From contig JAGHAM010000003.1 of the NCBI GenBank assembly GCA_021161465.1, positions 2,631 to 66,630 on the forward strand: a DNA stretch of 64,000 bases, read 5' to 3'. The DNA is from Candidatus Iainarchaeum sp. Lineage in GTDB: Archaea; B1Sed10-29; WALL01; JAGHAM01. Under the pieces are notes generated by a model. The model made no database searches, was not told the DNA's origin, and saw only the letters and a list, made by a program, of their open reading frames with translations. Below, one piece after another: positions 1 through 64,000 of the stretch; the stretch's first letter is position 1; each line of letters begins with the position of its first letter. A program made the translations under genes and the position numbers.

Positions 1-2
1 AC

Positions 3-104
3 TGTGTGTGCCCAAAATGCGGCTACCGCATGCCCCACCAGCGCGGTGCTCCATGCTATACGTTGACGTGCCCTAAGTGCGGGGCAAAGATGACGAGGGG
101 ATAA
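3..104 (+). CDS. 3' end of a Cys-rich zinc-ribbon protein (partial, not in ORF track)
   Basis: Manual translation CVCPKCGYRMPHQRGAPCYTLTCPKCGAKMTRG*, with two CPKCG motifs typical of small proteins in NifX/DUF134 clusters; stop lies 1 nt before the next ATG. Confidence 0.75.
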   Translation, partial: CVCPKCGYRMPHQRGAPCYTLTCPKCGAKMTRG

Positions 105-105
105 A

Positions 106-525
106 ATGATAGTTGCAGTTCCATCAACAAACGAAACACTGGAGTCTCAGGTCAGCCCTATTTTTGGCAGGAGCCCGTATTTCATCATAGCTGAGCTTGA
201 GAATAGCGAGATAAAGGAGTCAAGGGCGATTCAAAATAAAGCCATAACGCAGCCATCGGGTATTGGGATAGCCACTGCCCAGCTAATAGCTACTAACAAA
301 GCTGAAGCCGTGATTGCAAACTCCATAGGCCCAAAGGCATTCTCAATCCTGCAACAGTTTGAGGTAAAGCCTTATCAAGCTGTTCCCGGCTCTATTAAAG
401 ACAATCTGCTGAAGTTTGGTCAGGGGCAGTTGCAGGAAATGGCTATTGGCACTGGTGTCGGGCCGGGCTTTGGAGGCCGCGGTTTCAGAGGAAGAAGATG
501 GGGTCCACCGGGGATGGTTCCATAA
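106..525 (+). CDS. NifB/NifX family (FeMo-cofactor-binding-like) protein
   Basis: IVAVPS...VSPIFGRSPYF...GIATAQ...IGPKAF motifs; Gly/Arg-rich tail. Confidence 0.85.
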   Translation: MIVAVPSTNETLESQVSPIFGRSPYFIIAELENSEIKESRAIQNKAITQPSGIGIATAQLIATNKAEAVIANSIGPKAFSILQQFEVKPYQAVPGSIKDNLLKFGQGQLQEMAIGTGVGPGFGGRGFRGRRWGPPGMVP

Positions 526-1745
526 GAGATGGAGAAAAAGCAGCAGCAGTCGCATCTGCCATAGCGCTAGGCTTGGCTTTGCTCAAGGGAGTAATTGGTA
601 TCTTATCAGGAAGCCTTGCGTTGGTCTCAGATGCGCTGCACAGCCTGACAGACTTAGTTAGCTCCTTAGCATCCTGGTTCGCAATCAGGCTGGCGCACAA
701 AAAACCAGATAAGAGATTCCCATATGGTTACTACAAGGCGGAGAATCTGGCTACGCTAGTCATAGCAGCATTCATAATCTACGCTGCGGTTGAGCTTTTG
801 CTAAGGGGAGCAGAGGCACTGCACACGATTGTGATACTGAAGATACCCATATATGCCATGGGGACAGCTGCTCTATCAGTTTTGGTATCCTATCTGATTT
901 CTGCTTACCTGGCCAGGGCCGGGAAAAAGCAAAACTCACCTTCGCTTCTTGCTGCATCCAGTGAGAGAAGAGTCGATGCACTCTCATCAGCTGCAGTATT
1001 CCTTGCCATCCTGCTAACCTACTACAAAGTGCCATACGCTGACGCTGCTATATCCATACTGGTTTCACTCTTGGTGCTGAGAGTAGGCCTAATCATCCTG
1101 AAGGACGCTGTTTTTGCTTTAATGGACGTCAGCCCAAGCAGGGAATTAGAGGAAAGCGTGAGAAAGCTGATAGCAAAGGTTCGCGGAGTAGAAAAAGTTT
1201 CTGAGTTGAGGTTAAGGAAGTCGGGGGCAGTGGTTTTTGGTGAGGTTGTGATAAAGGTAGAGTCGTCAATTGATGTCTATCGCGCGCATGCCATAGCAGA
1301 CGAGATAGAGGGTAAGATTAAACGAGAGTTTAAGGAGATAGGGTTTTTTACTGTGCATGTTGAACCCTTTAAGAGAACCAAACAGCTTCTGGTTGTCCCT
1401 GTTGGGGAGGGCAGCCTGGACTCGAAGGTTACAAACAATTTCGCCAGAGCCAGTTATTTTGTTTTTGCTGAGGTCAAGAAGAACAAGCTTGTGAAAACCT
1501 GGGTTAAGGAAAACAAGTTCAAACAAAAGGAAGTTCGTGCCGGCTTGTCAGTCTCGCACTGGCTGCTTGAGAAGAGGGTAACAGCCATAGTGACCAAGCA
1601 AATCGGGGAGATATCCTTCCACACCCTAAGGGACCATCTTGTGGAAGTATACGAAGTTAATGGAGATACAGCACGCGAGGTTATCAATAATTTTATCTCA
1701 GGGAAGGTTAAGCCGCTTGAAAAACCAACCATGGAGAAGGAGTAA
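498..1745 (+). CDS. Cation diffusion facilitator fused to a C-terminal NifB/NifX domain
   Basis: SLALVSDALHSLTD, PDKRFPYGYYKAE and HVEP motifs, followed by NFARASYF...IGEISF (NifX-like). Confidence 0.88.
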   Translation: MGSTGDGSIRDGEKAAAVASAIALGLALLKGVIGILSGSLALVSDALHSLTDLVSSLASWFAIRLAHKKPDKRFPYGYYKAENLATLVIAAFIIYAAVELLLRGAEALHTIVILKIPIYAMGTAALSVLVSYLISAYLARAGKKQNSPSLLAASSERRVDALSSAAVFLAILLTYYKVPYADAAISILVSLLVLRVGLIILKDAVFALMDVSPSRELEESVRKLIAKVRGVEKVSELRLRKSGAVVFGEVVIKVESSIDVYRAHAIADEIEGKIKREFKEIGFFTVHVEPFKRTKQLLVVPVGEGSLDSKVTNNFARASYFVFAEVKKNKLVKTWVKENKFKQKEVRAGLSVSHWLLEKRVTAIVTKQIGEISFHTLRDHLVEVYEVNGDTAREVINNFISGKVKPLEKPTMEKE

Positions 1746-1746
1746 T

Positions 1747-2595
1747 ATGATAATAGCTGTTACTGGAGGCAAGGGCGGCACCGGTAAGTCAACGGTGGCT
1801 ACAGGATTGGCACATGTGCTTTCAAAGTCTCACAAGGTACTTCTTGTGGATGCCGACGTTGGTTGCCCTGATGACCATTTGCTGCTCTCGGCCAAGCTGA
1901 AGAGAGAGAAGGAGGTCACCACCTTTGTTCCTGAAATCCATAAGGACAAATGCATAAAGTGTGGCCAGTGTGCTAAAGCTTGCAGGGAAAGTGCAATAGT
2001 CTTCGTTGAGGGAAAATACCCCTTCCTGGTTCCAGACCAATGCATTGGCTGCAAGGCCTGTATGTACTCCTGTCCAGTTGGAGCAATAACTGAACGCAGG
2101 GAAGCAGTTGGTGGAATTTATACTGGAGGAAACCATGGGATAAAGCTGGTTACAGGTGAGCTGCTGAGCGGGAAGAAAGACTCTTCCATACTGGTGGCTG
2201 AGCTTCTGGAATATGTTCATTCCATCCAGAAGAACTATGATATTGTCATCATTGATACAGCAGCAGGAACCTCCTGTGAGGTGGTGCGCGCCCTCATGGA
2301 AAGCGATTTAGCCTTGGCAGTTACTGAACCAACACCATTTGGAGCCCATGATTTGAGAGTCATACTGGATTTAGTTGAGAAGTTGAAAGTCCCTGCACAA
2401 GTAGTCTTGAATAAGGCAGGTGTAGCGCCTGGTGATGGTATCAGGGAGATAGCGGATAAGCATAAAACCAAGGTGGTAGCGGAAGTGCCATACAGCAAGG
2501 GTTTCCAGGAGAGCTATTCAAGAGGAGAACCACTCAAAGGCAAAATGTTTGATGAGCTGGCTGAAAAACTGTTGAACTCTGGTGGTGCTAGGTGA
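1747..2595 (+). CDS. MinD/ParA-type ATPase with 2x[4Fe-4S] ferredoxin insert
   Basis: GGKGGTGKS Walker A, CIKCGQC and CIGCKAC..CP, TEPTPFG; start moved to MIIAV. Confidence 0.9.
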   Translation: MIIAVTGGKGGTGKSTVATGLAHVLSKSHKVLLVDADVGCPDDHLLLSAKLKREKEVTTFVPEIHKDKCIKCGQCAKACRESAIVFVEGKYPFLVPDQCIGCKACMYSCPVGAITERREAVGGIYTGGNHGIKLVTGELLSGKKDSSILVAELLEYVHSIQKNYDIVIIDTAAGTSCEVVRALMESDLALAVTEPTPFGAHDLRVILDLVEKLKVPAQVVLNKAGVAPGDGIREIADKHKTKVVAEVPYSKGFQESYSRGEPLKGKMFDELAEKLLNSGGAR

Positions 2596-2990
2596 AAGGA
2601 GTGTACGTGCTGGAAATGGAACTAACTGGCAGCGTTATCAAAGTCGGCGCGCTTGGTGAGATTGCATTTGGGACAGGCAGCTACGCTTACGTAGGCTCAG
2701 CTCAGAATGGTCTGAAACAGAGAATAGAGCGGCATATGAGGGACAGAAAGAAAATGCACTGGCATATCGACTACCTACTTACGAGTCCCAAAGTAAAGCT
2801 GGCGAGGATATGGGCTAAGGAAGCTGACAAAAAGGAGGAATGTGGCACAGCAAGACTATTGGCTAAACATTTCGATGGGATACCTCACTTTGGCTCCTCT
2901 GACTGCAGCTGTGATTCACATATGTTCAGGACAGATAGTAGTCTCAGGAAGCTACTGATATCTGCTGGCTTCAGGGAGTGGAAGACATGA
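2592..2990 (+). CDS. GIY-YIG (Uri) superfamily nuclease, DUF123 type
   Basis: GVY...YAYVGSA...RIERH...HWHIDYL...FGSSDCSCDSH. Confidence 0.85.
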   Translation: MKGVYVLEMELTGSVIKVGALGEIAFGTGSYAYVGSAQNGLKQRIERHMRDRKKMHWHIDYLLTSPKVKLARIWAKEADKKEECGTARLLAKHFDGIPHFGSSDCSCDSHMFRTDSSLRKLLISAGFREWKT

Positions 2991-3874
2991 AAAGTATCAC
3001 TGTGTTATCAGGGAAAGGCGGAACTGGCAAGACCACCATACTAGCAGCTTTAGTTAGCTTGCTTGCCAGAGAGCATAAATTGGTTGCAGTGGACTGTGAT
3101 GTGGAGACGTCAAACCTTGCATTGTTTTTTGGTCTCGAAGAAAAGGATTTCAAGAAAAAGGAGGTTAGTGCAACCAGCAAGGCTGTGCTAGTTGATGAGA
3201 GATGCACTCGTTGCAGGAAGTGCCTCGACTCATGCGCTTTTTCTGCAATCTCGTGGGACGGAAAGCCTGTGTTTGATAAGTTTCTATGCACGGGCTGCGG
3301 CGCTTGTGCCATAGTTTGCCCGGAGGATGCAATAAAGCTGGAGCCAACGACCAATGCATGGATTGGAAAAAGAATATCCCCACACAGCAACAACCTAGGC
3401 ATCGTGACGGGTCAGCTTTACCCCGGAGAAAGTGGCTCAGGCGAGATAGTCGCCTTGCTCAAGGAAGAAGCTGAGACTCTTGCCTCTAAAATAGGTGCTG
3501 AAATGACTTTTTTAGATGCTCCTGCTGGTGTTGGATGCCCAGTGATAGCGTCCGTCACTGGAGCTGACTACGTGATAGCAGTAACCGAGCCAACACCCCC
3601 TGCCTTCCGGGACCTGCAAAAGGCTCTTGCCGTGGTTGAGCACTTCCGCATACCCTATGGACTAGTGATAAACAAGGCAGATTTGAATGAAGCTTTCACC
3701 AAGAAGATAAGAGAGTTTGCAGATTCCCATGGAATTCAGGTAATTGGTGAACTTCCTTACGATAGAGCTTTCGTCGACGCTCTTGTTAACTTAAAACCTG
3801 TGGTTGACTACGATAAAAGGTTAGAACCGCAATTTAAAAGAATTCTGGATGCTATAAACATTATGGGGCGATAG
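2987..3874 (+). CDS. Second MinD/ParA-type ATPase with ferredoxin insert
   Basis: SGKGGTGKT, CTRCRKC, CTGCGAC..CP, GVGCPVIAS; ATGA overlap with upstream stop. Confidence 0.9.
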   Translation: MKSITVLSGKGGTGKTTILAALVSLLAREHKLVAVDCDVETSNLALFFGLEEKDFKKKEVSATSKAVLVDERCTRCRKCLDSCAFSAISWDGKPVFDKFLCTGCGACAIVCPEDAIKLEPTTNAWIGKRISPHSNNLGIVTGQLYPGESGSGEIVALLKEEAETLASKIGAEMTFLDAPAGVGCPVIASVTGADYVIAVTEPTPPAFRDLQKALAVVEHFRIPYGLVINKADLNEAFTKKIREFADSHGIQVIGELPYDRAFVDALVNLKPVVDYDKRLEPQFKRILDAINIMGR

Positions 3875-3875
3875 T

Positions 3876-4367
3876 ATGAATTTCATCGCGGACACAGCCA
3901 GGGTAATAGGTGACGTCAAGCTTGGTAAGAGTTCAAGCGTTTGGTTCAGTGCAGTAATAAGAGCTGACTCTGCGCCAGTGACCATAGGTGACTACTCAAA
4001 TGTTCAGGATAGCTGTGTCATACATGTTTCTCATGGGAAGGGTGTCAAAGTTGGCGATTATGTGACTATTGGCCATGGTGCAGTCTTGCACACATGTGAT
4101 GTGGGCAACAACGTACTTATTGGGATGAATGCCACGGTGCTCCACAACGCAAAAATCGGTGATAACTGCATAATCGCTGCCGGGTCTGTTGTCCCGCCAG
4201 GGATGGAGGTACCACCCGGTAGCATGGTTATGGGAGTGCCAGGAAAGGTTACCAGGACCATAACAGACAAGGAGAAGAAAACCATACACGAGAATGCAGA
4301 GCTGTATACACGAATTTCAAAAGATTATTTGGCAAAAAAATTTAAACACAGGGAACAGCAATTATAG
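3876..4367 (+). CDS. Gamma carbonic anhydrase family (hexapeptide repeat) protein
   Basis: VIGDV..G..SSVWFSAVIRAD, NVQD..VIH, TIGHGAVLH. Confidence 0.9.
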   Translation: MNFIADTARVIGDVKLGKSSSVWFSAVIRADSAPVTIGDYSNVQDSCVIHVSHGKGVKVGDYVTIGHGAVLHTCDVGNNVLIGMNATVLHNAKIGDNCIIAAGSVVPPGMEVPPGSMVMGVPGKVTRTITDKEKKTIHENAELYTRISKDYLAKKFKHREQQL

Positions 4368-4377
4368 TGGTGCTGTT

Positions 4378-5145
4378 TTGATACCTGGGGAAATTCCCAA
4401 AAGTCAGCGCGAGGTTGCTGTCAGCAGGGCGAAGACCATAGTAACCCTGAACCTGCTGCATGACCTAACCAGGAGAGAGTTTTCAAATAAATTAGTCGAT
4501 ATAGCTGCCCATTCGGGTGATATCTCAAAAGAATTTAAGTCGAGGCTAAGGAAGAGGTTGCCCAAAAAATCACAAGAAGTTTCTTTGAATGAGTTGAGAA
4601 GGTTTTTTTACGAGAATCCGCAGGAAGCTTCCCATGTCATCGATAATTTTGAGCAGGAGCTGTTAAAAACAAGGAAAGGCGCAGATGTCCGCATTCCATT
4701 TTACAAAGACTTGAAGCAGCTGAGGCGAGGCTTGCTTCATATGGATAGAATCCAGCTTAGGGGGAATAGGATGATTGAAAATCTGATAAAGATGGAGGAG
4801 GAGATGGCTGGAAGGCGTTTTACGGCCGCTGAGAGAAAGAAGAAAAAACAAAGCATCCTGCAGTTTGTAAAGGTATACGCAAGGGGAATAAACCCATCTG
4901 AGAAGGAAGCAGCAGAAAATGCCAAGTCACGGCTTTTGGGGAGAGTAGCTTCAAGCAGGTTTGGTAGTTTGCTTGATGCGCCTGCCTTTGAGAACCCTTC
5001 TAGTATCCTAAGTGAGTTGAATCATACGTGGTCTCCCCTGAATGGGGACACGGATAAGAGCATACGTAAACACCTGGAAGGAATTCTCTCATACACTTTT
5101 AAATCTCCTGCCACAAACAAAAAAGCCAGGGAAACAAGGTCCTGA
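4378..5145 (+). CDS. Hypothetical basic helical protein
   Basis: Long ORF filling the gap, K/R/E rich, no recognisable motif; TTG start chosen after the upstream stop, uncertain. Confidence 0.55.
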   Translation: MIPGEIPKSQREVAVSRAKTIVTLNLLHDLTRREFSNKLVDIAAHSGDISKEFKSRLRKRLPKKSQEVSLNELRRFFYENPQEASHVIDNFEQELLKTRKGADVRIPFYKDLKQLRRGLLHMDRIQLRGNRMIENLIKMEEEMAGRRFTAAERKKKKQSILQFVKVYARGINPSEKEAAENAKSRLLGRVASSRFGSLLDAPAFENPSSILSELNHTWSPLNGDTDKSIRKHLEGILSYTFKSPATNKKARETRS

Positions 5146-5829
5146 TTTTTCACCAGTGATGACATGCCTCTTTAGGTTTAGGTCTACCACTTCTATATCA
5201 ACAAGCCTTTTCTCCTTCATAGCCTCAACGACACCGTCCACCTTGGCCTCAACAGGGCAGTAAACACACATAAACCTGCCAGGCTTAAGCGCGCTCACGG
5301 TTTTCTTCACGGCTTCAACTTCCTCCAACAAGTCCAGGAAAACAGCATCGAAGGAGTTTTCTTCAAGAGCTGCCATGAATAAATTCTCGTGGTGCAGTTC
5401 AACGTTCGTGACAACGGCATCAGCTAACTTCCTCTTTGCAAGTTCATAGAATCGCTCGTCCTTCTCGAACGAGATTACTTTTCCAGGGTGAACCATTTGC
5501 GCGAACATAAGAGTCGCGCAGGCAGAGCCAGTTCCAGCTTCCAGCACAACCATGCCGTTTTGCAGTGACATGAGCGCGCCTGCTATCCCTGCGTCATACT
5601 CATACAGGGGTCTTGCGCCCCGCTCCCCTTTTTGTATGATGTCCCTAAGCAGCGGTTTTATGGCCAGGAAGTGCTCCCCTTTGCTTGTTGTTATTGGCAC
5701 TGCTTTGTTGCTTTCCTTGACTTTCCCTATTTCAGAGCCTAGGACCTCTCCCCACGACGTCTGGATATCCTCCCCTCTCCAGTCGCGCATGAGTGTTTTT
5801 CCAGATGAGTGGATAAGCAATATTTTCAT
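5089..5829 (-). CDS. trmI: tRNA (adenine-N1)-methyltransferase, TrmI/Trm61-like (divergent)
   Basis: VLEAGTGS SAM motif, GKVISFE, FDAVFLDL, ALKPG. Confidence 0.75.
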   Translation of the reverse strand: MKILLIHSSGKTLMRDWRGEDIQTSWGEVLGSEIGKVKESNKAVPITTSKGEHFLAIKPLLRDIIQKGERGARPLYEYDAGIAGALMSLQNGMVVLEAGTGSACATLMFAQMVHPGKVISFEKDERFYELAKRKLADAVVTNVELHHENLFMAALEENSFDAVFLDLLEEVEAVKKTVSALKPGRFMCVYCPVEAKVDGVVEAMKEKRLVDIEVVDLNLKRHVITGEKSGPCFPGFFVCGRRFKSV

Positions 5830-5890
5830 GTGCAAAACCTAATTGTTATAAATACTTGCTTCCATAAATAAAAAACACTCTTGTGATTTT

Positions 5891-6880
5891 ATGGAATTAC
5901 CAAATCCTTACGAGACGCCTTATTACAAGTATTACATACTGATAGCTCTGGTGATATTTGCGGCGATGGCGTTCCTGGCACTGCAAGGTACAAGACCCGG
6001 GATAGACTTGACTGGCGGAACCGCAATGACCGCCCCACTGAACAAGACAATAACACACGATGAGGTAGAGTCATTTATGCATGCGCAGGGTGTTGAGGAT
6101 GTTATAGTAAGGATAACAGAGGACCCCCTTACGGGGAAAAAAGGTATAATAGTCGAGTTTACAGGCAACAAGGATATAATAAAAGCTGAAAACTTGCTTA
6201 AAACAGACCCTGGCAAGGCAGAGAGTATAGTTTCGGAATTCCTTCCTAATACAACATCCAATCTGACTGCAGCAGAGAAGGTGCAGTTGGCTGCGGAGCA
6301 CTTCAAGGACAACTTGAGGCTTGAATTCGCTAAATTCATTGACGTCGATGCAAATGACATAAGTGTCACTTCTGTGGGCTCATCCATTGGGAAGATGTTT
6401 TGGGAAAGCTCTGAAAGGGCTTTGCTCCTGGCGTTTATCCTGGTAGCTGCCATTGTCTTCGTTCTTTTCAGGCAGCCTGTCCCTTCTATAGCAGTTATCC
6501 AGGCAATAATCTTTGACATGGTAACAGCTCTGGCGGGTATCTCCATACTGCAAATTCCGGTAACCCTCCCAACTATAGCTGCCCTACTGATGATTCTTGG
6601 TTATTCCATTGACTCAGACATAATGGTCACAGACAAGATAATGAAAAGGTCATATGGAAGCACGGCAGACAGGGCTTTTGAAGCCATGAAAACCGGTTTG
6701 ACCATGACTGGAACCACTTTAGTGGTTTTAGGTGTTCTTGTTTTCTTCTCTTATTTCAGCCAGATGACAGCACTCTTCCAGATTTCTGCTGTGTTGTTCT
6801 TTGGTCTGCTTGGTGACCTGCCCTCAACTTATCTGATTAACGTGGTGATTGTTAAATGGTGGACAGACAAGAAGCAATGA
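5891..6880 (+). CDS. secF: Protein translocase subunit SecF
   Basis: GIDLTGG, IAALLMILGYSIDSDI, multiple TM segments. Confidence 0.92.
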   Translation: MELPNPYETPYYKYYILIALVIFAAMAFLALQGTRPGIDLTGGTAMTAPLNKTITHDEVESFMHAQGVEDVIVRITEDPLTGKKGIIVEFTGNKDIIKAENLLKTDPGKAESIVSEFLPNTTSNLTAAEKVQLAAEHFKDNLRLEFAKFIDVDANDISVTSVGSSIGKMFWESSERALLLAFILVAAIVFVLFRQPVPSIAVIQAIIFDMVTALAGISILQIPVTLPTIAALLMILGYSIDSDIMVTDKIMKRSYGSTADRAFEAMKTGLTMTGTTLVVLGVLVFFSYFSQMTALFQISAVLFFGLLGDLPSTYLINVVIVKWWTDKKQ

Positions 6881-8472
6881 GGGTCCTTAAGGACTGGAGG
6901 GTGCAGCTTTGGATAGTGACATTCATAATCATCGGCCTTTTGCCTTTGCTGGTTGGGCCTTATTTCAATAGGGGCTTACAGTTCGGTATGGATTTCAAAG
7001 GAGGGACTTTAATCCAGCTCCAGCTTGAAAAGGATGTCGATTCTGGGACAATGTCAACAATCACAACGATACTGCAGGATAGATTAAACAAATATGGCTT
7101 GAAGGATATATCTGTCAAGCCTTATGGCACGCAGTTTATAACAGTTGCTGTTTCTGCGACAGACCCAGCGTCGGTTCAGCAGGTTAAAGGCGTCCTGTCC
7201 CAACAGGGGAGGTTCGAGGCCATAATAGATGGACAGGTAGTCCTGCACTCGAGTGATCTTGTTAAGATAATTACTGACCCCCAGAAGGGGTATGGCTACA
7301 TAAGCTCAACTGGCCAGTGGAGGGTGCCTTTTGTTTTGTCCAAGGAGGGTAGCGAGAGGTTCGCTAAGATTGCAGCAGGCAGGTGCACGAAAGTTGGAGG
7401 GGAAACAAAGTGTGATAAGATATACATGTACATTGACAGGCCGGAAAACGCTGTTGCGATAGCACCCGACTGGGTTTTAGATAATGAGTCTGTTATGTCC
7501 ATGAACCCCGCTAACCCTGCTGGGAAACCAATAAAACTTGAGGACCTTGAGAACAATTCTCTCACCAAGTTTGTTAAAGCCCGTGCGCTTACGCCAGATT
7601 TAGTAAGGGGTTTCGAGAATTACACAATGTTCATACTTCACCCAGAAGTTAATCTATCAGCAATCCTGAACAACACGGAGTTTAATGTCACAGGCAGTCT
7701 GGAGGAAGGCCAATTCTGGATAACGGATAAACTTACGAATAAGACCATAAAAGTTAGGGTAGTACCAAAACCAAATTCAGGCTACTGGTCTTGGGGAGCC
7801 GTTAACCTGGAAAGTATCCTTAACTTAACACCCGGAGTTACGTCTGGCAGGCCGATAAGAGAGGCTGTGATTGAAGGTTATGCCCCAGACTGGATGACAG
7901 CAAGCCAGGAGCTAAACAGGATGGTTGTTGTGCTAAAATCCGGGAAATTACCAGTCAGCATATCATTGGCAAGCACAAACACAGTCTCCCCCACCCTTGG
8001 TGAGTCATTCATTGGTGATATAGTAAAGATGGCTTTGATAGCATGGGTTATGGTCGCGCTTGTAACGTTCCTCAGGTACAGGGAACCAAAGATAACTCTT
8101 CTCATGATGGCGGCTAACGTGTCCGAAGTCTTGATAATACTGGGAATTGCCGCTTTGATAGGATGGCAAATAGATATTGCCTCTGTTGCTGGTGTTATAG
8201 CTGTTGTTGGAACTGGTGTTGACCAGTTCATCATAATCACAGATGAGATAGAGATGAAGGGCGTATTTGAGGAAACAATAGTTGAGAAGGTAAAGAAAGC
8301 CTTCAGGATTATAATGGGCTCTGCCATGACGACCTTGGCAGCTATGCTGCCGTTGCTCACACTTGGCCTTGGCTTGCTAAAAGGGTTTGCGATAACAACT
8401 ATTGTGGGGCTGTTTGTAGGCATTGTTATAGTCAGGCCCGCCTTCGCAAGGGTTATTGAGAAGATACTTTAG
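6877..8472 (+). CDS. secD: Protein translocase subunit SecD
   Basis: GMDFKGG, LKSGKLP, VSPTLG, GTGVDQFIIITDE, LKGFAITT. Confidence 0.92.
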   Translation: MRVLKDWRVQLWIVTFIIIGLLPLLVGPYFNRGLQFGMDFKGGTLIQLQLEKDVDSGTMSTITTILQDRLNKYGLKDISVKPYGTQFITVAVSATDPASVQQVKGVLSQQGRFEAIIDGQVVLHSSDLVKIITDPQKGYGYISSTGQWRVPFVLSKEGSERFAKIAAGRCTKVGGETKCDKIYMYIDRPENAVAIAPDWVLDNESVMSMNPANPAGKPIKLEDLENNSLTKFVKARALTPDLVRGFENYTMFILHPEVNLSAILNNTEFNVTGSLEEGQFWITDKLTNKTIKVRVVPKPNSGYWSWGAVNLESILNLTPGVTSGRPIREAVIEGYAPDWMTASQELNRMVVVLKSGKLPVSISLASTNTVSPTLGESFIGDIVKMALIAWVMVALVTFLRYREPKITLLMMAANVSEVLIILGIAALIGWQIDIASVAGVIAVVGTGVDQFIIITDEIEMKGVFEETIVEKVKKAFRIIMGSAMTTLAAMLPLLTLGLGLLKGFAITTIVGLFVGIVIVRPAFARVIEKIL

Positions 8473-8520
8473 TTGCCTTAACAAACTTTTAAATATTACC
8501 TCTCCCTTGTTTAGTTTAGT

Positions 8521-9435
8521 ATGGATAACATCAGTGGCGTAATAAATAAATCTTTTAGGATTTACAGAGAGAAATGGAAAGACCTCGTCCTTGGTTCTTT
8601 TGTTTACCTTGCTCTCTCTATGTTAACATTTTCAATCTTGGTTGGTTTACCTGCTCTAGTTTTAGTGGTTCTAGGTATAGTTGGAGGCATCTCATACTCC
8701 AATTTAGTCCTACCAACGGTCATCGGCTCGTTTGTTATGCTCCTCATATTGATGGCTTTGGCCGTGGCTGTTGTAGGTATCTTTATGGGAGGATTTCTCA
8801 TATTCTGCAATGATATCATTGACGGTAAGAAGCCAAAGTGGAGCGAGATGTTATCTCCACCAAGAAGAGCCTCATTTGCTGCGGCGCCCTTTGTTCAAAT
8901 TATCCCAATGGCCACATTGTTTTTATTATTTATTGGTGCAGTTGTCGCGTTCCTGTTTCTGTCTGGGTTCTCCATGGATGCTTTGGTTAGCAACCCAATG
9001 CAAGCCCTGTCTATAACCATGATTCTTATAATTGGCTTCGTTGTTTGCGTGATACTCTCTTTGGTCATATCTTTCTTCCTCATACTGACAACTTATGCTA
9101 TCGCACTTGAGGGGACAGGGGCTATTGATGGAGCAAAGAGGTCAATTTATCTGGTAAGGAATAATATCGTTGATTTTTTTGTTTTCATGCTCTTGATAGC
9201 AGCTATAATGTTTGGTCTTTCATTAGCTTTTTCTATAGTTACCATGCCAATTTCGCTGGTTGCTTCCTTCGTGCCAGGACTTTCTCTGGTGTCTAACCTA
9301 CTTGGTTTTATTTTTAACGTATTTGTCATGCCAATCCCTGTTGTTGCATGGATACTTTTCTACAAGCGATTGATTGGCAAAGAAAATGCGCGCGCGGAAC
9401 CCATACACTTACAACAGCCTTCTGCCCCGGTGTGA
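8521..9435 (+). CDS. Polytopic membrane protein of unknown function
   Basis: About 6 hydrophobic segments, GAIDGAKRSIYLV motif; upstream TTTTAAAT TATA-like box. Confidence 0.7.
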   Translation: MDNISGVINKSFRIYREKWKDLVLGSFVYLALSMLTFSILVGLPALVLVVLGIVGGISYSNLVLPTVIGSFVMLLILMALAVAVVGIFMGGFLIFCNDIIDGKKPKWSEMLSPPRRASFAAAPFVQIIPMATLFLLFIGAVVAFLFLSGFSMDALVSNPMQALSITMILIIGFVVCVILSLVISFFLILTTYAIALEGTGAIDGAKRSIYLVRNNIVDFFVFMLLIAAIMFGLSLAFSIVTMPISLVASFVPGLSLVSNLLGFIFNVFVMPIPVVAWILFYKRLIGKENARAEPIHLQQPSAPV

Positions 9436-9449
9436 GGAGGGAACTCCCC

Positions 9450-10184
9450 CTAAACAAGGAGCTTTACAGCAGCGGCCAGTGCCACTAGAATGAGCAGTTT
9501 TTCAACGAATTCATTTCCTTTTTTCACAGCAGTCTGAGTCCCAAGGAACGCGCCAATCGAGCAGCCAGCGCTCATTGCCAGCCAGTGAGGCCAGCTTATT
9601 ATACCATCCATTATGAAATATGCACTTCCAGTAATCACTGAAAATAATATCAGGAAAGACGCTGCTGCACTTGCTTCTATTGCTCCCATGCCAGAACCGG
9701 CTGCCAGTATCATAATTGTTAGTGTCTTTGCTGATGCCCCAAATATTGATTTGTATGCACCCACAGCTGTTAGTACTAGCGATTCCAGCGCACGGTTCTT
9801 ACCGATGAAAGAAAGGTTGATGTGCTCTCTCAGTAGCATCAGAATTACACCAAGAAACAGGAAAGTAGCAATAGCCAGGCGAAGGATGGTGTCGTCTAGG
9901 GAAACAATGACATATGCCCCTATGAGCGCGCCCACTATGAATGGAACAAGCAAGTAGAGAACTGGCCCGATTTTAAGCTTTCCGTGTTTGTTGTAGCTCA
10001 AAACTGCTACCAGCCCTGGGGCTATTTGCACAACAAGGTTTGTGGCGATTGCAGTCAATGGGCTCAAACCCGTGAACAGGAGTGCGGGTATGGATATCAG
10101 ACTTAACCCGCCAACCATAGAGCCATAGAATGAGCCAACGAGGCCAACGAGGAACAACAGGACATACTGGAGATAGATGAACAT
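9450..10184 (-). CDS. TauE/SafE (TSUP) family exporter
   Basis: GLVGSFYGSMVGG..LISIPALL.TGLSPLTAIATN, about 8 TM segments. Confidence 0.85.
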   Translation of the reverse strand: MFIYLQYVLLFLVGLVGSFYGSMVGGLSLISIPALLFTGLSPLTAIATNLVVQIAPGLVAVLSYNKHGKLKIGPVLYLLVPFIVGALIGAYVIVSLDDTILRLAIATFLFLGVILMLLREHINLSFIGKNRALESLVLTAVGAYKSIFGASAKTLTIMILAAGSGMGAIEASAAASFLILFSVITGSAYFIMDGIISWPHWLAMSAGCSIGAFLGTQTAVKKGNEFVEKLLILVALAAAVKLLV

Positions 10185-10317
10185 GCATTAACTATCTGTT
10201 ATTCGCTATATAACTATTACTAAGCTCTTATCGGATGAGCTTCATCTACTTGCCAAGCTGTTATCTGATATATAGCAGCTAGAAGTTATCATTAATGGCT
10301 GCAATCTCAACAGTTGC

Positions 10318-12081
10318 CTACTTCACAGTCACAGATTTGGCGAGGTTTCTTGGGGTGTCAACTGGCCTTCCCTTGGCCACCGCTGTGTAATATGCTAACA
10401 GCTGGCATGGGATGTTGGCAAGTAGTGGGTAGAATATATAGTCTATCTTTGGAATCTTAAGCCATTCGTCGAACATATTGCTGTTCTCATCGCTTATACC
10501 AATGACATAGGCACCTCTTGCTTTTGCCTCATGCACGTTTGCCATGGTTTCTTCATATGTGTGGTCCTTTGGGCATATTGCAATTATTGGGGTGCCCTCC
10601 TCTATAAGCGCTAGAGTCCCGTGCTTAAGTTCACCGGCAGGCATACCCTCAGCGTGGATGTAAGATAACTCTTTCATCTTAAGCGCACCTTCAGTAGCAA
10701 CAGCGAAGTTCTCACCGCGAGCTATGAAGTAAGTATCATCCCTCTTTTTCATGTATTCTGCAATCTTCTTGGTTTTCTCCTCGTTTAATGAAATGGTTTC
10801 CTCAATCATTTCCGGGATGCTCATAAGCTTCTTCAAGCCAGCTTCAAACTGGTAGATCATAGTGTAAGCTATGAGATAAAACATAGTCACCTGGGAGGTA
10901 AATGTTTTGGTTGCAGCTACACCTATCTCAGGGCCAGTGTTGAGGTAAAGGGAAACATCACTCACCCTATCAAGGGATGAGCCAACGACATTAACTATTG
11001 AAACCACCTTGCAGCCGTGCTCTTTTGCCTGTTTCACTGGCAGTAGCACATCAGCTGTTTCACCAGATTGCGAAACAGCTATGATAAGGGTGTCCTTTCC
11101 AAGCTTCTCAACAAAATACTGGAACTCAGAAGCCATGTAAACCTCACAATATTTTTTTGTGAGTTCGGCTATAACATACCTCCCAACCAGCGAGGCGTGT
11201 CTTGATGTGCCCGCGCCAACTATGCACACCCTCGGAGCTGAATTGACCATCCTGGCAACTTGCTCAAGCTTCTCCTTGTTTTGCCTTAAAGTTTCCTTCA
11301 GAACTAATGGTTGTTCGTGTATCTCCTTGAGCGTAAAGTGGGTGTAATCTCCCTTTTCAGCCTGGTTTAGTTTCCACTTTATAGTATCCATGGGCTTACC
11401 GACCTCTTCACCAGTGCTTATCTTTTTTACCACTGGCTTTGAGCCTATTACAACCATCTCACCATCGTCTATTGGCACTGTCTTGTTTGTGTATTCTAGA
11501 AATGCAGGAACATCACTTGCTAAGAAGTACTCCCCACCATTCAGCCCTAGGACAAGCGGCGATTCTTTTTTTGCTCCAACAAGCTCATTTGCATTTTTGT
11601 TTATGGCCAGCATGGCATAGCTGCCTTTTAGCTGCTTTGCAGCAGCCCTAACGGCTTCAGGGAACCCCTTGCTTTTGGAATGCTCTTCTATCAAATGAGC
11701 TATGACCTCTGTGTCGCAGTCGCTTTTAAATTTGTGACCTTTCTTCTCAAGGTCAGTTTTCAATTCATCATAATTTTCAATTATGCCATTGTGAACTACG
11801 GCTATGCTTCCATCGCAGGAAACATGCGGGTGAGCATTTTCTTTGCTAACACCTCCATGGGTTGCCCAACGTGTGTGGCTTATGGCAAGGTGTGTTTCTG
11901 TGTTGGATAGCTCATCAGGGATACCATCTATCTTCCCAACGTCTTTAGCTATATGCAAGCCGTCTTCATCAATACAGGCTATTCCCCAGGAGTCATATCC
12001 ACGGTATTCTAGCCGCTTAAGCCCTGAATATACCCGATCCACAGCGTTTTTATCCCCACTGTAACCAATTATACCACACAT
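10318..12081 (-). CDS. glmS: Glutamine-fructose-6-phosphate transaminase
   Basis: MCGIIG, LEYRGYDS, HTRWATHG, SQSGETAD, PRNLAKSVTV. Confidence 0.97.
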   Translation of the reverse strand: MCGIIGYSGDKNAVDRVYSGLKRLEYRGYDSWGIACIDEDGLHIAKDVGKIDGIPDELSNTETHLAISHTRWATHGGVSKENAHPHVSCDGSIAVVHNGIIENYDELKTDLEKKGHKFKSDCDTEVIAHLIEEHSKSKGFPEAVRAAAKQLKGSYAMLAINKNANELVGAKKESPLVLGLNGGEYFLASDVPAFLEYTNKTVPIDDGEMVVIGSKPVVKKISTGEEVGKPMDTIKWKLNQAEKGDYTHFTLKEIHEQPLVLKETLRQNKEKLEQVARMVNSAPRVCIVGAGTSRHASLVGRYVIAELTKKYCEVYMASEFQYFVEKLGKDTLIIAVSQSGETADVLLPVKQAKEHGCKVVSIVNVVGSSLDRVSDVSLYLNTGPEIGVAATKTFTSQVTMFYLIAYTMIYQFEAGLKKLMSIPEMIEETISLNEEKTKKIAEYMKKRDDTYFIARGENFAVATEGALKMKELSYIHAEGMPAGELKHGTLALIEEGTPIIAICPKDHTYEETMANVHEAKARGAYVIGISDENSNMFDEWLKIPKIDYIFYPLLANIPCQLLAYYTAVAKGRPVDTPRNLAKSVTVK

Positions 12082-12120
12082 TCATTGCACCAGTTCATTA
12101 GATTGACCTGTGATTTTTGA

Positions 12121-12231
12121 ACTTTTAATTAAAAACTTTTAGTAAAAGAAATATCATAATATTAAAGTAATTATGTTATCTTTATTTATAAATGAAAAGC
12201 TTTTTATACTTTTTATTATAAAATATATTTT
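12121..12231. promoter_or_regulatory. AT-rich divergent promoter region between glmS and an HTH regulator, with palindromes
   Basis: TTTTAATTAAAA (12123-34), CTTTTAGTAAAAG (12136-48), TTTTATTATAAAA (12211-23). Confidence 0.45.
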
Positions 12232-12246
12232 GGTATTGGTGATTGT

Positions 12247-13131
12247 GTGAAACTAGTTGACGGTAATAAGGAAATGCCCGTGAAACGGCTGCCGCCCGAG
12301 AAGCTTAAATATGCTTTGCAGGGGTTCCGCTGGAAGATTCTTCAGGAGCTTGCCAAGGAGCCACGATATCCCGCAGAGATTGCCAAGAAGTTTGGCATTC
12401 AAGAGCAAAAAGTATACTACCATTTCAAAAAACTGAAAGAAGCTGGTTTGGTCAGCCTGGTCAGGACTGAGGGAAAGCGTGGCGCTACTGCAGCTTATAT
12501 GAAGGCGACTGATAGGGCTTATGCTGTTTTGCTTGATGAGTCATGGTCACCAAGGAAGAGCCAGCCGGGCGAGGTCCCGGATTTCCTTGTGGATTTTTAC
12601 TCGAAGGGCATGTTCAACGCGCTTGTTGTGGTTGGGAGCCCTGACCCTCATGGGCCGCATGAAGCCAGGGCGAGGGATACTCATTACATCGGCGATTTGT
12701 GCTTGTTTTTGGGAAGTTTTTCCTCTGCGGTGGAGCCATGTGTTAGAACTGACACTGAGATAAGGGAGACTGAGCTTGAGGAGAACAACCTAGTGCTAAT
12801 CGGTGGCCCAGTGGTGAACATGATTACTGCAAGAATCAACGATGATTTGCCCATTCGGATGAAGATAGGTGAGCGGTGGGGCATTTATTCTACTAATACA
12901 GGCGAAACCTACTACGAAAATGTTGCTTTCATAGTTAAGATAGACAGCCCCTGGGCTAGCGACAAAAAAGCCCTTGTTATCGCAGGTGCCTCACGCGGTG
13001 GAACAAAGGCAGCCATACTCGCCTTGCTGAGAAGGACTAAGGATATAGGAAAAGAGCCAGTCTACCGGATAGTTAAGGGCCTTGACAGGGATGGAGATGG
13101 CGTGATAGATTCTGTTAAGATTTTGGAGTAG
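12247..13131 (+). CDS. ArsR-like winged HTH regulator with C-terminal S-layer-like domain
   Basis: RWKILQEL...YPAEIAK...QKVYYH..KL.EAGLV, then GSPDPHGP and NLVLIGGPVVN. Confidence 0.75.
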   Translation: MKLVDGNKEMPVKRLPPEKLKYALQGFRWKILQELAKEPRYPAEIAKKFGIQEQKVYYHFKKLKEAGLVSLVRTEGKRGATAAYMKATDRAYAVLLDESWSPRKSQPGEVPDFLVDFYSKGMFNALVVVGSPDPHGPHEARARDTHYIGDLCLFLGSFSSAVEPCVRTDTEIRETELEENNLVLIGGPVVNMITARINDDLPIRMKIGERWGIYSTNTGETYYENVAFIVKIDSPWASDKKALVIAGASRGGTKAAILALLRRTKDIGKEPVYRIVKGLDRDGDGVIDSVKILE

Positions 13132-13345
13132 CTTCTTTAGCAGGCTTGCTCAGCAACTCGTTTAGCACCATGAACACTAAAACGATGACCAGTAACCACC
13201 ACGGATACCAAAAACCATCAGTACCAGCGCCGATGCCATAGAGCTCCCCAAGTATAAACGTTATAAGCAATATCGCAGCTATAGAAGATAACTGGCTTTT
13301 AGATTTGTCTATCGAGTCCTTAATGAAATCCCAGATGCTTCCCAT
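13115..13345 (-). CDS. Small two-TM membrane protein
   Basis: Two hydrophobic helices; TTTAAA box upstream on the minus strand. Confidence 0.6.
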   Translation of the reverse strand: MGSIWDFIKDSIDKSKSQLSSIAAILLITFILGELYGIGAGTDGFWYPWWLLVIVLVFMVLNELLSKPAKEATPKS

Positions 13346-13422
13346 GCAACAATTTTTGAACTTAAAAGTTTAAAAATCTGACACATAAAAAACCATTAAA
13401 TACACAGCATACCTTGTAGCTA

Positions 13423-13935
13423 GTGGTTGATAAAGTGTTAGTAATCACAGGAACACCGGGAACAGGCAAAACAACCCTTGCTGACAACCTTGGTGAGTTG
13501 CTTGACTTATCGGTGGTTCACACCAACGACATTGTCAAAAAGAAGAAGCTGTTCACTGGAGTTGAGGACGGCAGCCTTATCGTTAAGCTGCCTGCCTTGA
13601 AGCGCGAACTAAAAAACTTCAAAGGCATAGCTGAGGGACTCGTTCTATGTGAGATGAAGCTGGATGGCGTTGCACTGGTCCTGCGCACCAGACCAGAAGT
13701 ACTTGAAGAACGGCTCAAGGCTAGAGGTTACCACGAGGGAAAAATCCGAGAGAATGTTGAGGCAGAGGCACTCGATTACTGCGCAATCAAGGCAAGGCAA
13801 AACTATAAGAGGGTCTTTGAGGTTGACACGAGTGATAGAACACCAGCTGATACAGTAGAGCATGTGCTACTTATACTGGCCGGTATGCCGGATGACCACG
13901 TTGACTGGAGCAGCTACTTTTTGGAGGGGCACTAG
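13423..13935 (+). CDS. Archaeal adenylate kinase (AK6/Fap7 family)
   Basis: ITGTPGTGKTT, LEERLKARGY..GKIRENVEAE. Confidence 0.9.
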   Translation: MVDKVLVITGTPGTGKTTLADNLGELLDLSVVHTNDIVKKKKLFTGVEDGSLIVKLPALKRELKNFKGIAEGLVLCEMKLDGVALVLRTRPEVLEERLKARGYHEGKIRENVEAEALDYCAIKARQNYKRVFEVDTSDRTPADTVEHVLLILAGMPDDHVDWSSYFLEGH

Positions 13936-16802
13936 TTTATTCTCTCCAGGGCTTTTTGGAATTTGGTTTTCTTTCTCCTTCTAAATGTCACCACTGCAGC
14001 AACTGTTACTGCACCAAAAGCGGAGAGCATAGCAGCGTCTGTATAGTTGAACATCATAGCTTCCTCAGTTGTTGGCTCTGGTAGCTGCTGTTCTTTAGCG
14101 TATCTAGAGTATGCGATTGCCCTGTTGAAAAATCCTTGGTTGTACTCACTCCTGGCTTTAGCCAACCATTTGGTGTTCCCTTGCTTGCCAGCTTCTACCT
14201 CTCTTTTTGCGTCGTGCATGAGGTTGTTCCAGATTTCAGAAAGCTCTACTTCCAGTGAGCTAAGCTCTCCATGGGTTTCAGCTTTTTCAGCCAGGCGCCT
14301 ATAGTAGGAGACATCTTTTTCAGTGTATTCAAAAGGCACTGTTATGTTTACTTCAACGTTGGTATCAGCAGCCTTCTCCATAGCGCCAATGAGTTGGTTA
14401 ATCCTGGTGTAGTCTAAGGTTCTGTCAGATACCTGCCCATCCTGTGCCTCCTCTACCAATGGGTGTCTCTCTTGTCTGGAACTCTCATCAATGCCTGTTG
14501 CAATTTGCCATGAGTTGTTTGCAATGCCTTTGGCTGTAACCTCTCCAACAGGTTTGTTGTTATCAAGCAGATAGACAGTGAGCGTCCGCTTTCCTTTTTT
14601 CAGATAGTATAGCTCTATACTTTTGTTTAGGACTTTTCCTTCACTTGAGTTTATAATTTTGCTTGTGAAGCTCACAGTTGCATTTGGCAAGTCAGTGAGT
14701 GCGTTTAGTTCTATTTTTTCTGAGAAAATTTGGTAGTTACCCATTGTTTCAGATAGTTCTTTTCCTAGCTTTCTACATTCAAGTGGTCTGGTTCTTGCAG
14801 TTATGTGTATCTCAGTTGAGTTCTCAGCGGGTATCTCTGGGATAATCACACTTAGTTTCCCCCCATCGTAACTAATATTTGAGCCAGCTAGGGTAGGAAT
14901 GGCATCCAGCTCAACTGTAGACTTTCTGCTTTCTTCAGGGAATGGGTTCTCTGCTTTTACTGCTATGGTTGTGGCAACCCACCTGTTGCATTCTGGGCTC
15001 TCGTGAAAGCGGTAACTTATCCCGACAAAGGATGCTGGCAGTTTTTGCATTCTCATGCTGTAATGCTTTTGCATCTCCGAGAGCCGCCCTATATTATCTG
15101 CTATGCCTGCTGGAAGCTGTGAGTACCTGTCATCAGGGAACAAGCTTCTGGTTTCAGGCAGGTTATAATATTTTATATTTGCCTTCTCGATTATATCCTC
15201 GCGCAACTGTATGGCTTTTTCGTTAATTTCTACTAGCTCTGGCAACAACTCCCCAACAGGGAGCTGCCTTGCGCTGTCGAACCTGCTTACCAGAAGCTTG
15301 AAAGTGCTCTCCTCAACCGAAACATTAAGGTCATTTCGTGCTTTCTCTATAAGCACCTCAAGCTCATCAAGAACGCGCCTCGTGTCGTCGATAGGTGTTT
15401 CGCTTTTTGCAAGTTCGTAATCTTTTATCCCGTTTATGTAGTATCCTAGCGATTCTATCAATGGTTTTGAGTCTCCCTCTTTGCAGTGGCTTTTTATCTT
15501 TGCGTTTATCATGCGGCTTACCCAGCTGTTGCTATCTAAGCTTGAGTTCCAGCAGCGTTCTCTTGCAGTAGCTTTCAGGTCATTAAGCTCTAATTTTAGC
15601 TGTTGTAGTGTTGCTGATGCACGTCGCGCTTCTGCGTAGGCAGACTGGATATTCTCTGTTGCAAGGGCTAGATAGTTATCCATATGGCTCTCGTCTTTCA
15701 GAAGCGTTGCATTCTCCTCCCGCAGTTCTGCTTTCCTGAGTTCGCTGAGGGCGTACCAGAAATCACTGAGGACTTTTTCCTTCCCAAAGAACCCAAGCTC
15801 ATCGCGTGAAACGTGTTTGAGCCCGTCAAGTCCCTCTTCAAGCTTGCTTGCTGTGTCTTCTTCTTTCTGCGTCTTCGCTAGCCACTCACTGTAGTACTCA
15901 TCCATGGAGTTTATAGCATCAACCAACCCCTGCTTGAACTCAAGCATTTCCTTTATCCCGGTCTTACCCTTATAGCCAACCAGCTTGTTATAGGGCTCGT
16001 GAAAGCTCATAGGGCTTTCTATGACTGCCTTCAAGTGTATTCCCAGCAGCCTTTGTAGTGCGTTTCCCTCTTCAGGTATTGCCCAAGCAACACGCGCTTT
16101 GCCGTGCAGTAGCCTCTCATTAATGCCAGAGTAAAACAGCATAGCATCGTAGAATTTCTTAAGCCGTTTTTTCTCCTTAAGCTCGACAGCGGCGTTGTAG
16201 TATGTCCTGTAAGCTGGACCATGGTAGTAAAATTCGTTGGCACCTCTGTGTTCTAGTTCCCTTAGGTCACCCATGGCAAGTTCATTCAGGGCTTGCCCCG
16301 CACTTGCTGCTTCCTTGTTCCCTTGGGTTATATGTTTAATCATCCTGTTGGTTAACTGTATGCAGGAATCCGCTTTCTCGATGAATGGACAGACCCTCTC
16401 AGCTGCTGCTCTTTCTTCCTTGGCCAGCTTTATGTATTGCCAGGCCCTGAGTACGTCATCTTGGACTTCTGGCAAGTTTCCAGAATACCCTGAAAAATAT
16501 TCCTTTACGTTGGTTTCTGGGTTTGCAGGCTCCTCATATCTCCACAGAGAATGGCTATCAAGCAGCGCGCGTGCCTCTGCGACATCTGTAATCAGGACAA
16601 GGCCTTCCATGAATTTTATGGCTGCGCTGAATACATCCTTCCCATCGTTTGCTATTGACTTTACTTCCTTCATCTCGCCAGATATGTCTATCCCAGTTGC
16701 AGCGACCTGGCCAAGAAGGACAATCAAGACCAGAAATAAAAAAATCTGGTTCACACTAACTACTTTATACTCTATCTTCTCTCTCCCCATTTTTCTCCCC
16801 AA
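13932..16802 (-). CDS. Large predicted surface protein (signal peptide, coiled coils, C-terminal TM anchor)
   Basis: N-terminal hydrophobic stretch, C-terminal TM followed by RRRKK; no recognised family. Confidence 0.7.
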   Translation of the reverse strand: MGRKMGREKIEYKVVSVNQIFLFLVLIVLLGQVAATGIDISGEMKEVKSIANDGKDVFSAAIKFMEGLVLITDVAEARALLDSHSLWRYEEPANPETNVKEYFSGYSGNLPEVQDDVLRAWQYIKLAKEERAAAERVCPFIEKADSCIQLTNRMIKHITQGNKEAASAGQALNELAMGDLRELEHRGANEFYYHGPAYRTYYNAAVELKEKKRLKKFYDAMLFYSGINERLLHGKARVAWAIPEEGNALQRLLGIHLKAVIESPMSFHEPYNKLVGYKGKTGIKEMLEFKQGLVDAINSMDEYYSEWLAKTQKEEDTASKLEEGLDGLKHVSRDELGFFGKEKVLSDFWYALSELRKAELREENATLLKDESHMDNYLALATENIQSAYAEARRASATLQQLKLELNDLKATARERCWNSSLDSNSWVSRMINAKIKSHCKEGDSKPLIESLGYYINGIKDYELAKSETPIDDTRRVLDELEVLIEKARNDLNVSVEESTFKLLVSRFDSARQLPVGELLPELVEINEKAIQLREDIIEKANIKYYNLPETRSLFPDDRYSQLPAGIADNIGRLSEMQKHYSMRMQKLPASFVGISYRFHESPECNRWVATTIAVKAENPFPEESRKSTVELDAIPTLAGSNISYDGGKLSVIIPEIPAENSTEIHITARTRPLECRKLGKELSETMGNYQIFSEKIELNALTDLPNATVSFTSKIINSSEGKVLNKSIELYYLKKGKRTLTVYLLDNNKPVGEVTAKGIANNSWQIATGIDESSRQERHPLVEEAQDGQVSDRTLDYTRINQLIGAMEKAADTNVEVNITVPFEYTEKDVSYYRRLAEKAETHGELSSLEVELSEIWNNLMHDAKREVEAGKQGNTKWLAKARSEYNQGFFNRAIAYSRYAKEQQLPEPTTEEAMMFNYTDAAMLSAFGAVTVAAVVTFRRRKKTKFQKALERIN

Positions 16803-16852
16803 GATTATTTTATGGATTATCCTTTTTAAGACTTTTCTAAAGGGAGGGATTC

Positions 16853-17776
16853 TTACTCAGTTTCTATCTTTATGCCTCCAACCACATCAGCAAACGCATT
16901 GTATAGGAAAGAAACAATCGCTATAATTATAGACATAATGATAGGGTACCCTATGGCCACTATAACACTAAATATTATTCCAAATAGTATGGAACCACCT
17001 GCCAGAGATGAACCAACCAGAGGCATATAGGCAAACATACCACCCATAGCAACAGCCATTACTAAGAATAACACACCGGCGCATATACCAAATATTAACC
17101 CAATTATAAAGAATATTTTTGTTGTGGGTATTATCCCAATACGCTTTATCTCTCCCTTTAGGTCGGAGGTGTTTGTCTCAATTTTAATGCCGCCTATCTT
17201 GGAAGCTAAAAACGAATATATTGGTGCAATGATCAATCCAAATGTGAACCCAGGGCCCGTTCCTGCAATGATACCATAGACTAGGAGCATGGCCCACATA
17301 ATAATCAGATACATGAACCCCATAGCCCCGCCGAGTGCTACAAAACCACCAATAGGAATGAAAGATGTAAGAGCTGCCATACCAACAATCATAAACACAG
17401 AGTAGATGATTCCAAGACTGACTGCTGCAATGATACCATATATTAATCCATAGGTTGCTGAGAAGTCAGCAAGGAATAAAGCCTCAATTTTTTTAATCTC
17501 CCCGTTATCAACTTCTATCCCACCAATCCGCTTTGCAACGAAATTATATGAGACGGCAGTGACAACGCCACTGACAGCACCAGAAAGGACACCAATTACT
17601 ACATAGATGACCAAAATCAAGAGACCACCAATCAGAGCACCCACTATTTGCCCTCTCAGAGCGCCACTGATAAACACAAGCAAGAATACGAGCAATCCCA
17701 CAATCAACCCAAGTGTTGTTCCCAACAAGGTAAACATTTTTGTATTTGATGGGATGCCCACTTGTTTTATCTGCAT
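16853..17776 (-). CDS. Membrane protein with three tandem DUF3566-like repeats
   Basis: Three units starting (Q/E)IK(Q/K/R)(V/I) and ending Y(N/S)..A...GGI(E/K)(V/I); start moved to MQIKQ. Confidence 0.7.
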   Translation of the reverse strand: MQIKQVGIPSNTKMFTLLGTTLGLIVGLLVFLLVFISGALRGQIVGALIGGLLILVIYVVIGVLSGAVSGVVTAVSYNFVAKRIGGIEVDNGEIKKIEALFLADFSATYGLIYGIIAAVSLGIIYSVFMIVGMAALTSFIPIGGFVALGGAMGFMYLIIMWAMLLVYGIIAGTGPGFTFGLIIAPIYSFLASKIGGIKIETNTSDLKGEIKRIGIIPTTKIFFIIGLIFGICAGVLFLVMAVAMGGMFAYMPLVGSSLAGGSILFGIIFSVIVAIGYPIIMSIIIAIVSFLYNAFADVVGGIKIETE

Positions 17777-17885
17777 TTCAATCGCCACTAACCATAAATG
17801 GAATCTATATTTATATCTTTTGGTTATTGGAGGAATTTTATGAAATGTTAAATAGTTCCATGTGCATAGAATACAGGGGATTCGT

Positions 17886-18797
17886 ATGAAACTCGTGCTT
17901 TGTGTTCCTAATTTTAGTGAGGGAAGGAGCCAGGATATAATCAATGCAATTCGCGCTGAGATAGAGAAGGTCCCTAACACAAAAGTGATTTACTGTAAGG
18001 CTGATTCCGACCATAACAGGCTTGACTTAGCTTTTGTTGCCCCAATAAAAGAAGCTAAAGAGGCCGCTTTTAGAGCAACGAGAAAGGCGGCTGGTTTGAT
18101 AGATATGGACAAACACAAGGGGGAGCATCCACGCATGGGAGCAACAGATGTCATACCTTTTGTGCCTATGGGCAACACAACTATGGAAGAGTGTGTCGAG
18201 GCTGCAAGGGGTCTAGGCAAGCGCATAGGCGAGGAATTGAAAATACCTGTTTATCTCTACGAGGAGGCAGCAACAAGGCCAGACAGGAAAAATCTAGCAG
18301 ATGTCAGAAGAGGCGAGTATGAGGGATTGAAGGAAGAAGTTGGAAAAAACCCTGATAGGAAACCTGACTTCGGGCCCGAAAAGCTTGGCAAGGCTGGAGC
18401 TACTGCAGTTGGCGCGAGGATGCCATTGATTGCATTCAACGTCAACCTGGGAACCAGCGACTTAACTGTCGCCAAAAAGATAGCCAGGGCAGTTCGACAC
18501 TCCAGTGGCGGGCTTCGGTATGTCAAGGCAATGGGTTTTGAGCTGAAGGAAAGAGGAATAGTCCAAGTTTCGATGAACCTCACTAACTATAAGAAGACAC
18601 CAATATTTAGAGTCTTCGAGCTAGTCCGGCGCGAGGCGAAACGCTATGGCATCCCAGTTATCGGGAGCGAGATAGTTGGCGTGGTTCCTATGGACGCGCT
18701 TGTTAGTTGTGCTGATTTTTATTTGCAGTTAGAGAAGTTTAAGAAAGACCAAATACTTGAGAATAAGCTTTGGGGTGAGAAAAATGAAGGTAGTTGA
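17886..18797 (+). CDS. ftcD: Glutamate formiminotransferase (FTCD N-terminal part)
   Basis: CVPNFSEGR, DHNR, HKGEHPRMGATDVIPF, QVSMNL. Confidence 0.95.
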   Translation: MKLVLCVPNFSEGRSQDIINAIRAEIEKVPNTKVIYCKADSDHNRLDLAFVAPIKEAKEAAFRATRKAAGLIDMDKHKGEHPRMGATDVIPFVPMGNTTMEECVEAARGLGKRIGEELKIPVYLYEEAATRPDRKNLADVRRGEYEGLKEEVGKNPDRKPDFGPEKLGKAGATAVGARMPLIAFNVNLGTSDLTVAKKIARAVRHSSGGLRYVKAMGFELKERGIVQVSMNLTNYKKTPIFRVFELVRREAKRYGIPVIGSEIVGVVPMDALVSCADFYLQLEKFKKDQILENKLWGEKNEGS

Positions 18798-19401
18798 TTT
18801 TCTTGATGAATTGGCATCCTGCCTGCCTACACCAGGTGGTGGTAGTGTTTCCGCTCTTAATGGGGCTTTAAGCGCCGGGTTAATTGAGATGGTTTGCCGT
18901 CTGACAGTCCAGAACAAGCGTTACGCATCAGTTAGGGATGAGATGACGGACATCCTTGAGCGCGCAGAGGTGCTCAGGGAAAGATTAATTGATTTAGTTG
19001 ATGATGATGCTGACGCCTTTGATGGCGTTATGGCAGCATTGTCTATGCCAAAAACTACTCCAGAGGAGAAAGAGAAGAGAAAAGCAACCCTACAGGCAGC
19101 ATTGAAAGAGGCGACTGAGGTCCCGGTGGAGATAGCTGAGCGATGTCTTGAGCTGATTAAGCTGTCATCGGTTGTGGCAGAAAAAGGCAACAAGAATGCT
19201 ATAACAGATGCAGGAGTTGCAGCCCTTGCAGCCAAGGCAGGCCTGGAAGGAGCCATTCTGAATGCCAGGATAAATTTAGCTTCAATAAAGGATGCGGATT
19301 ATCTGAATAAAATGACGGTAAAATACAAAGAGCTGGAAACAGCTGCTGAAGTGCTTGCTAGCAAGACCTTGGGAATAGTTGATTCTGAGCTTAAAGCGTG
19401 A
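18784..19401 (+). CDS. Formiminotetrahydrofolate cyclodeaminase / methenyl-THF cyclohydrolase (FTCD C-terminal part)
   Basis: PTPGGGSVSAL, DDDADAF, GNKNAITDAGVA, NARINL. Confidence 0.92.
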   Translation: MKVVDFLDELASCLPTPGGGSVSALNGALSAGLIEMVCRLTVQNKRYASVRDEMTDILERAEVLRERLIDLVDDDADAFDGVMAALSMPKTTPEEKEKRKATLQAALKEATEVPVEIAERCLELIKLSSVVAEKGNKNAITDAGVAALAAKAGLEGAILNARINLASIKDADYLNKMTVKYKELETAAEVLASKTLGIVDSELKA

Positions 19402-19414
19402 GTTGCAAAAACTG

Positions 19415-19493
19415 TTGTTTGGTTTCCTAACTAATTTATTTAAGTTACGTTAGATAATCAAACAAAAACTTATATAAATAAGTTTGACGTTAG
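19415..19493 (+). promoter_or_regulatory. Inverted repeats and TATA upstream of nrdJ
   Basis: AAACTTAT-ATAA-ATAAGTTT (19466-85) overlapping the TATA; related site at 19428-47; 17-bp imperfect inverted repeat 19415-31/19449-65. Confidence 0.55.
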
Positions 19494-19572
19494 TTAAAGC
19501 ACAATTTATCATTAGAAAATCAAAGTATTATTGCATAGAAGGGTTAAAAAGTAAACTTTTAGGGGGATTTAG

Positions 19573-21666
19573 ATGGTTATTGAGAAGGTAAAGAAGAGAG
19601 ACGGACGTGTTGCTGATTTTGAGAAAGTAAGGATAACTAATGCAATCTTCGCAGCGGCTGAGGCAGTTGGGGGCAAGGATTACAAAGAAGCTGAACGCCT
19701 GGCAGATGTTGTTACGGACTTACTAAGCAAGAAATTTAGGAGAACTATACCAACCGTTGAACAGATACAGGATGTAGTGGAGAAGGTCTTAATAGAGGAG
19801 GGCCACGCTAGGACAGCTAAGGCCTATATCCTGTACAGGCAGAAGAGAAAAATACTTAGAGAACTCAAAGCAGAGCTTCTTGACAAACCTGTTGATGATG
19901 TTGACCGTAAGTTGTCAGTTAATGCTTTGAAGGTTTTAGAGAGAAGATATTTGAAGAGAGACAGGAATGGAAAGGTAGTTGAAACACCAAAACAAATGTT
20001 TAGAAGGGTGGCTCATGCAGTCGCCCTTGCAGATACTTTCTACAATGGGGGCATGAAGGATACCGAAAAAGAATTTTATGAGATGATGACTAAGTTGGAC
20101 TTTGTTCCGAACTCACCGACTCTGATGAATGCTGGAACAGAGCTTGGTCAGCTTTCTGCATGTTTTGTGCTTCCTGTTGAGGATTCAATGGAAGGGATAT
20201 TTGAAACCCTCAAACACACAGCCTTGATACATCAATCAGGCGGTGGAACGGGCTTCAGCTTCTCGAGACTCAGGCCTTATGGCGATGTTGTAAAAAGTTC
20301 AGGCGGCATAGCCTCTGGTCCAGTTTCATTCATGAAAGTGTTTGACGCTGCCACAGACGTTATCAATCAGGGAGGCAAGAGAAGAGGAGCAAATATGGGA
20401 ATACTCCGGGTGGACCACCCAGATATAGTGGATTTTATCACAGCGAAAGAGGATACAACGCAACTAACCAACTTTAACATATCCGTTGCAGTCACGAACG
20501 AGTTCATGGAGGCCTCGCTTAAGAACAAAAACTATAAGCTGGTAAACCCCCACTCGAAGAAAGTTGTTAAGGAGTTACCTGCGAGAAAAATCTTTGACTT
20601 GATAATCACGATGGCGTGGAAGAATGGGGAACCAGGAATAATATTCCTAGACAAGATAAATAAGGATAACCCAACTCCATCTATCGGTGAGATAGAGAGC
20701 ACAAACCCGTGTGGCGAACAGCCATTGCTACCCTATGAGTCGTGTAACTTAGGTTCTGTAAATCTTGGCAACATGGTGGAGGATGGTAAGATAAATTGGA
20801 AAAAACTGAAGGATACTGTCTGGAAAGCTGTTCATTTCCTTGATAATGTCATAGATGTAAACAATTTCCCCCTGCCGCAGATAGAGCAGATGACTAAGGG
20901 TAATAGGAAAATTGGCCTTGGCATAATGGGGTTTGCCGATATGCTGATTGCGTTGGGCATACCCTATAACTCAGAGCAGGGTTTGGAGACAGCCAGGAAG
21001 GTTATGAAATTTGTTCAAACAGAGGGCAGGAAAGCCTCGCGACAGTTGGCCAAGGAAAGAGGGCCTTTCCCGAATTGCAGTAAGAGCGTGTACAAGAAGA
21101 ACCCAATTAGGAATGCTACCGTTACAACTATAGCTCCAACTGGAACTATAAGTCTAATAGCAGGCGCGTCCAGTGGTATAGAGCCGTTATTTGCCATATC
21201 TTTCATAAGGAACGTGATGGACAACACAGAGCTGCTTGAGGTGCATCCTCTGTTTGAGAAGATAGCCAGGGATAGGGGTTTTTACTCACCTGCTTTGATG
21301 AAGAAAATAGCCCGTGTTGGCTCCATACAAAATCTGAAGGAAATCCCAAGAGACGTTAGGAGGATATTCGTAACAGCTTTGGATATATCACCAGAGTGGC
21401 ATGTTAAGATGCAGGCAGCGTTCCAGGAGTACACAGACAATGCTGTATCGAAGACCATCAACTTTCCAACTGATGCAACACCTAAGGATGTCGAGAAGGC
21501 ATATATCCTTGCATATAAGCTTGCCTGCAAGGGTATAACAGTGTACAGGTATGGTAGCAGGAAAGGACAGGTCCTTAATATAGGCAAGGTTGAGAGGGAT
21601 GGGGATGTCACAGTAGACGCTGACTTTTCAGGCAAGTTGGGGGAGTGCACGAACTGCAACACTTAG
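19573..21666 (+). CDS. nrdJ: Class II (AdoCbl-dependent) ribonucleotide reductase with N-terminal ATP cone
   Basis: KVKKRDG ATP cone, PNSPTLMN, LSACF, TNPCGEQPL, TIAPTGTIS, C-terminal CTNC. Confidence 0.95.
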   Translation: MVIEKVKKRDGRVADFEKVRITNAIFAAAEAVGGKDYKEAERLADVVTDLLSKKFRRTIPTVEQIQDVVEKVLIEEGHARTAKAYILYRQKRKILRELKAELLDKPVDDVDRKLSVNALKVLERRYLKRDRNGKVVETPKQMFRRVAHAVALADTFYNGGMKDTEKEFYEMMTKLDFVPNSPTLMNAGTELGQLSACFVLPVEDSMEGIFETLKHTALIHQSGGGTGFSFSRLRPYGDVVKSSGGIASGPVSFMKVFDAATDVINQGGKRRGANMGILRVDHPDIVDFITAKEDTTQLTNFNISVAVTNEFMEASLKNKNYKLVNPHSKKVVKELPARKIFDLIITMAWKNGEPGIIFLDKINKDNPTPSIGEIESTNPCGEQPLLPYESCNLGSVNLGNMVEDGKINWKKLKDTVWKAVHFLDNVIDVNNFPLPQIEQMTKGNRKIGLGIMGFADMLIALGIPYNSEQGLETARKVMKFVQTEGRKASRQLAKERGPFPNCSKSVYKKNPIRNATVTTIAPTGTISLIAGASSGIEPLFAISFIRNVMDNTELLEVHPLFEKIARDRGFYSPALMKKIARVGSIQNLKEIPRDVRRIFVTALDISPEWHVKMQAAFQEYTDNAVSKTINFPTDATPKDVEKAYILAYKLACKGITVYRYGSRKGQVLNIGKVERDGDVTVDADFSGKLGECTNCNT

Positions 21667-21674
21667 TGAGAGAG

Positions 21675-22166
21675 ATGATAATCCTTTATACCGGCAATGG
21701 AAAAGGCAAGACCACGGCAGCACTTGGGCTTGCCTTAAGGAATGTTGGGCACGGCAGAAAAGTTGCTTTTATCCAGTTCATGAAGCAATCCAAGAGTGGC
21801 GAGTCAAAGGTTAGCTTGACTGGTTTCGAGCTGAAGCAGTTTGGTAGGGACAAGCTGCTGACGAGAGACACAGTTGAACAGGTTGACAAGGAGCTTGCGA
21901 ATGAGGCTTTGGACTACGCGCGTTCAGTAAAATGTGACCTGCTGGTGCTTGATGAGGTGAATGTTGCCTTGTATTTTGGGTTGATAACTCTCGAAGATGT
22001 GCTGAAGCTTATAGACGAGAAAGAGCGCGAGGGAGTCCTTGTAGTGCTGACAGGCAGATACGCGCCAGATGAGCTGGTTGAGCGCGCTGACATAGTGACG
22101 GAGATGAAGGAAGTTAAGCACGCCTTCAATGAAGGCGTTCCCGCACAGGAGGGTGTGGAATGGTGA
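21675..22166 (+). CDS. cobO: Cob(I)alamin adenosyltransferase (CobA/BtuR/CobO)
   Basis: YTGNGKGKTTAALG, QFMK, LVLDE, LTGR, EVKH. Confidence 0.92.
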   Translation: MIILYTGNGKGKTTAALGLALRNVGHGRKVAFIQFMKQSKSGESKVSLTGFELKQFGRDKLLTRDTVEQVDKELANEALDYARSVKCDLLVLDEVNVALYFGLITLEDVLKLIDEKEREGVLVVLTGRYAPDELVERADIVTEMKEVKHAFNEGVPAQEGVEW

Positions 22167-22612
22167 CAAAAACTGATAAACTATTGCTGGTTGCGGGAGT
22201 TGTTGTGGTTGCCCTAGTAGCCTTTATTCTTGGTGTTTACTACGGTTCTGGGTCTCCTGAGGTTCCTGTAGGTGTTGCGCGTGCTAACTCAACGGTGCAC
22301 CTTATGATTGATTATGGTAACGGAACCGTGTCCAGCTACCATTTTACCCTTAAAGGTGCCAACGCAACGAACACCAGCGCGTATGCTCTTCTGGTCGCAG
22401 CTAGCAGGGAGGATGGGTTCAAGATAGAGCAGGAGAAATATGATTTTGGTTTCCTCGTCACAGGGATAAATGGGGTGCATGGCGGGGACAAGCCGAAACA
22501 CTACTGGCTTTACTGGGTTAATGCTGAATCACCAGACAAGGCCTCGAATGTGTATCTAGTCTCGCCTGGGGATGTCGTAGAATTCAAATATGGTTATGTT
22601 TCATGGTCATAA
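22160..22612 (+). CDS. Membrane-anchored DUF4430 (transcobalamin C-terminal-like) protein
   Basis: N-terminal TM; FGFLVTGING...YWLYWVN...GDVVEFKY. Confidence 0.8.
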   Translation: MVTKTDKLLLVAGVVVVALVAFILGVYYGSGSPEVPVGVARANSTVHLMIDYGNGTVSSYHFTLKGANATNTSAYALLVAASREDGFKIEQEKYDFGFLVTGINGVHGGDKPKHYWLYWVNAESPDKASNVYLVSPGDVVEFKYGYVSWS

Positions 22613-22622
22613 GGTGATTGTT

Positions 22623-23192
22623 GTGAGAATTAGAAAGGAGGATTTTTTCATCGGCGTCGTCTTGGTAGCGATAGCACTCTTTGGGAGGACTGTATTTCAC
22701 ATAGCTCCTAACGTTGAGTTTGTCACTGCAAGTGCACTCTTAGCCGGTGTCTTCATAAAGTCAAGATACTATTGGTTGGTCCCACTCACAACGATGGTCC
22801 TGTCAGATGCCATTATAGGAAACACATTGATATTCGTCTTCACGTGGAGCGCATTCCTGCTCCCAGCTTTCCTTGGCAGGTACATCAAGCAGTGGAAGGA
22901 ATCGCCATTTAAGCTTATGTTCTCAGCAACCACTGGCGGGGTTTTTTTCTCACTACTATTTTTCCTCTGGACAAACTTTGGAGTTTGGCTCCTTGGGTGG
23001 TACCCACCAACTCTAGCAGGCCTCCTCCAGTCCTACATAATGGCCTTGCCATTCCTAAGGCTTAATCTCTTGGGCAACCTTGTGATAGTGCCATCGATGT
23101 TCTTGATAGTTCTTTGCACTCGATCGCTTGTCGTGTCCATCGCTAGATCAGTACAGCATACTAGCTGGGTATCACCTTTCCTTGCTAAGTAA
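22623..23192 (+). CDS. DUF6580-like putative ECF S-component, probably cobalamin uptake
   Basis: PNVEFVTA, LSDAIIG, FFLWTNFGVW, Y..TLAGL.QSY.MALPF; GGTGA SD before GTG 22623. Confidence 0.75.
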   Translation: MRIRKEDFFIGVVLVAIALFGRTVFHIAPNVEFVTASALLAGVFIKSRYYWLVPLTTMVLSDAIIGNTLIFVFTWSAFLLPAFLGRYIKQWKESPFKLMFSATTGGVFFSLLFFLWTNFGVWLLGWYPPTLAGLLQSYIMALPFLRLNLLGNLVIVPSMFLIVLCTRSLVVSIARSVQHTSWVSPFLAK

Positions 23193-23318
23193 TCTCTCTA
23201 TCCTTTCGAGTCTGGCATCTAATTCCCGTATAGCCTCAAGTATCTCTCTATGAGTAGGTTCAGCTGCTTCCATCGGCCCAAGAGGCTCGGGAGGTGTATG
23301 TCTTGGTGGTAGTGGCAT
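23172..23318 (-). CDS. 48-aa Pro/His-rich coiled-coil microprotein (not in ORF track)
   Basis: MPLPPRHTPPEPLGPMEAAEPTHREILEAIRELDARLERIERLLSKER*; perfect SD GGAGGTGA (23333-26) 7 nt upstream; BRE/TATA CGAAAAG-TATATAAA at 23408-23394. Confidence 0.75.
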   Translation of the reverse strand: MPLPPRHTPPEPLGPMEAAEPTHREILEAIRELDARLERIERLLSKER

Positions 23319-23450
23319 ACTTTTCTCACCTCCTTTAATAATCCTAACACGTGTTGTGTCAGAATATTCTATGAAATTCTATACAATTAGATATTTATAT
23401 ACTTTTCGGTAAGTTTTTATATGCATAATCTCATAATTAGATTGAACTAC

Positions 23451-23804
23451 ATGGATATCCATCGGGCACTCTCTAGCAGGATAAGACAGGCGGTTATCTT
23501 GTCACTTGCCGAGAAAAACAAGTACCTAACTGAACTCTCAAACGAGATGGATAAAGCACCACAGACTCTCGATTTTCACCTTAGTATCCTGGAGGACGCA
23601 GGGATAGTTGAGGTTAAATGGGAACATGGGAAGAAATTTTATTCTTTGAAAGACAGAAAGATCTTAAAATACCTACGAGAAGGGGAACCATTACCTTATC
23701 TAATTCACCCAAAACCACCACATGAGATAGTCGTGGAGGCTTGGGAAGATATATCTGAGAGACTGGATAGAATTGAAGCCAAGTTGGATAAACTTCTGAA
23801 GTAG
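23451..23804 (+). CDS. ArsR family HTH regulator with C-terminal coiled coil
   Basis: RALSSRIRQAVI..L....YLTELS...TLDFHL.ILEDAGIV; C-terminal ERLDRIEAKLDKLLK. Confidence 0.85.
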   Translation: MDIHRALSSRIRQAVILSLAEKNKYLTELSNEMDKAPQTLDFHLSILEDAGIVEVKWEHGKKFYSLKDRKILKYLREGEPLPYLIHPKPPHEIVVEAWEDISERLDRIEAKLDKLLK

Positions 23805-23828
23805 AAAGGAAAACAGTGATCTCTTACT

Positions 23829-24083
23829 TTAAACTTTCCCGTTTATCTTTATCTTGTACTTTTTGTATCTGTAGAACCCAAAGAGAAACACAAATGCGCC
23901 AAACAACACAGAGGTTCCACCTATCACCACGACATAGATATTTCCCTCAAAAATCTTTGCCAGCGCTATGCCAAATAGAAGTGATGCTAGCGATGTCCGC
24001 AAATAAGCCAGCAAAGTCCGTTCATTTGCTAGCAGTGTTCTTTGCCTTGCGAGTACGTTGTTTTGGTTTTCTTTTCCTGCCAT
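23829..24083 (-). CDS. DUF202/YidH family membrane protein
   Basis: LANERTLLAYLRTSL motif, two TM segments. Confidence 0.85.
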   Translation of the reverse strand: MAGKENQNNVLARQRTLLANERTLLAYLRTSLASLLFGIALAKIFEGNIYVVVIGGTSVLFGAFVFLFGFYRYKKYKIKINGKV

Positions 24084-24897
24084 TTTTAGTCTTCTCCTTG
24101 GTTTGCTTTTTTATCTTCGCATGCTCGAAGAAGCTTCTTTTAACAAGTTTTACATCCCTTGCCTCAAGCCATAGCTCAAGGCCATCGAGATAATCGAACC
24201 AGTAGACCACCATTCCAGGGCCCCACATTTCTACATATTTGCTTAGCTGTTCCCTGTAGTCACGGCGGATTTGCCTGGTATCACCAAAAGAGCCCTTGCT
24301 TTCAATCCAATATACCAACCTTGGCTTATCCGGGTGGGTCTGGAACTTCACCTTGAATGGCTTGTCCAGTAAGAAGTCCACGGTTTTTGGAAATTTGCCG
24401 CGCAGGTCTTTTTCTGTTCTGTATGTGATGCCCTGTGCATCCAGCCATTTCTGGATGTTCGCTTCACCCTGCTTTCCGCGTTCTCTTTGCAGGGCATTCC
24501 CAACTGTTGAGTATACCATGTCCTTTTCGATGGCATCTTTAATTTCCGTTTTAAGCCGCCTGTCTTTGCAGTTCTCATAGTCTCTCATTATGCTGAGAGC
24601 TTCCTTTTTGGTTAATCCCTTGGCTTTGAGTAGTATCTGAGTCATCATCACAGGCGAGAATTTGTGCTCTCTGGCGAGCTGGGTGAAAGATTTGCCTTTC
24701 TTCCATTCACTGAGCAACTTCTGGCTCTGGTTGCCGACCTGGTAATATTTTCTTTTCACCTCGCGAATGTGCTTCTGTGTGAATATGACAAATAGCAGTT
24801 CCTCGTCGTATTTGCCCTTGTATTTTTTGACCAGGCGCTTCACATCATCATAACAGTCCAGTTCCCTGTAGAGTTTCTTGTATTCTTCAATATCCAT
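24022..24897 (-). CDS. C15orf41/CDIN1 (TPD-domain) PD-(D/E)xK nuclease-like protein
   Basis: PKTVDFLL...WIESKGSFGD...QL..Y...WGPGMVVYWF. Confidence 0.8.
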   Translation of the reverse strand: MDIEEYKKLYRELDCYDDVKRLVKKYKGKYDEELLFVIFTQKHIREVKRKYYQVGNQSQKLLSEWKKGKSFTQLAREHKFSPVMMTQILLKAKGLTKKEALSIMRDYENCKDRRLKTEIKDAIEKDMVYSTVGNALQRERGKQGEANIQKWLDAQGITYRTEKDLRGKFPKTVDFLLDKPFKVKFQTHPDKPRLVYWIESKGSFGDTRQIRRDYREQLSKYVEMWGPGMVVYWFDYLDGLELWLEARDVKLVKRSFFEHAKIKKQTKEKTKNGRKRKPKQRTRKAKNTASK

Positions 24898-24963
24898 TTT
24901 GAATCACTATCTAGGCATAAAATTACGAAGAGGTTTTATTAATTGTTTTTCATAAAAAACCAT

Positions 24964-25566
24964 ATGGAACTGCTTTCTCTAGAACAAGGTGAGTTTTTGG
25001 TCAAACTCGCGCGAAACGCCATCGCAGTATATCTGGCCAAGGGCGAGACCCTCAAGCCACCAGAGCATAGTGCACTTCTGGACGAGAAACGCGGCGTGTT
25101 TTGCACCTTGAAAACTACTGATGATGAGTTGCGTGGGTGTATAGGACTACCTTATCCAGTGAAACCCCTGGCAGAGGCTGTAATCGACGCTGCGGTTTCC
25201 TCCGCTACACGGGACCCAAGGTTTCCACCTGTGGAAGCTCCAGAGCTGGACAATTTAATAGTCGAGCTGACGGTTCTTACGAAGCCTGAAAAAATTGAAG
25301 GTCCGCGCGAGGAGCTACCCAAAAAAGTTGTAGTTGGAAAGCATGGTTTGATAGTGCAGTATGGGTTCACATCAGGATTGCTTCTCCCACAGGTGGCGAC
25401 TGAGAACAATTGGGACTCAAGAGAATTCCTTGATATGACCTGCTGGAAGGCAGGACTGCCAAAAAGCTGCTGGCAGCGCGATGATGTTGAAGTCCTTGCA
25501 TTTGAGGGTCAAGTCTTCAAAGAGGAAACTCCCGGTGGGAAGGTTATTGAAGAGAAAATCAGCTAG
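24964..25566 (+). CDS. AMMECR1 family protein (AmmeMemoRadiSam protein A)
   Basis: RGVFCTL, LRGCIG, DPRFPP, GLLLPQVA, CWKAGL. Confidence 0.92.
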   Translation: MELLSLEQGEFLVKLARNAIAVYLAKGETLKPPEHSALLDEKRGVFCTLKTTDDELRGCIGLPYPVKPLAEAVIDAAVSSATRDPRFPPVEAPELDNLIVELTVLTKPEKIEGPREELPKKVVVGKHGLIVQYGFTSGLLLPQVATENNWDSREFLDMTCWKAGLPKSCWQRDDVEVLAFEGQVFKEETPGGKVIEEKIS

Positions 25567-25596
25567 TTCTCAGCTCTTACACTGGACAGGCAAACC

Positions 25597-25667
25597 AAAA
25601 AGAAAAGTTTAAGTGGGGGCATAGGGGAGAGGAAAATACGCCCCCACTGGCGCCTCAAAGAAGCACC
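25597..25667 (-). ncRNA. Candidate stand-alone small RNA (~70 nt, two hairpins, U-tract)
   Basis: BRE/TATA GGAAAA-TTTATAAA at 25702-25689; stems GGUGCUUC/GAGGCGCC and AGUGGGGGCGUA/UAUGCCCCCACU; UUUUCUUUUU terminator; all three mismatches are G-U pairs only on the minus strand. Confidence 0.65.
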
Positions 25668-25741
25668 GAGTTATTATATGAGCAGTAATTTATAAATTTT
25701 CCTATCTGTTTTGGTGCTTATATCCTTGATAGTCCAGCGGT

Positions 25742-26770
25742 TTAAAACCCCAATAGCAGCAGGACAGCGCCTATGCTTAAGCCAAACACAAGATTGAATG
25801 CCTTGATTAAAAGGGAGTCGTTAAGTGTGTATGAAAAGAGAGGTAACATGCCATGCCCGTCCTGGACGATTGAGCTCGTCAGTAAAACTGAGAAGGGTAT
25901 CAAGCCGCTTGCAAACATGGTGACAAATGCCATGTGTGGCCCTGATTCTGGAATCAACCCAACCAACGCGCTTATGACGAGAACCAGCCAAATGTTTGCC
26001 CTGATAGTTTGGCTGAAGTTCCAGTATTGAAGGCCAAACCCAACAAAAATCAATGCAAACAAGGTCCAGAGGAATACTCTCCATATGTGCTTCTTAATGA
26101 TGTGGTTCAGTATGTGCTCTTCCAGATAATGCTCCGAAGCAGTTGCAGTCATAACTATTGCAATAGTTGACAGGGACAATAAGATGATTCTATCAGGCTC
26201 GTCCCAGCTCTGTGGCCCCCAGGCACCAATGAGGTTCAATGCAATGATTGCAACAAAGGCGAGAACTAGCGCATACCTTGCAGGTGATAACTTTGGGAAC
26301 TCCAGCAGGACAGATGGCTTGAAAGGATTTCTCCCCTTGACTTTGTGCATCTTTTGTAGTCTGCACTCCTTGCATGGTGAGATTTTGAGGAAATTTGCTA
26401 GTTTGTCAGCTAACCAGGCACCGATGATACCTAAACCAAACAAGATTGCAAATAGCATCAATGCTTCCTTTGGGAACATAGCTAGCATGACAAAGGACTC
26501 ATCGCCTGAGGTAGCAATCATCCCTCCAACTATGGCACCAAATGTTATGAGACCATGAACATAGAGGGATACATTCATAAATGCCCCCAAACAACCAGGA
26601 GTGGCACCCAGGAACGAGGCTATGGAATATTGTCGCAGTTTACCTCCCCGTATGGCTTTCTCAAGTTTGCCCCTTGTGACAACATCAAAATAATCGATGA
26701 GGAGCATCATGACGAATACGAAAACCGTTATTATGATGGAGCGGTTGATTATAGAAACTAGCTCAAACGT
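25742..26770 (-). CDS. DUF2899-like putative manganese transporter (start anomalous)
   Basis: LGATPGCLGAF, ATSGDESF, HYLEEHI, GLIPESGPH, SSIVQDGHG; frame extends 20 codons upstream of the tracked ATG at 26710. Confidence 0.8.
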   Translation of the reverse strand, partial: TFELVSIINRSIIITVFVFVMMLLIDYFDVVTRGKLEKAIRGGKLRQYSIASFLGATPGCLGAFMNVSLYVHGLITFGAIVGGMIATSGDESFVMLAMFPKEALMLFAILFGLGIIGAWLADKLANFLKISPCKECRLQKMHKVKGRNPFKPSVLLEFPKLSPARYALVLAFVAIIALNLIGAWGPQSWDEPDRIILLSLSTIAIVMTATASEHYLEEHILNHIIKKHIWRVFLWTLFALIFVGFGLQYWNFSQTIRANIWLVLVISALVGLIPESGPHMAFVTMFASGLIPFSVLLTSSIVQDGHGMLPLFSYTLNDSLLIKAFNLVFGLSIGAVLLLLGF

Positions 26771-26959
26771 CCATCCACACCTCCTTGATGAAATCTTCCA
26801 CTGTGCTCAAAACCATCGGGAACATGAGTTGACTGTGTCGCCATTTCCAGAATACCAGAGTGATAGAAATATGCCTATCCTAGTTTAATAACCTTTTTTC
26901 GCGATGCACAACAGAGCCAATACAAAAGCATAGGGGGTGTTTTAGTTTCTTTTGTTGCC

Positions 26960-28927
26960 CTATCTAGCTTTCAAAGTGAAGGCTACAAGGTCCTCCTTTT
27001 CCAGAAGGTCATATATGGTGTCTATTGGCTTTTCCCATTCAGGAAGAATGAGCTTGGCCGCGCCGTTGCAGTATTGCTGCAGTTTTATCTCAGTGTCAAT
27101 CCATTTTTCAGTGTCTGGGTAGTTGTGGGTGAAACCATTTGCTGGATAAACCTCCTTAACTCCAAATCTGCTCTCATTCATCTTCCTGAACCTCTCTGAT
27201 GCCCGCCTTGCCTCTAGACAACCAAACAACAGGAATACATCACCGGCCTCATTGAAGCTTTCAAGTTTCCTGTTTACGTAGGCTAACACTTTGTCTGCAA
27301 AAGCGAACGCGTCTGGGCTCTTGTTTATCTCTCTACCAGTGTACTCCTTGACGGCGTTGTCCAGCCCTATGACATTGACAACAGTTGGCGCGTTTTCAAG
27401 CGAGTAATACTCCTCCGCGCCAAAGCTTTGTGTCAGGAAGGAGAGTATCTTATCCTTGTGGAGCCTTGTTTCGATTATTTTCTTCTTGGTTTCATGTGTT
27501 TTCCTGCCAGCCTCAAGGGCAGTATCCAGCTGGTTGAAGAATTGTGGGTCTTCTTTGCTAGTCATTGCTATCTTTGGAAGGTTTATTGAAATCTCCTGCA
27601 GAACACCACTCCTTATTGTAGTGAACCATTTTTTGTCTTTTCCCGGCATCAGCTGGTTCGGGAAAATCATATTAAGATTCTGTCCAAACCTTTTGTTCCT
27701 CAAATTCAGGAACGTCAGGTCGTTCTTCTGTAGGAATCTTTTTATTGGCTCTTCAAGTGCGTGGGGTATTGGGCCATCCCTAATTTTTAGAACAACCCGT
27801 GGTATATGGAAAGGCTTGCCATGCATGTCCCCCTCAGCCATCACTTCCAGGAACAAGCTTAAGAACCGTATGCTCTCCCTTTCATAGTCATAATATGTAT
27901 CCTGTCCTGTTATGCCTTTTGGCAGTATTGCTTTTTCTTTTTTAAGGAAAGCCGGCGTTTCAAGCTCAAAGTTTAGGGTAGGCCTGGCAAGGACGCCTTT
28001 TGCAGCATATATCTGGTTAAGCTCGTAAAGGAATGTCTGCATGATTTGTTTCACGCCGGCTTCATCCTCGTTTATGATATATGGTGAGAGAAAGCTGTTG
28101 AAGAAGTCGAATCCCTGGCCACCCGATAGATGGGTTTCACCGGTGATTAAAACGCGCAATGCGTGGCTCATCGCTACACCGGGCTTCTTTGCTGGTTTGG
28201 ATGCTATGCTTACCTCACGGTTTCCATCAGGGACAAAACCATTCTTAAGGAACCACCGCATGTCATTCTGCAGGCTGGTTGGCCTTGTTGCAAAGCAGGA
28301 TAAATCATGTATGTGGATGAGTCCAACTAAATGATATTTTGAGACTTCCTGGGGGAGAAGTTTAACCAGCGCGTACTCTTCAGCTATTGAGTCACCAAAC
28401 TTCTGGTGAAGCACTTCAGGGTTTGATGGATTCTCCCTTATCACTCTAGCAACATCATATATCGGTAAGCCCAAACGTGTATACTCTTTCTTTGCCTGCA
28501 TGTATTTTCGCTCTAACAGCTTTGAGTTCACCATCTCTCTTATCAATGGAGCTGAGATATGCCTGAGTTCAAGTCTCCGTATATCAGACTCAACTTCACC
28601 AGCTATCTCCTCGCAAACACTTTTTGCCAATGTTGTTTCCCTTAACAGGCTCTCAACAATTTTCTCCTTGCTGAAGGATGTCAAAATTCCCTCAGATGTT
28701 CTAACGTAAACCCGGTGGTAGTTCTCAAACTTGTTTGCAGATTCCTCATCCCTTTCTCTTAGCTTCTGTATTATAAGGTCGTTTATTTCCTCTTCTGACA
28801 TAGCTGGGGTAACTTGGTCTTGTAGGCCAAGCGCCACCTCGGTTGCGAGCCAGAAACTCACGCCGGCCTTGGTGCACTTGTCCTGAATCACTTTTGGGTT
28901 GAACTTTTGAGCAGGAGTAGAAGCCAT
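26960..28927 (-). CDS. Degenerate class III RNR (NrdD-like) with ATP-cone domains, lacking Zn ribbon and glycyl-radical loop
   Basis: VRTSEG..FSKEKI..SL.RET, SAPLIREMVN.KL, YTRLGLP.YDV, IHIHDL, KPAK, SINLPKIA; no C-terminal RxxGY. Confidence 0.8.
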   Translation of the reverse strand: MASTPAQKFNPKVIQDKCTKAGVSFWLATEVALGLQDQVTPAMSEEEINDLIIQKLRERDEESANKFENYHRVYVRTSEGILTSFSKEKIVESLLRETTLAKSVCEEIAGEVESDIRRLELRHISAPLIREMVNSKLLERKYMQAKKEYTRLGLPIYDVARVIRENPSNPEVLHQKFGDSIAEEYALVKLLPQEVSKYHLVGLIHIHDLSCFATRPTSLQNDMRWFLKNGFVPDGNREVSIASKPAKKPGVAMSHALRVLITGETHLSGGQGFDFFNSFLSPYIINEDEAGVKQIMQTFLYELNQIYAAKGVLARPTLNFELETPAFLKKEKAILPKGITGQDTYYDYERESIRFLSLFLEVMAEGDMHGKPFHIPRVVLKIRDGPIPHALEEPIKRFLQKNDLTFLNLRNKRFGQNLNMIFPNQLMPGKDKKWFTTIRSGVLQEISINLPKIAMTSKEDPQFFNQLDTALEAGRKTHETKKKIIETRLHKDKILSFLTQSFGAEEYYSLENAPTVVNVIGLDNAVKEYTGREINKSPDAFAFADKVLAYVNRKLESFNEAGDVFLLFGCLEARRASERFRKMNESRFGVKEVYPANGFTHNYPDTEKWIDTEIKLQQYCNGAAKLILPEWEKPIDTIYDLLEKEDLVAFTLKAR

Positions 28928-29003
28928 GATGATTTTTTATAGTTGAAAGTTTATAATCATAACAGCAAGAGCCTCTCTGGTTCGGATGTTTAACCGTGGT
29001 TTC

Positions 29004-29438
29004 ATGGAACTAGATGAAATAGATTTGAAGATACTTGACCTGCTTTCAAAGAATTCAAGGATGTCATACTCAGACCTAGCTAGGCATTTCGGCTTTTCGG
29101 ATGTTGCCATAAGAAAGAGGATAGACAAGCTGGTCGAGAGTAAGGTCATAAAGCGGTTCACGACCGAGGTAGACCACAAGAAGCTCGGGAAAAATGTGTC
29201 TGCATTTATCTTCTTTAAAACGCGCTCTGATAAGACTCAGGAGATAGCACAGCAACTCCTGCAGCTGGATGGAATCAGCGAAGTATTTATATCCCTTGGG
29301 GTTTACGATATAATTGCAAGAGCGTATTGCGGGGATGTTGCCGAGCTGAAAGACCTTACAGAACGAAAGCTGAACGAAATTAATGGCATTCTTGAAGTCA
29401 GGCCTTCGATAGTATTCAGCGAGTTGAGGGGTGCTTAG
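29004..29438 (+). CDS. Lrp/AsnC family transcriptional regulator
   Basis: LDEIDLKIL..L..NSR.SYSDLA..RKRI.KL...VIKRFT; GVYDII. Confidence 0.93.
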   Translation: MELDEIDLKILDLLSKNSRMSYSDLARHFGFSDVAIRKRIDKLVESKVIKRFTTEVDHKKLGKNVSAFIFFKTRSDKTQEIAQQLLQLDGISEVFISLGVYDIIARAYCGDVAELKDLTERKLNEINGILEVRPSIVFSELRGA

Positions 29439-29788
29439 TGGAAGTTAAGGTGGCTGTTACATTGAACCCAACTGAGAGTAGGGATAAAGTTTCTAAAGCA
29501 GTGGAAATGCTTTTCCCTGGTGTTAAGTTGAGTGGTGATGAACTGTTGGAGGGGGAAATACAGGACATAACCCGGTTCCGTGAGTTGTTAGCCCAGCGTA
29601 AAGTCAGGAACACCTTCGAGTCAATACTGGCTAAGAACTACTGTGCTGGCTCGACTTACCTGCTTTTGAACAAGCAGGCAGCTTTCATGGGGAAACCAAA
29701 TGTATTTGCAGGCCAGGAGCTCGGGCCGATAAAGCTTGAAATAAGCTGCAAAGAGGGTGAAATTCATAAGATAATATGGGGAATCTAG
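29438..29788 (+). CDS. UPF0201 family putative RNA-binding protein
   Basis: LNPTES.DKV.KAV..LFP, LNKQAAFMG, LGPI. Confidence 0.8.
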   Translation: MEVKVAVTLNPTESRDKVSKAVEMLFPGVKLSGDELLEGEIQDITRFRELLAQRKVRNTFESILAKNYCAGSTYLLLNKQAAFMGKPNVFAGQELGPIKLEISCKEGEIHKIIWGI

Positions 29789-30580
29789 ATGAAAGTTAGT
29801 CTTTTATTGGTTATGTTGTTGATGTTCTCAGGCGCGTATGGTTTGATTAGGCTAGTCAGCCCCGTTGATGTTGCTTTTGAGTCACTAAATGGCACATACA
29901 TATCTCCAGTTGGTCCCGGTAACGAAATCGCACTGAAGTTTAAGAGGGAAACCAGTGAGGGAATCTACTGGGATGAATTGAAGTTGTTGAATAAAATAGA
30001 GCCAGGCTGGAAAGTTTCAACAAGCTCTGATGACAAATACATATACTACAATATAACAGTCCCAGCTGGTGCAAAGTCTGGCGAATACCCATTCAGGCTT
30101 ATGATTGTGGATTATGAAGGCCTGATGCGGTCAGAGGAGGCGGTGGTCAAGCTGTTTGTTACCAATGACCCATCCAAGCTGGTTGAAGTAAAGCCTTTCA
30201 GCCAAAAGCCTGCGGTCTTTGCCGATGAGGATGGGACAGTAACACTTGAGATAACAAACAAAGCCCTGTCAGTTGCCCCCTACAAAGTGGTATGGTCTAT
30301 TGATGGCATGCCTTTCCTTGAGAGGACAAAGACAGTAAAAGTTTGGCCAAATGAAACCGTTGACGTGCCATTGGCGTTTAAAATACCGACAGAGGGGAAG
30401 TACACACTGAGGGCTCTTGTGCTCAGCCCAGGGAACTTGAAGATACACGAATCAGAGAGAACTACTGTTTTTGTTAAGCCAACAATAACTTCAAAGTTAA
30501 GGAGTATCGGGCAAGGGTTCCCGTTCATCCCTATGACAATGGCGCCGTTCTATGCTGTGCTTGGCTTATTTAGTTTTTAG
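29789..30580 (+). CDS. Secreted/membrane-associated beta-rich (Ig-like) protein
   Basis: Signal peptide, beta-strand pattern, hydrophobic C-terminus. Confidence 0.65.
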   Translation: MKVSLLLVMLLMFSGAYGLIRLVSPVDVAFESLNGTYISPVGPGNEIALKFKRETSEGIYWDELKLLNKIEPGWKVSTSSDDKYIYYNITVPAGAKSGEYPFRLMIVDYEGLMRSEEAVVKLFVTNDPSKLVEVKPFSQKPAVFADEDGTVTLEITNKALSVAPYKVVWSIDGMPFLERTKTVKVWPNETVDVPLAFKIPTEGKYTLRALVLSPGNLKIHESERTTVFVKPTITSKLRSIGQGFPFIPMTMAPFYAVLGLFSF

Positions 30581-30589
30581 GAGAGGCTG

Positions 30590-32137
30590 ATGGTTTTTGA
30601 AGAGCTTAAGAGAGAGATTTTATCCGGTAAGATACGGACTCGTGCCCAGCTTGAAAGGAGAAAGAAGCAGCTGTGCAAAGAGTATGGCATCAAGAGAGTG
30701 CCTCAGAGTGCGGAGATACTCGAAAAGATAGGGGTTAAAAGTGACTTACTCTTGACGAAGCCATCCAGGAGCCTTTCTGGTGTGAGCGTCATAGCCATAA
30801 TGACAAAGCCACAGCCATGCCCAGGAGAATGTATATACTGCCCAAAAGGCGATGCAGCGCAGTCATATACTGGGATGGAACCAGCCGCTCTAAGAGCTAG
30901 GAGGGCTAAATTCAGCGCATTTAAGCAGACACAGGACAGGCTTAAGCAGCTGGATAAAATCGGCCACCCAACAAGCAAGATAGAGCTTATCATCATGGGT
31001 GGGACTTTTACTGCCATGCCAAAAAACTATCAGGAGAACTTTGTCTTGAATGCGTTTAATGCTTTAAATGGGAAGGAGTCCAACACAATAGCAGAAGCGC
31101 ACAAGCTTAACGAACAAGCAGACCATAGGTGCATTGGGCTTACATTTGAGGTCAGGCCAGACTACTCCAAGGAGGGCGAGATAAACTCGATGCTTTCCTT
31201 TGGTGCTACCCGGGTTGAGCTTGGTGTCCAGACAATCTACAACGACATATACAGAAAGATAAAGCGTGGCCACACAGTGGAGGATGTTGTTGAGGCAACA
31301 CAGTTGTTGAAAGATAGCTTCCTGAAGGTTGGCTACCACATAATGCCAGGGTTGCCTTTCTCCTCGAAAGAGAAAGACCTCAAGGTGTTCCAGACCATCT
31401 TCTCAGACGATAAGTTCAAGCCGGATATGCTTAAGGTATATCCATGTCTCCTGGCAAAAAAAGAATTCTACGATGAAAAAAGGCGTAAGGAGATATTTGG
31501 CCTTTATGAGAGTGGGGATTGGAAGCCCTTATCCAATGATGAGGCAGTTGAGCTGCTGGCTGATGCTGAGAGGTATTTCCCAAAATGGGTTAGGGTTATG
31601 CGCATACAGAGGGATATCCCAAAACCTTACATAGAGGCTGGGGTGACTGCAGGGAACCTCCGTGAGCTGGTGCATAGGCGCGCCAAGGAGCTTGGCATTC
31701 GTTGTAAATGCATCCGCTGCAGGGAGATAAAAGATAAAAAGCCTGAAAAGGTGAAGCTCCTGCGTGAGGATTATGAAGCTTCGGGGGGAACTGAGATTTT
31801 CCTTAGCTTTGAGGATGTGAAGAATGACTGGCTTGTAGCGCTGCTTCGGCTTAGAGTTCCTTACAAGCCATTCAGGCCCGAGATAACTGAGGGCACCCTT
31901 GGTGTGCGGGAGTTGCACGTATATGGGCCTGAGGTTGCCCTAGGGGAAGAGGCAGAGGAGAGTCAGCAGCATAAGGGTTATGGCAAGTGGCTGTTGGACG
32001 AGGCCGAGAGAATTGCGCGGGAGGAATTCAACGCGAAAAAGCTCTTGGTGATGAGCGGCATTGGCGCGAGAGAGTATTACAGGCATTTAGGTTATGTGCT
32101 TGAGGGAGCGTATATGGGTAAGGACCTCAAGGATTAA
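30590..32137 (+). CDS. elp3: Elp3 radical SAM/GNAT tRNA U34 modification enzyme
   Basis: CPGECIYCP, QSYTGMEPA, RVELGVQ, RIQRDIP, RELHVYG, QHKGYG. Confidence 0.96.
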   Translation: MVFEELKREILSGKIRTRAQLERRKKQLCKEYGIKRVPQSAEILEKIGVKSDLLLTKPSRSLSGVSVIAIMTKPQPCPGECIYCPKGDAAQSYTGMEPAALRARRAKFSAFKQTQDRLKQLDKIGHPTSKIELIIMGGTFTAMPKNYQENFVLNAFNALNGKESNTIAEAHKLNEQADHRCIGLTFEVRPDYSKEGEINSMLSFGATRVELGVQTIYNDIYRKIKRGHTVEDVVEATQLLKDSFLKVGYHIMPGLPFSSKEKDLKVFQTIFSDDKFKPDMLKVYPCLLAKKEFYDEKRRKEIFGLYESGDWKPLSNDEAVELLADAERYFPKWVRVMRIQRDIPKPYIEAGVTAGNLRELVHRRAKELGIRCKCIRCREIKDKKPEKVKLLREDYEASGGTEIFLSFEDVKNDWLVALLRLRVPYKPFRPEITEGTLGVRELHVYGPEVALGEEAEESQQHKGYGKWLLDEAERIAREEFNAKKLLVMSGIGAREYYRHLGYVLEGAYMGKDLKD

Positions 32138-32214
32138 TGCGCCATCACTGCTGTAAGCTGATAATGACAGTTAAAAGCGATAATGCTTTAAATTCTAGTA
32201 TCCCCTAATATAGC

Positions 32215-32409
32215 ATGCCTCTACAGAAATCACAGCTGGATACCATAGAAATTTACCTGAGGACGATGGTTTCTAAGGAAAAGGCAGCTGATTTGATGAA
32301 GAAGGTTATAGACCTGGATGAAGAAAAAGCTGAAGAAATGATAGTGTTCTTTGAGAAAAGGGCCAACCCGCGCCTTCAGGATGTCGAGAGATTCCTGAAG
32401 AAGCAGTGA
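32215..32409 (+). CDS. Small hypothetical protein
   Basis: TTTAAA box about 25 nt upstream; helical charged sequence. Confidence 0.55.
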   Translation: MPLQKSQLDTIEIYLRTMVSKEKAADLMKKVIDLDEEKAEEMIVFFEKRANPRLQDVERFLKKQ

Positions 32410-32606
32410 ATTTACTCTAGAACTATGCGTTGTTTACACTTGGCTACCCTCAGCTTTCTTTAGAAATAATTACTCTAAATATTGTTTATACTCTGGGCTA
32501 TAAACAAGATAGCAAGTCCAGAACTGCCAGTCGCGTTAGTATTTAGCAATACATATAAATTATGAAAGTCTAATAGAAACGGGCGCGTAGCATCGGGAGT
32601 GCAACC

Positions 32607-34484
32607 ATGAAGATACTAACAATCCATAGTGATTTCATAGAAGTTGAGCCGAAGAAGAAGGCCATAAAGGATGCAGAAGAAGTTGAAAAAGAGAAGAAGA
32701 GGATAGAGGAGTGCCTCGTTGTTTTCTCTGCGGTTGAGGCAGGTGATGAGGGTAACCAAGAAGAAGTGTCTGAAAAGACCGTTGGGGAGATAGCAAAAGT
32801 TGCCAGTGAAGTGAAAACAAAGCGAATTGTCCTGTACCCCTTTGTGCATCTAACATCGAAACCATCGAAGCCAGCTGTTGCTATAAGCGTGCTTGATGAT
32901 GTAACTAAACTCCTCTCAAAGCAGGGTTTTGAGGTTTATAAGGCTCCTTTCGGGTGGTACAAGGCTTTTAACCTAAAATGCAAGGGCCACCCTCTCGCAG
33001 AGCTGAGCAGGGAGATACGGCTAGGAGATGTGAAGGGGGAAGAATCCAGGGCGCTGAAGGCTGAAAGGAAGCTTAGCTCCCATTGGTTTATTCTTGATAC
33101 TGATGGCAAGATGCATGAGCTGTCTATGAAGGATGGGAAAGTCAGTGGCTACGAATTTGAGGGGAATGCCAAACTGGAGAAACTTGCTGCCTATGAAATG
33201 GCGAAGAGCAGGTTGGTTAAGATGGAGCCGCCGCATGTGCAGATAATGAAGAAGTTAGAGCTTGTTGACTATGAGGAGGGCTCAGACCCAGGAAACCTTC
33301 GTTTCCTCCCAAAAGGGAAGCTAATCAAGTCACTGCTTGAGGATTGGATTTCAGAGAGTATGGGCAACTATGGTGCTATGGAGGTTGAAACACCTATAAT
33401 GTATGATTACGAACATCCAGCGCTTAAAAACTACCTGCAGAGGTTCCCTGCCAGACAGTATGTGGTGCAGTCCCCAAACAAGAGGCTTTTCCTAAGATTC
33501 AGCGCTTGCTTTGGCCAGTTCCTGCTGGCGAAGGATGCCACTATATCTTACAAGGATATGCCTGTAAGGGTTTATGAGCTTGCCAAGAGCTTCAGAGCTG
33601 AGAAAAGGGGTGAGTTGACAGGGCTCAGGAGGTTAAGGGCCTTCACCATGCCAGATTGCCACGCGCTTTGCATAGACTTCAAGCAAGCACGGGAGGAGCT
33701 GTTGAAACGATTCGAGCTTGCGCGGAATATTGAAAGCGGTATCGGATTTGGTGTTCCAGATGATTTTGAGCTTGCCATCCGCGTGGTCAAGAGCTTTTTC
33801 GAGGAAAATGAGGACTATGTTAAGGGTTTGGTTAAGAGATGGGGTAAGCCAGCGTTGATAGAATTATGGGACAAGCAATTCTTCTATTTCGTCATGAAGC
33901 ATGAGTGGAACTTTGTGGATGCCCTCGGCAAGGCCTCCGCGCTTACAACGGACCAAATCGACGTTGAGAATGCTGAGCGCTACGGTCTTTCTTTCGTCAA
34001 TAAGGCAGGCAAGAAGGAGCACCCCCTAATCCTCCACTTCTCCCCCGGAGCAGTTGAAAGAATAATGTATGCCCTTCTGGAGAAAGCACACATGCAGCAG
34101 GAAAAGGGAATAAAGCCTTCACTTCCTGTTTGGCTGTGCCCCACACAGGTTAGGATATGCCCGGTGTCAGAAGGCTATCTAAAGCCGGCTGTCAAGTTGC
34201 TAAAGAAGATTAAAAGTGCAGGTATACGCGTAGACATTGACGACCGTGAGCTGACCATAGGGAAAAAGGTAAGGGACGCTGAGAAGGAATGGATACCCTT
34301 CATACTGGTCTTTGGAGAGAAGGAGAAGAACGGGTCGCTCTCTGTGAGGACAAGAAATGGCAGTCAGGAAAAGTACAGTGTTGAGGGACTGGTGGACAAG
34401 ATAAAACATGAGACTAAGGATATGCCATTCAGGCAATTACCCCTTCCAGAGACGCTGAGTAGAAGGCCTGTTTTTATTGGTTAG
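32607..34484 (+). CDS. thrS: Threonine--tRNA ligase, archaeal type
   Basis: N-terminal editing domain (LYPFVHL, APFGWYK, CKGHPLAELSR), LRRLRAFTMPDCH, ERIMYALLE. Confidence 0.96.
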   Translation: MKILTIHSDFIEVEPKKKAIKDAEEVEKEKKRIEECLVVFSAVEAGDEGNQEEVSEKTVGEIAKVASEVKTKRIVLYPFVHLTSKPSKPAVAISVLDDVTKLLSKQGFEVYKAPFGWYKAFNLKCKGHPLAELSREIRLGDVKGEESRALKAERKLSSHWFILDTDGKMHELSMKDGKVSGYEFEGNAKLEKLAAYEMAKSRLVKMEPPHVQIMKKLELVDYEEGSDPGNLRFLPKGKLIKSLLEDWISESMGNYGAMEVETPIMYDYEHPALKNYLQRFPARQYVVQSPNKRLFLRFSACFGQFLLAKDATISYKDMPVRVYELAKSFRAEKRGELTGLRRLRAFTMPDCHALCIDFKQAREELLKRFELARNIESGIGFGVPDDFELAIRVVKSFFEENEDYVKGLVKRWGKPALIELWDKQFFYFVMKHEWNFVDALGKASALTTDQIDVENAERYGLSFVNKAGKKEHPLILHFSPGAVERIMYALLEKAHMQQEKGIKPSLPVWLCPTQVRICPVSEGYLKPAVKLLKKIKSAGIRVDIDDRELTIGKKVRDAEKEWIPFILVFGEKEKNGSLSVRTRNGSQEKYSVEGLVDKIKHETKDMPFRQLPLPETLSRRPVFIG

Positions 34485-34547
34485 CCTTCCTATGGTTGGG
34501 CATAGGAACTTTTTTAAATAACCTTATCTTATCATTATTTGATTGTT

Positions 34548-36596
34548 ATGGGATATTTGGATGGTCTTCTCCACAGGGCTAAAAAACCTTCACCCGATGA
34601 AAAAGGGGTACCAGCACCAGAAGTTGAACCATCACCGCAGCCATTACCAGAACCAACAGCTGCTGCACCTAAAGTCCCTCCGCCTGTTAGCCAGCCACCA
34701 AAACCCCCAAGACTGGCTAAGCCACAAGCCCTATCACCTATAGGCCCACCACCAAAACCTGCACCAGAGGCCCCCATAGCTCCTCCCACAGTTAAGCTTA
34801 ACGTTGAGAAGGTCGTCCCACCAAAACCAAAAGGCCAACCAGTGCTCTCAGAGAAACCAGCAGGGTTTATAGAGAAAATTGAGGTGCCAAAGGCTGAGGA
34901 GAAGACATTGCCAGCTAAGCAACCCTTACCCCCTGCTAACAAGCCACCAGTGAAGGAGCAAGAGGCAAGGCTTAAAGAATTACCTGAGCCAAAAGCAGCG
35001 CCTGTGCCAGCTCTGGAGAAAGAGCCACCTACACTAGTTCAGAAGGAAGCAGCACCACCCAAACAGCCTGTTGCTACAAAGAAACGAAGAGCGCCAACCC
35101 CGCCACCAAGCTTTAAGCCCGAGGATGTTCCAGAGGAAATAAAACGTGGGATGAAGGGGGACCTGCCCTCCGGCAGAAAACTGCTCGCGGCCTATGGGGT
35201 TTGTGAGATATATGAGCTGCCAGGCCACAAGAGATTATATGCTATTCCAGTTCCAAAGCCACATGGTCCGGAAAGGGAGATAATAAACACTGTAAAGGAA
35301 GCAGCGACTAGGCTCATAACCATATCCCCTGATGAGATAAAGGACCCTGAGAAGCGGTGGTCATTTTTCAAGAAAAGAGTTCTTGAGATTATGGAGTCTT
35401 CACCAGAGCTAGGTATCCCAGCGGCAAAGCTTGATTTCTATGCCGAGACGGTTGTCAGGGAGATGATAGGGTACGGCGCGTTGGATTTGTTGCTCCAAGA
35501 CGACAAGCTTGAAGATATAATGGTTAATGGTCCAGACAAGCCCGCATATGTTTTCCATAGGGATTTTGAGATGCTCCCGACAAACTTAATCTTTGGCAAG
35601 GATGAGGAGATACAAGGGGTAATTGATAGGATTGCCAGAGATGTTGGGAGGAGGATTGACATTAGGGAGCCATTGCTTGATGCAAGGTTGCCAGATGGGT
35701 CCAGAGTGAATGCAACGATACCGCCCATCTCGCTTGCAGGCTCTACAATAACTATAAGGAAGTTTAGGCAGGATCCCTTTACTGTTGTGGATTTGGTGAA
35801 GATGGGAACAATAAGCACAGAGTTGGCAGCATTCTTATGGGTTGCCGTTGAAGGGGCGTCCGCGAAGCCAGCCAACATACTTGTGGCAGGTGGGACAGCT
35901 TCAGGTAAGACCACAACACTGAACGTGTTGGCATCGTTTATACCAAGGAACGAAAGGATAATAACTATCGAGGACACTGCTGAAATACAGTTACCGATGG
36001 AGCATTGGGTCAGGTTTGAAACCAGGCCCCCAGGCATAGAAGGCCAGGGCGAGATAAACATGGATACCCTTTTGAAAAATTCCCTGAGAATGCGTCCAGA
36101 TAGGGTTGTAGTTGGAGAAGTTAGGGGTGGTGAAGCTTTCTCGCTTTTCACAGCCATGAATACAGGACACGATGGTTCCATGGGTACAGTCCACGCAAAC
36201 AATGCACAGGAAACTGTTGTTAGGCTGAAGAGCCCACCAATGAACGTTCCTGAAACGATGCTTTCAGCCCTTGACATAATAATAATACAAAAAAGGATAC
36301 ACGACAGAAGAAAGGGCGTGATAAGGAGAGTTTCCGAAGTTGCCGAATTGTCTGGCGTTCTGGAAGGTGAACCCAAGTTCAATTATCTCTTTGAATGGGA
36401 TGCCGCTACAGATACCATAAAGGCCTCTTATGACACAAGTCAATACTTACATGAGTTAAGCAGATTCACAGGCATGTCACATACCGCCCTGCGGCAGGAG
36501 ATAAGCAGGAGAGAGGAGTTTATAAAGGACATGATAAGGAGAAACGTACGGGGCATAGGTGCTGTCTGTGATGAGGTACATAACCTAGTGGAATAA
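34548..36596 (+). CDS. Type IV pilus assembly ATPase (CpaF/VirB11 family) with Pro-rich N-terminus
   Basis: GGTASGKTT, TIEDTAE, LRMRPDRVVVGEVRG, MNTGHDG..TVHAN. Confidence 0.93.
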   Translation: MGYLDGLLHRAKKPSPDEKGVPAPEVEPSPQPLPEPTAAAPKVPPPVSQPPKPPRLAKPQALSPIGPPPKPAPEAPIAPPTVKLNVEKVVPPKPKGQPVLSEKPAGFIEKIEVPKAEEKTLPAKQPLPPANKPPVKEQEARLKELPEPKAAPVPALEKEPPTLVQKEAAPPKQPVATKKRRAPTPPPSFKPEDVPEEIKRGMKGDLPSGRKLLAAYGVCEIYELPGHKRLYAIPVPKPHGPEREIINTVKEAATRLITISPDEIKDPEKRWSFFKKRVLEIMESSPELGIPAAKLDFYAETVVREMIGYGALDLLLQDDKLEDIMVNGPDKPAYVFHRDFEMLPTNLIFGKDEEIQGVIDRIARDVGRRIDIREPLLDARLPDGSRVNATIPPISLAGSTITIRKFRQDPFTVVDLVKMGTISTELAAFLWVAVEGASAKPANILVAGGTASGKTTTLNVLASFIPRNERIITIEDTAEIQLPMEHWVRFETRPPGIEGQGEINMDTLLKNSLRMRPDRVVVGEVRGGEAFSLFTAMNTGHDGSMGTVHANNAQETVVRLKSPPMNVPETMLSALDIIIIQKRIHDRRKGVIRRVSEVAELSGVLEGEPKFNYLFEWDAATDTIKASYDTSQYLHELSRFTGMSHTALRQEISRREEFIKDMIRRNVRGIGAVCDEVHNLVE

Positions 36597-36607
36597 TGTG
36601 AGTTAAA

Positions 36608-37834
36608 ATGGTCACGGATGATGAGAAGAAAGATAAGAAGCTTATAAAGCTAATAGCTGGTGAGAAGAAGACAGAGCCAAAAGGAATAAGGAGGATAGGA
36701 ACATCATCTGGGATAACTCCAACCTACAAAGAAACCAGTGTTGAAGATATAGTCAGTAGAATGGAGAAGAAGTACAAAGAAAGAGGGATACTCGAAGAAG
36801 GCGGAGTGGAACTAACCAAGGGAGAAGAGCTTAAAGAAATGGTAGTTGGTGTAACCCCTCTCCAACTTGATAGGAGAACCCCAGATTTGCTGGTCCACGA
36901 GAGTTCGCCGTTTTTAAGATTTGTTGGTTCTCTCTACTCGACTATCAAGCCACTCAATTCTCTCAATAATGACATATTGACTATGAGCATTTCTGAGTCT
37001 TTGCCTGTAGACCTGAATAAAGCTAACATACCCTATAGCAGCAAGCAATTTGCTTCAGTAGCTCTAGTGGTCACTATAATTGCAACTGTCTTCATGTTTT
37101 TTCTGACCACCATACTCTCACTTACTCTGTTATCCCCTATCATAGACATTTCAATTGGGGCTCTGCCACAGCCAGTTCCCATCCTGCTTAAGATAACGCT
37201 CTCTGGTCTTTTCTCGTTTGTATCTGGCGCGATGGTGCTAGTCATAGCGCTTAAATACCCGGTCATAGTTGCTGGCAAAAGAAAAACAGATATAGAACGC
37301 ATATTACCTTTCGCTTTGAGGCAGATGGCAACTGAGATAAAATCAGGGATTGGGATACACGGCAGCCTTAAGTCAATAGTGCGATCTAACTATGGGGCAT
37401 TATCAGAAGAGTTCGAAAGGGTGTTGAAGGACATAGAGAAGGGGAAGTCAACTGAGGATGCTCTTGATGAACTGGTTCTCCGTTCTCCCTCAGAGAGTTT
37501 GGCCACAGCGGGTATACACATGATTAGAGCCATAAGGACTGGGGGTAACTTATCTGATGTTATATATGCCATAGCTGATGAAGTTGCATTTAGGCTTAGG
37601 ATGAAGATGCAGGAGTTTGTGAGCAAACTAAACCTAGTGAGTTTAATCTATATGATGGTTGGGGTTATCTTCCCTGTGCTAGTTGCTGTCCTGGCCTCGG
37701 TTTTCACAGCAGTTCCCACTCTTGGCCTTGGGTCAGCAATTGGGCCTGAAATGCTGTTCATGTTATATTTTGTACTTATACCAGCAGTGCTTGGTGTCAT
37801 ACTTTATTTCATAAAAGCTTTCCAGCCGATGTGA
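36608..37834 (+). CDS. Pilus platform protein (TadB/TadC, T2SSF domain)
   Basis: LPFALRQMA..IKSG, YGALSEEF, TGGNLSD. Confidence 0.88.
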   Translation: MVTDDEKKDKKLIKLIAGEKKTEPKGIRRIGTSSGITPTYKETSVEDIVSRMEKKYKERGILEEGGVELTKGEELKEMVVGVTPLQLDRRTPDLLVHESSPFLRFVGSLYSTIKPLNSLNNDILTMSISESLPVDLNKANIPYSSKQFASVALVVTIIATVFMFFLTTILSLTLLSPIIDISIGALPQPVPILLKITLSGLFSFVSGAMVLVIALKYPVIVAGKRKTDIERILPFALRQMATEIKSGIGIHGSLKSIVRSNYGALSEEFERVLKDIEKGKSTEDALDELVLRSPSESLATAGIHMIRAIRTGGNLSDVIYAIADEVAFRLRMKMQEFVSKLNLVSLIYMMVGVIFPVLVAVLASVFTAVPTLGLGSAIGPEMLFMLYFVLIPAVLGVILYFIKAFQPM

Positions 37835-37838
37835 TAAG

Positions 37839-38699
37839 ATGGAGTTATATAACTCATATGTGCGTTCCGTGAAGTTTGCGTTGGGCGATGTAGAGCCCGA
37901 CTACTTGCTACTCGGCGCGCTTTTTGCATCGTCTTTAGCGCTGACCTACATTGGTGTTTTCGTTGATATGATATTCGGTGGTTTGATAGCTGTATTTTGC
38001 TTGGATTTGGCAGTCGGTTATCCCTTGTACAAACGTTCCAAAAGGATTGCACAGATGGAGAGGGCATTACCAGATGTAATGACCAGCATGGCAGCTACGC
38101 TTCAGGCAGGGGGTACCATAGAGAGCTCGCTTAAGGATGCAAGCCGTGGCAGATACGGGCCAATAAGCGAGGAGTTAAGGCGGATGTTGAGGGAAGTCAA
38201 GCGTGGGAAAACTTTTGAGGCGGCTTTCTCAGACTTTGCCAGGAGAACGGAGTCGGTGAACATTCAGAGGAGTGTGGATGTCATAATCTCCGCTAAGAGA
38301 ACTGGTGGTGGCCTGGTGCAGGCCTTGAGGAGCATCGCTGACGACCTGAAAAACAACCAGAGGCTCATTGAGGAGAGGAAATCTATAACCCTGCTCCAGA
38401 TAATCTTCATAATTGTAGCTGCTGATATCATTGGACCAGCGATTCTTGGCTTGGTTTCCGGGATTACTGTGTTTTTAGCTAGTATTGGAGGAAATGAATC
38501 TAATCCTGTCTTGGGAACAGTTGTGTTCTACCTTAAGGGATATATAGTAGTTTCAGCAATTTTCTCAGCTCTTGCAGCAGCTGTCATAAGAGAGGGAGAT
38601 GTGACTAAGTCGGTTTTATATTTACCAATACTGTTAACGTTAGCATACACAATTTATGTGGGAGTTGGTATAGTTGCAAAAATGTGGTTTGGCTTCTGA
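37839..38699 (+). CDS. Second pilus platform protein (TadB/TadC)
   Basis: LPDVMTSMA..LQAG, YGPISEEL, TGGGL..AL..IADD. Confidence 0.88.
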   Translation: MELYNSYVRSVKFALGDVEPDYLLLGALFASSLALTYIGVFVDMIFGGLIAVFCLDLAVGYPLYKRSKRIAQMERALPDVMTSMAATLQAGGTIESSLKDASRGRYGPISEELRRMLREVKRGKTFEAAFSDFARRTESVNIQRSVDVIISAKRTGGGLVQALRSIADDLKNNQRLIEERKSITLLQIIFIIVAADIIGPAILGLVSGITVFLASIGGNESNPVLGTVVFYLKGYIVVSAIFSALAAAVIREGDVTKSVLYLPILLTLAYTIYVGVGIVAKMWFGF

Positions 38700-38856
38700 G
38701 GAGAAAGCGCAGGTGTCAATAGAATACCTGGTAATAATAGGTGCAGCGATAACACTGGTGGTCCTAATCAGTCTTTTGATTAAGAACTCTTTCCTAAGGA
38801 ACTGGTTGCATCTCGGTGGGGAGAACGTTAACAGAACATTGGGTAACACCACTTAG
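38689..38856 (+). CDS. Small class III signal peptide pilin-like protein
   Basis: KA/QVSIEYL followed by a hydrophobic helix. Confidence 0.75.
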   Translation: MASEEKAQVSIEYLVIIGAAITLVVLISLLIKNSFLRNWLHLGGENVNRTLGNTT

Positions 38857-39136
38857 ACAGGTATTCATGTGCACTCTGCTGTATCCACCAATTAATCCTC
38901 TAGAGTTGGTTTAGGGGCGTATTCCTAGAGTGTGTTCTCTGCTGTGCAGTCCACTAGTAAGTTCCCACTAGCTGGAACTCTTGTAGAAGGGGGCTCCATC
39001 AGTCCTGCTATGCGGTCCAATAGTAGGTTCCCACCTAAAACAGTGATTTGAGAACCGAGATGGCATTCTGTATATCTTAGATTACTGGCACTCAGTAAAG
39101 TTTATAAATCAGAACCACATATTTTAAAGTGGATAT

Positions 39137-39668
39137 CTGGAGGCGTCAAATATGTTTAAATTAAAGGGCCAAAGAGGTCAGGGTTCCATTGAGTACTTAA
39201 TGATTTTAGCTGCAGTGCTTGCCATTGCAGTAGTGGTAGTTGTGCTTGCTACTACCTTCTTCACAAGATACCAGGAGCCTGCGCAGGTTTCGAGCGACAA
39301 AAGTGTTTGTGGTGCCGCTCAGATACAGTTGATGAACTACTTCCAAAGATATGAAAACGCAACAGATGCAGGGGACAAGCTGAAGATAAAGTATCTGGGC
39401 AAGGTTGCAAATTGTTCGTATGTAGCTGACACTAGCAGCTTGGGTATGACTGCATCTACCTCATGTAAGATAGGGACAACTAAGAATACACAAATAGTTG
39501 TCTTTGCTGGTATGGATGGTGGAGATGCAGTTTGTAAGGTAGCAGATGTACCTTAGGGTTGCATTGGTGGTGTCATACCGAGAGTGAAAGGTCAGGTTCC
39601 TGGAGGCGTCAAATATGTTTAAATTAAAAGGCCAAAGAGGTCAGGGTTCCATTGAGTACTTAATGATT
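39137..39668 (+). repeat. 69-bp direct repeat (39137-39205 and 39600-39668) covering SD and pilin signal peptide
   Basis: ctggaggcgtcaaatatgtttaaattaaa(g/a)ggccaaagaggtcagggttccattgagtacttaatgatt, one mismatch. Confidence 0.9.
39152..39556 (+). CDS. Probable major pilin 1 (class III signal peptide)
   Basis: RG/QGSIEYLMIL; GGAGG SD; TTTATAAA promoter near 39101. Confidence 0.85.
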   Translation: MFKLKGQRGQGSIEYLMILAAVLAIAVVVVVLATTFFTRYQEPAQVSSDKSVCGAAQIQLMNYFQRYENATDAGDKLKIKYLGKVANCSYVADTSSLGMTASTSCKIGTTKNTQIVVFAGMDGGDAVCKVADVP

Positions 39669-39986
39669 CTTGCAGCAGTGGTAGCTATAGCAGCTGTGGT
39701 GATTGCTATCATGATGGGGATTCTTGATACAAAAGGGCCAGTCATCAAGAGCCAGAAGGCAAGGTGTAGCACTAATGGAATAGAGTTGCCAAACTATAAT
39801 GATTTTCCCCAAAATGCAACAGATGCGGCGAATGCTCTTTTGGTGAATTATGGTGGCAATCAGATGACATGTGATACTACTAGTGAGCATTTAGATAGCT
39901 TAAAGGCATCATGCGAGATAGGGAATCCAGACAAGCCTTTGATAACACTTGAGGTTAATGCCACGAACTGTAGATTCCTTGAGTAA
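39615..39986 (+). CDS. Probable major pilin 2 (class III signal peptide)
   Basis: N-terminus identical to pilin 1; divergent Cys-containing globular domain. Confidence 0.85.
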   Translation: MFKLKGQRGQGSIEYLMILAAVVAIAAVVIAIMMGILDTKGPVIKSQKARCSTNGIELPNYNDFPQNATDAANALLVNYGGNQMTCDTTSEHLDSLKASCEIGNPDKPLITLEVNATNCRFLE

Positions 39987-40215
39987 CCCTATGAGTATTG
40001 AAGCCCTTCGGGCTGATGATAGTAGATTGGTAGGTTGAACTCCCACCAAGAGAAGCGAGTTTCTTGATCATAATAGAAAATAACTGAGCCTTAGGTTGTT
40101 GCTATTAACTCATCTGGCTAGTAACGTTGACACCTAGGGTGCTATGGTAACCTATATTATACTGGCAGCTCCACCAGGGTAAACTATTTTATACCTCTTA
40201 CCCGTAAGTTAGAAC

Positions 40216-40416
40216 ATGCCTTCAATGTTGGAGTTAGTTTCGGAGGAGAAATCTCAGTCATCTCTGGAATACTTATACTTAACAGCGTTTGCTGTTGGCA
40301 TAGTGGCGGTTGTTGCAATACTTCTGAACGATATACTATCAATCCAGGAAAGGGCAAAGAACAAGGTCATTGCATATAAGGAAGACGTCTTTCGAATGAT
40401 AAATGTAACCGGCTAG
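40216..40416 (+). CDS. Small class III signal peptide pilin-like protein
   Basis: KS/QSSLEYL followed by a hydrophobic helix. Confidence 0.75.
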   Translation: MPSMLELVSEEKSQSSLEYLYLTAFAVGIVAVVAILLNDILSIQERAKNKVIAYKEDVFRMINVTG

Positions 40417-40422
40417 ATTTAA

Positions 40423-41478
40423 ATGAACATCTTTTTTATGGTTAGTGCGACTATTACAGTTGCTGGTTTATTGATTGCTAGTTATACAGACTTAAAGGAG
40501 CGATTAGTTTCTAACAAATTGAATTATTCCTTACTGCTGGCCGGCCTGCTTTTGTATGGAGTTGAATCCATGTATACTGGTTCTATACTGCCATTTGCCT
40601 ATTCACTTGGTGGTGCAACTATAGCGTTTGTCTTCTCTTTGTTCCTTTACAAAGTTGGGGCCTGGGCTGGCGGTGATGTTAAATTATTCACCGCTTTAGG
40701 GGCGTTGCTGCCCATGGCGCCAGAGCACCTCATAGGTTCCAGAGTGCCAAGCTTCTATGCTAGCTACCCTTTATTCCCTTTTTTGATAGTTGAGGACAGT
40801 GTTTTAATTGCATTCCCTTTCATAATGGCATACATCTTCTGGAAAACTTTTAGGAAGAGGGCACTTAGGGATGATTTCAAGAAGATGGGTATAGGAGTTG
40901 TTGTAAAATCTCTTGTGCTGTCCGCGAACGCCTATGGTATCTTGGCTCTGTTGCCTCTCGCTGGTCTCCCCACCTGTTCATAAGTATTGTTCTTAATCCT
41001 CCTGGCTTTCCTGCCGAGGCAATTGTGGTATCCATCAGCAGTGATTTTGTTTGCTACTGGCTTGTTGTGTGGAAGCAACTTAACCGTGTTTATATCTCTT
41101 CTGGTTACTAGTATTTTTGGTTTCGGGTTCTTTGAAGCTATAACCCATGGGAGAAAGGCACTTCAGAAAAGGGTCCCCACAGGTAAGCTTAAGGAAGGCA
41201 TGATTTCAGCTGAGTTGGTTTTTGTTGAGAACGGAAAACTAAAAAGGCTTTCTCGCTCATGGTTAGAGAGAATTCACCTTTTTGAGCCGCCGGGAACGAT
41301 TGTGTCTGACCTAAGCGCAGCTGGATTAACGCCCGAGCAAATAAAAAAGCTTAAGGAGCTTAATGTCAAGAGTTTGTTAATCAAAGAATCAGTTCCGATG
41401 ATACCAATACTTTTATTAGGATGTATTACATCATTAGTTCTTGGTGATTTGGTTTGGCTAATTATGGGCTTGTTGTGA
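40423..41478 (+). pseudogene. EppA/FlaK-type A24 prepilin peptidase interrupted by an in-frame TAA at 40981-40983
   Basis: SYTDLKER and GGDVKL catalytic Asp motifs in part 1; LKEGMI...GL..EQI.KL..VPMIP C-terminal part in the same frame. Confidence 0.7.
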
Positions 41479-41939
41479 ACGCAAAGGGCCAGATAACCAT
41501 AGAATATATACTTATAATAGTCATTGCTCTTGCGATTCTTGGCTCGGTTACATTCCCTGCAGTGAATGATATGACAGATGCCGCTAAGGATACTTCTATG
41601 GCGGTTTTGCTCGCCTCAGCTCAGCAGAGGATAATAAACACAGCAGAGGAAGTTTCAATGGCAAGTTGCGGCTCGTTCAAGAACATATACATCTACATAC
41701 CCCCGAAGTACATACAAGCGCCGAATGTCTTATGGGATAAAGATTATGTATGGGGCAATTTCGCAAATTCAAGCGGAGATGTAAATTCCATAGGCAAGCT
41801 TGGTTTCCCGGATTACATAAAAATAACTGGGAGTTGTCCCTCTGCTGTGAACAACACCTTTAAGGTTACAATAACCAAGGACTGCACTAACTCGCGGCCG
41901 ACGGCCTCTGGTGGGGTAGGGGTTGATGTTTGTACATGA
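41475..41939 (+). CDS. Minor pilin (class III signal peptide)
   Basis: KG/QITIEYIL; GTGA overlap with upstream stop. Confidence 0.8.
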   Translation: MNAKGQITIEYILIIVIALAILGSVTFPAVNDMTDAAKDTSMAVLLASAQQRIINTAEEVSMASCGSFKNIYIYIPPKYIQAPNVLWDKDYVWGNFANSSGDVNSIGKLGFPDYIKITGSCPSAVNNTFKVTITKDCTNSRPTASGGVGVDVCT

Positions 41940-42334
41940 GAAAGGGGCAAATTTCAGCTGAATATATACTCATCGCAATAATGATTTTAGGAAGCTCTTT
42001 TATTGCGTTTAAATACTTCCAGGCAGAGGGGTTCAATTTAGTTACAGATTCATTGTTGAAGACGAGTGTTGACTGGGAGCTTGCCAGCTCGGCTTTAGAG
42101 CACCCAAAGTGTGACATATTCCTTGGTGGTATATACGCTAATAGGACCAAATACACAAGCACGTTCCAGGTACAGGCGAGTAACTCAACGGGGGCAGACC
42201 CGTATTGCACCAGTGTGGTGCTAAGCCGCTCTGTGAGGAACAGGATACAAGGCTTGATTTCTTCAGCTCTTGGCTGTGACCCCTCTACAAATGGCTCATG
42301 TAAGGGCCATATATACACTATTGGCACCAGATAG
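41936..42334 (+). CDS. Minor pilin (class III signal peptide)
   Basis: MRKG/QISAEYIL. Confidence 0.8.
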   Translation: MRKGQISAEYILIAIMILGSSFIAFKYFQAEGFNLVTDSLLKTSVDWELASSALEHPKCDIFLGGIYANRTKYTSTFQVQASNSTGADPYCTSVVLSRSVRNRIQGLISSALGCDPSTNGSCKGHIYTIGTR

Positions 42335-42373
42335 CTGTTAGTTTAATATTCTTAAATTTCCACAAGGAAACTT

Positions 42374-42940
42374 ATGGGGTTTAATTTTTTCAGGGATAGG
42401 ATAAAAGAGCAAGGTGGGAGTGAAGCTGAATATATAATTCTAAGAACACAGCTGGCGACCCTAACCCTATTCATATTTGCGATTTTCACAGTATTCTCCC
42501 AGTCGTACATCCTACTCTCCGCTGTGGTCTTGCTGTTCTTGCTTAACGTTTACTCGGTTATCAAACAGCTGAAGACTAGGGACAAGCGTGCCTATGAGTA
42601 CTTCTTCATCGGCTTGAATGTTTTGGGTGTTTTACTGGCAGCGTTCAACTTTGTCTTTCCGGGATTTCATCCCATATATGCTTTAGCTTATCTCGGAATT
42701 TTTTTCATATTCCTGATAGTCTTTCATGTGTTTTTCAAAAGGAACTTCACGTATGGGGAAGTTTTGGTTTCTGATGGCGAGTGGGCGGTTGTTAAGGCGC
42801 ATTATGATTTGTGCTCCGGAGTGAAAAATGGCTTTTATGCTGTCAGGAGCAAGAAAGGTATAAAAAAGGGAAAAGAGGTAAAAATAAGCGTTAAAGGATT
42901 CTTAGGGGAGAGGAGAATGCCTTGGAAGGTAATAGGGTAG
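42374..42940 (+). CDS. DUF2101-like membrane protein
   Basis: Four TM segments, then RNFTYGEV...YDL.SGVK.G.Y. Confidence 0.65.
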   Translation: MGFNFFRDRIKEQGGSEAEYIILRTQLATLTLFIFAIFTVFSQSYILLSAVVLLFLLNVYSVIKQLKTRDKRAYEYFFIGLNVLGVLLAAFNFVFPGFHPIYALAYLGIFFIFLIVFHVFFKRNFTYGEVLVSDGEWAVVKAHYDLCSGVKNGFYAVRSKKGIKKGKEVKISVKGFLGERRMPWKVIG

Positions 42941-43254
42941 TATTTTGGGTATGTCTAATAGTTTCAGTTCTAGGTGTAGTCTTAGCTAGCTTAGGGGTTC
43001 CTAGAGAGGTGACTGCACTATCACCAGAGCTCGTTGGCCAGGATGTTGTTCTTATAGGAACCATAAACACTATTCGCATGCACAATGGCAATGCTTTTCT
43101 TTCAGTTAATGGATTCAGAGTGGTTATCTTCAGCAAGGATGCCCATAGGCTTGGTGTAACAAGTTTGACCACCGGAACCAGAGTGGCCCTCCTAGGTTCT
43201 GTTAGGGAATATCATGGCGAGATAGAGCTGGTTGTGAGGGATTTAGTTGATTGA
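42922..43254 (+). CDS. Membrane-anchored OB-fold nucleic-acid-binding protein
   Basis: N-terminal TM; VVLIGTI, FRVVIF, G.RV...GSVREYHGEIELVV (RPA-like OB pattern). Confidence 0.75.
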   Translation: MEGNRVVFWVCLIVSVLGVVLASLGVPREVTALSPELVGQDVVLIGTINTIRMHNGNAFLSVNGFRVVIFSKDAHRLGVTSLTTGTRVALLGSVREYHGEIELVVRDLVD

Positions 43255-44362
43255 GCTGGTTATTGCTATCTTGGCAGGTGTTTTGTGTGGTGTTTTGACT
43301 GGTTTGGTTCCAGGACTGCACATAAACACGTTCATACCCTTCCTCTTTTTGCTGAGGGGTAGCTGGCTGACTGGCTTCGTGCTTGGGGTTGTGGTATCTC
43401 ATTCGCTGTTTGACTTCTTCCCAGCGATTTTTCTTGGTGTGCCCGAGGAGTCTACGGCATTATCCATACTCCCAGCGCATAAGATGGTTCTAAGGGGGAA
43501 GGCTCTAAAAGCGTTCCAACTTTCTTTGTTTGGTGGGCTGTTTTCTTCACTCTTCGCGGTTGCTTCGGTGCCTTTTTTAATTCCTTTAAGCAAGCTCGAC
43601 TTGAGAATCCCTGTGCTGGCAGTACTGGTGGCCACCATTCTTTTTATGCTCCTGTCATCCAGCAGGAAGATTCTCACCGCGGCAATCTTTGTTCTTGCTG
43701 GTATACTCGGCCTAAATACCCTTGGTGAACCCAACTCATTCTTAGCGCTGTTCTCTGGCTTTTTTGGGGCAAGTACAATTATAAATTCCCTTATGTCAAA
43801 TCCAGAAGTTCCAAAGCAGAAGTTAGTTGAGGCTAGGGTGCCTGCGTTCAAGCCAGTCTTCCTTGGTAGCCTTGCAGGGCTATTTTCAGGACTTACTCCA
43901 GGGATAAGTTCTTCAATATCAGGACTGGCTGTTAAGAAGCTTGGAAAGGTTAGTGATGAAGACTTTCTGGTGGTGTTGGGTGGCGCCAATACAGTTTATG
44001 CTTTCATGGCGATAGCTGCTATCTTTATCATAGGTAGGCCAAGAAGTGGTGCAGGGCTCCTGCTGGGTGATAGTGCTGGCATGTTCATGCTTGTTGGGGG
44101 GTTCCTCCTTGCTCTTGGCTTGGCTTCGTTCCTTGCGTGGAAGCTTGCTCCAATGGTTGTATTGGTTTTCAACACGCTGCCAACAAAGGGATTGAACATA
44201 GTAGCACTTGGCTTTCTGGTCGCGCTTACCCTCTGGTTTGGGGTTTTTCCCTTATTCATTGTGAGCACTTCTCTCGGGCTAGTTTGCTTGCTCTCTGGTG
44301 TTAGAAGGAATACATGCATGGCAAGTATTTTATTACCGGCGGTTCTATACTACCTTCCGTGA
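43247..44362 (+). CDS. TctA-like (DUF112) polytopic membrane permease
   Basis: TGLVPGLHIN, FPAIFLGVPE..TALSILPAH.M...G, PGISSS, RPRSG. Confidence 0.85.
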   Translation: MIELVIAILAGVLCGVLTGLVPGLHINTFIPFLFLLRGSWLTGFVLGVVVSHSLFDFFPAIFLGVPEESTALSILPAHKMVLRGKALKAFQLSLFGGLFSSLFAVASVPFLIPLSKLDLRIPVLAVLVATILFMLLSSSRKILTAAIFVLAGILGLNTLGEPNSFLALFSGFFGASTIINSLMSNPEVPKQKLVEARVPAFKPVFLGSLAGLFSGLTPGISSSISGLAVKKLGKVSDEDFLVVLGGANTVYAFMAIAAIFIIGRPRSGAGLLLGDSAGMFMLVGGFLLALGLASFLAWKLAPMVVLVFNTLPTKGLNIVALGFLVALTLWFGVFPLFIVSTSLGLVCLLSGVRRNTCMASILLPAVLYYLP

Positions 44363-44366
44363 GTTT

Positions 44367-44714
44367 ATGAAGATAAAAGAAGACACCTTGGATTTCATAC
44401 TGGAGGCTTGCCGGAATACCTATCCAAACGAGTTCTTAGGTCTCCTCAGGGCAAAAGGAGGCACCATAACTGAGGTTTTGCTGATTCCAGGGAGCAAGTT
44501 TGAGCACACAAGCTCAACTTTAAGGAGGGATATGGTTCCATTGGACCCAACTATAGTCGGTTCAGTTCACTCGCACCCTGGCAGGCCGATACCCTCCAAA
44601 GCAGACCTTAACTTCTTCTCTAAGTTTGGGAAAATACATCTAATTGTGGGTTATCCTTTCACAAGGGATACCATTGCTGTGTTCGGCCCTGAACGGTTGG
44701 AAATAGTTAAATAG
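44367..44714 (+). CDS. JAB/MPN (JAMM) domain metalloprotein
   Basis: YPNEF...GSVHSHP...PSKADL: intact E-HxH-S-D motif. Confidence 0.9.
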   Translation: MKIKEDTLDFILEACRNTYPNEFLGLLRAKGGTITEVLLIPGSKFEHTSSTLRRDMVPLDPTIVGSVHSHPGRPIPSKADLNFFSKFGKIHLIVGYPFTRDTIAVFGPERLEIVK

Positions 44715-44736
44715 AACAATAGGTTAATAGTGATTA

Positions 44737-45240
44737 ATGGAAAAGGCAATGTTGTCTCTGGACCTGTTAGTTAGCCTAATTGGTTTAGTTATGGTTGGAG
44801 GGGCATTGGCTTCTCTTGGCTTCATCCAGGCGGAGAGCGCGGTCTCGAATTCATTGCAGTTCAAGGCAGAGTCCATGGCAATGGCAGTAGGTTCTGCTAT
44901 AAATAATTTTGATGCCATAAACCCAGAAACAGGCTCAAACTTGACACTTAACCTATCCGACCCTGAGCCAATTTCAAGCAATACCTTGTCTTCGGGCTGG
45001 CCGCCAGTCGGCAGGGTCAGCTTTGACTCCTGTAAGGTCAGCTTCGAATCCTCTGGTTCAGCACGGTTTGTCGTAGTGAATATCAGTTTTTACAGGTGGG
45101 ATTCCAACATGGAAGAGTCCGTGGTTGGAAAATATCCAATTGTGAATACAGTTCAGGTTATTGGTGGGACAAATCCAATGAACTGCAATGGGACCATATT
45201 TGTTAATAAAGATATGAACGTGAGGTTGTATGACTATTAA
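44737..45240 (+). CDS. Pilin-like protein
   Basis: MEKA/MLSLDLL followed by a hydrophobic helix. Confidence 0.65.
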   Translation: MEKAMLSLDLLVSLIGLVMVGGALASLGFIQAESAVSNSLQFKAESMAMAVGSAINNFDAINPETGSNLTLNLSDPEPISSNTLSSGWPPVGRVSFDSCKVSFESSGSARFVVVNISFYRWDSNMEESVVGKYPIVNTVQVIGGTNPMNCNGTIFVNKDMNVRLYDY

Positions 45241-45589
45241 AGTTTGCAAAACAAATGAGAGGGCACAAGTCATCTCAACAGATTTGCTGGTGTCTTTGAT
45301 AGTTGTTACGTTGGCTATGGGTTTGAGTGTACAGGCACTCGGGGAGCATTACAGGCAGGCCGCGTCCACATTTGAGGGTGCGAAGATGCACCAGATAGCC
45401 TTGGATGCAGCGGCAATAAACTATTACAAGGGCATGGATGGTGAGGCAGCCGGTTACGATGGCTTGGATGTTTCAGCTGAGAAACTGGGCTACACCTTAG
45501 CTGACCATCAGGCCCCCTTATCAAGTTCATGTGTTGTTAGTTCACGTGGAACAGGTGCCCACCCCACTGTGGTTTACGTTTGCAGGTGA
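45230..45589 (+). CDS. Pilin-like protein
   Basis: RA/QVISTDLL followed by a hydrophobic helix. Confidence 0.65.
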   Translation: MTIKVCKTNERAQVISTDLLVSLIVVTLAMGLSVQALGEHYRQAASTFEGAKMHQIALDAAAINYYKGMDGEAAGYDGLDVSAEKLGYTLADHQAPLSSSCVVSSRGTGAHPTVVYVCR

Positions 45590-45593
45590 TGAT

Positions 45594-45893
45594 TTGAGGA
45601 AAGGAATTTTCTTTTCAATGGAGGCTACCTACCTGTTGATTGCTACGTTCGTGGTAGTTGAGGCCATGATTATGTTCCTCCCAAATGTAAACCAGCCAAA
45701 CTATGACATGATTTCAGCTCTTAAGGTGGCACATGACATGGGGCAGAACAACACTTCTTCACCACCGGAAATATCACCAGCTCTCAAAAGCAACTACGAT
45801 TTTGGTGTTGCATGTGGAAACAGAAACGACACCATCAAGATTGCGTACTATGATTATGGGGCTGCAACAGACGAGAGGGTGTGCACAAAATGA
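45594..45893 (+). CDS. Pilin-like protein
   Basis: RKG/IFFSMEA followed by a hydrophobic helix; GGTGA SD before TTG. Confidence 0.65.
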   Translation: MRKGIFFSMEATYLLIATFVVVEAMIMFLPNVNQPNYDMISALKVAHDMGQNNTSSPPEISPALKSNYDFGVACGNRNDTIKIAYYDYGAATDERVCTK

Positions 45894-47137
45894 GGAAAGG
45901 GTTTATAATATCGTCAGCAGTGATGGTCTTTGTATTTGCAGTGATGGTAGCCCTTTTCATGTTTGTCCTGAGCGAGAATGAACTTCATAATACAGCCATG
46001 ACTGGTCTTGCAGTTGAGAAAACCCGTTGGATATCCGATGCTGATGATTATTTTTGTAAGAAAGATATTACCGATACTTCAGATTGGGATGTCAATGATT
46101 ACAACTCCTTTTCAGATAAGGGCCCGACAGAGTATCTAAACGTATTTAAAGATGCCTATTCTAGAAATGGAAACAAATCTCACTTCGTTCCTTTCGCCAC
46201 GTCAGGTTCCCTATCTTTTGACTTTTTTGAACCTTATGGTGGATTTCAAGTCAATTATGTCCATGACAACCCTCCCCATATAGCTCTCGTAGACCCTAAA
46301 CCAGGTGACGTTATTGAGATATCTGCAACCAGCCATCCCGATGGATTATATGATTTCAACTACGATGTATGCGATGCAGAGTCACCAATTTCAGATTTGA
46401 GGTTTTGGATTTATTATCGCCCCAACTCTGGAGGAAGTTGGACGCCTGTAGTAGACGAGTCTGGCAATAGGATAGCTAACGTCCCATGGACCAACTCACA
46501 GTCTTTCAAAGTTAACTTGAGTGAAACTCCCGGAGTTACAGGCGATAGGTGGTGTTTCAAAATAGTTGTTCAGGACCCCTATGGATTGAACAACACAGAG
46601 AATGCAACTAGCTGTTATGTGAATGTTTCTACTAGTGGTTGCAAGAGCGCTGCTGATTGCGATGATGGCAACGAATGCACAACAGATACCTGCAATACTG
46701 CTGATGGAACATGTTCACATTCACCAGAACTTGACAATACTCCATGTAGTGGAGGTATATGTTGTAGTGGAAGCTGCACCACACCCACATGCTACAGCAA
46801 CTCTGAGTGCGATTCTGGCAATCCAGACACTTACTGCTATCAATCAGTGTGCAATAATGCTGGTAAGTGTAATGCAGACTGTTCATATTCCCCAATAAAT
46901 CGTTGTGGTGACGGAGTCAAAAACTGTGGAGAAGCATGTGATCCTAATGCCAGCCCAACAGGTTGTCTTTTAGGGACTTGCACACCTGACTGTACCTGTA
47001 TTGACCCTTGTGAAGGAGCCACATGCTCATGGGGACTACCTTACAAGTGTACTAGATGCCCAGATGGTTCTATTGAGGGTTGGTGCTGTCATAGTGCCTC
47101 AGGAGTAGAGACTTGTAGCTTCAACGCTTGCCATTAA
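45890..47137 (+). CDS. Large pilin-like adhesin with Cys-rich C-terminal repeats
   Basis: MRKG/FIISS N-terminus; CDDGNECTTDTC and CGDGVKNCGEACD motifs. Confidence 0.75.
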   Translation: MRKGFIISSAVMVFVFAVMVALFMFVLSENELHNTAMTGLAVEKTRWISDADDYFCKKDITDTSDWDVNDYNSFSDKGPTEYLNVFKDAYSRNGNKSHFVPFATSGSLSFDFFEPYGGFQVNYVHDNPPHIALVDPKPGDVIEISATSHPDGLYDFNYDVCDAESPISDLRFWIYYRPNSGGSWTPVVDESGNRIANVPWTNSQSFKVNLSETPGVTGDRWCFKIVVQDPYGLNNTENATSCYVNVSTSGCKSAADCDDGNECTTDTCNTADGTCSHSPELDNTPCSGGICCSGSCTTPTCYSNSECDSGNPDTYCYQSVCNNAGKCNADCSYSPINRCGDGVKNCGEACDPNASPTGCLLGTCTPDCTCIDPCEGATCSWGLPYKCTRCPDGSIEGWCCHSASGVETCSFNACH

Positions 47138-48008
47138 TGTGCGTCTTAAAATGTTTTTCTTTCTCGGATTTCTTCATGAGCAGTGCAGTTTTGTTTAGAT
47201 TACGCCGACTGATTGTCATTACTTTTCTTATTACTTTATCAACTCCAGAACCATATTGCGCGGCTTTTTTGGGTCTCCAGGCAACTTCCTTGGGAACGCC
47301 CAGCTCCAGAGCGATTTCTCTTAAAACAAGTTTCTTAACAGGTGGCTCCAGTTTTATCTTCCTCTCAGCGGGGATTCCAAGCGAAACGGCAATAACTTTC
47401 TCATCAAGGAATGGCACGCGAAGGCCTTTGTTGAACGCCTTGGCCACCGCCGTGTCGCGGGTGATGTCCCTTTCCCACATACTCTTCAAGCCTTTGACTA
47501 TCTCTTCTTCAACGGTTCTGTATCCTCCTTGCCTTAGCGCGTTCTCATGCCTATGGTAGCCAGCGAATAACTCTTCCGTCCCCAATCCAGAGAAAAATAC
47601 CTTTTCCTTAGCCTCGCGCATGCAGAAGTAAAATGGTGTCGCAACACCAACTTTCATAATATTTGGACCAACAAGTTTGACGATTTTGGGAAGCTCCTGC
47701 TCAAGCTCTTCTTTTGTTATTATTATGGTTTTTAGGTTTAGACCAAGTTCCTTTGCAACACGCTTGGACCACTCTAAATCCTGACTACCTTGAATTCCAG
47801 CACAGTAGCAGTGCAGGTTAAGGCGGTCGCGTAGCAGCACTGCCAGCAGCGTGGAATCAACCCCGCCAGAGAAAAGCAGGCCGGCTTCTTTAAGGCCTTT
47901 ACAGTTTTTGTCGATGGATGCGACTATTGATTTTTTAAGTTCTCCCTTCCCTCCTTTAGCTGGCTTTGGTGGGTTATCCAGCAAGTAGTGCAACTCTTCA
48001 GCTATCAT
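47121..48008 (-). CDS. Asparagine synthase C-terminal (ATP pyrophosphatase) domain protein
   Basis: LFSGGVDS, SGLGTEELFAGY, RVPFLD, RPKKAAQYGSG; no glutaminase domain. Confidence 0.85.
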   Translation of the reverse strand: MIAEELHYLLDNPPKPAKGGKGELKKSIVASIDKNCKGLKEAGLLFSGGVDSTLLAVLLRDRLNLHCYCAGIQGSQDLEWSKRVAKELGLNLKTIIITKEELEQELPKIVKLVGPNIMKVGVATPFYFCMREAKEKVFFSGLGTEELFAGYHRHENALRQGGYRTVEEEIVKGLKSMWERDITRDTAVAKAFNKGLRVPFLDEKVIAVSLGIPAERKIKLEPPVKKLVLREIALELGVPKEVAWRPKKAAQYGSGVDKVIRKVMTISRRNLNKTALLMKKSEKEKHFKTHINGKR

Positions 48009-48295
48009 TTCTTCCCGCGTTTTCTCTTAGGTTTGCGCGCTTTCTCTATTGGCTTTATCCCATGTTTTATTTCATCCAGTGTTCTCCTGAGGACTATGAC
48101 TTCAGAAATGCTTGCAACATCATCCATCTTAATTTCATCTTTTTTGCGGGCCAGGATACGCATAACGCCTTTAGGCATAACTAGTATTCTAGTTACCTCG
48201 CCCCTTTCACCAATGTCAACATCCTCGACGACGCCAATAGTAGTTCCATCTCGGTCTATTACCTCTTTGCCTCGAATTTCCTTCCTGAATAGCAT
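48005..48295 (-). CDS. PRC-barrel domain protein
   Basis: GKEVIDRDG..IG.VEDV.I....G.V..ILV. Confidence 0.85.
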   Translation of the reverse strand: MLFRKEIRGKEVIDRDGTTIGVVEDVDIGERGEVTRILVMPKGVMRILARKKDEIKMDDVASISEVIVLRRTLDEIKHGIKPIEKARKPKRKRGKK

Positions 48296-48338
48296 AAGGT
48301 ATTTATGACATAGCAATATAAAAATTAATTGTGTTTGT

Positions 48339-49106
48339 ATGGTTAGTCACAAATCTCTTGATGGGCTTGTGAGGGCAATCAATGAGAGAGGGTTTGAGGA
48401 AGTCCTAGGGGAACAGAAGGTTCCGGACCTTGAGAAAATCGTTAAGCAGGCCATGCGCTTGGGAACTACCCGTAATAGTGGAGGAACTTACGAGCGAGTT
48501 GATAAGAAAAGAACTCTTGATGTTGGGGATTTGGATGAGATGTACTTGAAGGTTGGCTTGCTCCACGATGTGGTTGCGGAGCTGTTGTCCAGGCACGAAG
48601 GCAGGCAGCCGAAGGACGAGAAAGTGCTAACAACTCTCAGGAAGCTCGATGAGGGCTTAAGTTCGAAGAAGGAGAGTATAAAACGGTTGTACCCTTCTGC
48701 TGGAAAGCTCAAGATAAACACCATAAAACAGCTTAGGGAATTAGCGAATGAGGGCTACATACCAGAGGAGTTGCACAGTAACATACCAGTATCTGACCTC
48801 AGGGATATGTTAATGGAAGTTACCCGTTCGCCAGAGCCAGCTCTCGTATCAGATAAGTTCCACCATAGCGAATGGCCGAAAGATATGGACAAAGAGAGAG
48901 CGCTTAGGATATGTTCTGATATAGGCATGCTCAAAAAACTTTATGAAGGCAAGATTAACTACCTCAAAAAATACTCTCCAGATGTCTCAAAGCCTTTTAT
49001 TGACTTGATGAAGAGGGATTTAGGGACACTTGAATCAGTGAAAAAGAGGGTTGAAAAGAGATACCTTCATGGCAGTTTTGGCCGAAGAATGGTAGAGCTA
49101 AAATGA
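48339..49106 (+). CDS. Hypothetical charged helical protein
   Basis: Fills the gap; TATA-like ATATAAAA upstream; no motif recognised. Confidence 0.65.
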   Translation: MVSHKSLDGLVRAINERGFEEVLGEQKVPDLEKIVKQAMRLGTTRNSGGTYERVDKKRTLDVGDLDEMYLKVGLLHDVVAELLSRHEGRQPKDEKVLTTLRKLDEGLSSKKESIKRLYPSAGKLKINTIKQLRELANEGYIPEELHSNIPVSDLRDMLMEVTRSPEPALVSDKFHHSEWPKDMDKERALRICSDIGMLKKLYEGKINYLKKYSPDVSKPFIDLMKRDLGTLESVKKRVEKRYLHGSFGRRMVELK

Positions 49107-50837
49107 GTAGTAATACTCACCCTCTTGCTTTTGCTCTATGTCCTTCTGGCTTTTCGGCTTGTTCGCGCGTGGCCTTCCTGTTTCCGGGTCTCTCCTGTAT
49201 GTGATTTCCATTTTTTTCAGGAATTTGTTCATGCCGGAGTGCATCGATTCCGGCGAATGAGCTCTACCTTCCTTCCCCGGCACTCCTTCAAAAACCATCA
49301 ATCTGTTTGAAACATAGTCCTGGAAAACTATATCATGGTCAACAACCATTGTGGCGCTTCTTCGCTTCTCAGTGATTTTCTTTGTGATTTCAGCGAAGCG
49401 TATCCTCTGCTCAACATCAAGGAAGGCGCTTGGCTCATCCAGGAGGTAAAGGTCAGCGTCACGCGAAAGTGCCAGTGCGACAGCAACTCGCTGTATCTCC
49501 CCACCACTCAGTTCGTTGACGTTCTTATCATACAAGTCTATAATCTCTTTCTTCAGGAAGTACTCGAACAGCTCTTTGTTCATCTCTGTTTTCGTGATTA
49601 GCTGTTTCACAGTCCCATCAAAATCAGCACTTACATATTGCGGCTTGTAGGATATCTTGTATGTGTCTTTTATCTCCCCTTCTGTAGGTTTCTCAACCCC
49701 AGCCAGAACCCTCATAAACGTAGACTTGCCTATTGCATTTGGCCCAACTATACCAATGACCTCCCCTTCCACAAGCTCTCCCCCATCTACCTTCAACACA
49801 AACCCCTCATATTTTTTGATGAATTTCGGGATGGTAGCGTAGGGCTTGCCTTTCCATTCCTCTGCTGGTGGCTTTAGCTCAAATTTCATGGCGTGGTCTC
49901 TAAATCTCATATTCTCTGCTCTTAGATAACCTTCCAAGAACTCATTGATGCCAACCCTGACACTCTTTAAGGAGGAGACTATGCCATAAACACCGCCCTT
50001 GCCATACATTACGTGCACGTAATCGCTTAGGTAGTCAAGTACAGCCAGGTCATGTTCAACGAGTATAACTTTTCTATTCTCGGATAATTTCCTTATGACT
50101 TTGGCGATGGATAACCTCTGCCTGGCATCGAGATAGCTGCTTGGTTCATCAAAGAAGTACAAATCAGCCTTTTTCTGGAGTGTTGCTGCGATAGCCACTC
50201 TTTGCAGTTCCCCACCGCTTATATCACTTATATCTCTGTCCAGAATTTCATCCAGTTCAAGTGGCGCTAAATCCACATTCCTCTCGTGTGTTTCTTCAAG
50301 CAGCCCTTTGACTGTGCCATTGAAGTTTTTCTGTATCAAGTCAACATTCTGCGGCTTGAAGGCAACTCTTAGCTCTCCCTTGCTGAGCGCCTCAAGATGA
50401 GTTTGTATCTCTTGACCTCTAAACAGTTCTATGAGCTCATCCCAGGATACCTTTTTGTTTGGGTTTCCTAGGTTTGGGACCAGCCTGCCAGCAACTATCG
50501 ACATAACAGTAGTCTTACCTATCCCGTTTGGTCCAATGATACCAACCACTCCTTTTTTTGGCACGGGCAGGCCGAAAACCCTAAAAGCATTCACACCGAA
50601 AGTGTGAATAGGTTTACCCAGTTCTTCTGGGAGATTGACTATTGAGATTGCATGGAATGGGCACTTCTTGACGCATATGCCGCAGCCGGTGCATAAAGTT
50701 TCAGATATGACTGGTCTGCCCTGCTCGTCTTTGGTTATGGTTTCATCACCCATTCGGACTCCAGGGCAGTATTTTATGCATTCATATGCACAGCGTTTTG
50801 GCTGGCATTTGTCCCTGTCTATAACTGCTACCCTCAT
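49098..50837 (-). CDS. rli: Ribosome recycling ATPase ABCE1/RLI
   Basis: N-terminal Fe-S cysteines, two ABC domains (GPNGIGKT, SGGELQR), YRRDPETGRPR. Confidence 0.97.
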   Translation of the reverse strand: MRVAVIDRDKCQPKRCAYECIKYCPGVRMGDETITKDEQGRPVISETLCTGCGICVKKCPFHAISIVNLPEELGKPIHTFGVNAFRVFGLPVPKKGVVGIIGPNGIGKTTVMSIVAGRLVPNLGNPNKKVSWDELIELFRGQEIQTHLEALSKGELRVAFKPQNVDLIQKNFNGTVKGLLEETHERNVDLAPLELDEILDRDISDISGGELQRVAIAATLQKKADLYFFDEPSSYLDARQRLSIAKVIRKLSENRKVILVEHDLAVLDYLSDYVHVMYGKGGVYGIVSSLKSVRVGINEFLEGYLRAENMRFRDHAMKFELKPPAEEWKGKPYATIPKFIKKYEGFVLKVDGGELVEGEVIGIVGPNAIGKSTFMRVLAGVEKPTEGEIKDTYKISYKPQYVSADFDGTVKQLITKTEMNKELFEYFLKKEIIDLYDKNVNELSGGEIQRVAVALALSRDADLYLLDEPSAFLDVEQRIRFAEITKKITEKRRSATMVVDHDIVFQDYVSNRLMVFEGVPGKEGRAHSPESMHSGMNKFLKKMEITYRRDPETGRPRANKPKSQKDIEQKQEGEYYYSF

Positions 50838-50926
50838 GAAGACATCACAAAATCCTTAGGTTTTAACCTTAGAGTTAGTAACTTATTTAAATAAATGGAC
50901 GTTATTAAGTGTTATGGGTGCTAAAC

Positions 50927-52819
50927 ATGAAAAAATTATTCTTCCTGCTGTTCATGCTTTCAACTGCAGTGGCGCTGTCGTGCTCCTTTAACGATACGTC
51001 ACTAAAGTACTCTTTCAATGAGGTTTCATTCAAAGTTGATGGGGCTGGCAGTTTTACACTGGATGCCTCTTTCAATATCCTGCCTGATGCCAACCTGACC
51101 AGAGTTTATCTAATCAGCGCGAACAAAAATATGTTTGTAAGTTATTCCAGCATGCCGATTTATTTCGATGGAAATGGTTATTTCATATATCTTAACGAAA
51201 GCGGGAATATTACAGTTAGAGGCAGAATCGACTACGCGCGTTCAACCAAGATAACCTTCCCGTCGCCAATAATGCGCTTGAAGATTGCTACCCCAACATA
51301 TTCAGGTGAGTTCTATTCGGTGATAGGAAAGGAAATAACACTTAACAAATATCAAGCCGAGCCAGAGGAGCAAAGGATTACTCCCACCTACAACATCTTT
51401 ATAGGGAGGCACAATTCTGATTTTGCTTATACCCTTGACTTAAGTGTCGTAACACAGGAAATCAAATTGCCTTTGTACAACAATGAAATCATAGATTCAG
51501 TTTCGGGTGTCGAGAACCATAAGATTTCTGGCAATACTCTCATACTTTACCCAAACAAAAATAGGGTAACCGTTTATGGGCACTTCCCTGGCAACCTGAC
51601 CTTTTTCAAGCCTGGATTATCCCTACCAGGTTATGTTACAATCCAGTACCCAGGTGAGCTGGAGGTGAAAGTTTCCACCAGTGCAACTCAGGTGGATGAA
51701 TCCAAAGTGTCTGGCATAGAGGTAAGATATGCCAACAGACGTTCCTACGAAGTTTACCCATCACACACCTTCTCAATCACAGCGGCAAAACTTGAAACCT
51801 TCCCCAGCTTGGTATTCGCTGTTGACAATGTTAACAACAAGCTCTCAATATCAGAGAATGGTGTTATCCTTCAGAACACGAAGGTCTACTTTGATAATAC
51901 AGGGCTGGATTATGTTTCTCTGTACGCGACAGATTTGAAGCCGCTTTATGCAGGCATCAATGGCGCGCCTACTTTCCTGACGAAGAAGGGGGACGATATG
52001 TATTTTGCAGTGCAGAAAAGGAGAAACCAGAACCTTGAGCTGATTACACTTGATAAGAAGCCGGATTTAGGCTTGTTCAGCATGATTGATTTCGATGTTC
52101 CTAAAATCGACTATCCTATAACAACTTTCTCGAATACTATATACTATCCAAAAGACTACCAGCTTGTATACTCCTCAGAGGGCATGCACTTCAACTGGGA
52201 GTCCTGGCTGGTCCTTCTTGTTGTCTTTACAGGAGTGTTGTACATTGTGATACCAGGAAAGACAAAGAAGAGGAGGCTCATTTTATCCTTCCTAGCAACA
52301 CTTGCGTTGATAGCACTGGCTGAAGCGTCAGGCGTGTTTATCTTCTTTGGCATAATAGGATACGCCTATGCCCTGGCTAAGAAATACAAGGACCAGGTTA
52401 ACAAGAGCAAGAAAGTACTTGCCATAGTGCTTCTCTTGATTGGGGCGCTGGCTGCAGTTGTGGTAGTCTTAGCGCTGGCTGGAACATTCCTAGCAGGATT
52501 TGCTTCACCAAGGTATTCTGCTCCTGCCATGGTGAATGAAGGGATATCAAGGGCAGCAGTTGCGAAGGACCTTGCGGTTGAAAAGGCATCTCCAACAGCA
52601 GAGATGGGGCTTGTGACTAAGCCTGAGATATTGCCTGTAAAGATTAGCCTGCCAACGTACTCAAAAAGCCTTTCGATAACTTCAAAAATGGTGACCAAGG
52701 ATAAGCCGTTGCATGTTAGCTTGCTTTTGGTTAAAGGCTGGCTGGTAAAGCTGATATGGTTGCTGGTTGGGAGTCTGCTCATCGTCATTGCCTGGTGGAA
52801 GGCTGCAAGGAGCAGCTAA
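50927..52819 (+). CDS. Secreted beta-rich protein with C-terminal TM bundle
   Basis: MKKLFF signal peptide, several C-terminal TM segments. Confidence 0.7.
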   Translation: MKKLFFLLFMLSTAVALSCSFNDTSLKYSFNEVSFKVDGAGSFTLDASFNILPDANLTRVYLISANKNMFVSYSSMPIYFDGNGYFIYLNESGNITVRGRIDYARSTKITFPSPIMRLKIATPTYSGEFYSVIGKEITLNKYQAEPEEQRITPTYNIFIGRHNSDFAYTLDLSVVTQEIKLPLYNNEIIDSVSGVENHKISGNTLILYPNKNRVTVYGHFPGNLTFFKPGLSLPGYVTIQYPGELEVKVSTSATQVDESKVSGIEVRYANRRSYEVYPSHTFSITAAKLETFPSLVFAVDNVNNKLSISENGVILQNTKVYFDNTGLDYVSLYATDLKPLYAGINGAPTFLTKKGDDMYFAVQKRRNQNLELITLDKKPDLGLFSMIDFDVPKIDYPITTFSNTIYYPKDYQLVYSSEGMHFNWESWLVLLVVFTGVLYIVIPGKTKKRRLILSFLATLALIALAEASGVFIFFGIIGYAYALAKKYKDQVNKSKKVLAIVLLLIGALAAVVVVLALAGTFLAGFASPRYSAPAMVNEGISRAAVAKDLAVEKASPTAEMGLVTKPEILPVKISLPTYSKSLSITSKMVTKDKPLHVSLLLVKGWLVKLIWLLVGSLLIVIAWWKAARSS

Positions 52820-52859
52820 ATCCAGCAAGTTTTTTTAGCGCGGGAGCCTTAATAGATGC

Positions 52860-53897
52860 ATGAAGGTTTTGAAAAAGGATTTAAGGCAGGGTCTGGTTGT
52901 AGTGGTACCAGAGTCGCTGGATGACCTCTGGGTGTTAGATAAAGTTCTAGAGAAAGGCGATTTGGTCAGTGCAAAGACTACACGTAAGTTTGTCAGTGAC
53001 AGCGGAAAGACAGATAGAAAAGAAATCAAAGTCAAACTTACTCTTGAGGACATACAGTTCAAGTCATCACCGGGGAGGCTTCACCTGCTTGGAACCATAG
53101 TTGAGGGCTATCCGGAGAAGTTTGTTAGCATAGGGTCACACCATTCGTTTGAAGTTGAGCCCGGCGTGTCCATAGGCGTGCAAAAGGAATGGAAGAGATA
53201 CCAGCTTGAAAAGATTGATGAGGCGGTTAGGGCGACCAGGAAGCCAAATATCGTGCTGGTTGCCATGGATGACGACGAGGCTGAGATAGCCCTGCTTTCG
53301 CATTTTAACATCAGGACAAAAGCTACCATCCAATCAGGTAAATCTGGCAAACAATTCAAAAGCGAGGACAAAAAAGGCAGTTACTTCTCGGAAATCGCGA
53401 ATATACTGAAGGAAACTGGGGTTAACAAGTTTATAGTTGCCGGCCCTGGTTTTGCAAAAGACGAGTTTAAGAAATATTGTAGCGAGAAGTTCCCAGAATT
53501 GGCATCACAGATGCTGGTTGAAGGCATTGGTCATACTGGCTCTACAGGCATTCAGGAAATCTTAAAACGGGGTATAGCTGACAAAGTGGCGAATGAGTCA
53601 AGGCTGGCAAGCGAAGCAGCCCTTGTGGAGGAAGTCTTGACTGAACTCGCGCAGGATGGGCCCGTAACTTATGGGCATAAGGAAGTCGAGAAGGCTATTT
53701 CCTACAAAGCTGTCAGCAAGCTGATTTTGACAGACAAGTTCTTCCAGGAGAACAGGGATTCAGTTGAAGCCATGCTAAACAAGGCTAGCAAGACGAGAGC
53801 AGAAGTGCATATAATCAATAGCGAGCAGGAGGCAGGGAAAAAACTTGATTCCCTTGGCGGGATAGTGGCTCTCCTTCGTTTTAAAGTTGATAGTTAG
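52860..53897 (+). CDS. pelA: mRNA surveillance protein pelota
   Basis: PESLDDLW.L, GSHHSFEV, AGPGFAK, LGGIVALLRF. Confidence 0.95.
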   Translation: MKVLKKDLRQGLVVVVPESLDDLWVLDKVLEKGDLVSAKTTRKFVSDSGKTDRKEIKVKLTLEDIQFKSSPGRLHLLGTIVEGYPEKFVSIGSHHSFEVEPGVSIGVQKEWKRYQLEKIDEAVRATRKPNIVLVAMDDDEAEIALLSHFNIRTKATIQSGKSGKQFKSEDKKGSYFSEIANILKETGVNKFIVAGPGFAKDEFKKYCSEKFPELASQMLVEGIGHTGSTGIQEILKRGIADKVANESRLASEAALVEEVLTELAQDGPVTYGHKEVEKAISYKAVSKLILTDKFFQENRDSVEAMLNKASKTRAEVHIINSEQEAGKKLDSLGGIVALLRFKVDS

Positions 53898-53971
53898 CTG
53901 TTGCAACCTAACATATGTGGAAATCATGCCAGTTAGGTTCAAAATAGCGGGTTAGTTATTGCTGTTGTAAT

Positions 53972-54823
53972 CTAACCCCAGAACCCAGGTTTCTTTGGTT
54001 TTTGGGATTTGAAGCCACCAGGTTTAGAGGTATTCCAGTTTTTGGTGGTGCCTGCTGTTTTGACAGCTTTCCATACTATCATGATAATGACTATGAAGAT
54101 GATTAATGGGATGAGCAGAGGGAGGAGCATAAACAGTATGGAGAATAGGATGAGGAATATGATTGACCCAGCGTCTGCGTCTTTACTTGGTCTACGTGCT
54201 CCAACCGCGCCGGATTTCGTTGCTGGTTCCACTTTAACTTCCGACCAGTCTACGTGACAGCCCATCAGGTCCAACTTTCTATAATCATAAATACCAGGTG
54301 AAGAAGCATTTAAGAATTTGCCTGTTGCATAGCAGTCATCTATCTCTACCCTAACCAGCCTAACTTCTCTGGTTTCGGATGGGAGGTATGCAGTGTAATC
54401 ACACACTCTACCACTCTTACATTCTATGGAACCTAGTGGGTGTGTTTTTTCCCCACCCCAAACGTTTATCTTAACCTTGGCTCTGCTGTTGTAAACCCTT
54501 GATGGTGGCTGGCTGTTGGATATGCCTTTTATCTCACTGAATGGTATAACCTCATTGTACTCCTCTGGCACTGAAACGTTGACTTTAACCGTTAGTTTGA
54601 TTTGGCTAGAAGTGTTAAATTTAGCGTTAACCTCGTGAACGTGTGTTTCTTGCCCATAACAACAGTCAACTTTGGTGCAATTTTCGTTGTATGGACCTGG
54701 TGCAGAATAGCCAATGCCGTTATCACATACATCATAATAAAACCCGCCAGTCGAGTTGTAGAGAGAGCTGGCTAGCGGAACAATCAAAAGGACAAGCAGA
54801 AGAGACAAAGCTCTTTTTTCCAT
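53972..54823 (-). CDS. Hypothetical secreted protein with C-terminal TM anchor
   Basis: Signal peptide, Cys-containing ectodomain, long hydrophobic C-terminal helix. Confidence 0.65.
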   Translation of the reverse strand: MEKRALSLLLVLLIVPLASSLYNSTGGFYYDVCDNGIGYSAPGPYNENCTKVDCCYGQETHVHEVNAKFNTSSQIKLTVKVNVSVPEEYNEVIPFSEIKGISNSQPPSRVYNSRAKVKINVWGGEKTHPLGSIECKSGRVCDYTAYLPSETREVRLVRVEIDDCYATGKFLNASSPGIYDYRKLDLMGCHVDWSEVKVEPATKSGAVGARRPSKDADAGSIIFLILFSILFMLLPLLIPLIIFIVIIMIVWKAVKTAGTTKNWNTSKPGGFKSQKPKKPGFWG

Positions 54824-54848
54824 GTTTAGAGATACTTCTTTTTGGTAT

Positions 54849-55466
54849 TTAACTCTTGCCAAGGATTTTCGCCCTGCCATCATCAAGCTTTATCCTTCCG
54901 TCTGCGAACCAGTTGATTGCTTTTAGGATTATCTCCTGCTCAGCTGCTTGCACCTTAGGTTTGAGAGTTTCAACGGTTTCATCTTCACTGATTGGAACGC
55001 ATTTTTGGGCGATTATTGGCCCAGAGTCGACTTCTTCCGTTACAAAATGAAGTGTGCAGCCAGTGACTTTGCAGCCGAAGTCAAGCACGGCCTGGTGCAC
55101 ATCCTTATCCATGGCTCCACCAAAGGCAGGCAACAGGCTTGGGTGGATATTCATGGCTTTCCCATACCACTTTTTCACGAACCAGCCCGATATTATCTTC
55201 ATGTAGCCAATGAGTAGCACCAGCTCAACACCATGCTTCTCAAGCTCTGCATCCACCTCCCGGTCAAACTCTTCGCGCGTCTTTCCCTTTGGATTTATGA
55301 AGACTGACAGTATACCCTGCTTACTGGCACGCTCCAGTATATACGCGTTTTCTTTGTTGCTTATCACCACAGCTACTTCGGCGTCCAGTTTTTTGTTCTT
55401 TGTGGCATCTATTATGGCTTGCAGGTCTGTGCCGCTGGTTGAGCCAAGCACCCCCAGTTTAATCAT
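54849..55466 (-). CDS. purN: Phosphoribosylglycinamide formyltransferase
   Basis: SGTDLQAI, NIHPSLLPAF, GCTLHFV..EVDSGPII. Confidence 0.95.
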   Translation of the reverse strand: MIKLGVLGSTSGTDLQAIIDATKNKKLDAEVAVVISNKENAYILERASKQGILSVFINPKGKTREEFDREVDAELEKHGVELVLLIGYMKIISGWFVKKWYGKAMNIHPSLLPAFGGAMDKDVHQAVLDFGCKVTGCTLHFVTEEVDSGPIIAQKCVPISEDETVETLKPKVQAAEQEIILKAINWFADGRIKLDDGRAKILGKS

Positions 55467-56310
55467 GGTTGTTCGCCCTCCAGTTCTTGCTTCTCCTCGC
55501 GCATTCAACTGTATTTTTCAGCAGCATAGCCACAGTCATTGGCCCCACGCCACCAGGAACAGGCGTTATGGCAGATACTTTCTCATTAACTGCATCAAAC
55601 ACGACATCACCCAGAAGCTCACCACCTACTTTTGTGATTCCGATATCCACGACTATCGCGCCATCTTTAACCATATCAGCGGTTATTAGCCCCGGCTTGC
55701 CAACTGCACTTATCAAAACGTCTGCTTCTTTGGTATGTTTGGACAGGTTTTGCGTCTTGATATGGCACACAGTAACTGTGGACCATTCCTTTAACAGCAG
55801 TAGTGCCATGGGCTTTCCAACTATCGCACTGTGCCCAACTACAACAGCGTTTTTCCCATCTAAGCTTATGTTATAATATTTCAGCAGTTCAATAACACCT
55901 GAGGGGGTGCATGGTGCTATGCCTGCTCTTTCCGTAACCAGCCTGCCTAAGTTCAATGGGTGAAGCCCCTCAACATCCTTGGAGGGGTAAACAAATTCTG
56001 TAATCCCATTAGCATCAAGGTGAGCTGGGAGCGGAAGCTGTATAAGAATTGCGTGGATGTCTTTCTCCCTGTTGAGTTCCTCTATAGTTGATATCAGGAC
56101 AGACCTTTTTGCATCTATAGGTAGCTCTCTGGTTATGGTGTTTATACCAACCCTTTTACAGGCCTTATCTTTTGCCTGAACATAGACTTTTGATGCTGGG
56201 TCTTCACCAACAATAATCGTGGCCAGAGTTGGAGTGAAATCTAGCTTGTCGATTTCCTGCTTTACACGTTCCTCAATCAACTTGGCTGGTTTCCTGCCAT
56301 CAAGAATCAA
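55459..56310 (-). CDS. folD: Methylene-THF dehydrogenase/cyclohydrolase
   Basis: [30 protein letters not shown]. Confidence 0.96.
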
Positions 56311-57566
56311 CCCTGCACCTCCATATCAGGATAAAGCGGAAACTTTGAGCAAAGTTCCTTTACATCTTCCCTTATGCCTGCTTTTACAAGGGAATTCTCT
56401 GGATTATCAAGCGCTTTGACTATGAGCTCAGCTAGGTACTCCATTTCGCTTTCTTCCATCCCTCTGCTTGTAAGGGCTGGCGTGCCTAGCCGTATACCAC
56501 TTGGGTCAAATGGTTTCCTTGGGTCAAATGGAATCATATTCTTGTTTACAGTTATGCCAACTTCCTCAAGCAACTCTTCTGCCTGCTTTCCTGAGAGCCC
56601 TTTTGAGGTCACATCTGCAAGCACCAGATGATTGTCAGTTCCACCAGTGATTATATCCAATCCATTCTCCATCAACCTATCAGCAAGCACTTTACAGTTC
56701 TTAACTATCTGTTTGGCGTACTTCTTGAAGTCTTCTCCCATGGCCTCCTTGAAACATATGGCCTTTCCAGCAATTACATGCTCATGTGGCCCTCCTTGGA
56801 GTGAGGGGAATACTGCATGGTCTATAGCTTTTGCATATTCCCTCTTTGACAGTATCAATCCACCTCTTGGCCCCCTCAATGTTTTGTGTGTGGTTGAGGT
56901 AACAACATCAGCATGTGGAAACGCGTTTGGGTGAACGCCACCAGCTATCAACCCTGCTATGTGAGCCATGTCCACTAATAAATATGCTTCTGCCTCCTGA
57001 GCTATCTCTCCAAAGGCTTTGAAGTCGTACTTTCTTGGGTATGCTGTGGCACCAGCGATAATTAGCTTCGGTTTCTCCTGTAGCGCAATCTTCTTAACCT
57101 CATCATAATCTATTAGATGGCTCTCTTTGTCTACACCATAGTGAACAGCTTTGTAGTACTTTGAGGAGAAACTCACTCTATGGCCATGCGTTAGGTGCCC
57201 ACCGTGTGCAAGGCTCATACCCATTATTTTATCCCCTGGCTCGAGGAGCGCGTAATAGACAGCCATGTTTGCAGGGCTCCCTGAGTATGGCTGAACATTG
57301 GCATGTTCGGCACCAAATAGTTGCTTTGCCCTTTCTATTGCCAGGTTTTCAACAGCGTCTACAAATTCCTGCCCGCCGTAATACCTTTTACCTGGATAAC
57401 CTTCGGAGTATTTTGAGTTGAATATGGAGGCCATCGCCTTGAGCACTGCAGTGCTGCAGTAATTCTCTGAGGGAATCATCTCCAGTGTACTCCTCTGTCT
57501 CTCAAGTTCACCGTGTATTGCATCAAAAACTTCCCGGTCAGCTTTTTTTATCTCATTGTAATCCAT
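56307..57566 (-). CDS. glyA: Serine hydroxymethyltransferase
   Basis: [42 protein letters not shown]. Confidence 0.97.
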
Positions 57567-57662
57567 CCAGTTACCCCCATATTTTTTAAGAATGAGATTG
57601 TTTAAAACGGTTTCTAAGGCCTAGGCAAAACTTTAATATTCATATAAGCCCTAACTAAAAGC

Positions 57663-58328
57663 ATGCCCGAGAAAGAAGTCAGCAAGATGAATTTTGATGA
57701 GTTTGAGGAGCATATAAAGAAGCTAAGTCCAGGGAAGCGTGGTTTCAAGAAACGTGCGTTTAATCATTTTGATGAACTTTTTGAGAAAAAATTTGGGTTT
57801 AAAGACAGCGAGCACAGGAAGAAAGTAATTCACCAAATATTGGATAGGCTTAATGTTGGGGATTCCCTGTACACAGCTATGAACGAAACTGCTGTTGTTC
57901 CACTTTCTTTGAAGGAAAAAGAGCTCAAGTATTACGGCAATATCGAAAGAGATTGGGTTGGAGAGCATATAGAAAGGATAAGATTCTCAAAAGACGGGAT
58001 AGTGAAATATCCTAGGGAATCGCTGAGAGAAGCTTACACGCCAGCAGAACTCAAAAAACAAATCAAAGCATATCTCGATACAAGTGCAGGTCCAGAGCAC
58101 GGATATCATATAGAAGATACTATGGCAAAGGCATTGGCAAGCTTGGCATGTGAAGGAATAACAACAAGTTTTGATGAATTGAAGCATTACCTAAATGTCC
58201 CAGGGGTACCACAGGAAAGCAGAAAGAAAATTGAAAAATGGCTTGAAACGTCTAGGTATCACAGGGAAGCAGAGTCATTGAGAGGACGGAGAGAAGCAAG
58301 GTCACATTCCAGGGGGAGCAGGCAATAG
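57663..58328 (+). CDS. Hypothetical charged protein with Arg-rich tail
   Basis: BRE/TATA-like GCAAAA-CTTTAATA about 25 nt upstream; no motif recognised. Confidence 0.65.
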   Translation: MPEKEVSKMNFDEFEEHIKKLSPGKRGFKKRAFNHFDELFEKKFGFKDSEHRKKVIHQILDRLNVGDSLYTAMNETAVVPLSLKEKELKYYGNIERDWVGEHIERIRFSKDGIVKYPRESLREAYTPAELKKQIKAYLDTSAGPEHGYHIEDTMAKALASLACEGITTSFDELKHYLNVPGVPQESRKKIEKWLETSRYHREAESLRGRREARSHSRGSRQ

Positions 58329-58377
58329 TTATTTAACCCATAGATTATAAATTAATAAGATTCTCTAGGTAATATTT

Positions 58378-59739
58378 ATGTGTGGTATAATCGGAATTAG
58401 TGACGGGGATTCAACACAGGTTTATGCTGGTCTATATGCACTGCAGCATCGTGGGCAGGACAGCTGTGGCATATTAACTTATGATAAAGAGGAGTTCTAC
58501 CTTAAGAAGGCGCCAGGCCTAGTTACCGAGGCTTTCACGGAGAATAGCTTGCGGGAACTTAAGGGCAACATGGGGATTGGCCAGGTTAGGTACCCTACTG
58601 TAGGCGGTGATTTCTCGAGGGATGCGCAACCATTCTTTTCAACATCGCCAGTTAGCATTGGTATAGCCCACAATGGAAACATAGCTAACTATGCGAAGAT
58701 ACGGAAAAAGGTTGGTAAACTAACTTCGTGGTGCGATGTTGAAGTTATCCTAAATATCCTGGCAAATGAGTTATCAGCAGAGAAGGACATTTTTGCTGCA
58801 GTTGCCAGTGTTATGAGCCAGGTTAACGGCGCTTATTCTGTGGTTAGCATTGTGGACAAGGTAGGCATGGTTGTTTTCAGGGACCCATTCGCAATAAGGC
58901 CTCTGGTTGAGGGTGAGGGCGTGTTCGCCTCAGAGAGTGTCGCGCTTGATATAATTGGCAAGAAGCTTGAGGGCGATGTCAAACCAGGCGAGTGTATAGT
59001 GATAAACGATGGTTCTGTTGAGAGGAGAAGGCTGGTTAAGGAGAAACCAAGGCATTGCATGTTTGAGTATGTTTATTTTAGCAGGCCTGATTCCATAGTT
59101 GAGGGCAAGAGTGTTTATGAGGTAAGGGTAAACATGGGTAGGGAGCTTGCCAAGAAGTGGGATAAAGATGCAGATGTTGTTGTTCCTGTCCCGGATACTG
59201 CAAGGGCCGCTGCTTTTGGATTCTCTGAGGAAACTGGAATACCCTATAGGGAAGGTTTGATAAAGAACAGGTATGTTGGGAGGACTTTTATAATGCCAAG
59301 CCAGTCAAGCAGGGAGAATGCCGTTAGGATAAAATTAAACCCGATAAAAAACGTCCTGAAAGGGAAAAAGGTAGTTCTGGTGGAGGATTCTGTTGTAAGA
59401 GGCACTACATCAAAGAACCTGATAGACCTTGTGAGGAGTGCAGGCGCAAAGGAGGTGCACTTTGCAGTTTCCTGCCCGCCAATCCGTTGGCCATGTTTCT
59501 ACGGGATAGACATGACGCGCAAGGGAGAACTGTTCGCAGCTAATGTTGAAGACGCTGAAAAAGAACTAGCTAAAAAGATAGGTGCAGACTCAGTGATTTA
59601 CCAAACACTGGATGGCCTGAAGAAGGCGATAGGCATACCAAACCTTTGCACTGCCTGTATCGATGGGAACTACCCAACGGATGTTTCGTTCCTGCTGAAT
59701 AATCATAAGGAGGGCAAGCGACCTTACGAGGAGGACTAA
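58378..59739 (+). CDS. purF: Amidophosphoribosyltransferase
   Basis: MCGIIG, LQHRGQ, CMFEYVYFSRPDS, VEDSVVRGTTS. Confidence 0.96.
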   Translation: MCGIIGISDGDSTQVYAGLYALQHRGQDSCGILTYDKEEFYLKKAPGLVTEAFTENSLRELKGNMGIGQVRYPTVGGDFSRDAQPFFSTSPVSIGIAHNGNIANYAKIRKKVGKLTSWCDVEVILNILANELSAEKDIFAAVASVMSQVNGAYSVVSIVDKVGMVVFRDPFAIRPLVEGEGVFASESVALDIIGKKLEGDVKPGECIVINDGSVERRRLVKEKPRHCMFEYVYFSRPDSIVEGKSVYEVRVNMGRELAKKWDKDADVVVPVPDTARAAAFGFSEETGIPYREGLIKNRYVGRTFIMPSQSSRENAVRIKLNPIKNVLKGKKVVLVEDSVVRGTTSKNLIDLVRSAGAKEVHFAVSCPPIRWPCFYGIDMTRKGELFAANVEDAEKELAKKIGADSVIYQTLDGLKKAIGIPNLCTACIDGNYPTDVSFLLNNHKEGKRPYEED

Positions 59740-61137
59740 ATGAGGGCTTTGTTAGTCGGGAACGGTGCGAGAGAGCACTCAATTGCGGAAGCTCTTGCAA
59801 GAGACAGCGATGTTTATGCTTTTATGAAGGCAAAGAACCCAGGGATTGCACGAATAGCAAAGGAGCATACTTTGGGTGACTTAAATGACAATTCAGCCAT
59901 AGCTAGCTTTGCAGAGGAAGTCAATCCTGATTTTGTGATAGTCGGTCCGGAAAATCCACTTGCAAATGGGGTTACGGATGTATTAGAAGAGAAAGGTTTT
60001 AAGGTGGTTGGCCCGGACAAGCAGCTTGCAAAGCTTGAGTCAGACAAAAGCTTCACCCGCGAGTTCATGAAAAGGCAGAATGTCTTTGGCGCGCCTGATT
60101 TTCAGGTCTGCAGGTCGTATGATGAAGCAGTCGATGCTATAGACCGCATACAGAATGTGGTTGTCAAGGCAGCTGGTCTTGTTGGCGGGAAGGGAGTTAA
60201 GGTTCTTGGTGACCAATTGAAGAGCCTGGATGAAGCAAAGGCTTATGCAAAAGATGTGCTTGACTGCAAAATCGGCCCAATTCCACGTGTTGTCATAGAA
60301 GAGAAGTTAGAGGGTGAGGAGTTTTCACTACAGGCTTTTGTGGATGGGAAGCACGTCATACCAATGCCACTAGCTCAGGACCACAAGCGCGCATACGACG
60401 ATGATAAAGGTCCAATGACCGGTGGTATGGGCTCTTATTCGGATTCAGACCACCTATTGCCGTTTGTTACTGAGGAAGACAGGGCGAAGGCTTTAAGGAT
60501 AATGCAGGAGACAGTTGAGGCGCTGTATAAGGAAACTTGGAAGTATTACAAAGGCGTTCTGTATGGTGGATTCATGCTAACAGCTGATGGGCCGCGGCTG
60601 CTTGAATACAATGTTCGTTTCGGTGACCCAGAGGCAATGAACGTGCTCCCAATAATGGAAAACCCGCTTACGGAAGTCTGCCAGCAAATAGTGGATGGGA
60701 CTTTAACCAGTGTTGATTTTCAGGAAAAGGCAACTGTCTGCAAATATGTGGTGCCAAAAGGCTACCCAACAAGCCCTGTTGGCGGAGCTAAGATAGAGGT
60801 TACACCAGTGGAAGGTGTCCGGACTTATTATTCCTCGGTTGATGAGCGCGAGGATGGCCTCTATATGACTTCATCACGCGCTGTCGCCTTTCTGGGAATA
60901 GCCGATATGATTGAGGAAGCTGAAAAGCAAGCCAGGCGCGCACTTTCAGGAGTTAGCGGGCCCGTGTTCTACAGGGATGACATAGGGACGCGCGAGCTTA
61001 TACAAAAGCGCATTGAGCATATGCAGAAGTTAAGGTCAGCTGGTACAGCAGCCCAGCAGGCTACAGATTCAACCCCATCGGAGACCAAGTCAGTTTCTCA
61101 GCAACCAACAAGCAAAATCAATACAGAAGAGCTATGA
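59740..61137 (+). CDS. purD: Phosphoribosylamine--glycine ligase
   Basis: GNGAREH, GPENPL, QDHKR...GPMTGGMG, EYNVRFGDPE. Confidence 0.96.
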   Translation: MRALLVGNGAREHSIAEALARDSDVYAFMKAKNPGIARIAKEHTLGDLNDNSAIASFAEEVNPDFVIVGPENPLANGVTDVLEEKGFKVVGPDKQLAKLESDKSFTREFMKRQNVFGAPDFQVCRSYDEAVDAIDRIQNVVVKAAGLVGGKGVKVLGDQLKSLDEAKAYAKDVLDCKIGPIPRVVIEEKLEGEEFSLQAFVDGKHVIPMPLAQDHKRAYDDDKGPMTGGMGSYSDSDHLLPFVTEEDRAKALRIMQETVEALYKETWKYYKGVLYGGFMLTADGPRLLEYNVRFGDPEAMNVLPIMENPLTEVCQQIVDGTLTSVDFQEKATVCKYVVPKGYPTSPVGGAKIEVTPVEGVRTYYSSVDEREDGLYMTSSRAVAFLGIADMIEEAEKQARRALSGVSGPVFYRDDIGTRELIQKRIEHMQKLRSAGTAAQQATDSTPSETKSVSQQPTSKINTEEL

Positions 61138-61210
61138 TAGCAACTGCACAACTTAGCTTTGTAGATGGTGTGTTAATGGCTGATTGATGGTTTGCTACAT
61201 AACGCCGTAC

Positions 61211-63883
61211 TCATCCTGTGAAATTCTCCGTCCACTCTGGCTCACCGGGCGGGCTGGTTTTCAGGAGGTCGCGCCACTTCTCGTCTGTTAACCTTTCCTC
61301 CATTGGATGCTTGAATTCATAGTAGCTGAACGCAGGCCCAGCTCCCATAAGGACGCGCCCGTCCGGAACCTTATATGCAACCACGATGAGCTTGACATAC
61401 CCAACTCCCTCCTCAAGCACATTCCCACTGTTAGTGTCTGTATGCACATCTGCAACTATGGTGGTTTTTTTGGCTTTTTCATCAACATCACTTATAACTC
61501 CATTCAACTCTTTGCCAAAATTGTTGATGAAGTTGTAATCTTCCTCAGTGAGCTCTTCGTTGTTCAGTTCCTTATCTGAGATGTTCTCGAGCTTCTCCAG
61601 TACTGTTTCAAGGTTTTTCAGTCTACTCTTGGAGTTCTCATCTAGTACGCCCCTCTCATCAAGACCTTTGTTGGTCATTCGCGTGAGCGCTAACAGCCTC
61701 GCGTAAAACTCTGGAACTGGCTCAACATACCCAACGACATTTTTTGGTTTTGGAGGTGGCATACTCATCGCTATCGGTGTGTAACTTTGCTTTGCATAAA
61801 GGATAGTATCATGCCTCAACTCTGTCCATGAGGCTAGCGCTGTTGTCAGTTCCTTATCCTGCCACGCTTTGGTTTGCATGAAGGTTGGGTATCCATCACC
61901 GTATTCTTTGAGGAGTGGCTTTAAGGAATACAACCATGCCCAATATAAGTTCTTCTGCCACTGACTTTCATTAAGCGAGTCAAACTCATTTTTAAGTTTC
62001 TCGTGTTGAACTGTGTAGTTTACATAGTTGGAGTCATCAAGTTCACCAAGCAACTCTTTTGCTCTTTTGGAGCCAAGTATACCCATCACGTCAAGACCTC
62101 TTGGGAAACCCCTTATTGGTCCAGCTGCTGGCGATATGACGAGTGTGAATGGTCTCTCATTGCCATTGTAACCGTCAACTGCGGGCCACACTAAATTCTG
62201 GAACATGTACGAGTCTGGGATGAACCTCTGCCCCATTAAGCGGAAGCCCTTAGTCTTCTCGAGAAGTTTCTTCAAGTCCTCTTCAGTTGCCTCGGGTGAG
62301 AGGCCAACGTTCCCTGTTCCGCCATAAATTGCTGGGGTTCTGCATTGATTTAACTCGTTTTTCATTTCTTCAATTTTTTCAGGAGTTATATCACTTAGCG
62401 ACAAGGAACCTCCAAACACCTTGTTCATAGCTTCCACGTACTCATATGGCCCCAAGTCGTCTGAGTATCCCACATAGAACGCAGTCACTGAGTAAATTCT
62501 ATCCCACTTATTCATTGCGTCTTCGTCTGAGCTTAAGTCCTTTGCTATGAGTGTTGCTCCAGCAGTCTGTATCGTTGCGTTTTCAGGGTCAACCGGCCAG
62601 GGCTCCATGCATCCCGCTGGCTCACCTCCATTCAACAGGAAGCTCATCCTTCCGTACCACATCATGGCTTTGAAATAATTCTTGAGTTTCTCCGAACGGG
62701 TATAGTGACCTCTTGGCACATACTGGGAGTAATCCTCACAGTACTTGAATATTAGTGATTCTGAGAATCCTTGATGTTCGCTTATAAGTTTAAGTTCTCC
62801 TAGGACTTTCTCTTTAACGTAGTCAGGAACTGTGAATGTGTGATTCTTAACTTCATCCTCGGAAAAGTATTGGTCACCACATCTCCAATAAGCTTCCTCA
62901 CCTTTGTAAGGACAAGTCTGATTCTCTTTTGGTTGTAATAGACTCAGAGCTACAGAGAAGAAAGCCACGTTTCTTTTAGCGGCTTCTTTAACATCACCAC
63001 TTGAACTCCTGTAATCCTCTTCAGCCTTTCTAAGTAGCGCTTTGCTTATGTTCCATATATCATCGTAGAACTCTTTCTCCTCAATCTGCCTCAGCGTTTC
63101 GTCGAATTGTATGTGATACAAATGGAGAAGTGAATCTGATGTGATAAAGATTGGAACTTGCCTTTCCTTTAAAACATCGTAAGGGCCAGTTATATCTTCC
63201 TCCTGCCCATAAGGATAGTCAATCACAACGAAGCCGTTCCCACTTAGTTTTGCGGTTTGGTTTTGGCCAAGTGGAATAGCACCTGTGAACTCTTTGTAAT
63301 TGTAAACTTCGTTAACATCGAGAGGCAGAGGGTATTGGGCCACATGAGGGGTTACATCTACCCCAACTGGGGAGTAATAAGCAGCAAACAATGCTTTATT
63401 GGTTGCATTCTTGATCTCAGTTGGTGCTGATTCGTTCTGGGATATCCACCCTTTCTTGATTTCCTTCAATTCTATATCGTAATCTTTTTTCTCCAACCCG
63501 GTGAATTTGTAAGTCAGCTCATGCGCACATATGCAATTAGCACAAACTCCTTTAACTGTGCATGGCGTGTACTCGTACTTCAAAATAAGCTTGTTTCCAG
63601 AAAGCCCATAATCTCCCTTTTCAATTTCCTCTGCGCAGTTGATGCTGACTATTGCCTTTAGTTCGAGAGTTGTATCGTTAATCCAGTTTACTTCTTTGAT
63701 ACCAAGTTCACTCTGGTTGAAAGGATTTATGTGTTCGCTACATTCCCCAGTTGAAAACTCAAACTTTACTTTAGATGGCTTCTCCTCAACACACCCTACC
63801 AGCAGGGTAGCGGTGAGAGCCCCTAGGATTACTATCACAAGCAAAATGGACAATGTTTTCCTCACTTGCACCAACTCCAACAT
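61211..63883 (-). CDS. DUF3160 family lipoprotein-like protein
   Basis: LVGC lipobox; FITSDSLLH.YH, DYSQY.PRGHYT, SWTELRHDTILYAKQSY, GYVEP.PEFY, VADVHT. Confidence 0.85.
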   Translation of the reverse strand: MLELVQVRKTLSILLVIVILGALTATLLVGCVEEKPSKVKFEFSTGECSEHINPFNQSELGIKEVNWINDTTLELKAIVSINCAEEIEKGDYGLSGNKLILKYEYTPCTVKGVCANCICAHELTYKFTGLEKKDYDIELKEIKKGWISQNESAPTEIKNATNKALFAAYYSPVGVDVTPHVAQYPLPLDVNEVYNYKEFTGAIPLGQNQTAKLSGNGFVVIDYPYGQEEDITGPYDVLKERQVPIFITSDSLLHLYHIQFDETLRQIEEKEFYDDIWNISKALLRKAEEDYRSSSGDVKEAAKRNVAFFSVALSLLQPKENQTCPYKGEEAYWRCGDQYFSEDEVKNHTFTVPDYVKEKVLGELKLISEHQGFSESLIFKYCEDYSQYVPRGHYTRSEKLKNYFKAMMWYGRMSFLLNGGEPAGCMEPWPVDPENATIQTAGATLIAKDLSSDEDAMNKWDRIYSVTAFYVGYSDDLGPYEYVEAMNKVFGGSLSLSDITPEKIEEMKNELNQCRTPAIYGGTGNVGLSPEATEEDLKKLLEKTKGFRLMGQRFIPDSYMFQNLVWPAVDGYNGNERPFTLVISPAAGPIRGFPRGLDVMGILGSKRAKELLGELDDSNYVNYTVQHEKLKNEFDSLNESQWQKNLYWAWLYSLKPLLKEYGDGYPTFMQTKAWQDKELTTALASWTELRHDTILYAKQSYTPIAMSMPPPKPKNVVGYVEPVPEFYARLLALTRMTNKGLDERGVLDENSKSRLKNLETVLEKLENISDKELNNEELTEEDYNFINNFGKELNGVISDVDEKAKKTTIVADVHTDTNSGNVLEEGVGYVKLIVVAYKVPDGRVLMGAGPAFSYYEFKHPMEERLTDEKWRDLLKTSPPGEPEWTENFTG

Positions 63884-64000
63884 CTAGTATAAAATGAATC
63901 TGCCCATTTAAACGTTTTTTCAAATAGTTAGGTTTTGGCCGAAGTCTAGCAAGAATTAAAAGCAGACCCGCAGAAGGCGTGTTAGACGGTGGTTCTCCAA

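Follow-up and report, generated by a model that had tools for sequence, protein, structure and literature searches.

A lineage-restricted small RNA family with a nearly frozen pyrimidine loop in one order of Iainarchaeota

Nearly all DPANN archaea are uncultured, and their genomes are tiny. The portions of the literature available to us gave no description of regulatory RNAs of Iainarchaeota or DPANN, and a literature search found no transcriptome survey for this lineage. The window analysed here, a stretch of 64,000 nucleotides from Candidatus Iainarchaeum sp., raises the question of whether such an RNA is encoded between two convergent genes and, if so, what it recognises. A preliminary description had read positions 25597-25702 as an unannotated small RNA (sRNA) gene on the minus strand, with its own promoter, two stacked hairpins and a loop resembling an anti-Shine-Dalgarno sequence. 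Comparative evidence from structure, covariation, a promoter-like box and distribution agrees with that reading.

The locus, its fold and its promoter-like signals

The source genome (G000) comprises 0.98 Mb in 40 contigs and is 93% complete; five DNA sequencing runs from two studies contain the locus in part or whole. The RNA is flanked by a same-strand gene of family ArsP_2 (PF11449), which we take to be the family formerly named DUF2899, and by a convergent AMMECR1 gene (PF01871), with nrdD lying one gene beyond ArsP_2 on the upstream side. Pfam thus recovers the two neighbours that had been noted as AMMECR1 and DUF2899. The BRE/TATA element, both hairpins, the 13-nt loop and the U-tract were each found on the minus strand where they had first been placed (Table 1). 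The gap between the TATA box and hairpin 1, put at about 22 nt, measures 21 nt, and direct reading confirmed that the three non-Watson-Crick pairs in the two stems are all G.U on this strand.

Table 1. Positions in the window of the RNA, its signals, its conserved neighbour and one candidate target
Feature	Positions	Strand	Basis or remark
nrdD (anaerobic ribonucleotide reductase)	26960-28927	-	Pfam NRDD and ATP-cone; conserved upstream neighbour of the a-type RNA
BRE-like GGAAAA	25702-25697	-	Read directly
TATA box TTTATAAA	25696-25689	-	Read directly; with GGAAAA, putative sRNA promoter
Hairpin 1, GGUGCUUC-UUU-GAGGCGCC, 8 bp	25667-25649	-	Minimum-energy fold and covariation
Hairpin 2, AGUGGGGGCGUA/UAUGCCCCCACU, 12 bp, abutting hairpin 1	25648-25612	-	Fold and covariation
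13-nt pyrimidine loop UUUUCCUCUCCCC in hairpin 2	25636-25624	-	Presumed functional site; family consensus UUCUCCUCUCCCC
Oligo-U termination signal (predicted), UUUUCUUUUU	25606-25597	-	Read directly
Predicted transcript, ~62-71 nt	25597-25667	-	Predicted start ~25667/25666, predicted end in the U-tract
Candidate target GGGGAGAGGAGAA	42905-42917	+	Ribosome-binding site of OB-fold gene, 4 nt before its TTG start at 42922

We folded the 81-nt segment 25590-25670 (-) and compared it with 200 shuffles. The minimum-energy structure, at -34.3 kcal/mol, consists of exactly the two hairpins; the shuffled sequences had a mean of -18.2 kcal/mol (sd 2.6), which gives z -6.1, and none was as good. The plus strand folds far more weakly (-22.5 kcal/mol, z -2.1), with 8 of 200 shuffles as good. 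A protein-coding reading of the locus was rejected, the sole ATG opening a 19-codon frame that is absent in the related genome G001.

The centre of the TATA box lies about 26 nt upstream of G25667, and the usual archaeal spacing from TATA centre to start site is also about 26 nt; the transcript would therefore be predicted to start at the first base of hairpin 1. The box recurs across the 14 members of the family described below. An A/T-only, TATA-like 7-mer occurs at -45 to -15 before the first paired base in 14 of 14, where 1.74 would be expected from the members' own loci; examples are TTTATAAA, CTTAAATA, CTTTTAAA and TATATAAA. Several member genomes have a G+C content of 53-58%, and in GC-rich genomes the chance of such a box is 4-10%. 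Downstream, a T-run of at least four falls within 40 nt in 10 of 14 members. Between the upstream gene and the RNA, a T-run is absent in G000 and G001, so that in these two genomes read-through from the upstream gene probably also carries the RNA.

The RNA has no relative in Rfam. At gathering thresholds no family was reached anywhere in the window, the outcome of a check that the preliminary description had proposed. In E-value mode over the 701 nt around the RNA, the only match was to RF02791 (CcsR1), far below threshold: 25.3 bits at 25608-25664 (-), with an E-value of 6.4e-4 in the 701-nt search, against a gathering score of 65.3. Besides this shortfall, the UUU loop of hairpin 1, the presence of the loop motif in hairpin 2 only and the archaeal host led us to reject membership of the CcsR, or cuckoo, RNAs.

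The failure to recognise the RNA as a tRNA, C/D, H/ACA or SRP RNA held up on examination, each class either lacking its diagnostic features here or being found elsewhere in the genome. A tRNA or split tRNA half was set aside on two grounds: the RNA contains no GTTCRANYC T-loop, and ARAGORN finds no tRNA in the window, though this program may miss tRNA genes of G000, which we read as carrying unusual introns. The 81-nt sequence has no UGAUGA and no CUGA, and Rfam snoRNA models score at most 12.3 bits, which speaks against a C/D box sRNA. An H/ACA sRNA would show a pseudouridylation pocket within a hairpin, a K-turn or K-loop and a 3' ACA; here both helices are uninterrupted, and the 3' tail is UUAAAC plus a U-run with no ACA. 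The genes for archaeal 16S, 23S, 5S, SRP and RNase P RNAs were all located in other parts of G000; for SRP RNA, RNase P RNA and 5S rRNA the genome's own copies score above thresholds.

Two observations on other RNA genes of this genome arose from these searches. About 20 copies of GGGCTTATAAGG plus a purine/pyrimidine hairpin plus CTTATTTTGAAC adjoin T-arm-like sequence on the opposite strand in G000 (including C2:9647, C12:4337, C13:4410, C20:14783, C21:8248, C28:291, C35:63728, C35:69800 and C40:57820). We read these copies as probable tRNA genes with a T-loop intron, and such introns would explain why ARAGORN sees few tRNAs in G000. The 16S rRNA gene (G000:C33:14393-16528, -) is 2136 nt long against a 1478-position model, an excess that points to one or more large insertions or introns.

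Homologues, covariation and gene neighbourhoods

When the locus was compared with relatives by blastn, only the two-hairpin stretch aligned and the flanks were unalignable. Identity was 86% in G001, the sole genome of the same family, and 79% in one genome of another family. We searched 31 species genomes of the phylum, 13 of the same order and 18 of other orders, with covariance models built from 4 sequences (first) and 14 sequences (second). Counting the window, the first model detected 13 copies, spread over 9 of the order's 13 genomes, and the second model returned the same 13 matches. Conservation in relatives, another check proposed at the outset, is therefore present. By family, the carriers are 2 of 2 genomes in f1 (window counted), 6 of 6 in f2, 1 of 1 in f4 and 0 of 4 in f3.

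The distribution is sharply bounded. The first model gave no convincing match in the phylum's other 18 genomes; a weak match in G016 (27.9 bits) was rejected for having neither TATA box nor loop, and it disappeared under the second model. The second model gave no match in 52 other archaeal genomes (4 from f3, 18 from the phylum's other orders and 30 further archaea). No diverged copy was found in the four f3 genomes by either model, and of 11 TCCTCTCCCC sites examined there, none sits in a hairpin-loop context. We also scanned one genome for each of 185,579 species by pattern. The a-type pattern (see below) gave 5 true copies among 30 matches, three of them labelled Candidatus Iainarchaeum, one 'archaeon' and one 'Archaeon', and the b-type pattern gave 3 true copies among 73 matches. 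A pattern scan of metagenomes yielded 1 true copy among 9 matches, which became member 14, and one of viral contigs yielded no copies. Judged from these genomes, the RNA family is confined to one order of Iainarchaeota (DPANN archaea).

The structure is maintained by compensatory change. In the 14-member alignment, which was fitted to the covariance model and to that extent favours the structure, pairing holds in 95.8% of cells, and both partners have changed in 17 of 20 pairs (57 cells). Hairpin 1 contributes 6 of its 8 pairs, with 100% of cells paired, and hairpin 2 contributes 11 of 12. None of 500 column shuffles reached the observed values, and sliding the partners by 1-3 columns left 45-57% paired. 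Given the same alignment, RNAalifold predicts both helices by itself, with 15 of 18 pairs compensatory. The alignment also holds 24 G.U cells that would be A.C mismatches if read from the other strand, which fixes the strand of the RNA as minus in the window. The covariation asked for by the preliminary description was thus found, and its suggestion of selection on RNA structure on the minus strand is upheld both by the strand difference in fold (z -6.1 versus -2.1) and by the compensatory changes that keep both hairpins in the homologues.

Against these drifting stems, the loop stays nearly frozen. Its core, UCCUCUCCC, is invariant in 14 of 14 members, and the full 13-mer UUCUCCUCUCCCC is identical in 11 of 14; the window copy, UUUUCCUCUCCCC, differs from it by one C-to-U change. 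A variable scaffold around a frozen, unpaired pyrimidine 13-mer argues for recognition through the loop. We conclude with high confidence that the locus belongs to a genuine structured RNA gene family.

The family comprises two paralogous types. All nine carrier genomes have an a-type, and four f2 genomes have a b-type as a second copy. The a-type shares its strand with nrdD and is 0.04-2.3 kb downstream of it in 8 of 9 genomes, with minimum gaps of 35-61 nt. What stands between the two varies: ArsP_2 in G000, a dCMP deaminase gene in G004 and, in G011, a gene on the opposite strand. In G004 and G002 the a-type RNA is succeeded by a radical-SAM, NrdG-like gene, and in G012, on a short contig, the RNA is upstream of an nrdD paralogue. 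In f3, which is without the RNA, the end of nrdD runs into the beginning of the nrdG-like gene, leaving no gap between them. The b-type is divergent from an SMC/Rad50-like gene. In G007 and G002 (L047:1501-1972, L048) it ends 9-11 nt before a Mut7-C RNase ORF and could double as the 5' leader of that gene; in G005 and G011 all that is left of the Mut7-C sequence after the RNA corresponds to its first few codons (CTTTTTCTG). Hairpin 1 of the b-type consists of GGGGAGA paired to UCUCCUC, the same duplex as the loop would form with a target.

Other repeated elements occur in the same neighbourhoods. Immediately downstream of nrdD, four genomes from other orders (L146, L147, L148, L150) contain loops or stretches of the form (GG)CUCACCCAGC(C), some of them after an ORF of 24-36 codons, and another is found in G004, within the 425 nt without genes that separate the RNA from the NrdG-like gene (L040:1560-1985). 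A conserved palindrome, GTTAGGAnnTCTAAC, with an A-run and a TATA-like box after it, is located downstream of nrdD or of the RNA in several genomes (L040 at about 1595-1630, L041 in reverse, L146 and L148), and looks like an operator beside a promoter.

We also came upon a second conserved intergenic RNA candidate, outside the window (G000:C4:17279-17419, +; L170:1500-1641), which we call the C4 candidate. A covarying stem, GAGGAAAGGUG/CACCUUUCCUC, encloses an invariant GCCCACCCAGCC..GAGAAA.CGAGGC. By blastn it is present in G001, G005, G007, G011, G012 and G009, doubtfully in G002, and not in f3 or f4. Neither this candidate nor the (GG)CUCACCCAGC(C) stretches matched Rfam, and the stretches are possibly the motif of the C4 candidate.

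Candidate targets and competing explanations

What might the loop recognise? The best explanation overall, to which we give about an even chance, is that the family encodes a lineage-restricted sRNA of 62-71 nt that has its own promoter and whose loop acts in trans on start sites. Transcription would begin at the BRE/TATA promoter and end at the oligo-U tract. The two hairpins, presumably stacked coaxially, would serve as a scaffold from which hairpin 2 presents the near-invariant single-stranded loop UUCUCCUCUCCCC. The loop may then base-pair in trans with purine-rich sequences of the type GGGGAGAGG(A/G) at or next to translation starts, and such pairing could occlude the ribosome-binding site or alter mRNA stability. 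The candidate targets would be the starts of an OB-fold gene (42905-42917) and of a PilB-like ATPase gene (G000:C35:5913). Expression, action in trans and the identity of the targets are points that we infer, and action by anti-RBS pairing in particular we rate slightly below an even chance.

Outside the RNA gene's own antisense, the OB-fold site forms the genome's strongest duplex with the loop (-23.6 kcal/mol). The site overlaps the 3'-terminal part of a DUF2101 gene and belongs to an operon that reads DUF2101/OB/TctA-like/JAB. The orthologous site matches at 13 of 13 positions in G001 and 12 of 13 in G004, and in f2 genomes complementarity goes down to about 10 nt; three genomes of genus g6 gave no DUF2101 match with the query used. 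The site codes for a conserved Gly-Glu-Arg-Arg, and the f3 relatives without the RNA keep GGGGAGAGGGA there.

The next strong start-site candidate is the gene at G000:C35:5913, which encodes a ferredoxin-fused T2SSE (PilB-like) ATPase and is followed by two T2SSF genes; it heads a type IV filament assembly operon. GGG(G)AGAG stands directly upstream of the ATPase start in 10 of 10 genomes of the order examined and is absent in 4 of 4 genomes of other orders with a placeable N-terminus (G014, where the match began at query residue 136, was excluded). This motif, too, is kept in f3, where the RNA was not found. Both target motifs are therefore independent of the RNA, which at best evolved to exploit them. 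In the order, nearly all of the short leader of the Fer4-T2SSE gene is GGGG(G)AGAGG(G/A) (L254-L258, L262-L265). Orthologues from other orders, by contrast, look leaderless, with a TATA box some 25 nt ahead of the ATG.

Across the whole genome, no regulon stands out. At -14 kcal/mol the loop has 297 sites in G000, 87 of them near starts, and eight shuffled C/U controls have 158-402 sites, with 42-106 near starts, so neither strong nor start-adjacent sites are enriched over shuffled C/U loops. For matches with at most one mismatch, a reversed control pattern is equally frequent. The motif GGGAGAGG is at start sites in 3 of 38 occurrences in G000, versus 8 of 16 for the canonical GGAGGTGA, which fits the 16S 3' end GAUCACCUCCU. 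The proposed complementarity of the loop to Shine-Dalgarno-like tracts is conserved at two candidate starts, but genome-wide it is no better than that of shuffled loops. The particular target first put forward, the cyclodeaminase start, did not hold up; the 11/13 match at 18772-18784 exists, but is one of 65 genome sites with at most two mismatches.

Several other partners and sites were tried and rejected. The 3' end of 16S rRNA reads GAUCACCUCCU, and the loop does not copy it. Pairing with 16S, 23S, 5S, SRP or RNase P RNA was matched by 0.04-0.89 of shuffled loops and gave no consistent site. The start of nrdD lies about 24 nt after a TATA box and has no purine site. A site in an eIF-2B-like gene (G000:C16) is internal coding sequence for G-E-R-R, and several other near-matches to the loop complement are likewise G-E-R-R codons. 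A near-perfect site in G007:C30 is antisense of a tRNA-like gene, judged from its T-arm and anticodon arm. The site of a YgjP-like gene has no orthologue in five relatives, and a small membrane ORF of G001:C52 has none in G000.

The lack of a statistically supported regulon, and the persistence of the presumed target motifs in f3 without the RNA, would also suit a protein-binding RNA, in which the loop is read by a protein that recognises single-stranded RNA in a sequence-specific way (a KH-type poly(C/U) binder would be one example) and the RNA acts as decoy, sponge or part of a small RNP. Thirteen nearly frozen loop positions exceed the needs of a typical 7-9-nt seed, and a scaffold with a displayed loop might well be suited to recognition by a protein. 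However, seeds of multi-target sRNAs may also be fully conserved, each RNA here carries a single motif, unlike typical sponge RNAs, and no protein gene is consistently adjacent across both paralogue types, nor was a candidate protein found. We regard this alternative as unlikely, if still deserving serious attention. A pairing partner other than mRNA has a slim chance: the loop could kiss another non-coding RNA that displays GGGGAGAGGAGAA, one of the two serving as antidote or sponge. An intergenic locus of G004 (L055:1449-1570, +, on G004:C5) has a TTTATAAA box about 24 nt before a hairpin, CGGGGUG...CACCCCG, whose loop holds the perfect 13-nt complement GGGGAGAGGAGAA and is followed by U-tracts; the fold of the locus has an energy of -35.2 kcal/mol (z -2.9). 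The case is isolated, though, the purine motif is partly paired internally in the predicted fold, and the opposite strand of the locus matches the family model weakly and in part (17.8 bits), so that a decayed family copy is another possible reading. G000 showed no comparable partner. The C4 candidate was rejected in this role; it contains a 13-nt complement in G000, but the purine strand covaries with its own stem partner and in G001 is not complementary to the loop.

The neighbourhoods raise another alternative, namely that the hairpins are a cis element, a 3'-UTR stabiliser or terminator of nrdD or ArsP_2 or, for the b-type, a Mut7-C 5' leader, with no free sRNA. The same-strand position downstream of nrdD in 8 of 9 genomes, at distances down to 35-61 nt, is as this would predict, as are the missing T-run before the RNA in G000 and G001, the TATA-like box of G005, which overlaps the nrdD stop codon, and the b-type ends 9-11 nt before the Mut7-C ORF in G007 and G002. 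The differing gene contexts (nrdD, the Rad50-like gene, the nrdD paralogue) argue against a mere terminator of one gene, as does the fact that the a-type RNA follows different genes in G000 (ArsP_2), G004 (dCMP deaminase) and G011 (an opposite-strand gene). The TATA-like box, which all 14 members have at a fixed spacing, even those in GC-rich genomes, where chance would supply it in 4-10%, is hard to reconcile with a cis element, which moreover leaves the invariant 13-nt loop unexplained, since archaeal termination needs only oligo-U. On balance we consider a purely cis role improbable. We give almost no credence to a DNA-level element, whether a palindrome bound by a protein or a site of recombination. 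Convergent genes can have inverted repeats between them that work as DNA sites, but the 24 one-strand G.U pairs would turn into A.C mismatches if the element formed a cruciform or were read from the other strand, the fold is strand-asymmetric, and the promoter-like box is on the same strand in all members.

Relation to known small RNAs and biological meaning

Taken as an sRNA that acts in trans through its loop, the family is previously undescribed and in kind resembles known C/U-loop anti-RBS sRNAs. In Firmicutes, C-rich single-stranded loop motifs of RsaE/RoxS pair with the G-rich Shine-Dalgarno regions of several mRNAs. Those RNAs differ in being bacterial, in their unrelated sequence and structure and in having at least two C-rich motifs per RNA.

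A closer likeness is to the CcsR1-4 'cuckoo' RNAs of Alphaproteobacteria (RF02791). Their hairpins display C/U-rich, anti-SD-like CCUCCUCCC loops that mask ribosome-binding sites in bacteria, and the RNAs often map to the 3' region of an adjacent gene and occur in duplicate copies in the same genome (PMC8034643). The Iainarchaeota RNA shares with them its hairpins, a conserved C/U loop motif (CCUCCUCCC in CcsR, UCCUCUCCC here), the position 3' of a gene and the intragenomic copies. It departs from them in that one of two hairpins bears the motif, the motif is a different one, there is an archaeal BRE/TATA and there is no DUF1127 neighbour, the genes beside the window RNA being nrdD, ArsP_2 and AMMECR1. 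CcsR is thus an analogue of the Iainarchaeota RNA and no homologue. Among archaea, sRNA154 and sRNA41 of Methanosarcina mazei are described as trans-acting RNAs with stable stem-loops whose loops mask ribosome-binding sites, also within polycistronic mRNAs (PMC5867862). They are likewise archaeal stem-loops, and the candidate OB-fold site here is also operon-internal. Unlike the RNA described here, which is known from uncultured DPANN genomes alone, sRNA154 and sRNA41 have been validated and belong to a methanogen; Rfam shows no sequence relation between them.

The sRNA family is a candidate for a new entry in RNA-family databases and is short enough for direct biochemical tests. Should the PilB-like ATPase of the pilus type be a true target, the RNA would bear on the regulation of the symbionts' attachment machinery. 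A more far-reaching scenario, which we think quite unlikely, is that a riboregulator or small-RNP subunit locking the GGGGAGAGG... class of starts arose in this order and controls the type IV filament assembly ATPase and a membrane operon, with which these nano-archaea, dependent on hosts, may make cell-cell contact; the paralogues, next to nrdD/dCMP deaminase and to the Rad50/Mut7-C RNase genes, would link that control to DNA-precursor supply and repair. If the function is ordinary fine-tuning, the RNA would be a useful, unsurprising addition to archaeal sRNAs. If the riboregulator reading is true, no regulatory RNA circuit would have been described earlier in a DPANN archaeon. The sRNA family offers a concrete entry to post-transcriptional control in reduced archaeal genomes.

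What the first reader, a model, noticed from the sequence alone, without database searches (positions are those of the whole stretch)
42374..44714. OB-fold + TctA-like channel + JAB module inside a type IV pilus operon: candidate archaeal DNA-uptake machine
Seen: DUF2101-like, TM-anchored OB-fold, TctA/DUF112-like and JAB genes overlap or nearly abut, and sit between two groups of pilin genes within the 34548-47137 locus. No TctB/TctC partners and no ComEC-like gene are present in the window. Established: bacterial ComEC combines an OB fold with a membrane channel; RadC, a JAB protein, is competence-induced in several bacteria; type IV pili are needed for natural transformation in Methanococcus. 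From memory and unverified, a membrane transporter was also implicated there. Inference: the OB and TctA-like proteins form a non-homologous ComEC analogue importing pilus-captured DNA.
Basis: partly seen in the sequence, partly recalled or inferred. Interest (0 to 1): 0.75.

Follow-up and report, generated by a model that had tools for sequence, protein, structure and literature searches.

The report
Pilus operon carrying archaeal DNA-uptake genes
A tiny DPANN archaeon has built the gene pair that methanogens need to take up DNA, a membrane-anchored OB-fold protein and a short TctA-like permease, together with a small zinc protease, into a type IV pilus operon; this ties pilus and candidate DNA importer together, but the pair and the idea are already published.

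Summary
They lie inside a complete Epd-like (clade 1) type IV pilus operon, 34539-47137.

The central idea is already in print. Fonseca et al. 2023 showed that an adjacent OB-fold (one helix) and TctA-like (11 helices) pair is essential for natural transformation in Methanococcus maripaludis, and they proposed the TctA-like protein as the DNA transporter.

What this locus adds:
- In this DPANN phylum, TctA-like lies among pilin-like genes in 20 of 20 fetched loci.
- JAMM follows TctA-like in 18 of 20; the other two stop at contig ends.
- OB precedes TctA-like in 17 of 20.
- A controlled complex prediction docks the OB protein's membrane helix on TctA-like helix 279-310 (score 0.69, best control 0.00). 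By charge counts the OB domain faces outward.
- The genome assembly (93% complete) shows no TctB, TctC, ComEC or E1 enzyme.

Two corrections. DUF2101 belongs to the pilus, not to TctA: it sits in pilus loci far from TctA in a Thermococcus and a Hadarchaeota genome. The JAB protein is AfJAMM-like, not RadC.

Whether TctA-like is a DNA conduit remains unproven. I rate this a new variant of a known kind, of moderate interest.

The parts
34539..36596 (+). Type IV pilus assembly ATPase (T2SSE/FlaI-TadA family) with a long Pro/Lys-rich N-terminal extension
   Evidence: PF00437 E 3.4e-50; NCBIfam FlaI/TadA-type matches, all below their equivalog cut-offs; conserved at the head of the operon in relatives
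36608..38699 (+). Two TadC/FlaJ-like platform genes (36608-37834 and 37839-38699), the two-gene layout of clade 1/system 1 pili
   Evidence: PF00482 E 4.8e-23 and 2.6e-19; Makarova 2016 and the 2026 T4F paper describe two platform genes for clade 1/system 1
38674..40416 (+). Four small pilin genes (38674-38856, 39152-39556, 39615-39986, 40216-40416)
   Evidence: PF04021 class III signal peptide E 1.2e-4, 1.2e-6 and 3.6e-6 for the first three; the fourth has a QSSLEYL-type N-terminus
40423..41478 (+). Prepilin peptidase (A24) in two ORFs split by an in-frame TAA at 40981-40983: catalytic part 40423-40983, archaeal C-terminal domain 40987-41478
   Evidence: PF01478 E 1.1e-16 and PF06819 E 7.5e-9; both ORFs are in one frame; relatives have a single ORF of about 330 aa
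41454..42334 (+). Two pilin genes (41454-41939, 41930-42334)
   Evidence: PF04021 E 1e-4 and 2.9e-4
42374..42940 (+). DUF2101 membrane protein: four helices plus a basic five-strand beta domain predicted to be cytoplasmic; a pilus-operon accessory
   Evidence: PF09874 E 7.4e-21; AF2 model pLDDT 89.3; Lys+Arg 11-19 in loops 1/3/5 against 0-1 in loops 2/4; weak OB-like fold matches; sits in pilus loci away from TctA in Thermococcus and Hadarchaeota
42922..43254 (+). Single-helix membrane-anchored OB-fold protein (110 aa); OB domain predicted outside the cell
   Evidence: PF01336 in 7 of 20 orthologues, best E 1.2e-7; one hydrophobic helix at residues 6-24; predicted to dock on TctA-like; orientation inferred
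43247..44362 (+). Short TctA-like (DUF112) permease, 371 aa, about 11 membrane crossings plus hairpins
   Evidence: PF01970 E 7e-30 over model positions 2-419 of 423; AF2 model pLDDT 92.2; invariant H25, N27, R266 and R354 in 19 sequences, H78 in 90% or more
44367..44714 (+). AfJAMM-type JAMM/MPN+ zinc peptidase, cytoplasmic, with an intact active-site motif
   Evidence: PDB 1r5x/1oi0 AfJAMM E 3e-18; E22, H68, S69, H70, S77 and D80 invariant in 19 sequences; follows TctA-like in 18 of 20 loci
44737..47137 (+). Four pilin-like genes (44737-45240, 45230-45589, 45531-45893, 45881-47137); the last is 418 aa with a Cys-rich C-terminal half
   Evidence: No Pfam hit; [KR][GA]-plus-hydrophobic N-termini; homologues in the same order in related loci

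Best explanation
The locus is an Epd-like (clade 1) type IV pilus operon of a DPANN archaeon from a lineage whose public records are named Iainarchaeum, Diapherotrites or Micrarchaeota. It has absorbed the archaeal 'transformation pair': a membrane-anchored OB-fold protein and a short TctA-like permease that lacks TctB and TctC. A cytoplasmic AfJAMM-type zinc peptidase gene follows them. Proposed mechanism, with the status of each step. The pilus captures extracellular DNA (inferred from Methanococcus genetics). The OB domain sits on the outer face, held by an N-terminal helix that packs against TctA-like helix 279-310 (predicted here). The OB/TctA-like complex carries out the membrane step of uptake (genetically required in Methanococcus; how it works is unknown). 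The JAMM peptidase acts on the cytoplasmic side on an unknown substrate (inferred from gene coupling only). DUF2101 belongs to the pilus machinery, not to the transporter.
For: [quoted passage not shown] The TctA-like homologue of M. thermophilus is also essential. Pili are required in both species (PMC10133366).

Same families and layout here: PF01970 and PF01336, one helix in the OB protein, about 11 crossings in TctA-like, and the OB gene directly upstream with an 8-nt overlap. ESM Atlas nearest clusters are archaeal proteins, commonest phylum Methanobacteriota: OB proteins of 115-121 aa and TctA proteins of 389-402 aa, both scoring 0.96 (leads only).

No TctB, TctC or ComEC in the 93%-complete assembly.

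Linkage in the phylum: PF01970 matched in 27 of 31 genomes, plus one divergent copy found later. Of 20 fetched loci, 20 have pilin-like genes beside TctA-like, 14 also have pilus core genes, 18 have JAMM next to TctA-like (the other 2 are contig ends), and 17 have OB.

Looser linkage outside DPANN: in Makarova 2016 Supplementary file 1, the TTT-class arCOG04469 gene lies two genes from the clade 1 pilus ATPase and TadC in Methanobacterium AL-21 and Methanothermobacter marburgensis, the 2 genomes I read.

Complex prediction for TctA-like with OB: score 0.69, best of 3 controls 0.00. That mark was reached by 116 of 157 solved complexes and 2 of 215 mismatched pairs. The runs agree in at least 97% of contacts and the partner's pLDDT is at least 79. 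My own alignments were used, so these counts hold only roughly. No solved relative of TctA-like was found by sequence, so the pass is unlikely to come from memory of a known complex.

Topology: Lys+Arg counts per loop over 19 sequences place TctA-like residues 279-284 outside and 298-310 inside. The OB helix runs antiparallel to that helix, which puts the OB domain outside. Twelve of the 20 aligned OB domains carry two cysteines, conserved in the second gene layout, which would fit an extracellular disulfide.
Against: No experiment exists for this organism or for any DPANN archaeon.

I could not obtain the Methanococcus sequences, so orthology rests on family, size, architecture and gene order.

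Fonseca 2023 contains no piliation test of the OB or TctA-like mutants (no match for 'piliat' or 'electron microscop'). Their transformation defect could therefore be indirect.

The TctA-like model is confident, but it looks like a secondary transporter with hairpins. Its best match is the OPT-family YS1 transporter (Z 10.7, rmsd 5.2, 253 aligned residues). Elevator-type carriers follow at Z 5-6. All of these are in the range that is inconclusive for helical proteins. None is a polymer channel.

The window's own OB ectodomain is acidic (pI 5.9). Seven of 20 orthologues are acidic and 13 basic.

The OB protein is dispensable in part of the phylum. One genus (3 genomes, 84-89% complete) keeps TctA-like and JAMM among pilins but has no OB or DUF2101.

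The OB-TctA-JAMM trio stands away from pilus core genes in some members: L054 has no pilin at all, and L013 has a single pilin-like gene next to OB but no core genes. L033 likewise showed only the trio in the 12.3 kb fetched.

JAMM is not next to TctA-like in 7 of 19 loci found with JAMM, from Thermococci, Hadarchaeota, Altiarchaeota and one unnamed archaeon.
Confidence: 0.6

Rival explanations
1. Pilus biogenesis or anchoring accessory. OB, TctA-like and JAMM would be structural or maturation factors of the Epd-like pilus, for example a membrane scaffold, export of a pilin modification, or proteolytic maturation. In that case the loss of transformation in Methanococcus mutants follows from loss of pili, not from loss of a DNA conduit.
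For: The genes lie between pilin genes and are translationally coupled. This is conserved in 20 of 20 loci. DUF2101, directly upstream here, is a pilus-locus gene elsewhere. Fonseca 2023 reports no piliation test of these mutants. A pilin directly replaces OB upstream of TctA-like in one genus.
Against: In M. maripaludis the pair lies far from both epd pilus loci (locus tags). In a Hadarchaeota genome OB and TctA-like lie on a different contig from the pilus locus. The OB domain is of the nucleic-acid-binding Pfam type. The trio also occurs without neighbouring pilus genes.
Confidence: 0.2
2. Small-solute secondary transporter co-expressed with pili. TctA-like would import an anionic small molecule, such as a carboxylate, a nucleotide or a short oligonucleotide released by a surface nuclease. 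The OB protein would stand in for the missing TctB or TctC as an accessory or substrate-binding subunit.
For: The protein is a PF01970 member. Weak fold resemblance, Z 5-6, to elevator-type carriers (TRAP, DASS, AbgT, ArsB) and Z 10.7 to an OPT transporter. Invariant Arg and His residues in the membrane would suit an anionic substrate. The genome encodes one SNase-type thermonuclease, and a thermonuclease was also a hit in the Methanococcus screen.
Against: No TctB or TctC. Transformation needs long DNA to enter the cell, which this model does not explain. The window itself carries purine-synthesis genes (PurF, PurD, PurN) and two ribonucleotide reductases, so nucleotide scavenging is not obviously essential for this organism.
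Confidence: 0.12
3. JAMM-centred protein-processing module. The conserved unit would be a membrane-tethered deconjugating or processing protease (JAMM), with TctA-like and OB as its membrane platform, unrelated to DNA.
For: JAMM follows TctA-like in every locus that could be assessed: 18 of 20, plus L054. Its active-site residues are invariant.
Against: No E1 (ThiF) enzyme in the assembly, so there is no SAMP-type conjugation to reverse (93% complete). JAMM is unlinked to TctA-like in Thermococci, Hadarchaeota and Altiarchaeota. No JAMM gene appears among the hits of the Methanococcus screen.
Confidence: 0.05

Closest known systems
M. maripaludis JJ MMJJ_13020 (OB-fold, one helix) + MMJJ_13030 (TctA-like, 11 helices); M. 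thermophilus SAMN04488571_104187 (Fonseca et al. 2023, PMC10133366)
   Same: Same two Pfam families, same small sizes and architectures, same gene order and adjacency. No TctB or TctC. Functionally tied to a type IV-like pilus.
   Different: In Methanococcus the pair lies far from the pilus loci and no JAMM partner is reported. Here the pair is inside the pilus operon and is followed by a JAMM gene. I could not compare the sequences directly.
Bacterial ComEC
   Same: The idea is the same: an outward-facing OB fold joined to a polytopic membrane protein downstream of a DNA-capturing type IV pilus.
   Different: No homology: there is no PF03772 competence domain and no metallo-beta-lactamase domain. 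The OB fold is a separate polypeptide. The DUF4131 similarity is weak (E 5.8e-3, 2 of 20 members).
Bacterial TctABC tripartite tricarboxylate transporter
   Same: TctA-like matches PF01970 over nearly the whole model.
   Different: 371 aa and about 11 crossings, where bacterial TctA is said to have up to 12 helices. No TctB or TctC in the genome. The partner is an OB-fold protein.
AfJAMM / AF2198 of Archaeoglobus fulgidus (PDB 1r5x, 1oi0)
   Same: Full-length similarity, E 3e-18, with an intact E...HxH...S..D motif.
   Different: Here it is strictly coupled to a TctA-like gene. The assembly shows no E1, so a desampylase role is unlikely.
Clade 1 / system 1 (Epd-like) archaeal type IV pili (Makarova 2016, PMC4858521; T4F paper 2026, PMC13705601)
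   Same: CpaF/TadA-like ATPase, two TadC genes, a dedicated A24 peptidase, many pilins, an extra 4-helix membrane protein (DUF2101, probably their arCOG07604; my inference from size, helix number and position), and a PP-loop ATPase gene at the end.
   Different: OB, TctA-like and JAMM lie inside the operon. The locus is compact and ordered, whereas the 2026 paper states that ordered loci are rare in DPANN.

Membership tests
Archaeal transformation pair (MMJJ_13020/MMJJ_13030 type) | Short TctA-family permease (PF01970) with about 11 membrane helices | tested here: met
   PF01970 E 7e-30; 371 aa; helices from the AF2 model and loop charge parity give 11 crossings plus hairpins
Archaeal transformation pair (MMJJ_13020/MMJJ_13030 type) | Adjacent upstream gene for an OB-fold protein with a single membrane helix | tested here: met
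   8-nt overlap; one helix; PF01336 in 7 of 20 orthologues, but the window's own score of 19.5 bits is below the 27-bit cut-off
Archaeal transformation pair (MMJJ_13020/MMJJ_13030 type) | No TctB or TctC partner | tested here: met
   0 matches in the assembly, which is 93% complete
Archaeal transformation pair (MMJJ_13020/MMJJ_13030 type) | Direct sequence orthology to the Methanococcus proteins | not testable with these tools
   No tool returned those sequences.
Archaeal transformation pair (MMJJ_13020/MMJJ_13030 type) | Required for natural transformation | not testable with these tools
   Needs genetics
TctABC tricarboxylate transporter | TctA together with the small membrane subunit TctB and the binding protein TctC | tested here: not met
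   PF07331 and PF03401 absent. The control genomes E. coli, C. glutamicum and H. volcanii gave matches for both families.
ComEC | Competence domain PF03772 | tested here: not met
   No match in the locus or in the genome
ComEC | N-terminal OB fold of the DUF4131 type | tested here: inconclusive
   E 5.8e-3, 16.8 bits against a cut-off of 31.6; 2 of 20 members
JAMM/MPN+ metallopeptidase, AfJAMM type | E...HxH...S..D zinc site and full-length similarity to AfJAMM | tested here: met
   E 3e-18 to 1r5x/1oi0; motif residues invariant in 19 sequences
RadC | RadC-type JAB domain | tested here: not met
   Only PF14464 Prok-JAB matched at E up to 0.1
Clade 1 / Epd-like type IV pilus | Secretion ATPase, two TadC-like genes, A24 peptidase and class III signal pilins in one locus | tested here: met
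   Clade assignment of the ATPase by phylogeny was not done.

The most novel reading that the evidence does not exclude
OB, TctA-like and JAMM together form the long-sought archaeal DNA translocon, physically coupled to an Epd-like pilus. In this reading an outward OB domain docked on TctA-like helix 279-310 hands pilus-captured DNA to a TctA-derived conduit. The strictly coupled cytoplasmic JAMM enzyme is a third component that has not been recognised before. The basic cytoplasmic OB-like domain of the pilus protein DUF2101 receives the incoming strand.
Probability: 0.3. Interest if true: 0.85.

Novelty: new variant of a known kind. Interest (0 to 1): 0.55.

Why it matters
How DNA crosses the archaeal membrane is unknown, because archaea lack ComEC. 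The only genetic candidates are the OB and TctA-like pair of Methanococcus.

Finding that pair fused into a pilus operon across a DPANN phylum is independent genomic evidence that pilus and pair work together. It also gives specific, testable leads:
- a predicted OB/TctA-like interface;
- an outward-facing OB domain;
- a strictly coupled JAMM peptidase, a family whose substrate is unknown.

It hints as well that host-dependent DPANN archaea may take up DNA much as competent Saccharibacteria do (PMC10633639; I saw only the search listing and the start of the abstract).

Tried and rejected
Reaching Methanococcus sequences. The search for related loci did not accept the TctA alignments A1 and A2 or the JAMM alignment A3, reporting no sufficiently conserved stretch. 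With alignment A2 the list was swamped by a Chloroflexota clade of mostly 436-449 aa.

Fused forms. The 'longer' search (770-2195 aa) found nothing. The tool itself calls this weak evidence.

Fold of TctA-like. Foldseek against the PDB gave no match at E <= 1e-3. VIA-align gave YS1 (Z 10.7, rmsd 5.2, 253 aligned) and elevator carriers at Z 5-6, inconclusive for a helical protein. No solved relative was found by sequence.

Fold of DUF2101. VIA-align returned only generic helical bundles for residues 5-123. Foldseek gave weak OB-like matches for the C-terminal domain, E 8e-3 to 4e-2. The beta domain was not folded alone.

OB profile against PDB sequences. Only non-significant hits to nucleic-acid-binding OB folds, E >= 0.028.

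Desampylase role for JAMM. Set aside because no ThiF/E1 was found (assembly 93% complete).

Obligate nucleotide scavenging. Weakened by the purine-synthesis and ribonucleotide reductase genes in the window.

JAMM neighbours outside DPANN. They looked like unrelated housekeeping genes judged from ORF starts only. They were not scanned against Pfam.

Expression. No RNA holder was listed.

Positive-inside counts for the OB protein alone were not decisive.

Literature. No paper holds DUF2101 + archaea. None holds type IV pili + archaea + TctA + JAB. Only the Fonseca paper and its preprint hold TctA-like + transformation + archaea. The two papers holding DPANN + TctA do not bear on this: in the one I opened the term was a primer string, and the other I saw only in the listing. 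The supplements of PMC13705601 were not opened and may list accessory arCOGs that bear on the claim that this is not in print.
Full report
OBSERVATION. On the + strand, 34539-47137 is one tightly packed gene row. Pfam and NCBIfam give, in order:
- a T2SSE secretion ATPase (34539-36596, PF00437 E 3.4e-50);
- two T2SSF platform genes (36608-37834 and 37839-38699);
- four small pilins, three of them matching the class III signal peptide family PF04021;
- an A24 prepilin peptidase (40423-40983) with its archaeal C-terminal domain in a second ORF (40987-41478);
- two more pilins (41454-42334);
- the four genes of the finding: DUF2101 (42374-42940, E 7.4e-21), a 110-aa protein with one hydrophobic helix and an OB fold (42922-43254; PF01336 E 9.8e-4, DUF4131 E 5.8e-3), a 371-aa TctA-family protein (43247-44362, E 7e-30) and a Prok-JAB protein (ORF 44298-44714, E 1.1e-9);
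- four ORFs without Pfam hits (44737-47137) whose N-termini have the [KR][GA]-plus-hydrophobic look of prepilins.

DUF2101 and OB overlap by 19 nt, and OB and TctA by 8 nt. Alignment with orthologues and with AfJAMM moves the JAB start to ATG 44367, 4 nt after the TctA stop.

ORGANISM. The window is contig C29 of a 976-kb, 40-contig assembly that is 93% complete. Named relatives of its proteins and loci are called Candidatus Diapherotrites, Iainarchaeum or Micrarchaeota, so it is a DPANN archaeon. Public runs holding the stretch are labelled hydrothermal vent metagenome (coded X1-X3, one study).

CONSERVATION WITHIN THE PHYLUM. PF01970 matches 27 of 31 genomes of the phylum, mostly once per genome. 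A divergent copy that Pfam missed turned up later in G018. I fetched 20 loci around these genes. I searched them with HMMs that I built iteratively from the window's own proteins. The pilin HMMs mostly recognise the shared N-terminus, so the labels among pilin families are loose.

Results for the 20 loci:
- Pilin-like genes beside TctA-like: 20 of 20.
- Pilus core genes (ATPase, T2SSF or A24) in the same stretch: 14 of 20. Three of the other six are cut by contig ends.
- JAMM directly after TctA-like: 18 of 20. The other two end inside or just after TctA-like.
- OB directly before TctA-like: 17 of 20.
- DUF2101 present: 10 of 20.

Two layouts occur. One is the window's: pilins, DUF2101, OB, TctA, JAMM, then four pilin-like genes. 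The other is pilins, optionally DUF2101, three pilin-like genes, a gap of about 500 nt, then OB, TctA, JAMM.

There are exceptions:
- One genus (3 genomes, 84-89% complete) lacks OB and DUF2101. A true pilin precedes TctA-like there.
- G018 has OB, TctA and JAMM with no pilus genes within about 8 kb.
- L013 has only one pilin-like gene next to OB and no core genes.
- L033 showed only the trio in the 12.3 kb fetched.

The stable unit in this phylum is therefore OB-TctA-JAMM, usually but not always inside a pilus operon.

OUTSIDE THE PHYLUM. A genome scan with a 3-sequence JAMM alignment returned 19 loci. JAMM lies next to TctA-like in 12 of them. In the other 7 (two Thermococci, one Hadarchaeota, three Altiarchaeota, one unnamed) JAMM has other neighbours. 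In five of these genomes that I searched, TctA-like sits elsewhere. In the Hadarchaeota genome an OB-fold gene (my HMM, E 4e-21) overlaps the start of TctA-like.

DUF2101 (PF09874) in a Thermococcus genome and in the Hadarchaeota genome lies on other contigs than TctA-like. In the first it ends an operon of pilin-like genes. In the second it sits inside a full pilus locus with ATPase, two T2SSF genes, pilins and A24. DUF2101 is therefore a pilus gene.

[quoted passage not shown] That DUF2101 is this arCOG is my inference.

The same file shows the TTT-class arCOG04469 gene two genes from the clade 1 pilus ATPase and TadC in Methanobacterium AL-21 and in Methanothermobacter marburgensis. These are the 2 genomes I read, out of 11 rows holding 'tricarboxylate'. 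The main text does not mention this.

LITERATURE. Fonseca et al. 2023 (PMC10133366; passages and section 9 read) found transposon hits in MMJJ_13020 (OB fold, one helix) and MMJJ_13030 (TctA-like, 11 helices). In-frame deletions of either gene abolish natural transformation and are complemented. Deleting the TctA-like homologue of M. thermophilus does the same. The authors suggest that the TctA-like protein is the DNA transporter. They note that archaea lack TctB, TctC and ComEC, and that no clear OB homologue was found in M. thermophilus. The text holds no piliation test of these mutants.

Neither Makarova 2016 (main text) nor the 2026 T4F paper (PMC13705601; passages read) mentions TctA, JAB or an OB fold. 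The 2026 paper states that ordered T4F loci are rare in DPANN. My searches found no paper linking TctA-like with DPANN or with pilus operons.

Earlier agents of this scan reported the same module in other DPANN genomes. I treat those reports as leads that my own calls reproduce here.

STRUCTURE AND TOPOLOGY. The TctA-like AF2 model is confident (pLDDT 92.2, pTM 0.89). It has no solved relative by sequence and no clear fold match.

Lys+Arg counts per loop over 19 orthologues are high for loops 136-142, 184-201, 309-314 and 349-355, and near zero for loops 157-164 and 329-335. This gives the N-terminus inside, about 11 crossings with hairpins whose tips carry the conserved PGLHxN and TPG motifs, and the C-terminus outside.

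The complex prediction of TctA-like with OB scored 0.69 (three runs: 0.67, 0.70, 0.69) against 0.00 for the best of 3 controls. That mark was reached by 116 of 157 solved complexes and 2 of 215 mismatched pairs. The runs agree in at least 97% of contacts and the partner's pLDDT is at least 79. My own alignments were used, so the counts hold only roughly. The model supports binding but does not show it.

The interface is the OB protein's helix (residues 3-26) lying antiparallel on TctA-like residues 278-298. Combined with the loop charges, this places the OB N-terminus inside and the OB domain outside. This step is an inference.

DUF2101 (pLDDT 89.3) has four helices with both ends inside. Its five-strand C-terminal domain is basic (pI 9.3-10.7 in 12 of 12) and has weak OB-like matches.

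The OB ectodomain is basic in 13 of 20 orthologues but acidic in the window's own protein (pI 5.9).

JAMM. The protein aligns over its full length with AfJAMM/AF2198 (E 3e-18). It keeps E22, H68, S69, H70, S77 and D80 in all 19 sequences. The assembly has no ThiF-type E1, so removal of SAMP-type modifiers is unlikely. Its substrate is unknown.

GENOME CONTEXT. The assembly has no TctB, TctC or ComEC. It has one SNase-type nuclease and six T2SSE ATPase matches.

MECHANISM AND RIVALS. The best reading is a pilus-coupled DNA-uptake module of the Methanococcus kind (confidence 0.6). Shown here: gene content, conservation, and the absence of TctB, TctC and ComEC. Predicted: the OB/TctA-like contact and the outward-facing OB domain. 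Inferred from published genetics: the role in DNA uptake. Unknown: whether TctA-like is itself the conduit, and what JAMM does.

Rivals are a pilus biogenesis accessory (0.2), a small-solute transporter co-expressed with pili (0.12) and a JAMM-centred processing module (0.05).

NOVELTY. The pair and the hypothesis are published. The operon fusion with the pilus, the strict JAMM coupling in DPANN, the predicted interface and the reassignment of DUF2101 are additions. I rate this a new variant of a known kind, with interest 0.55.

LIMITS. I made no direct comparison with the Methanococcus sequences. The HMMs are home-made. Kin genomes are not independent samples. The supplements of PMC13705601 were not opened.

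Noticed in passing
window 40981-40983: An in-frame TAA splits the A24 prepilin peptidase into a catalytic ORF (40423-40983) and an Arc_PepC ORF (40987-41478). Six relatives have one ORF, with L, W or E at that position. Logan contigs of two runs break exactly at 40981/40984, which hints at strain variation or an assembly problem at that codon.
   Followed up: partly
window 19573-21663, 26960-28924, 54849-61134: Two ribonucleotide reductases (a Ribonuc_red_lgC type and an NrdD type) plus PurN, FolD, SHMT, PurF and PurD. This DPANN genome keeps at least part of purine synthesis.
   Followed up: no
window 45881-47137: A 418-aa pilin-like protein with a Cys-rich C-terminal half and no Pfam match, possibly a tip adhesin. 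Shorter homologues (about 180-270 aa) end the operon in related loci.
   Followed up: no
window 47121-48008 (-): An Asn-synthase-like PP-loop ATPase gene converges on the operon end and is conserved there in 6 related loci. Makarova 2016 notes a PP-loop ATPase (arCOG00035) in clade 1 pilus loci, and a PP-loop gene also lies 1.8 kb from OB-TctA in the Hadarchaeota locus L046.
   Followed up: partly
G000 and relatives G010, G012, G018: There are many pilus-like systems per small genome: six T2SSE ATPase matches in G000, and 9-10 T2SSF matches, mostly in adjacent pairs, in relatives of 0.6-0.9 Mb. This contrasts with the published statement that ordered T4F loci are rare in DPANN.
   Followed up: partly
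P0040, P0049 and about 100 more proteins: A large Chloroflexota/Anaerolineae clade of TctA-like proteins, mostly 436-449 aa, is closer to the archaeal short form (25-29% identity) than I expected. Their gene context was not examined.
   Followed up: no
L054 9555-10643 (G018): A divergent TctA-like protein with the hairpin motif changed from PGLHxN to IHPNN escapes PF01970 in the genome search but is found by the phylum HMM (E 5e-58). Pfam-based counts therefore understate the family.
   Followed up: partly
window 13932-17977 (-), 50909-52816 (+), 61211-63880 (-): Large ORFs of 955, 374 and 636 aa with no Pfam match at E 1e-5, and an 889-aa DUF3160 protein.
   Followed up: no
Makarova 2016 Supplementary file 1, Methanopyrus kandleri rows: A JAMM gene (arCOG01139) overlaps a clade 1 pilus-associated membrane protein gene (arCOG07604). 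This is a second hint of a JAMM-pilus link outside DPANN.
   Followed up: no
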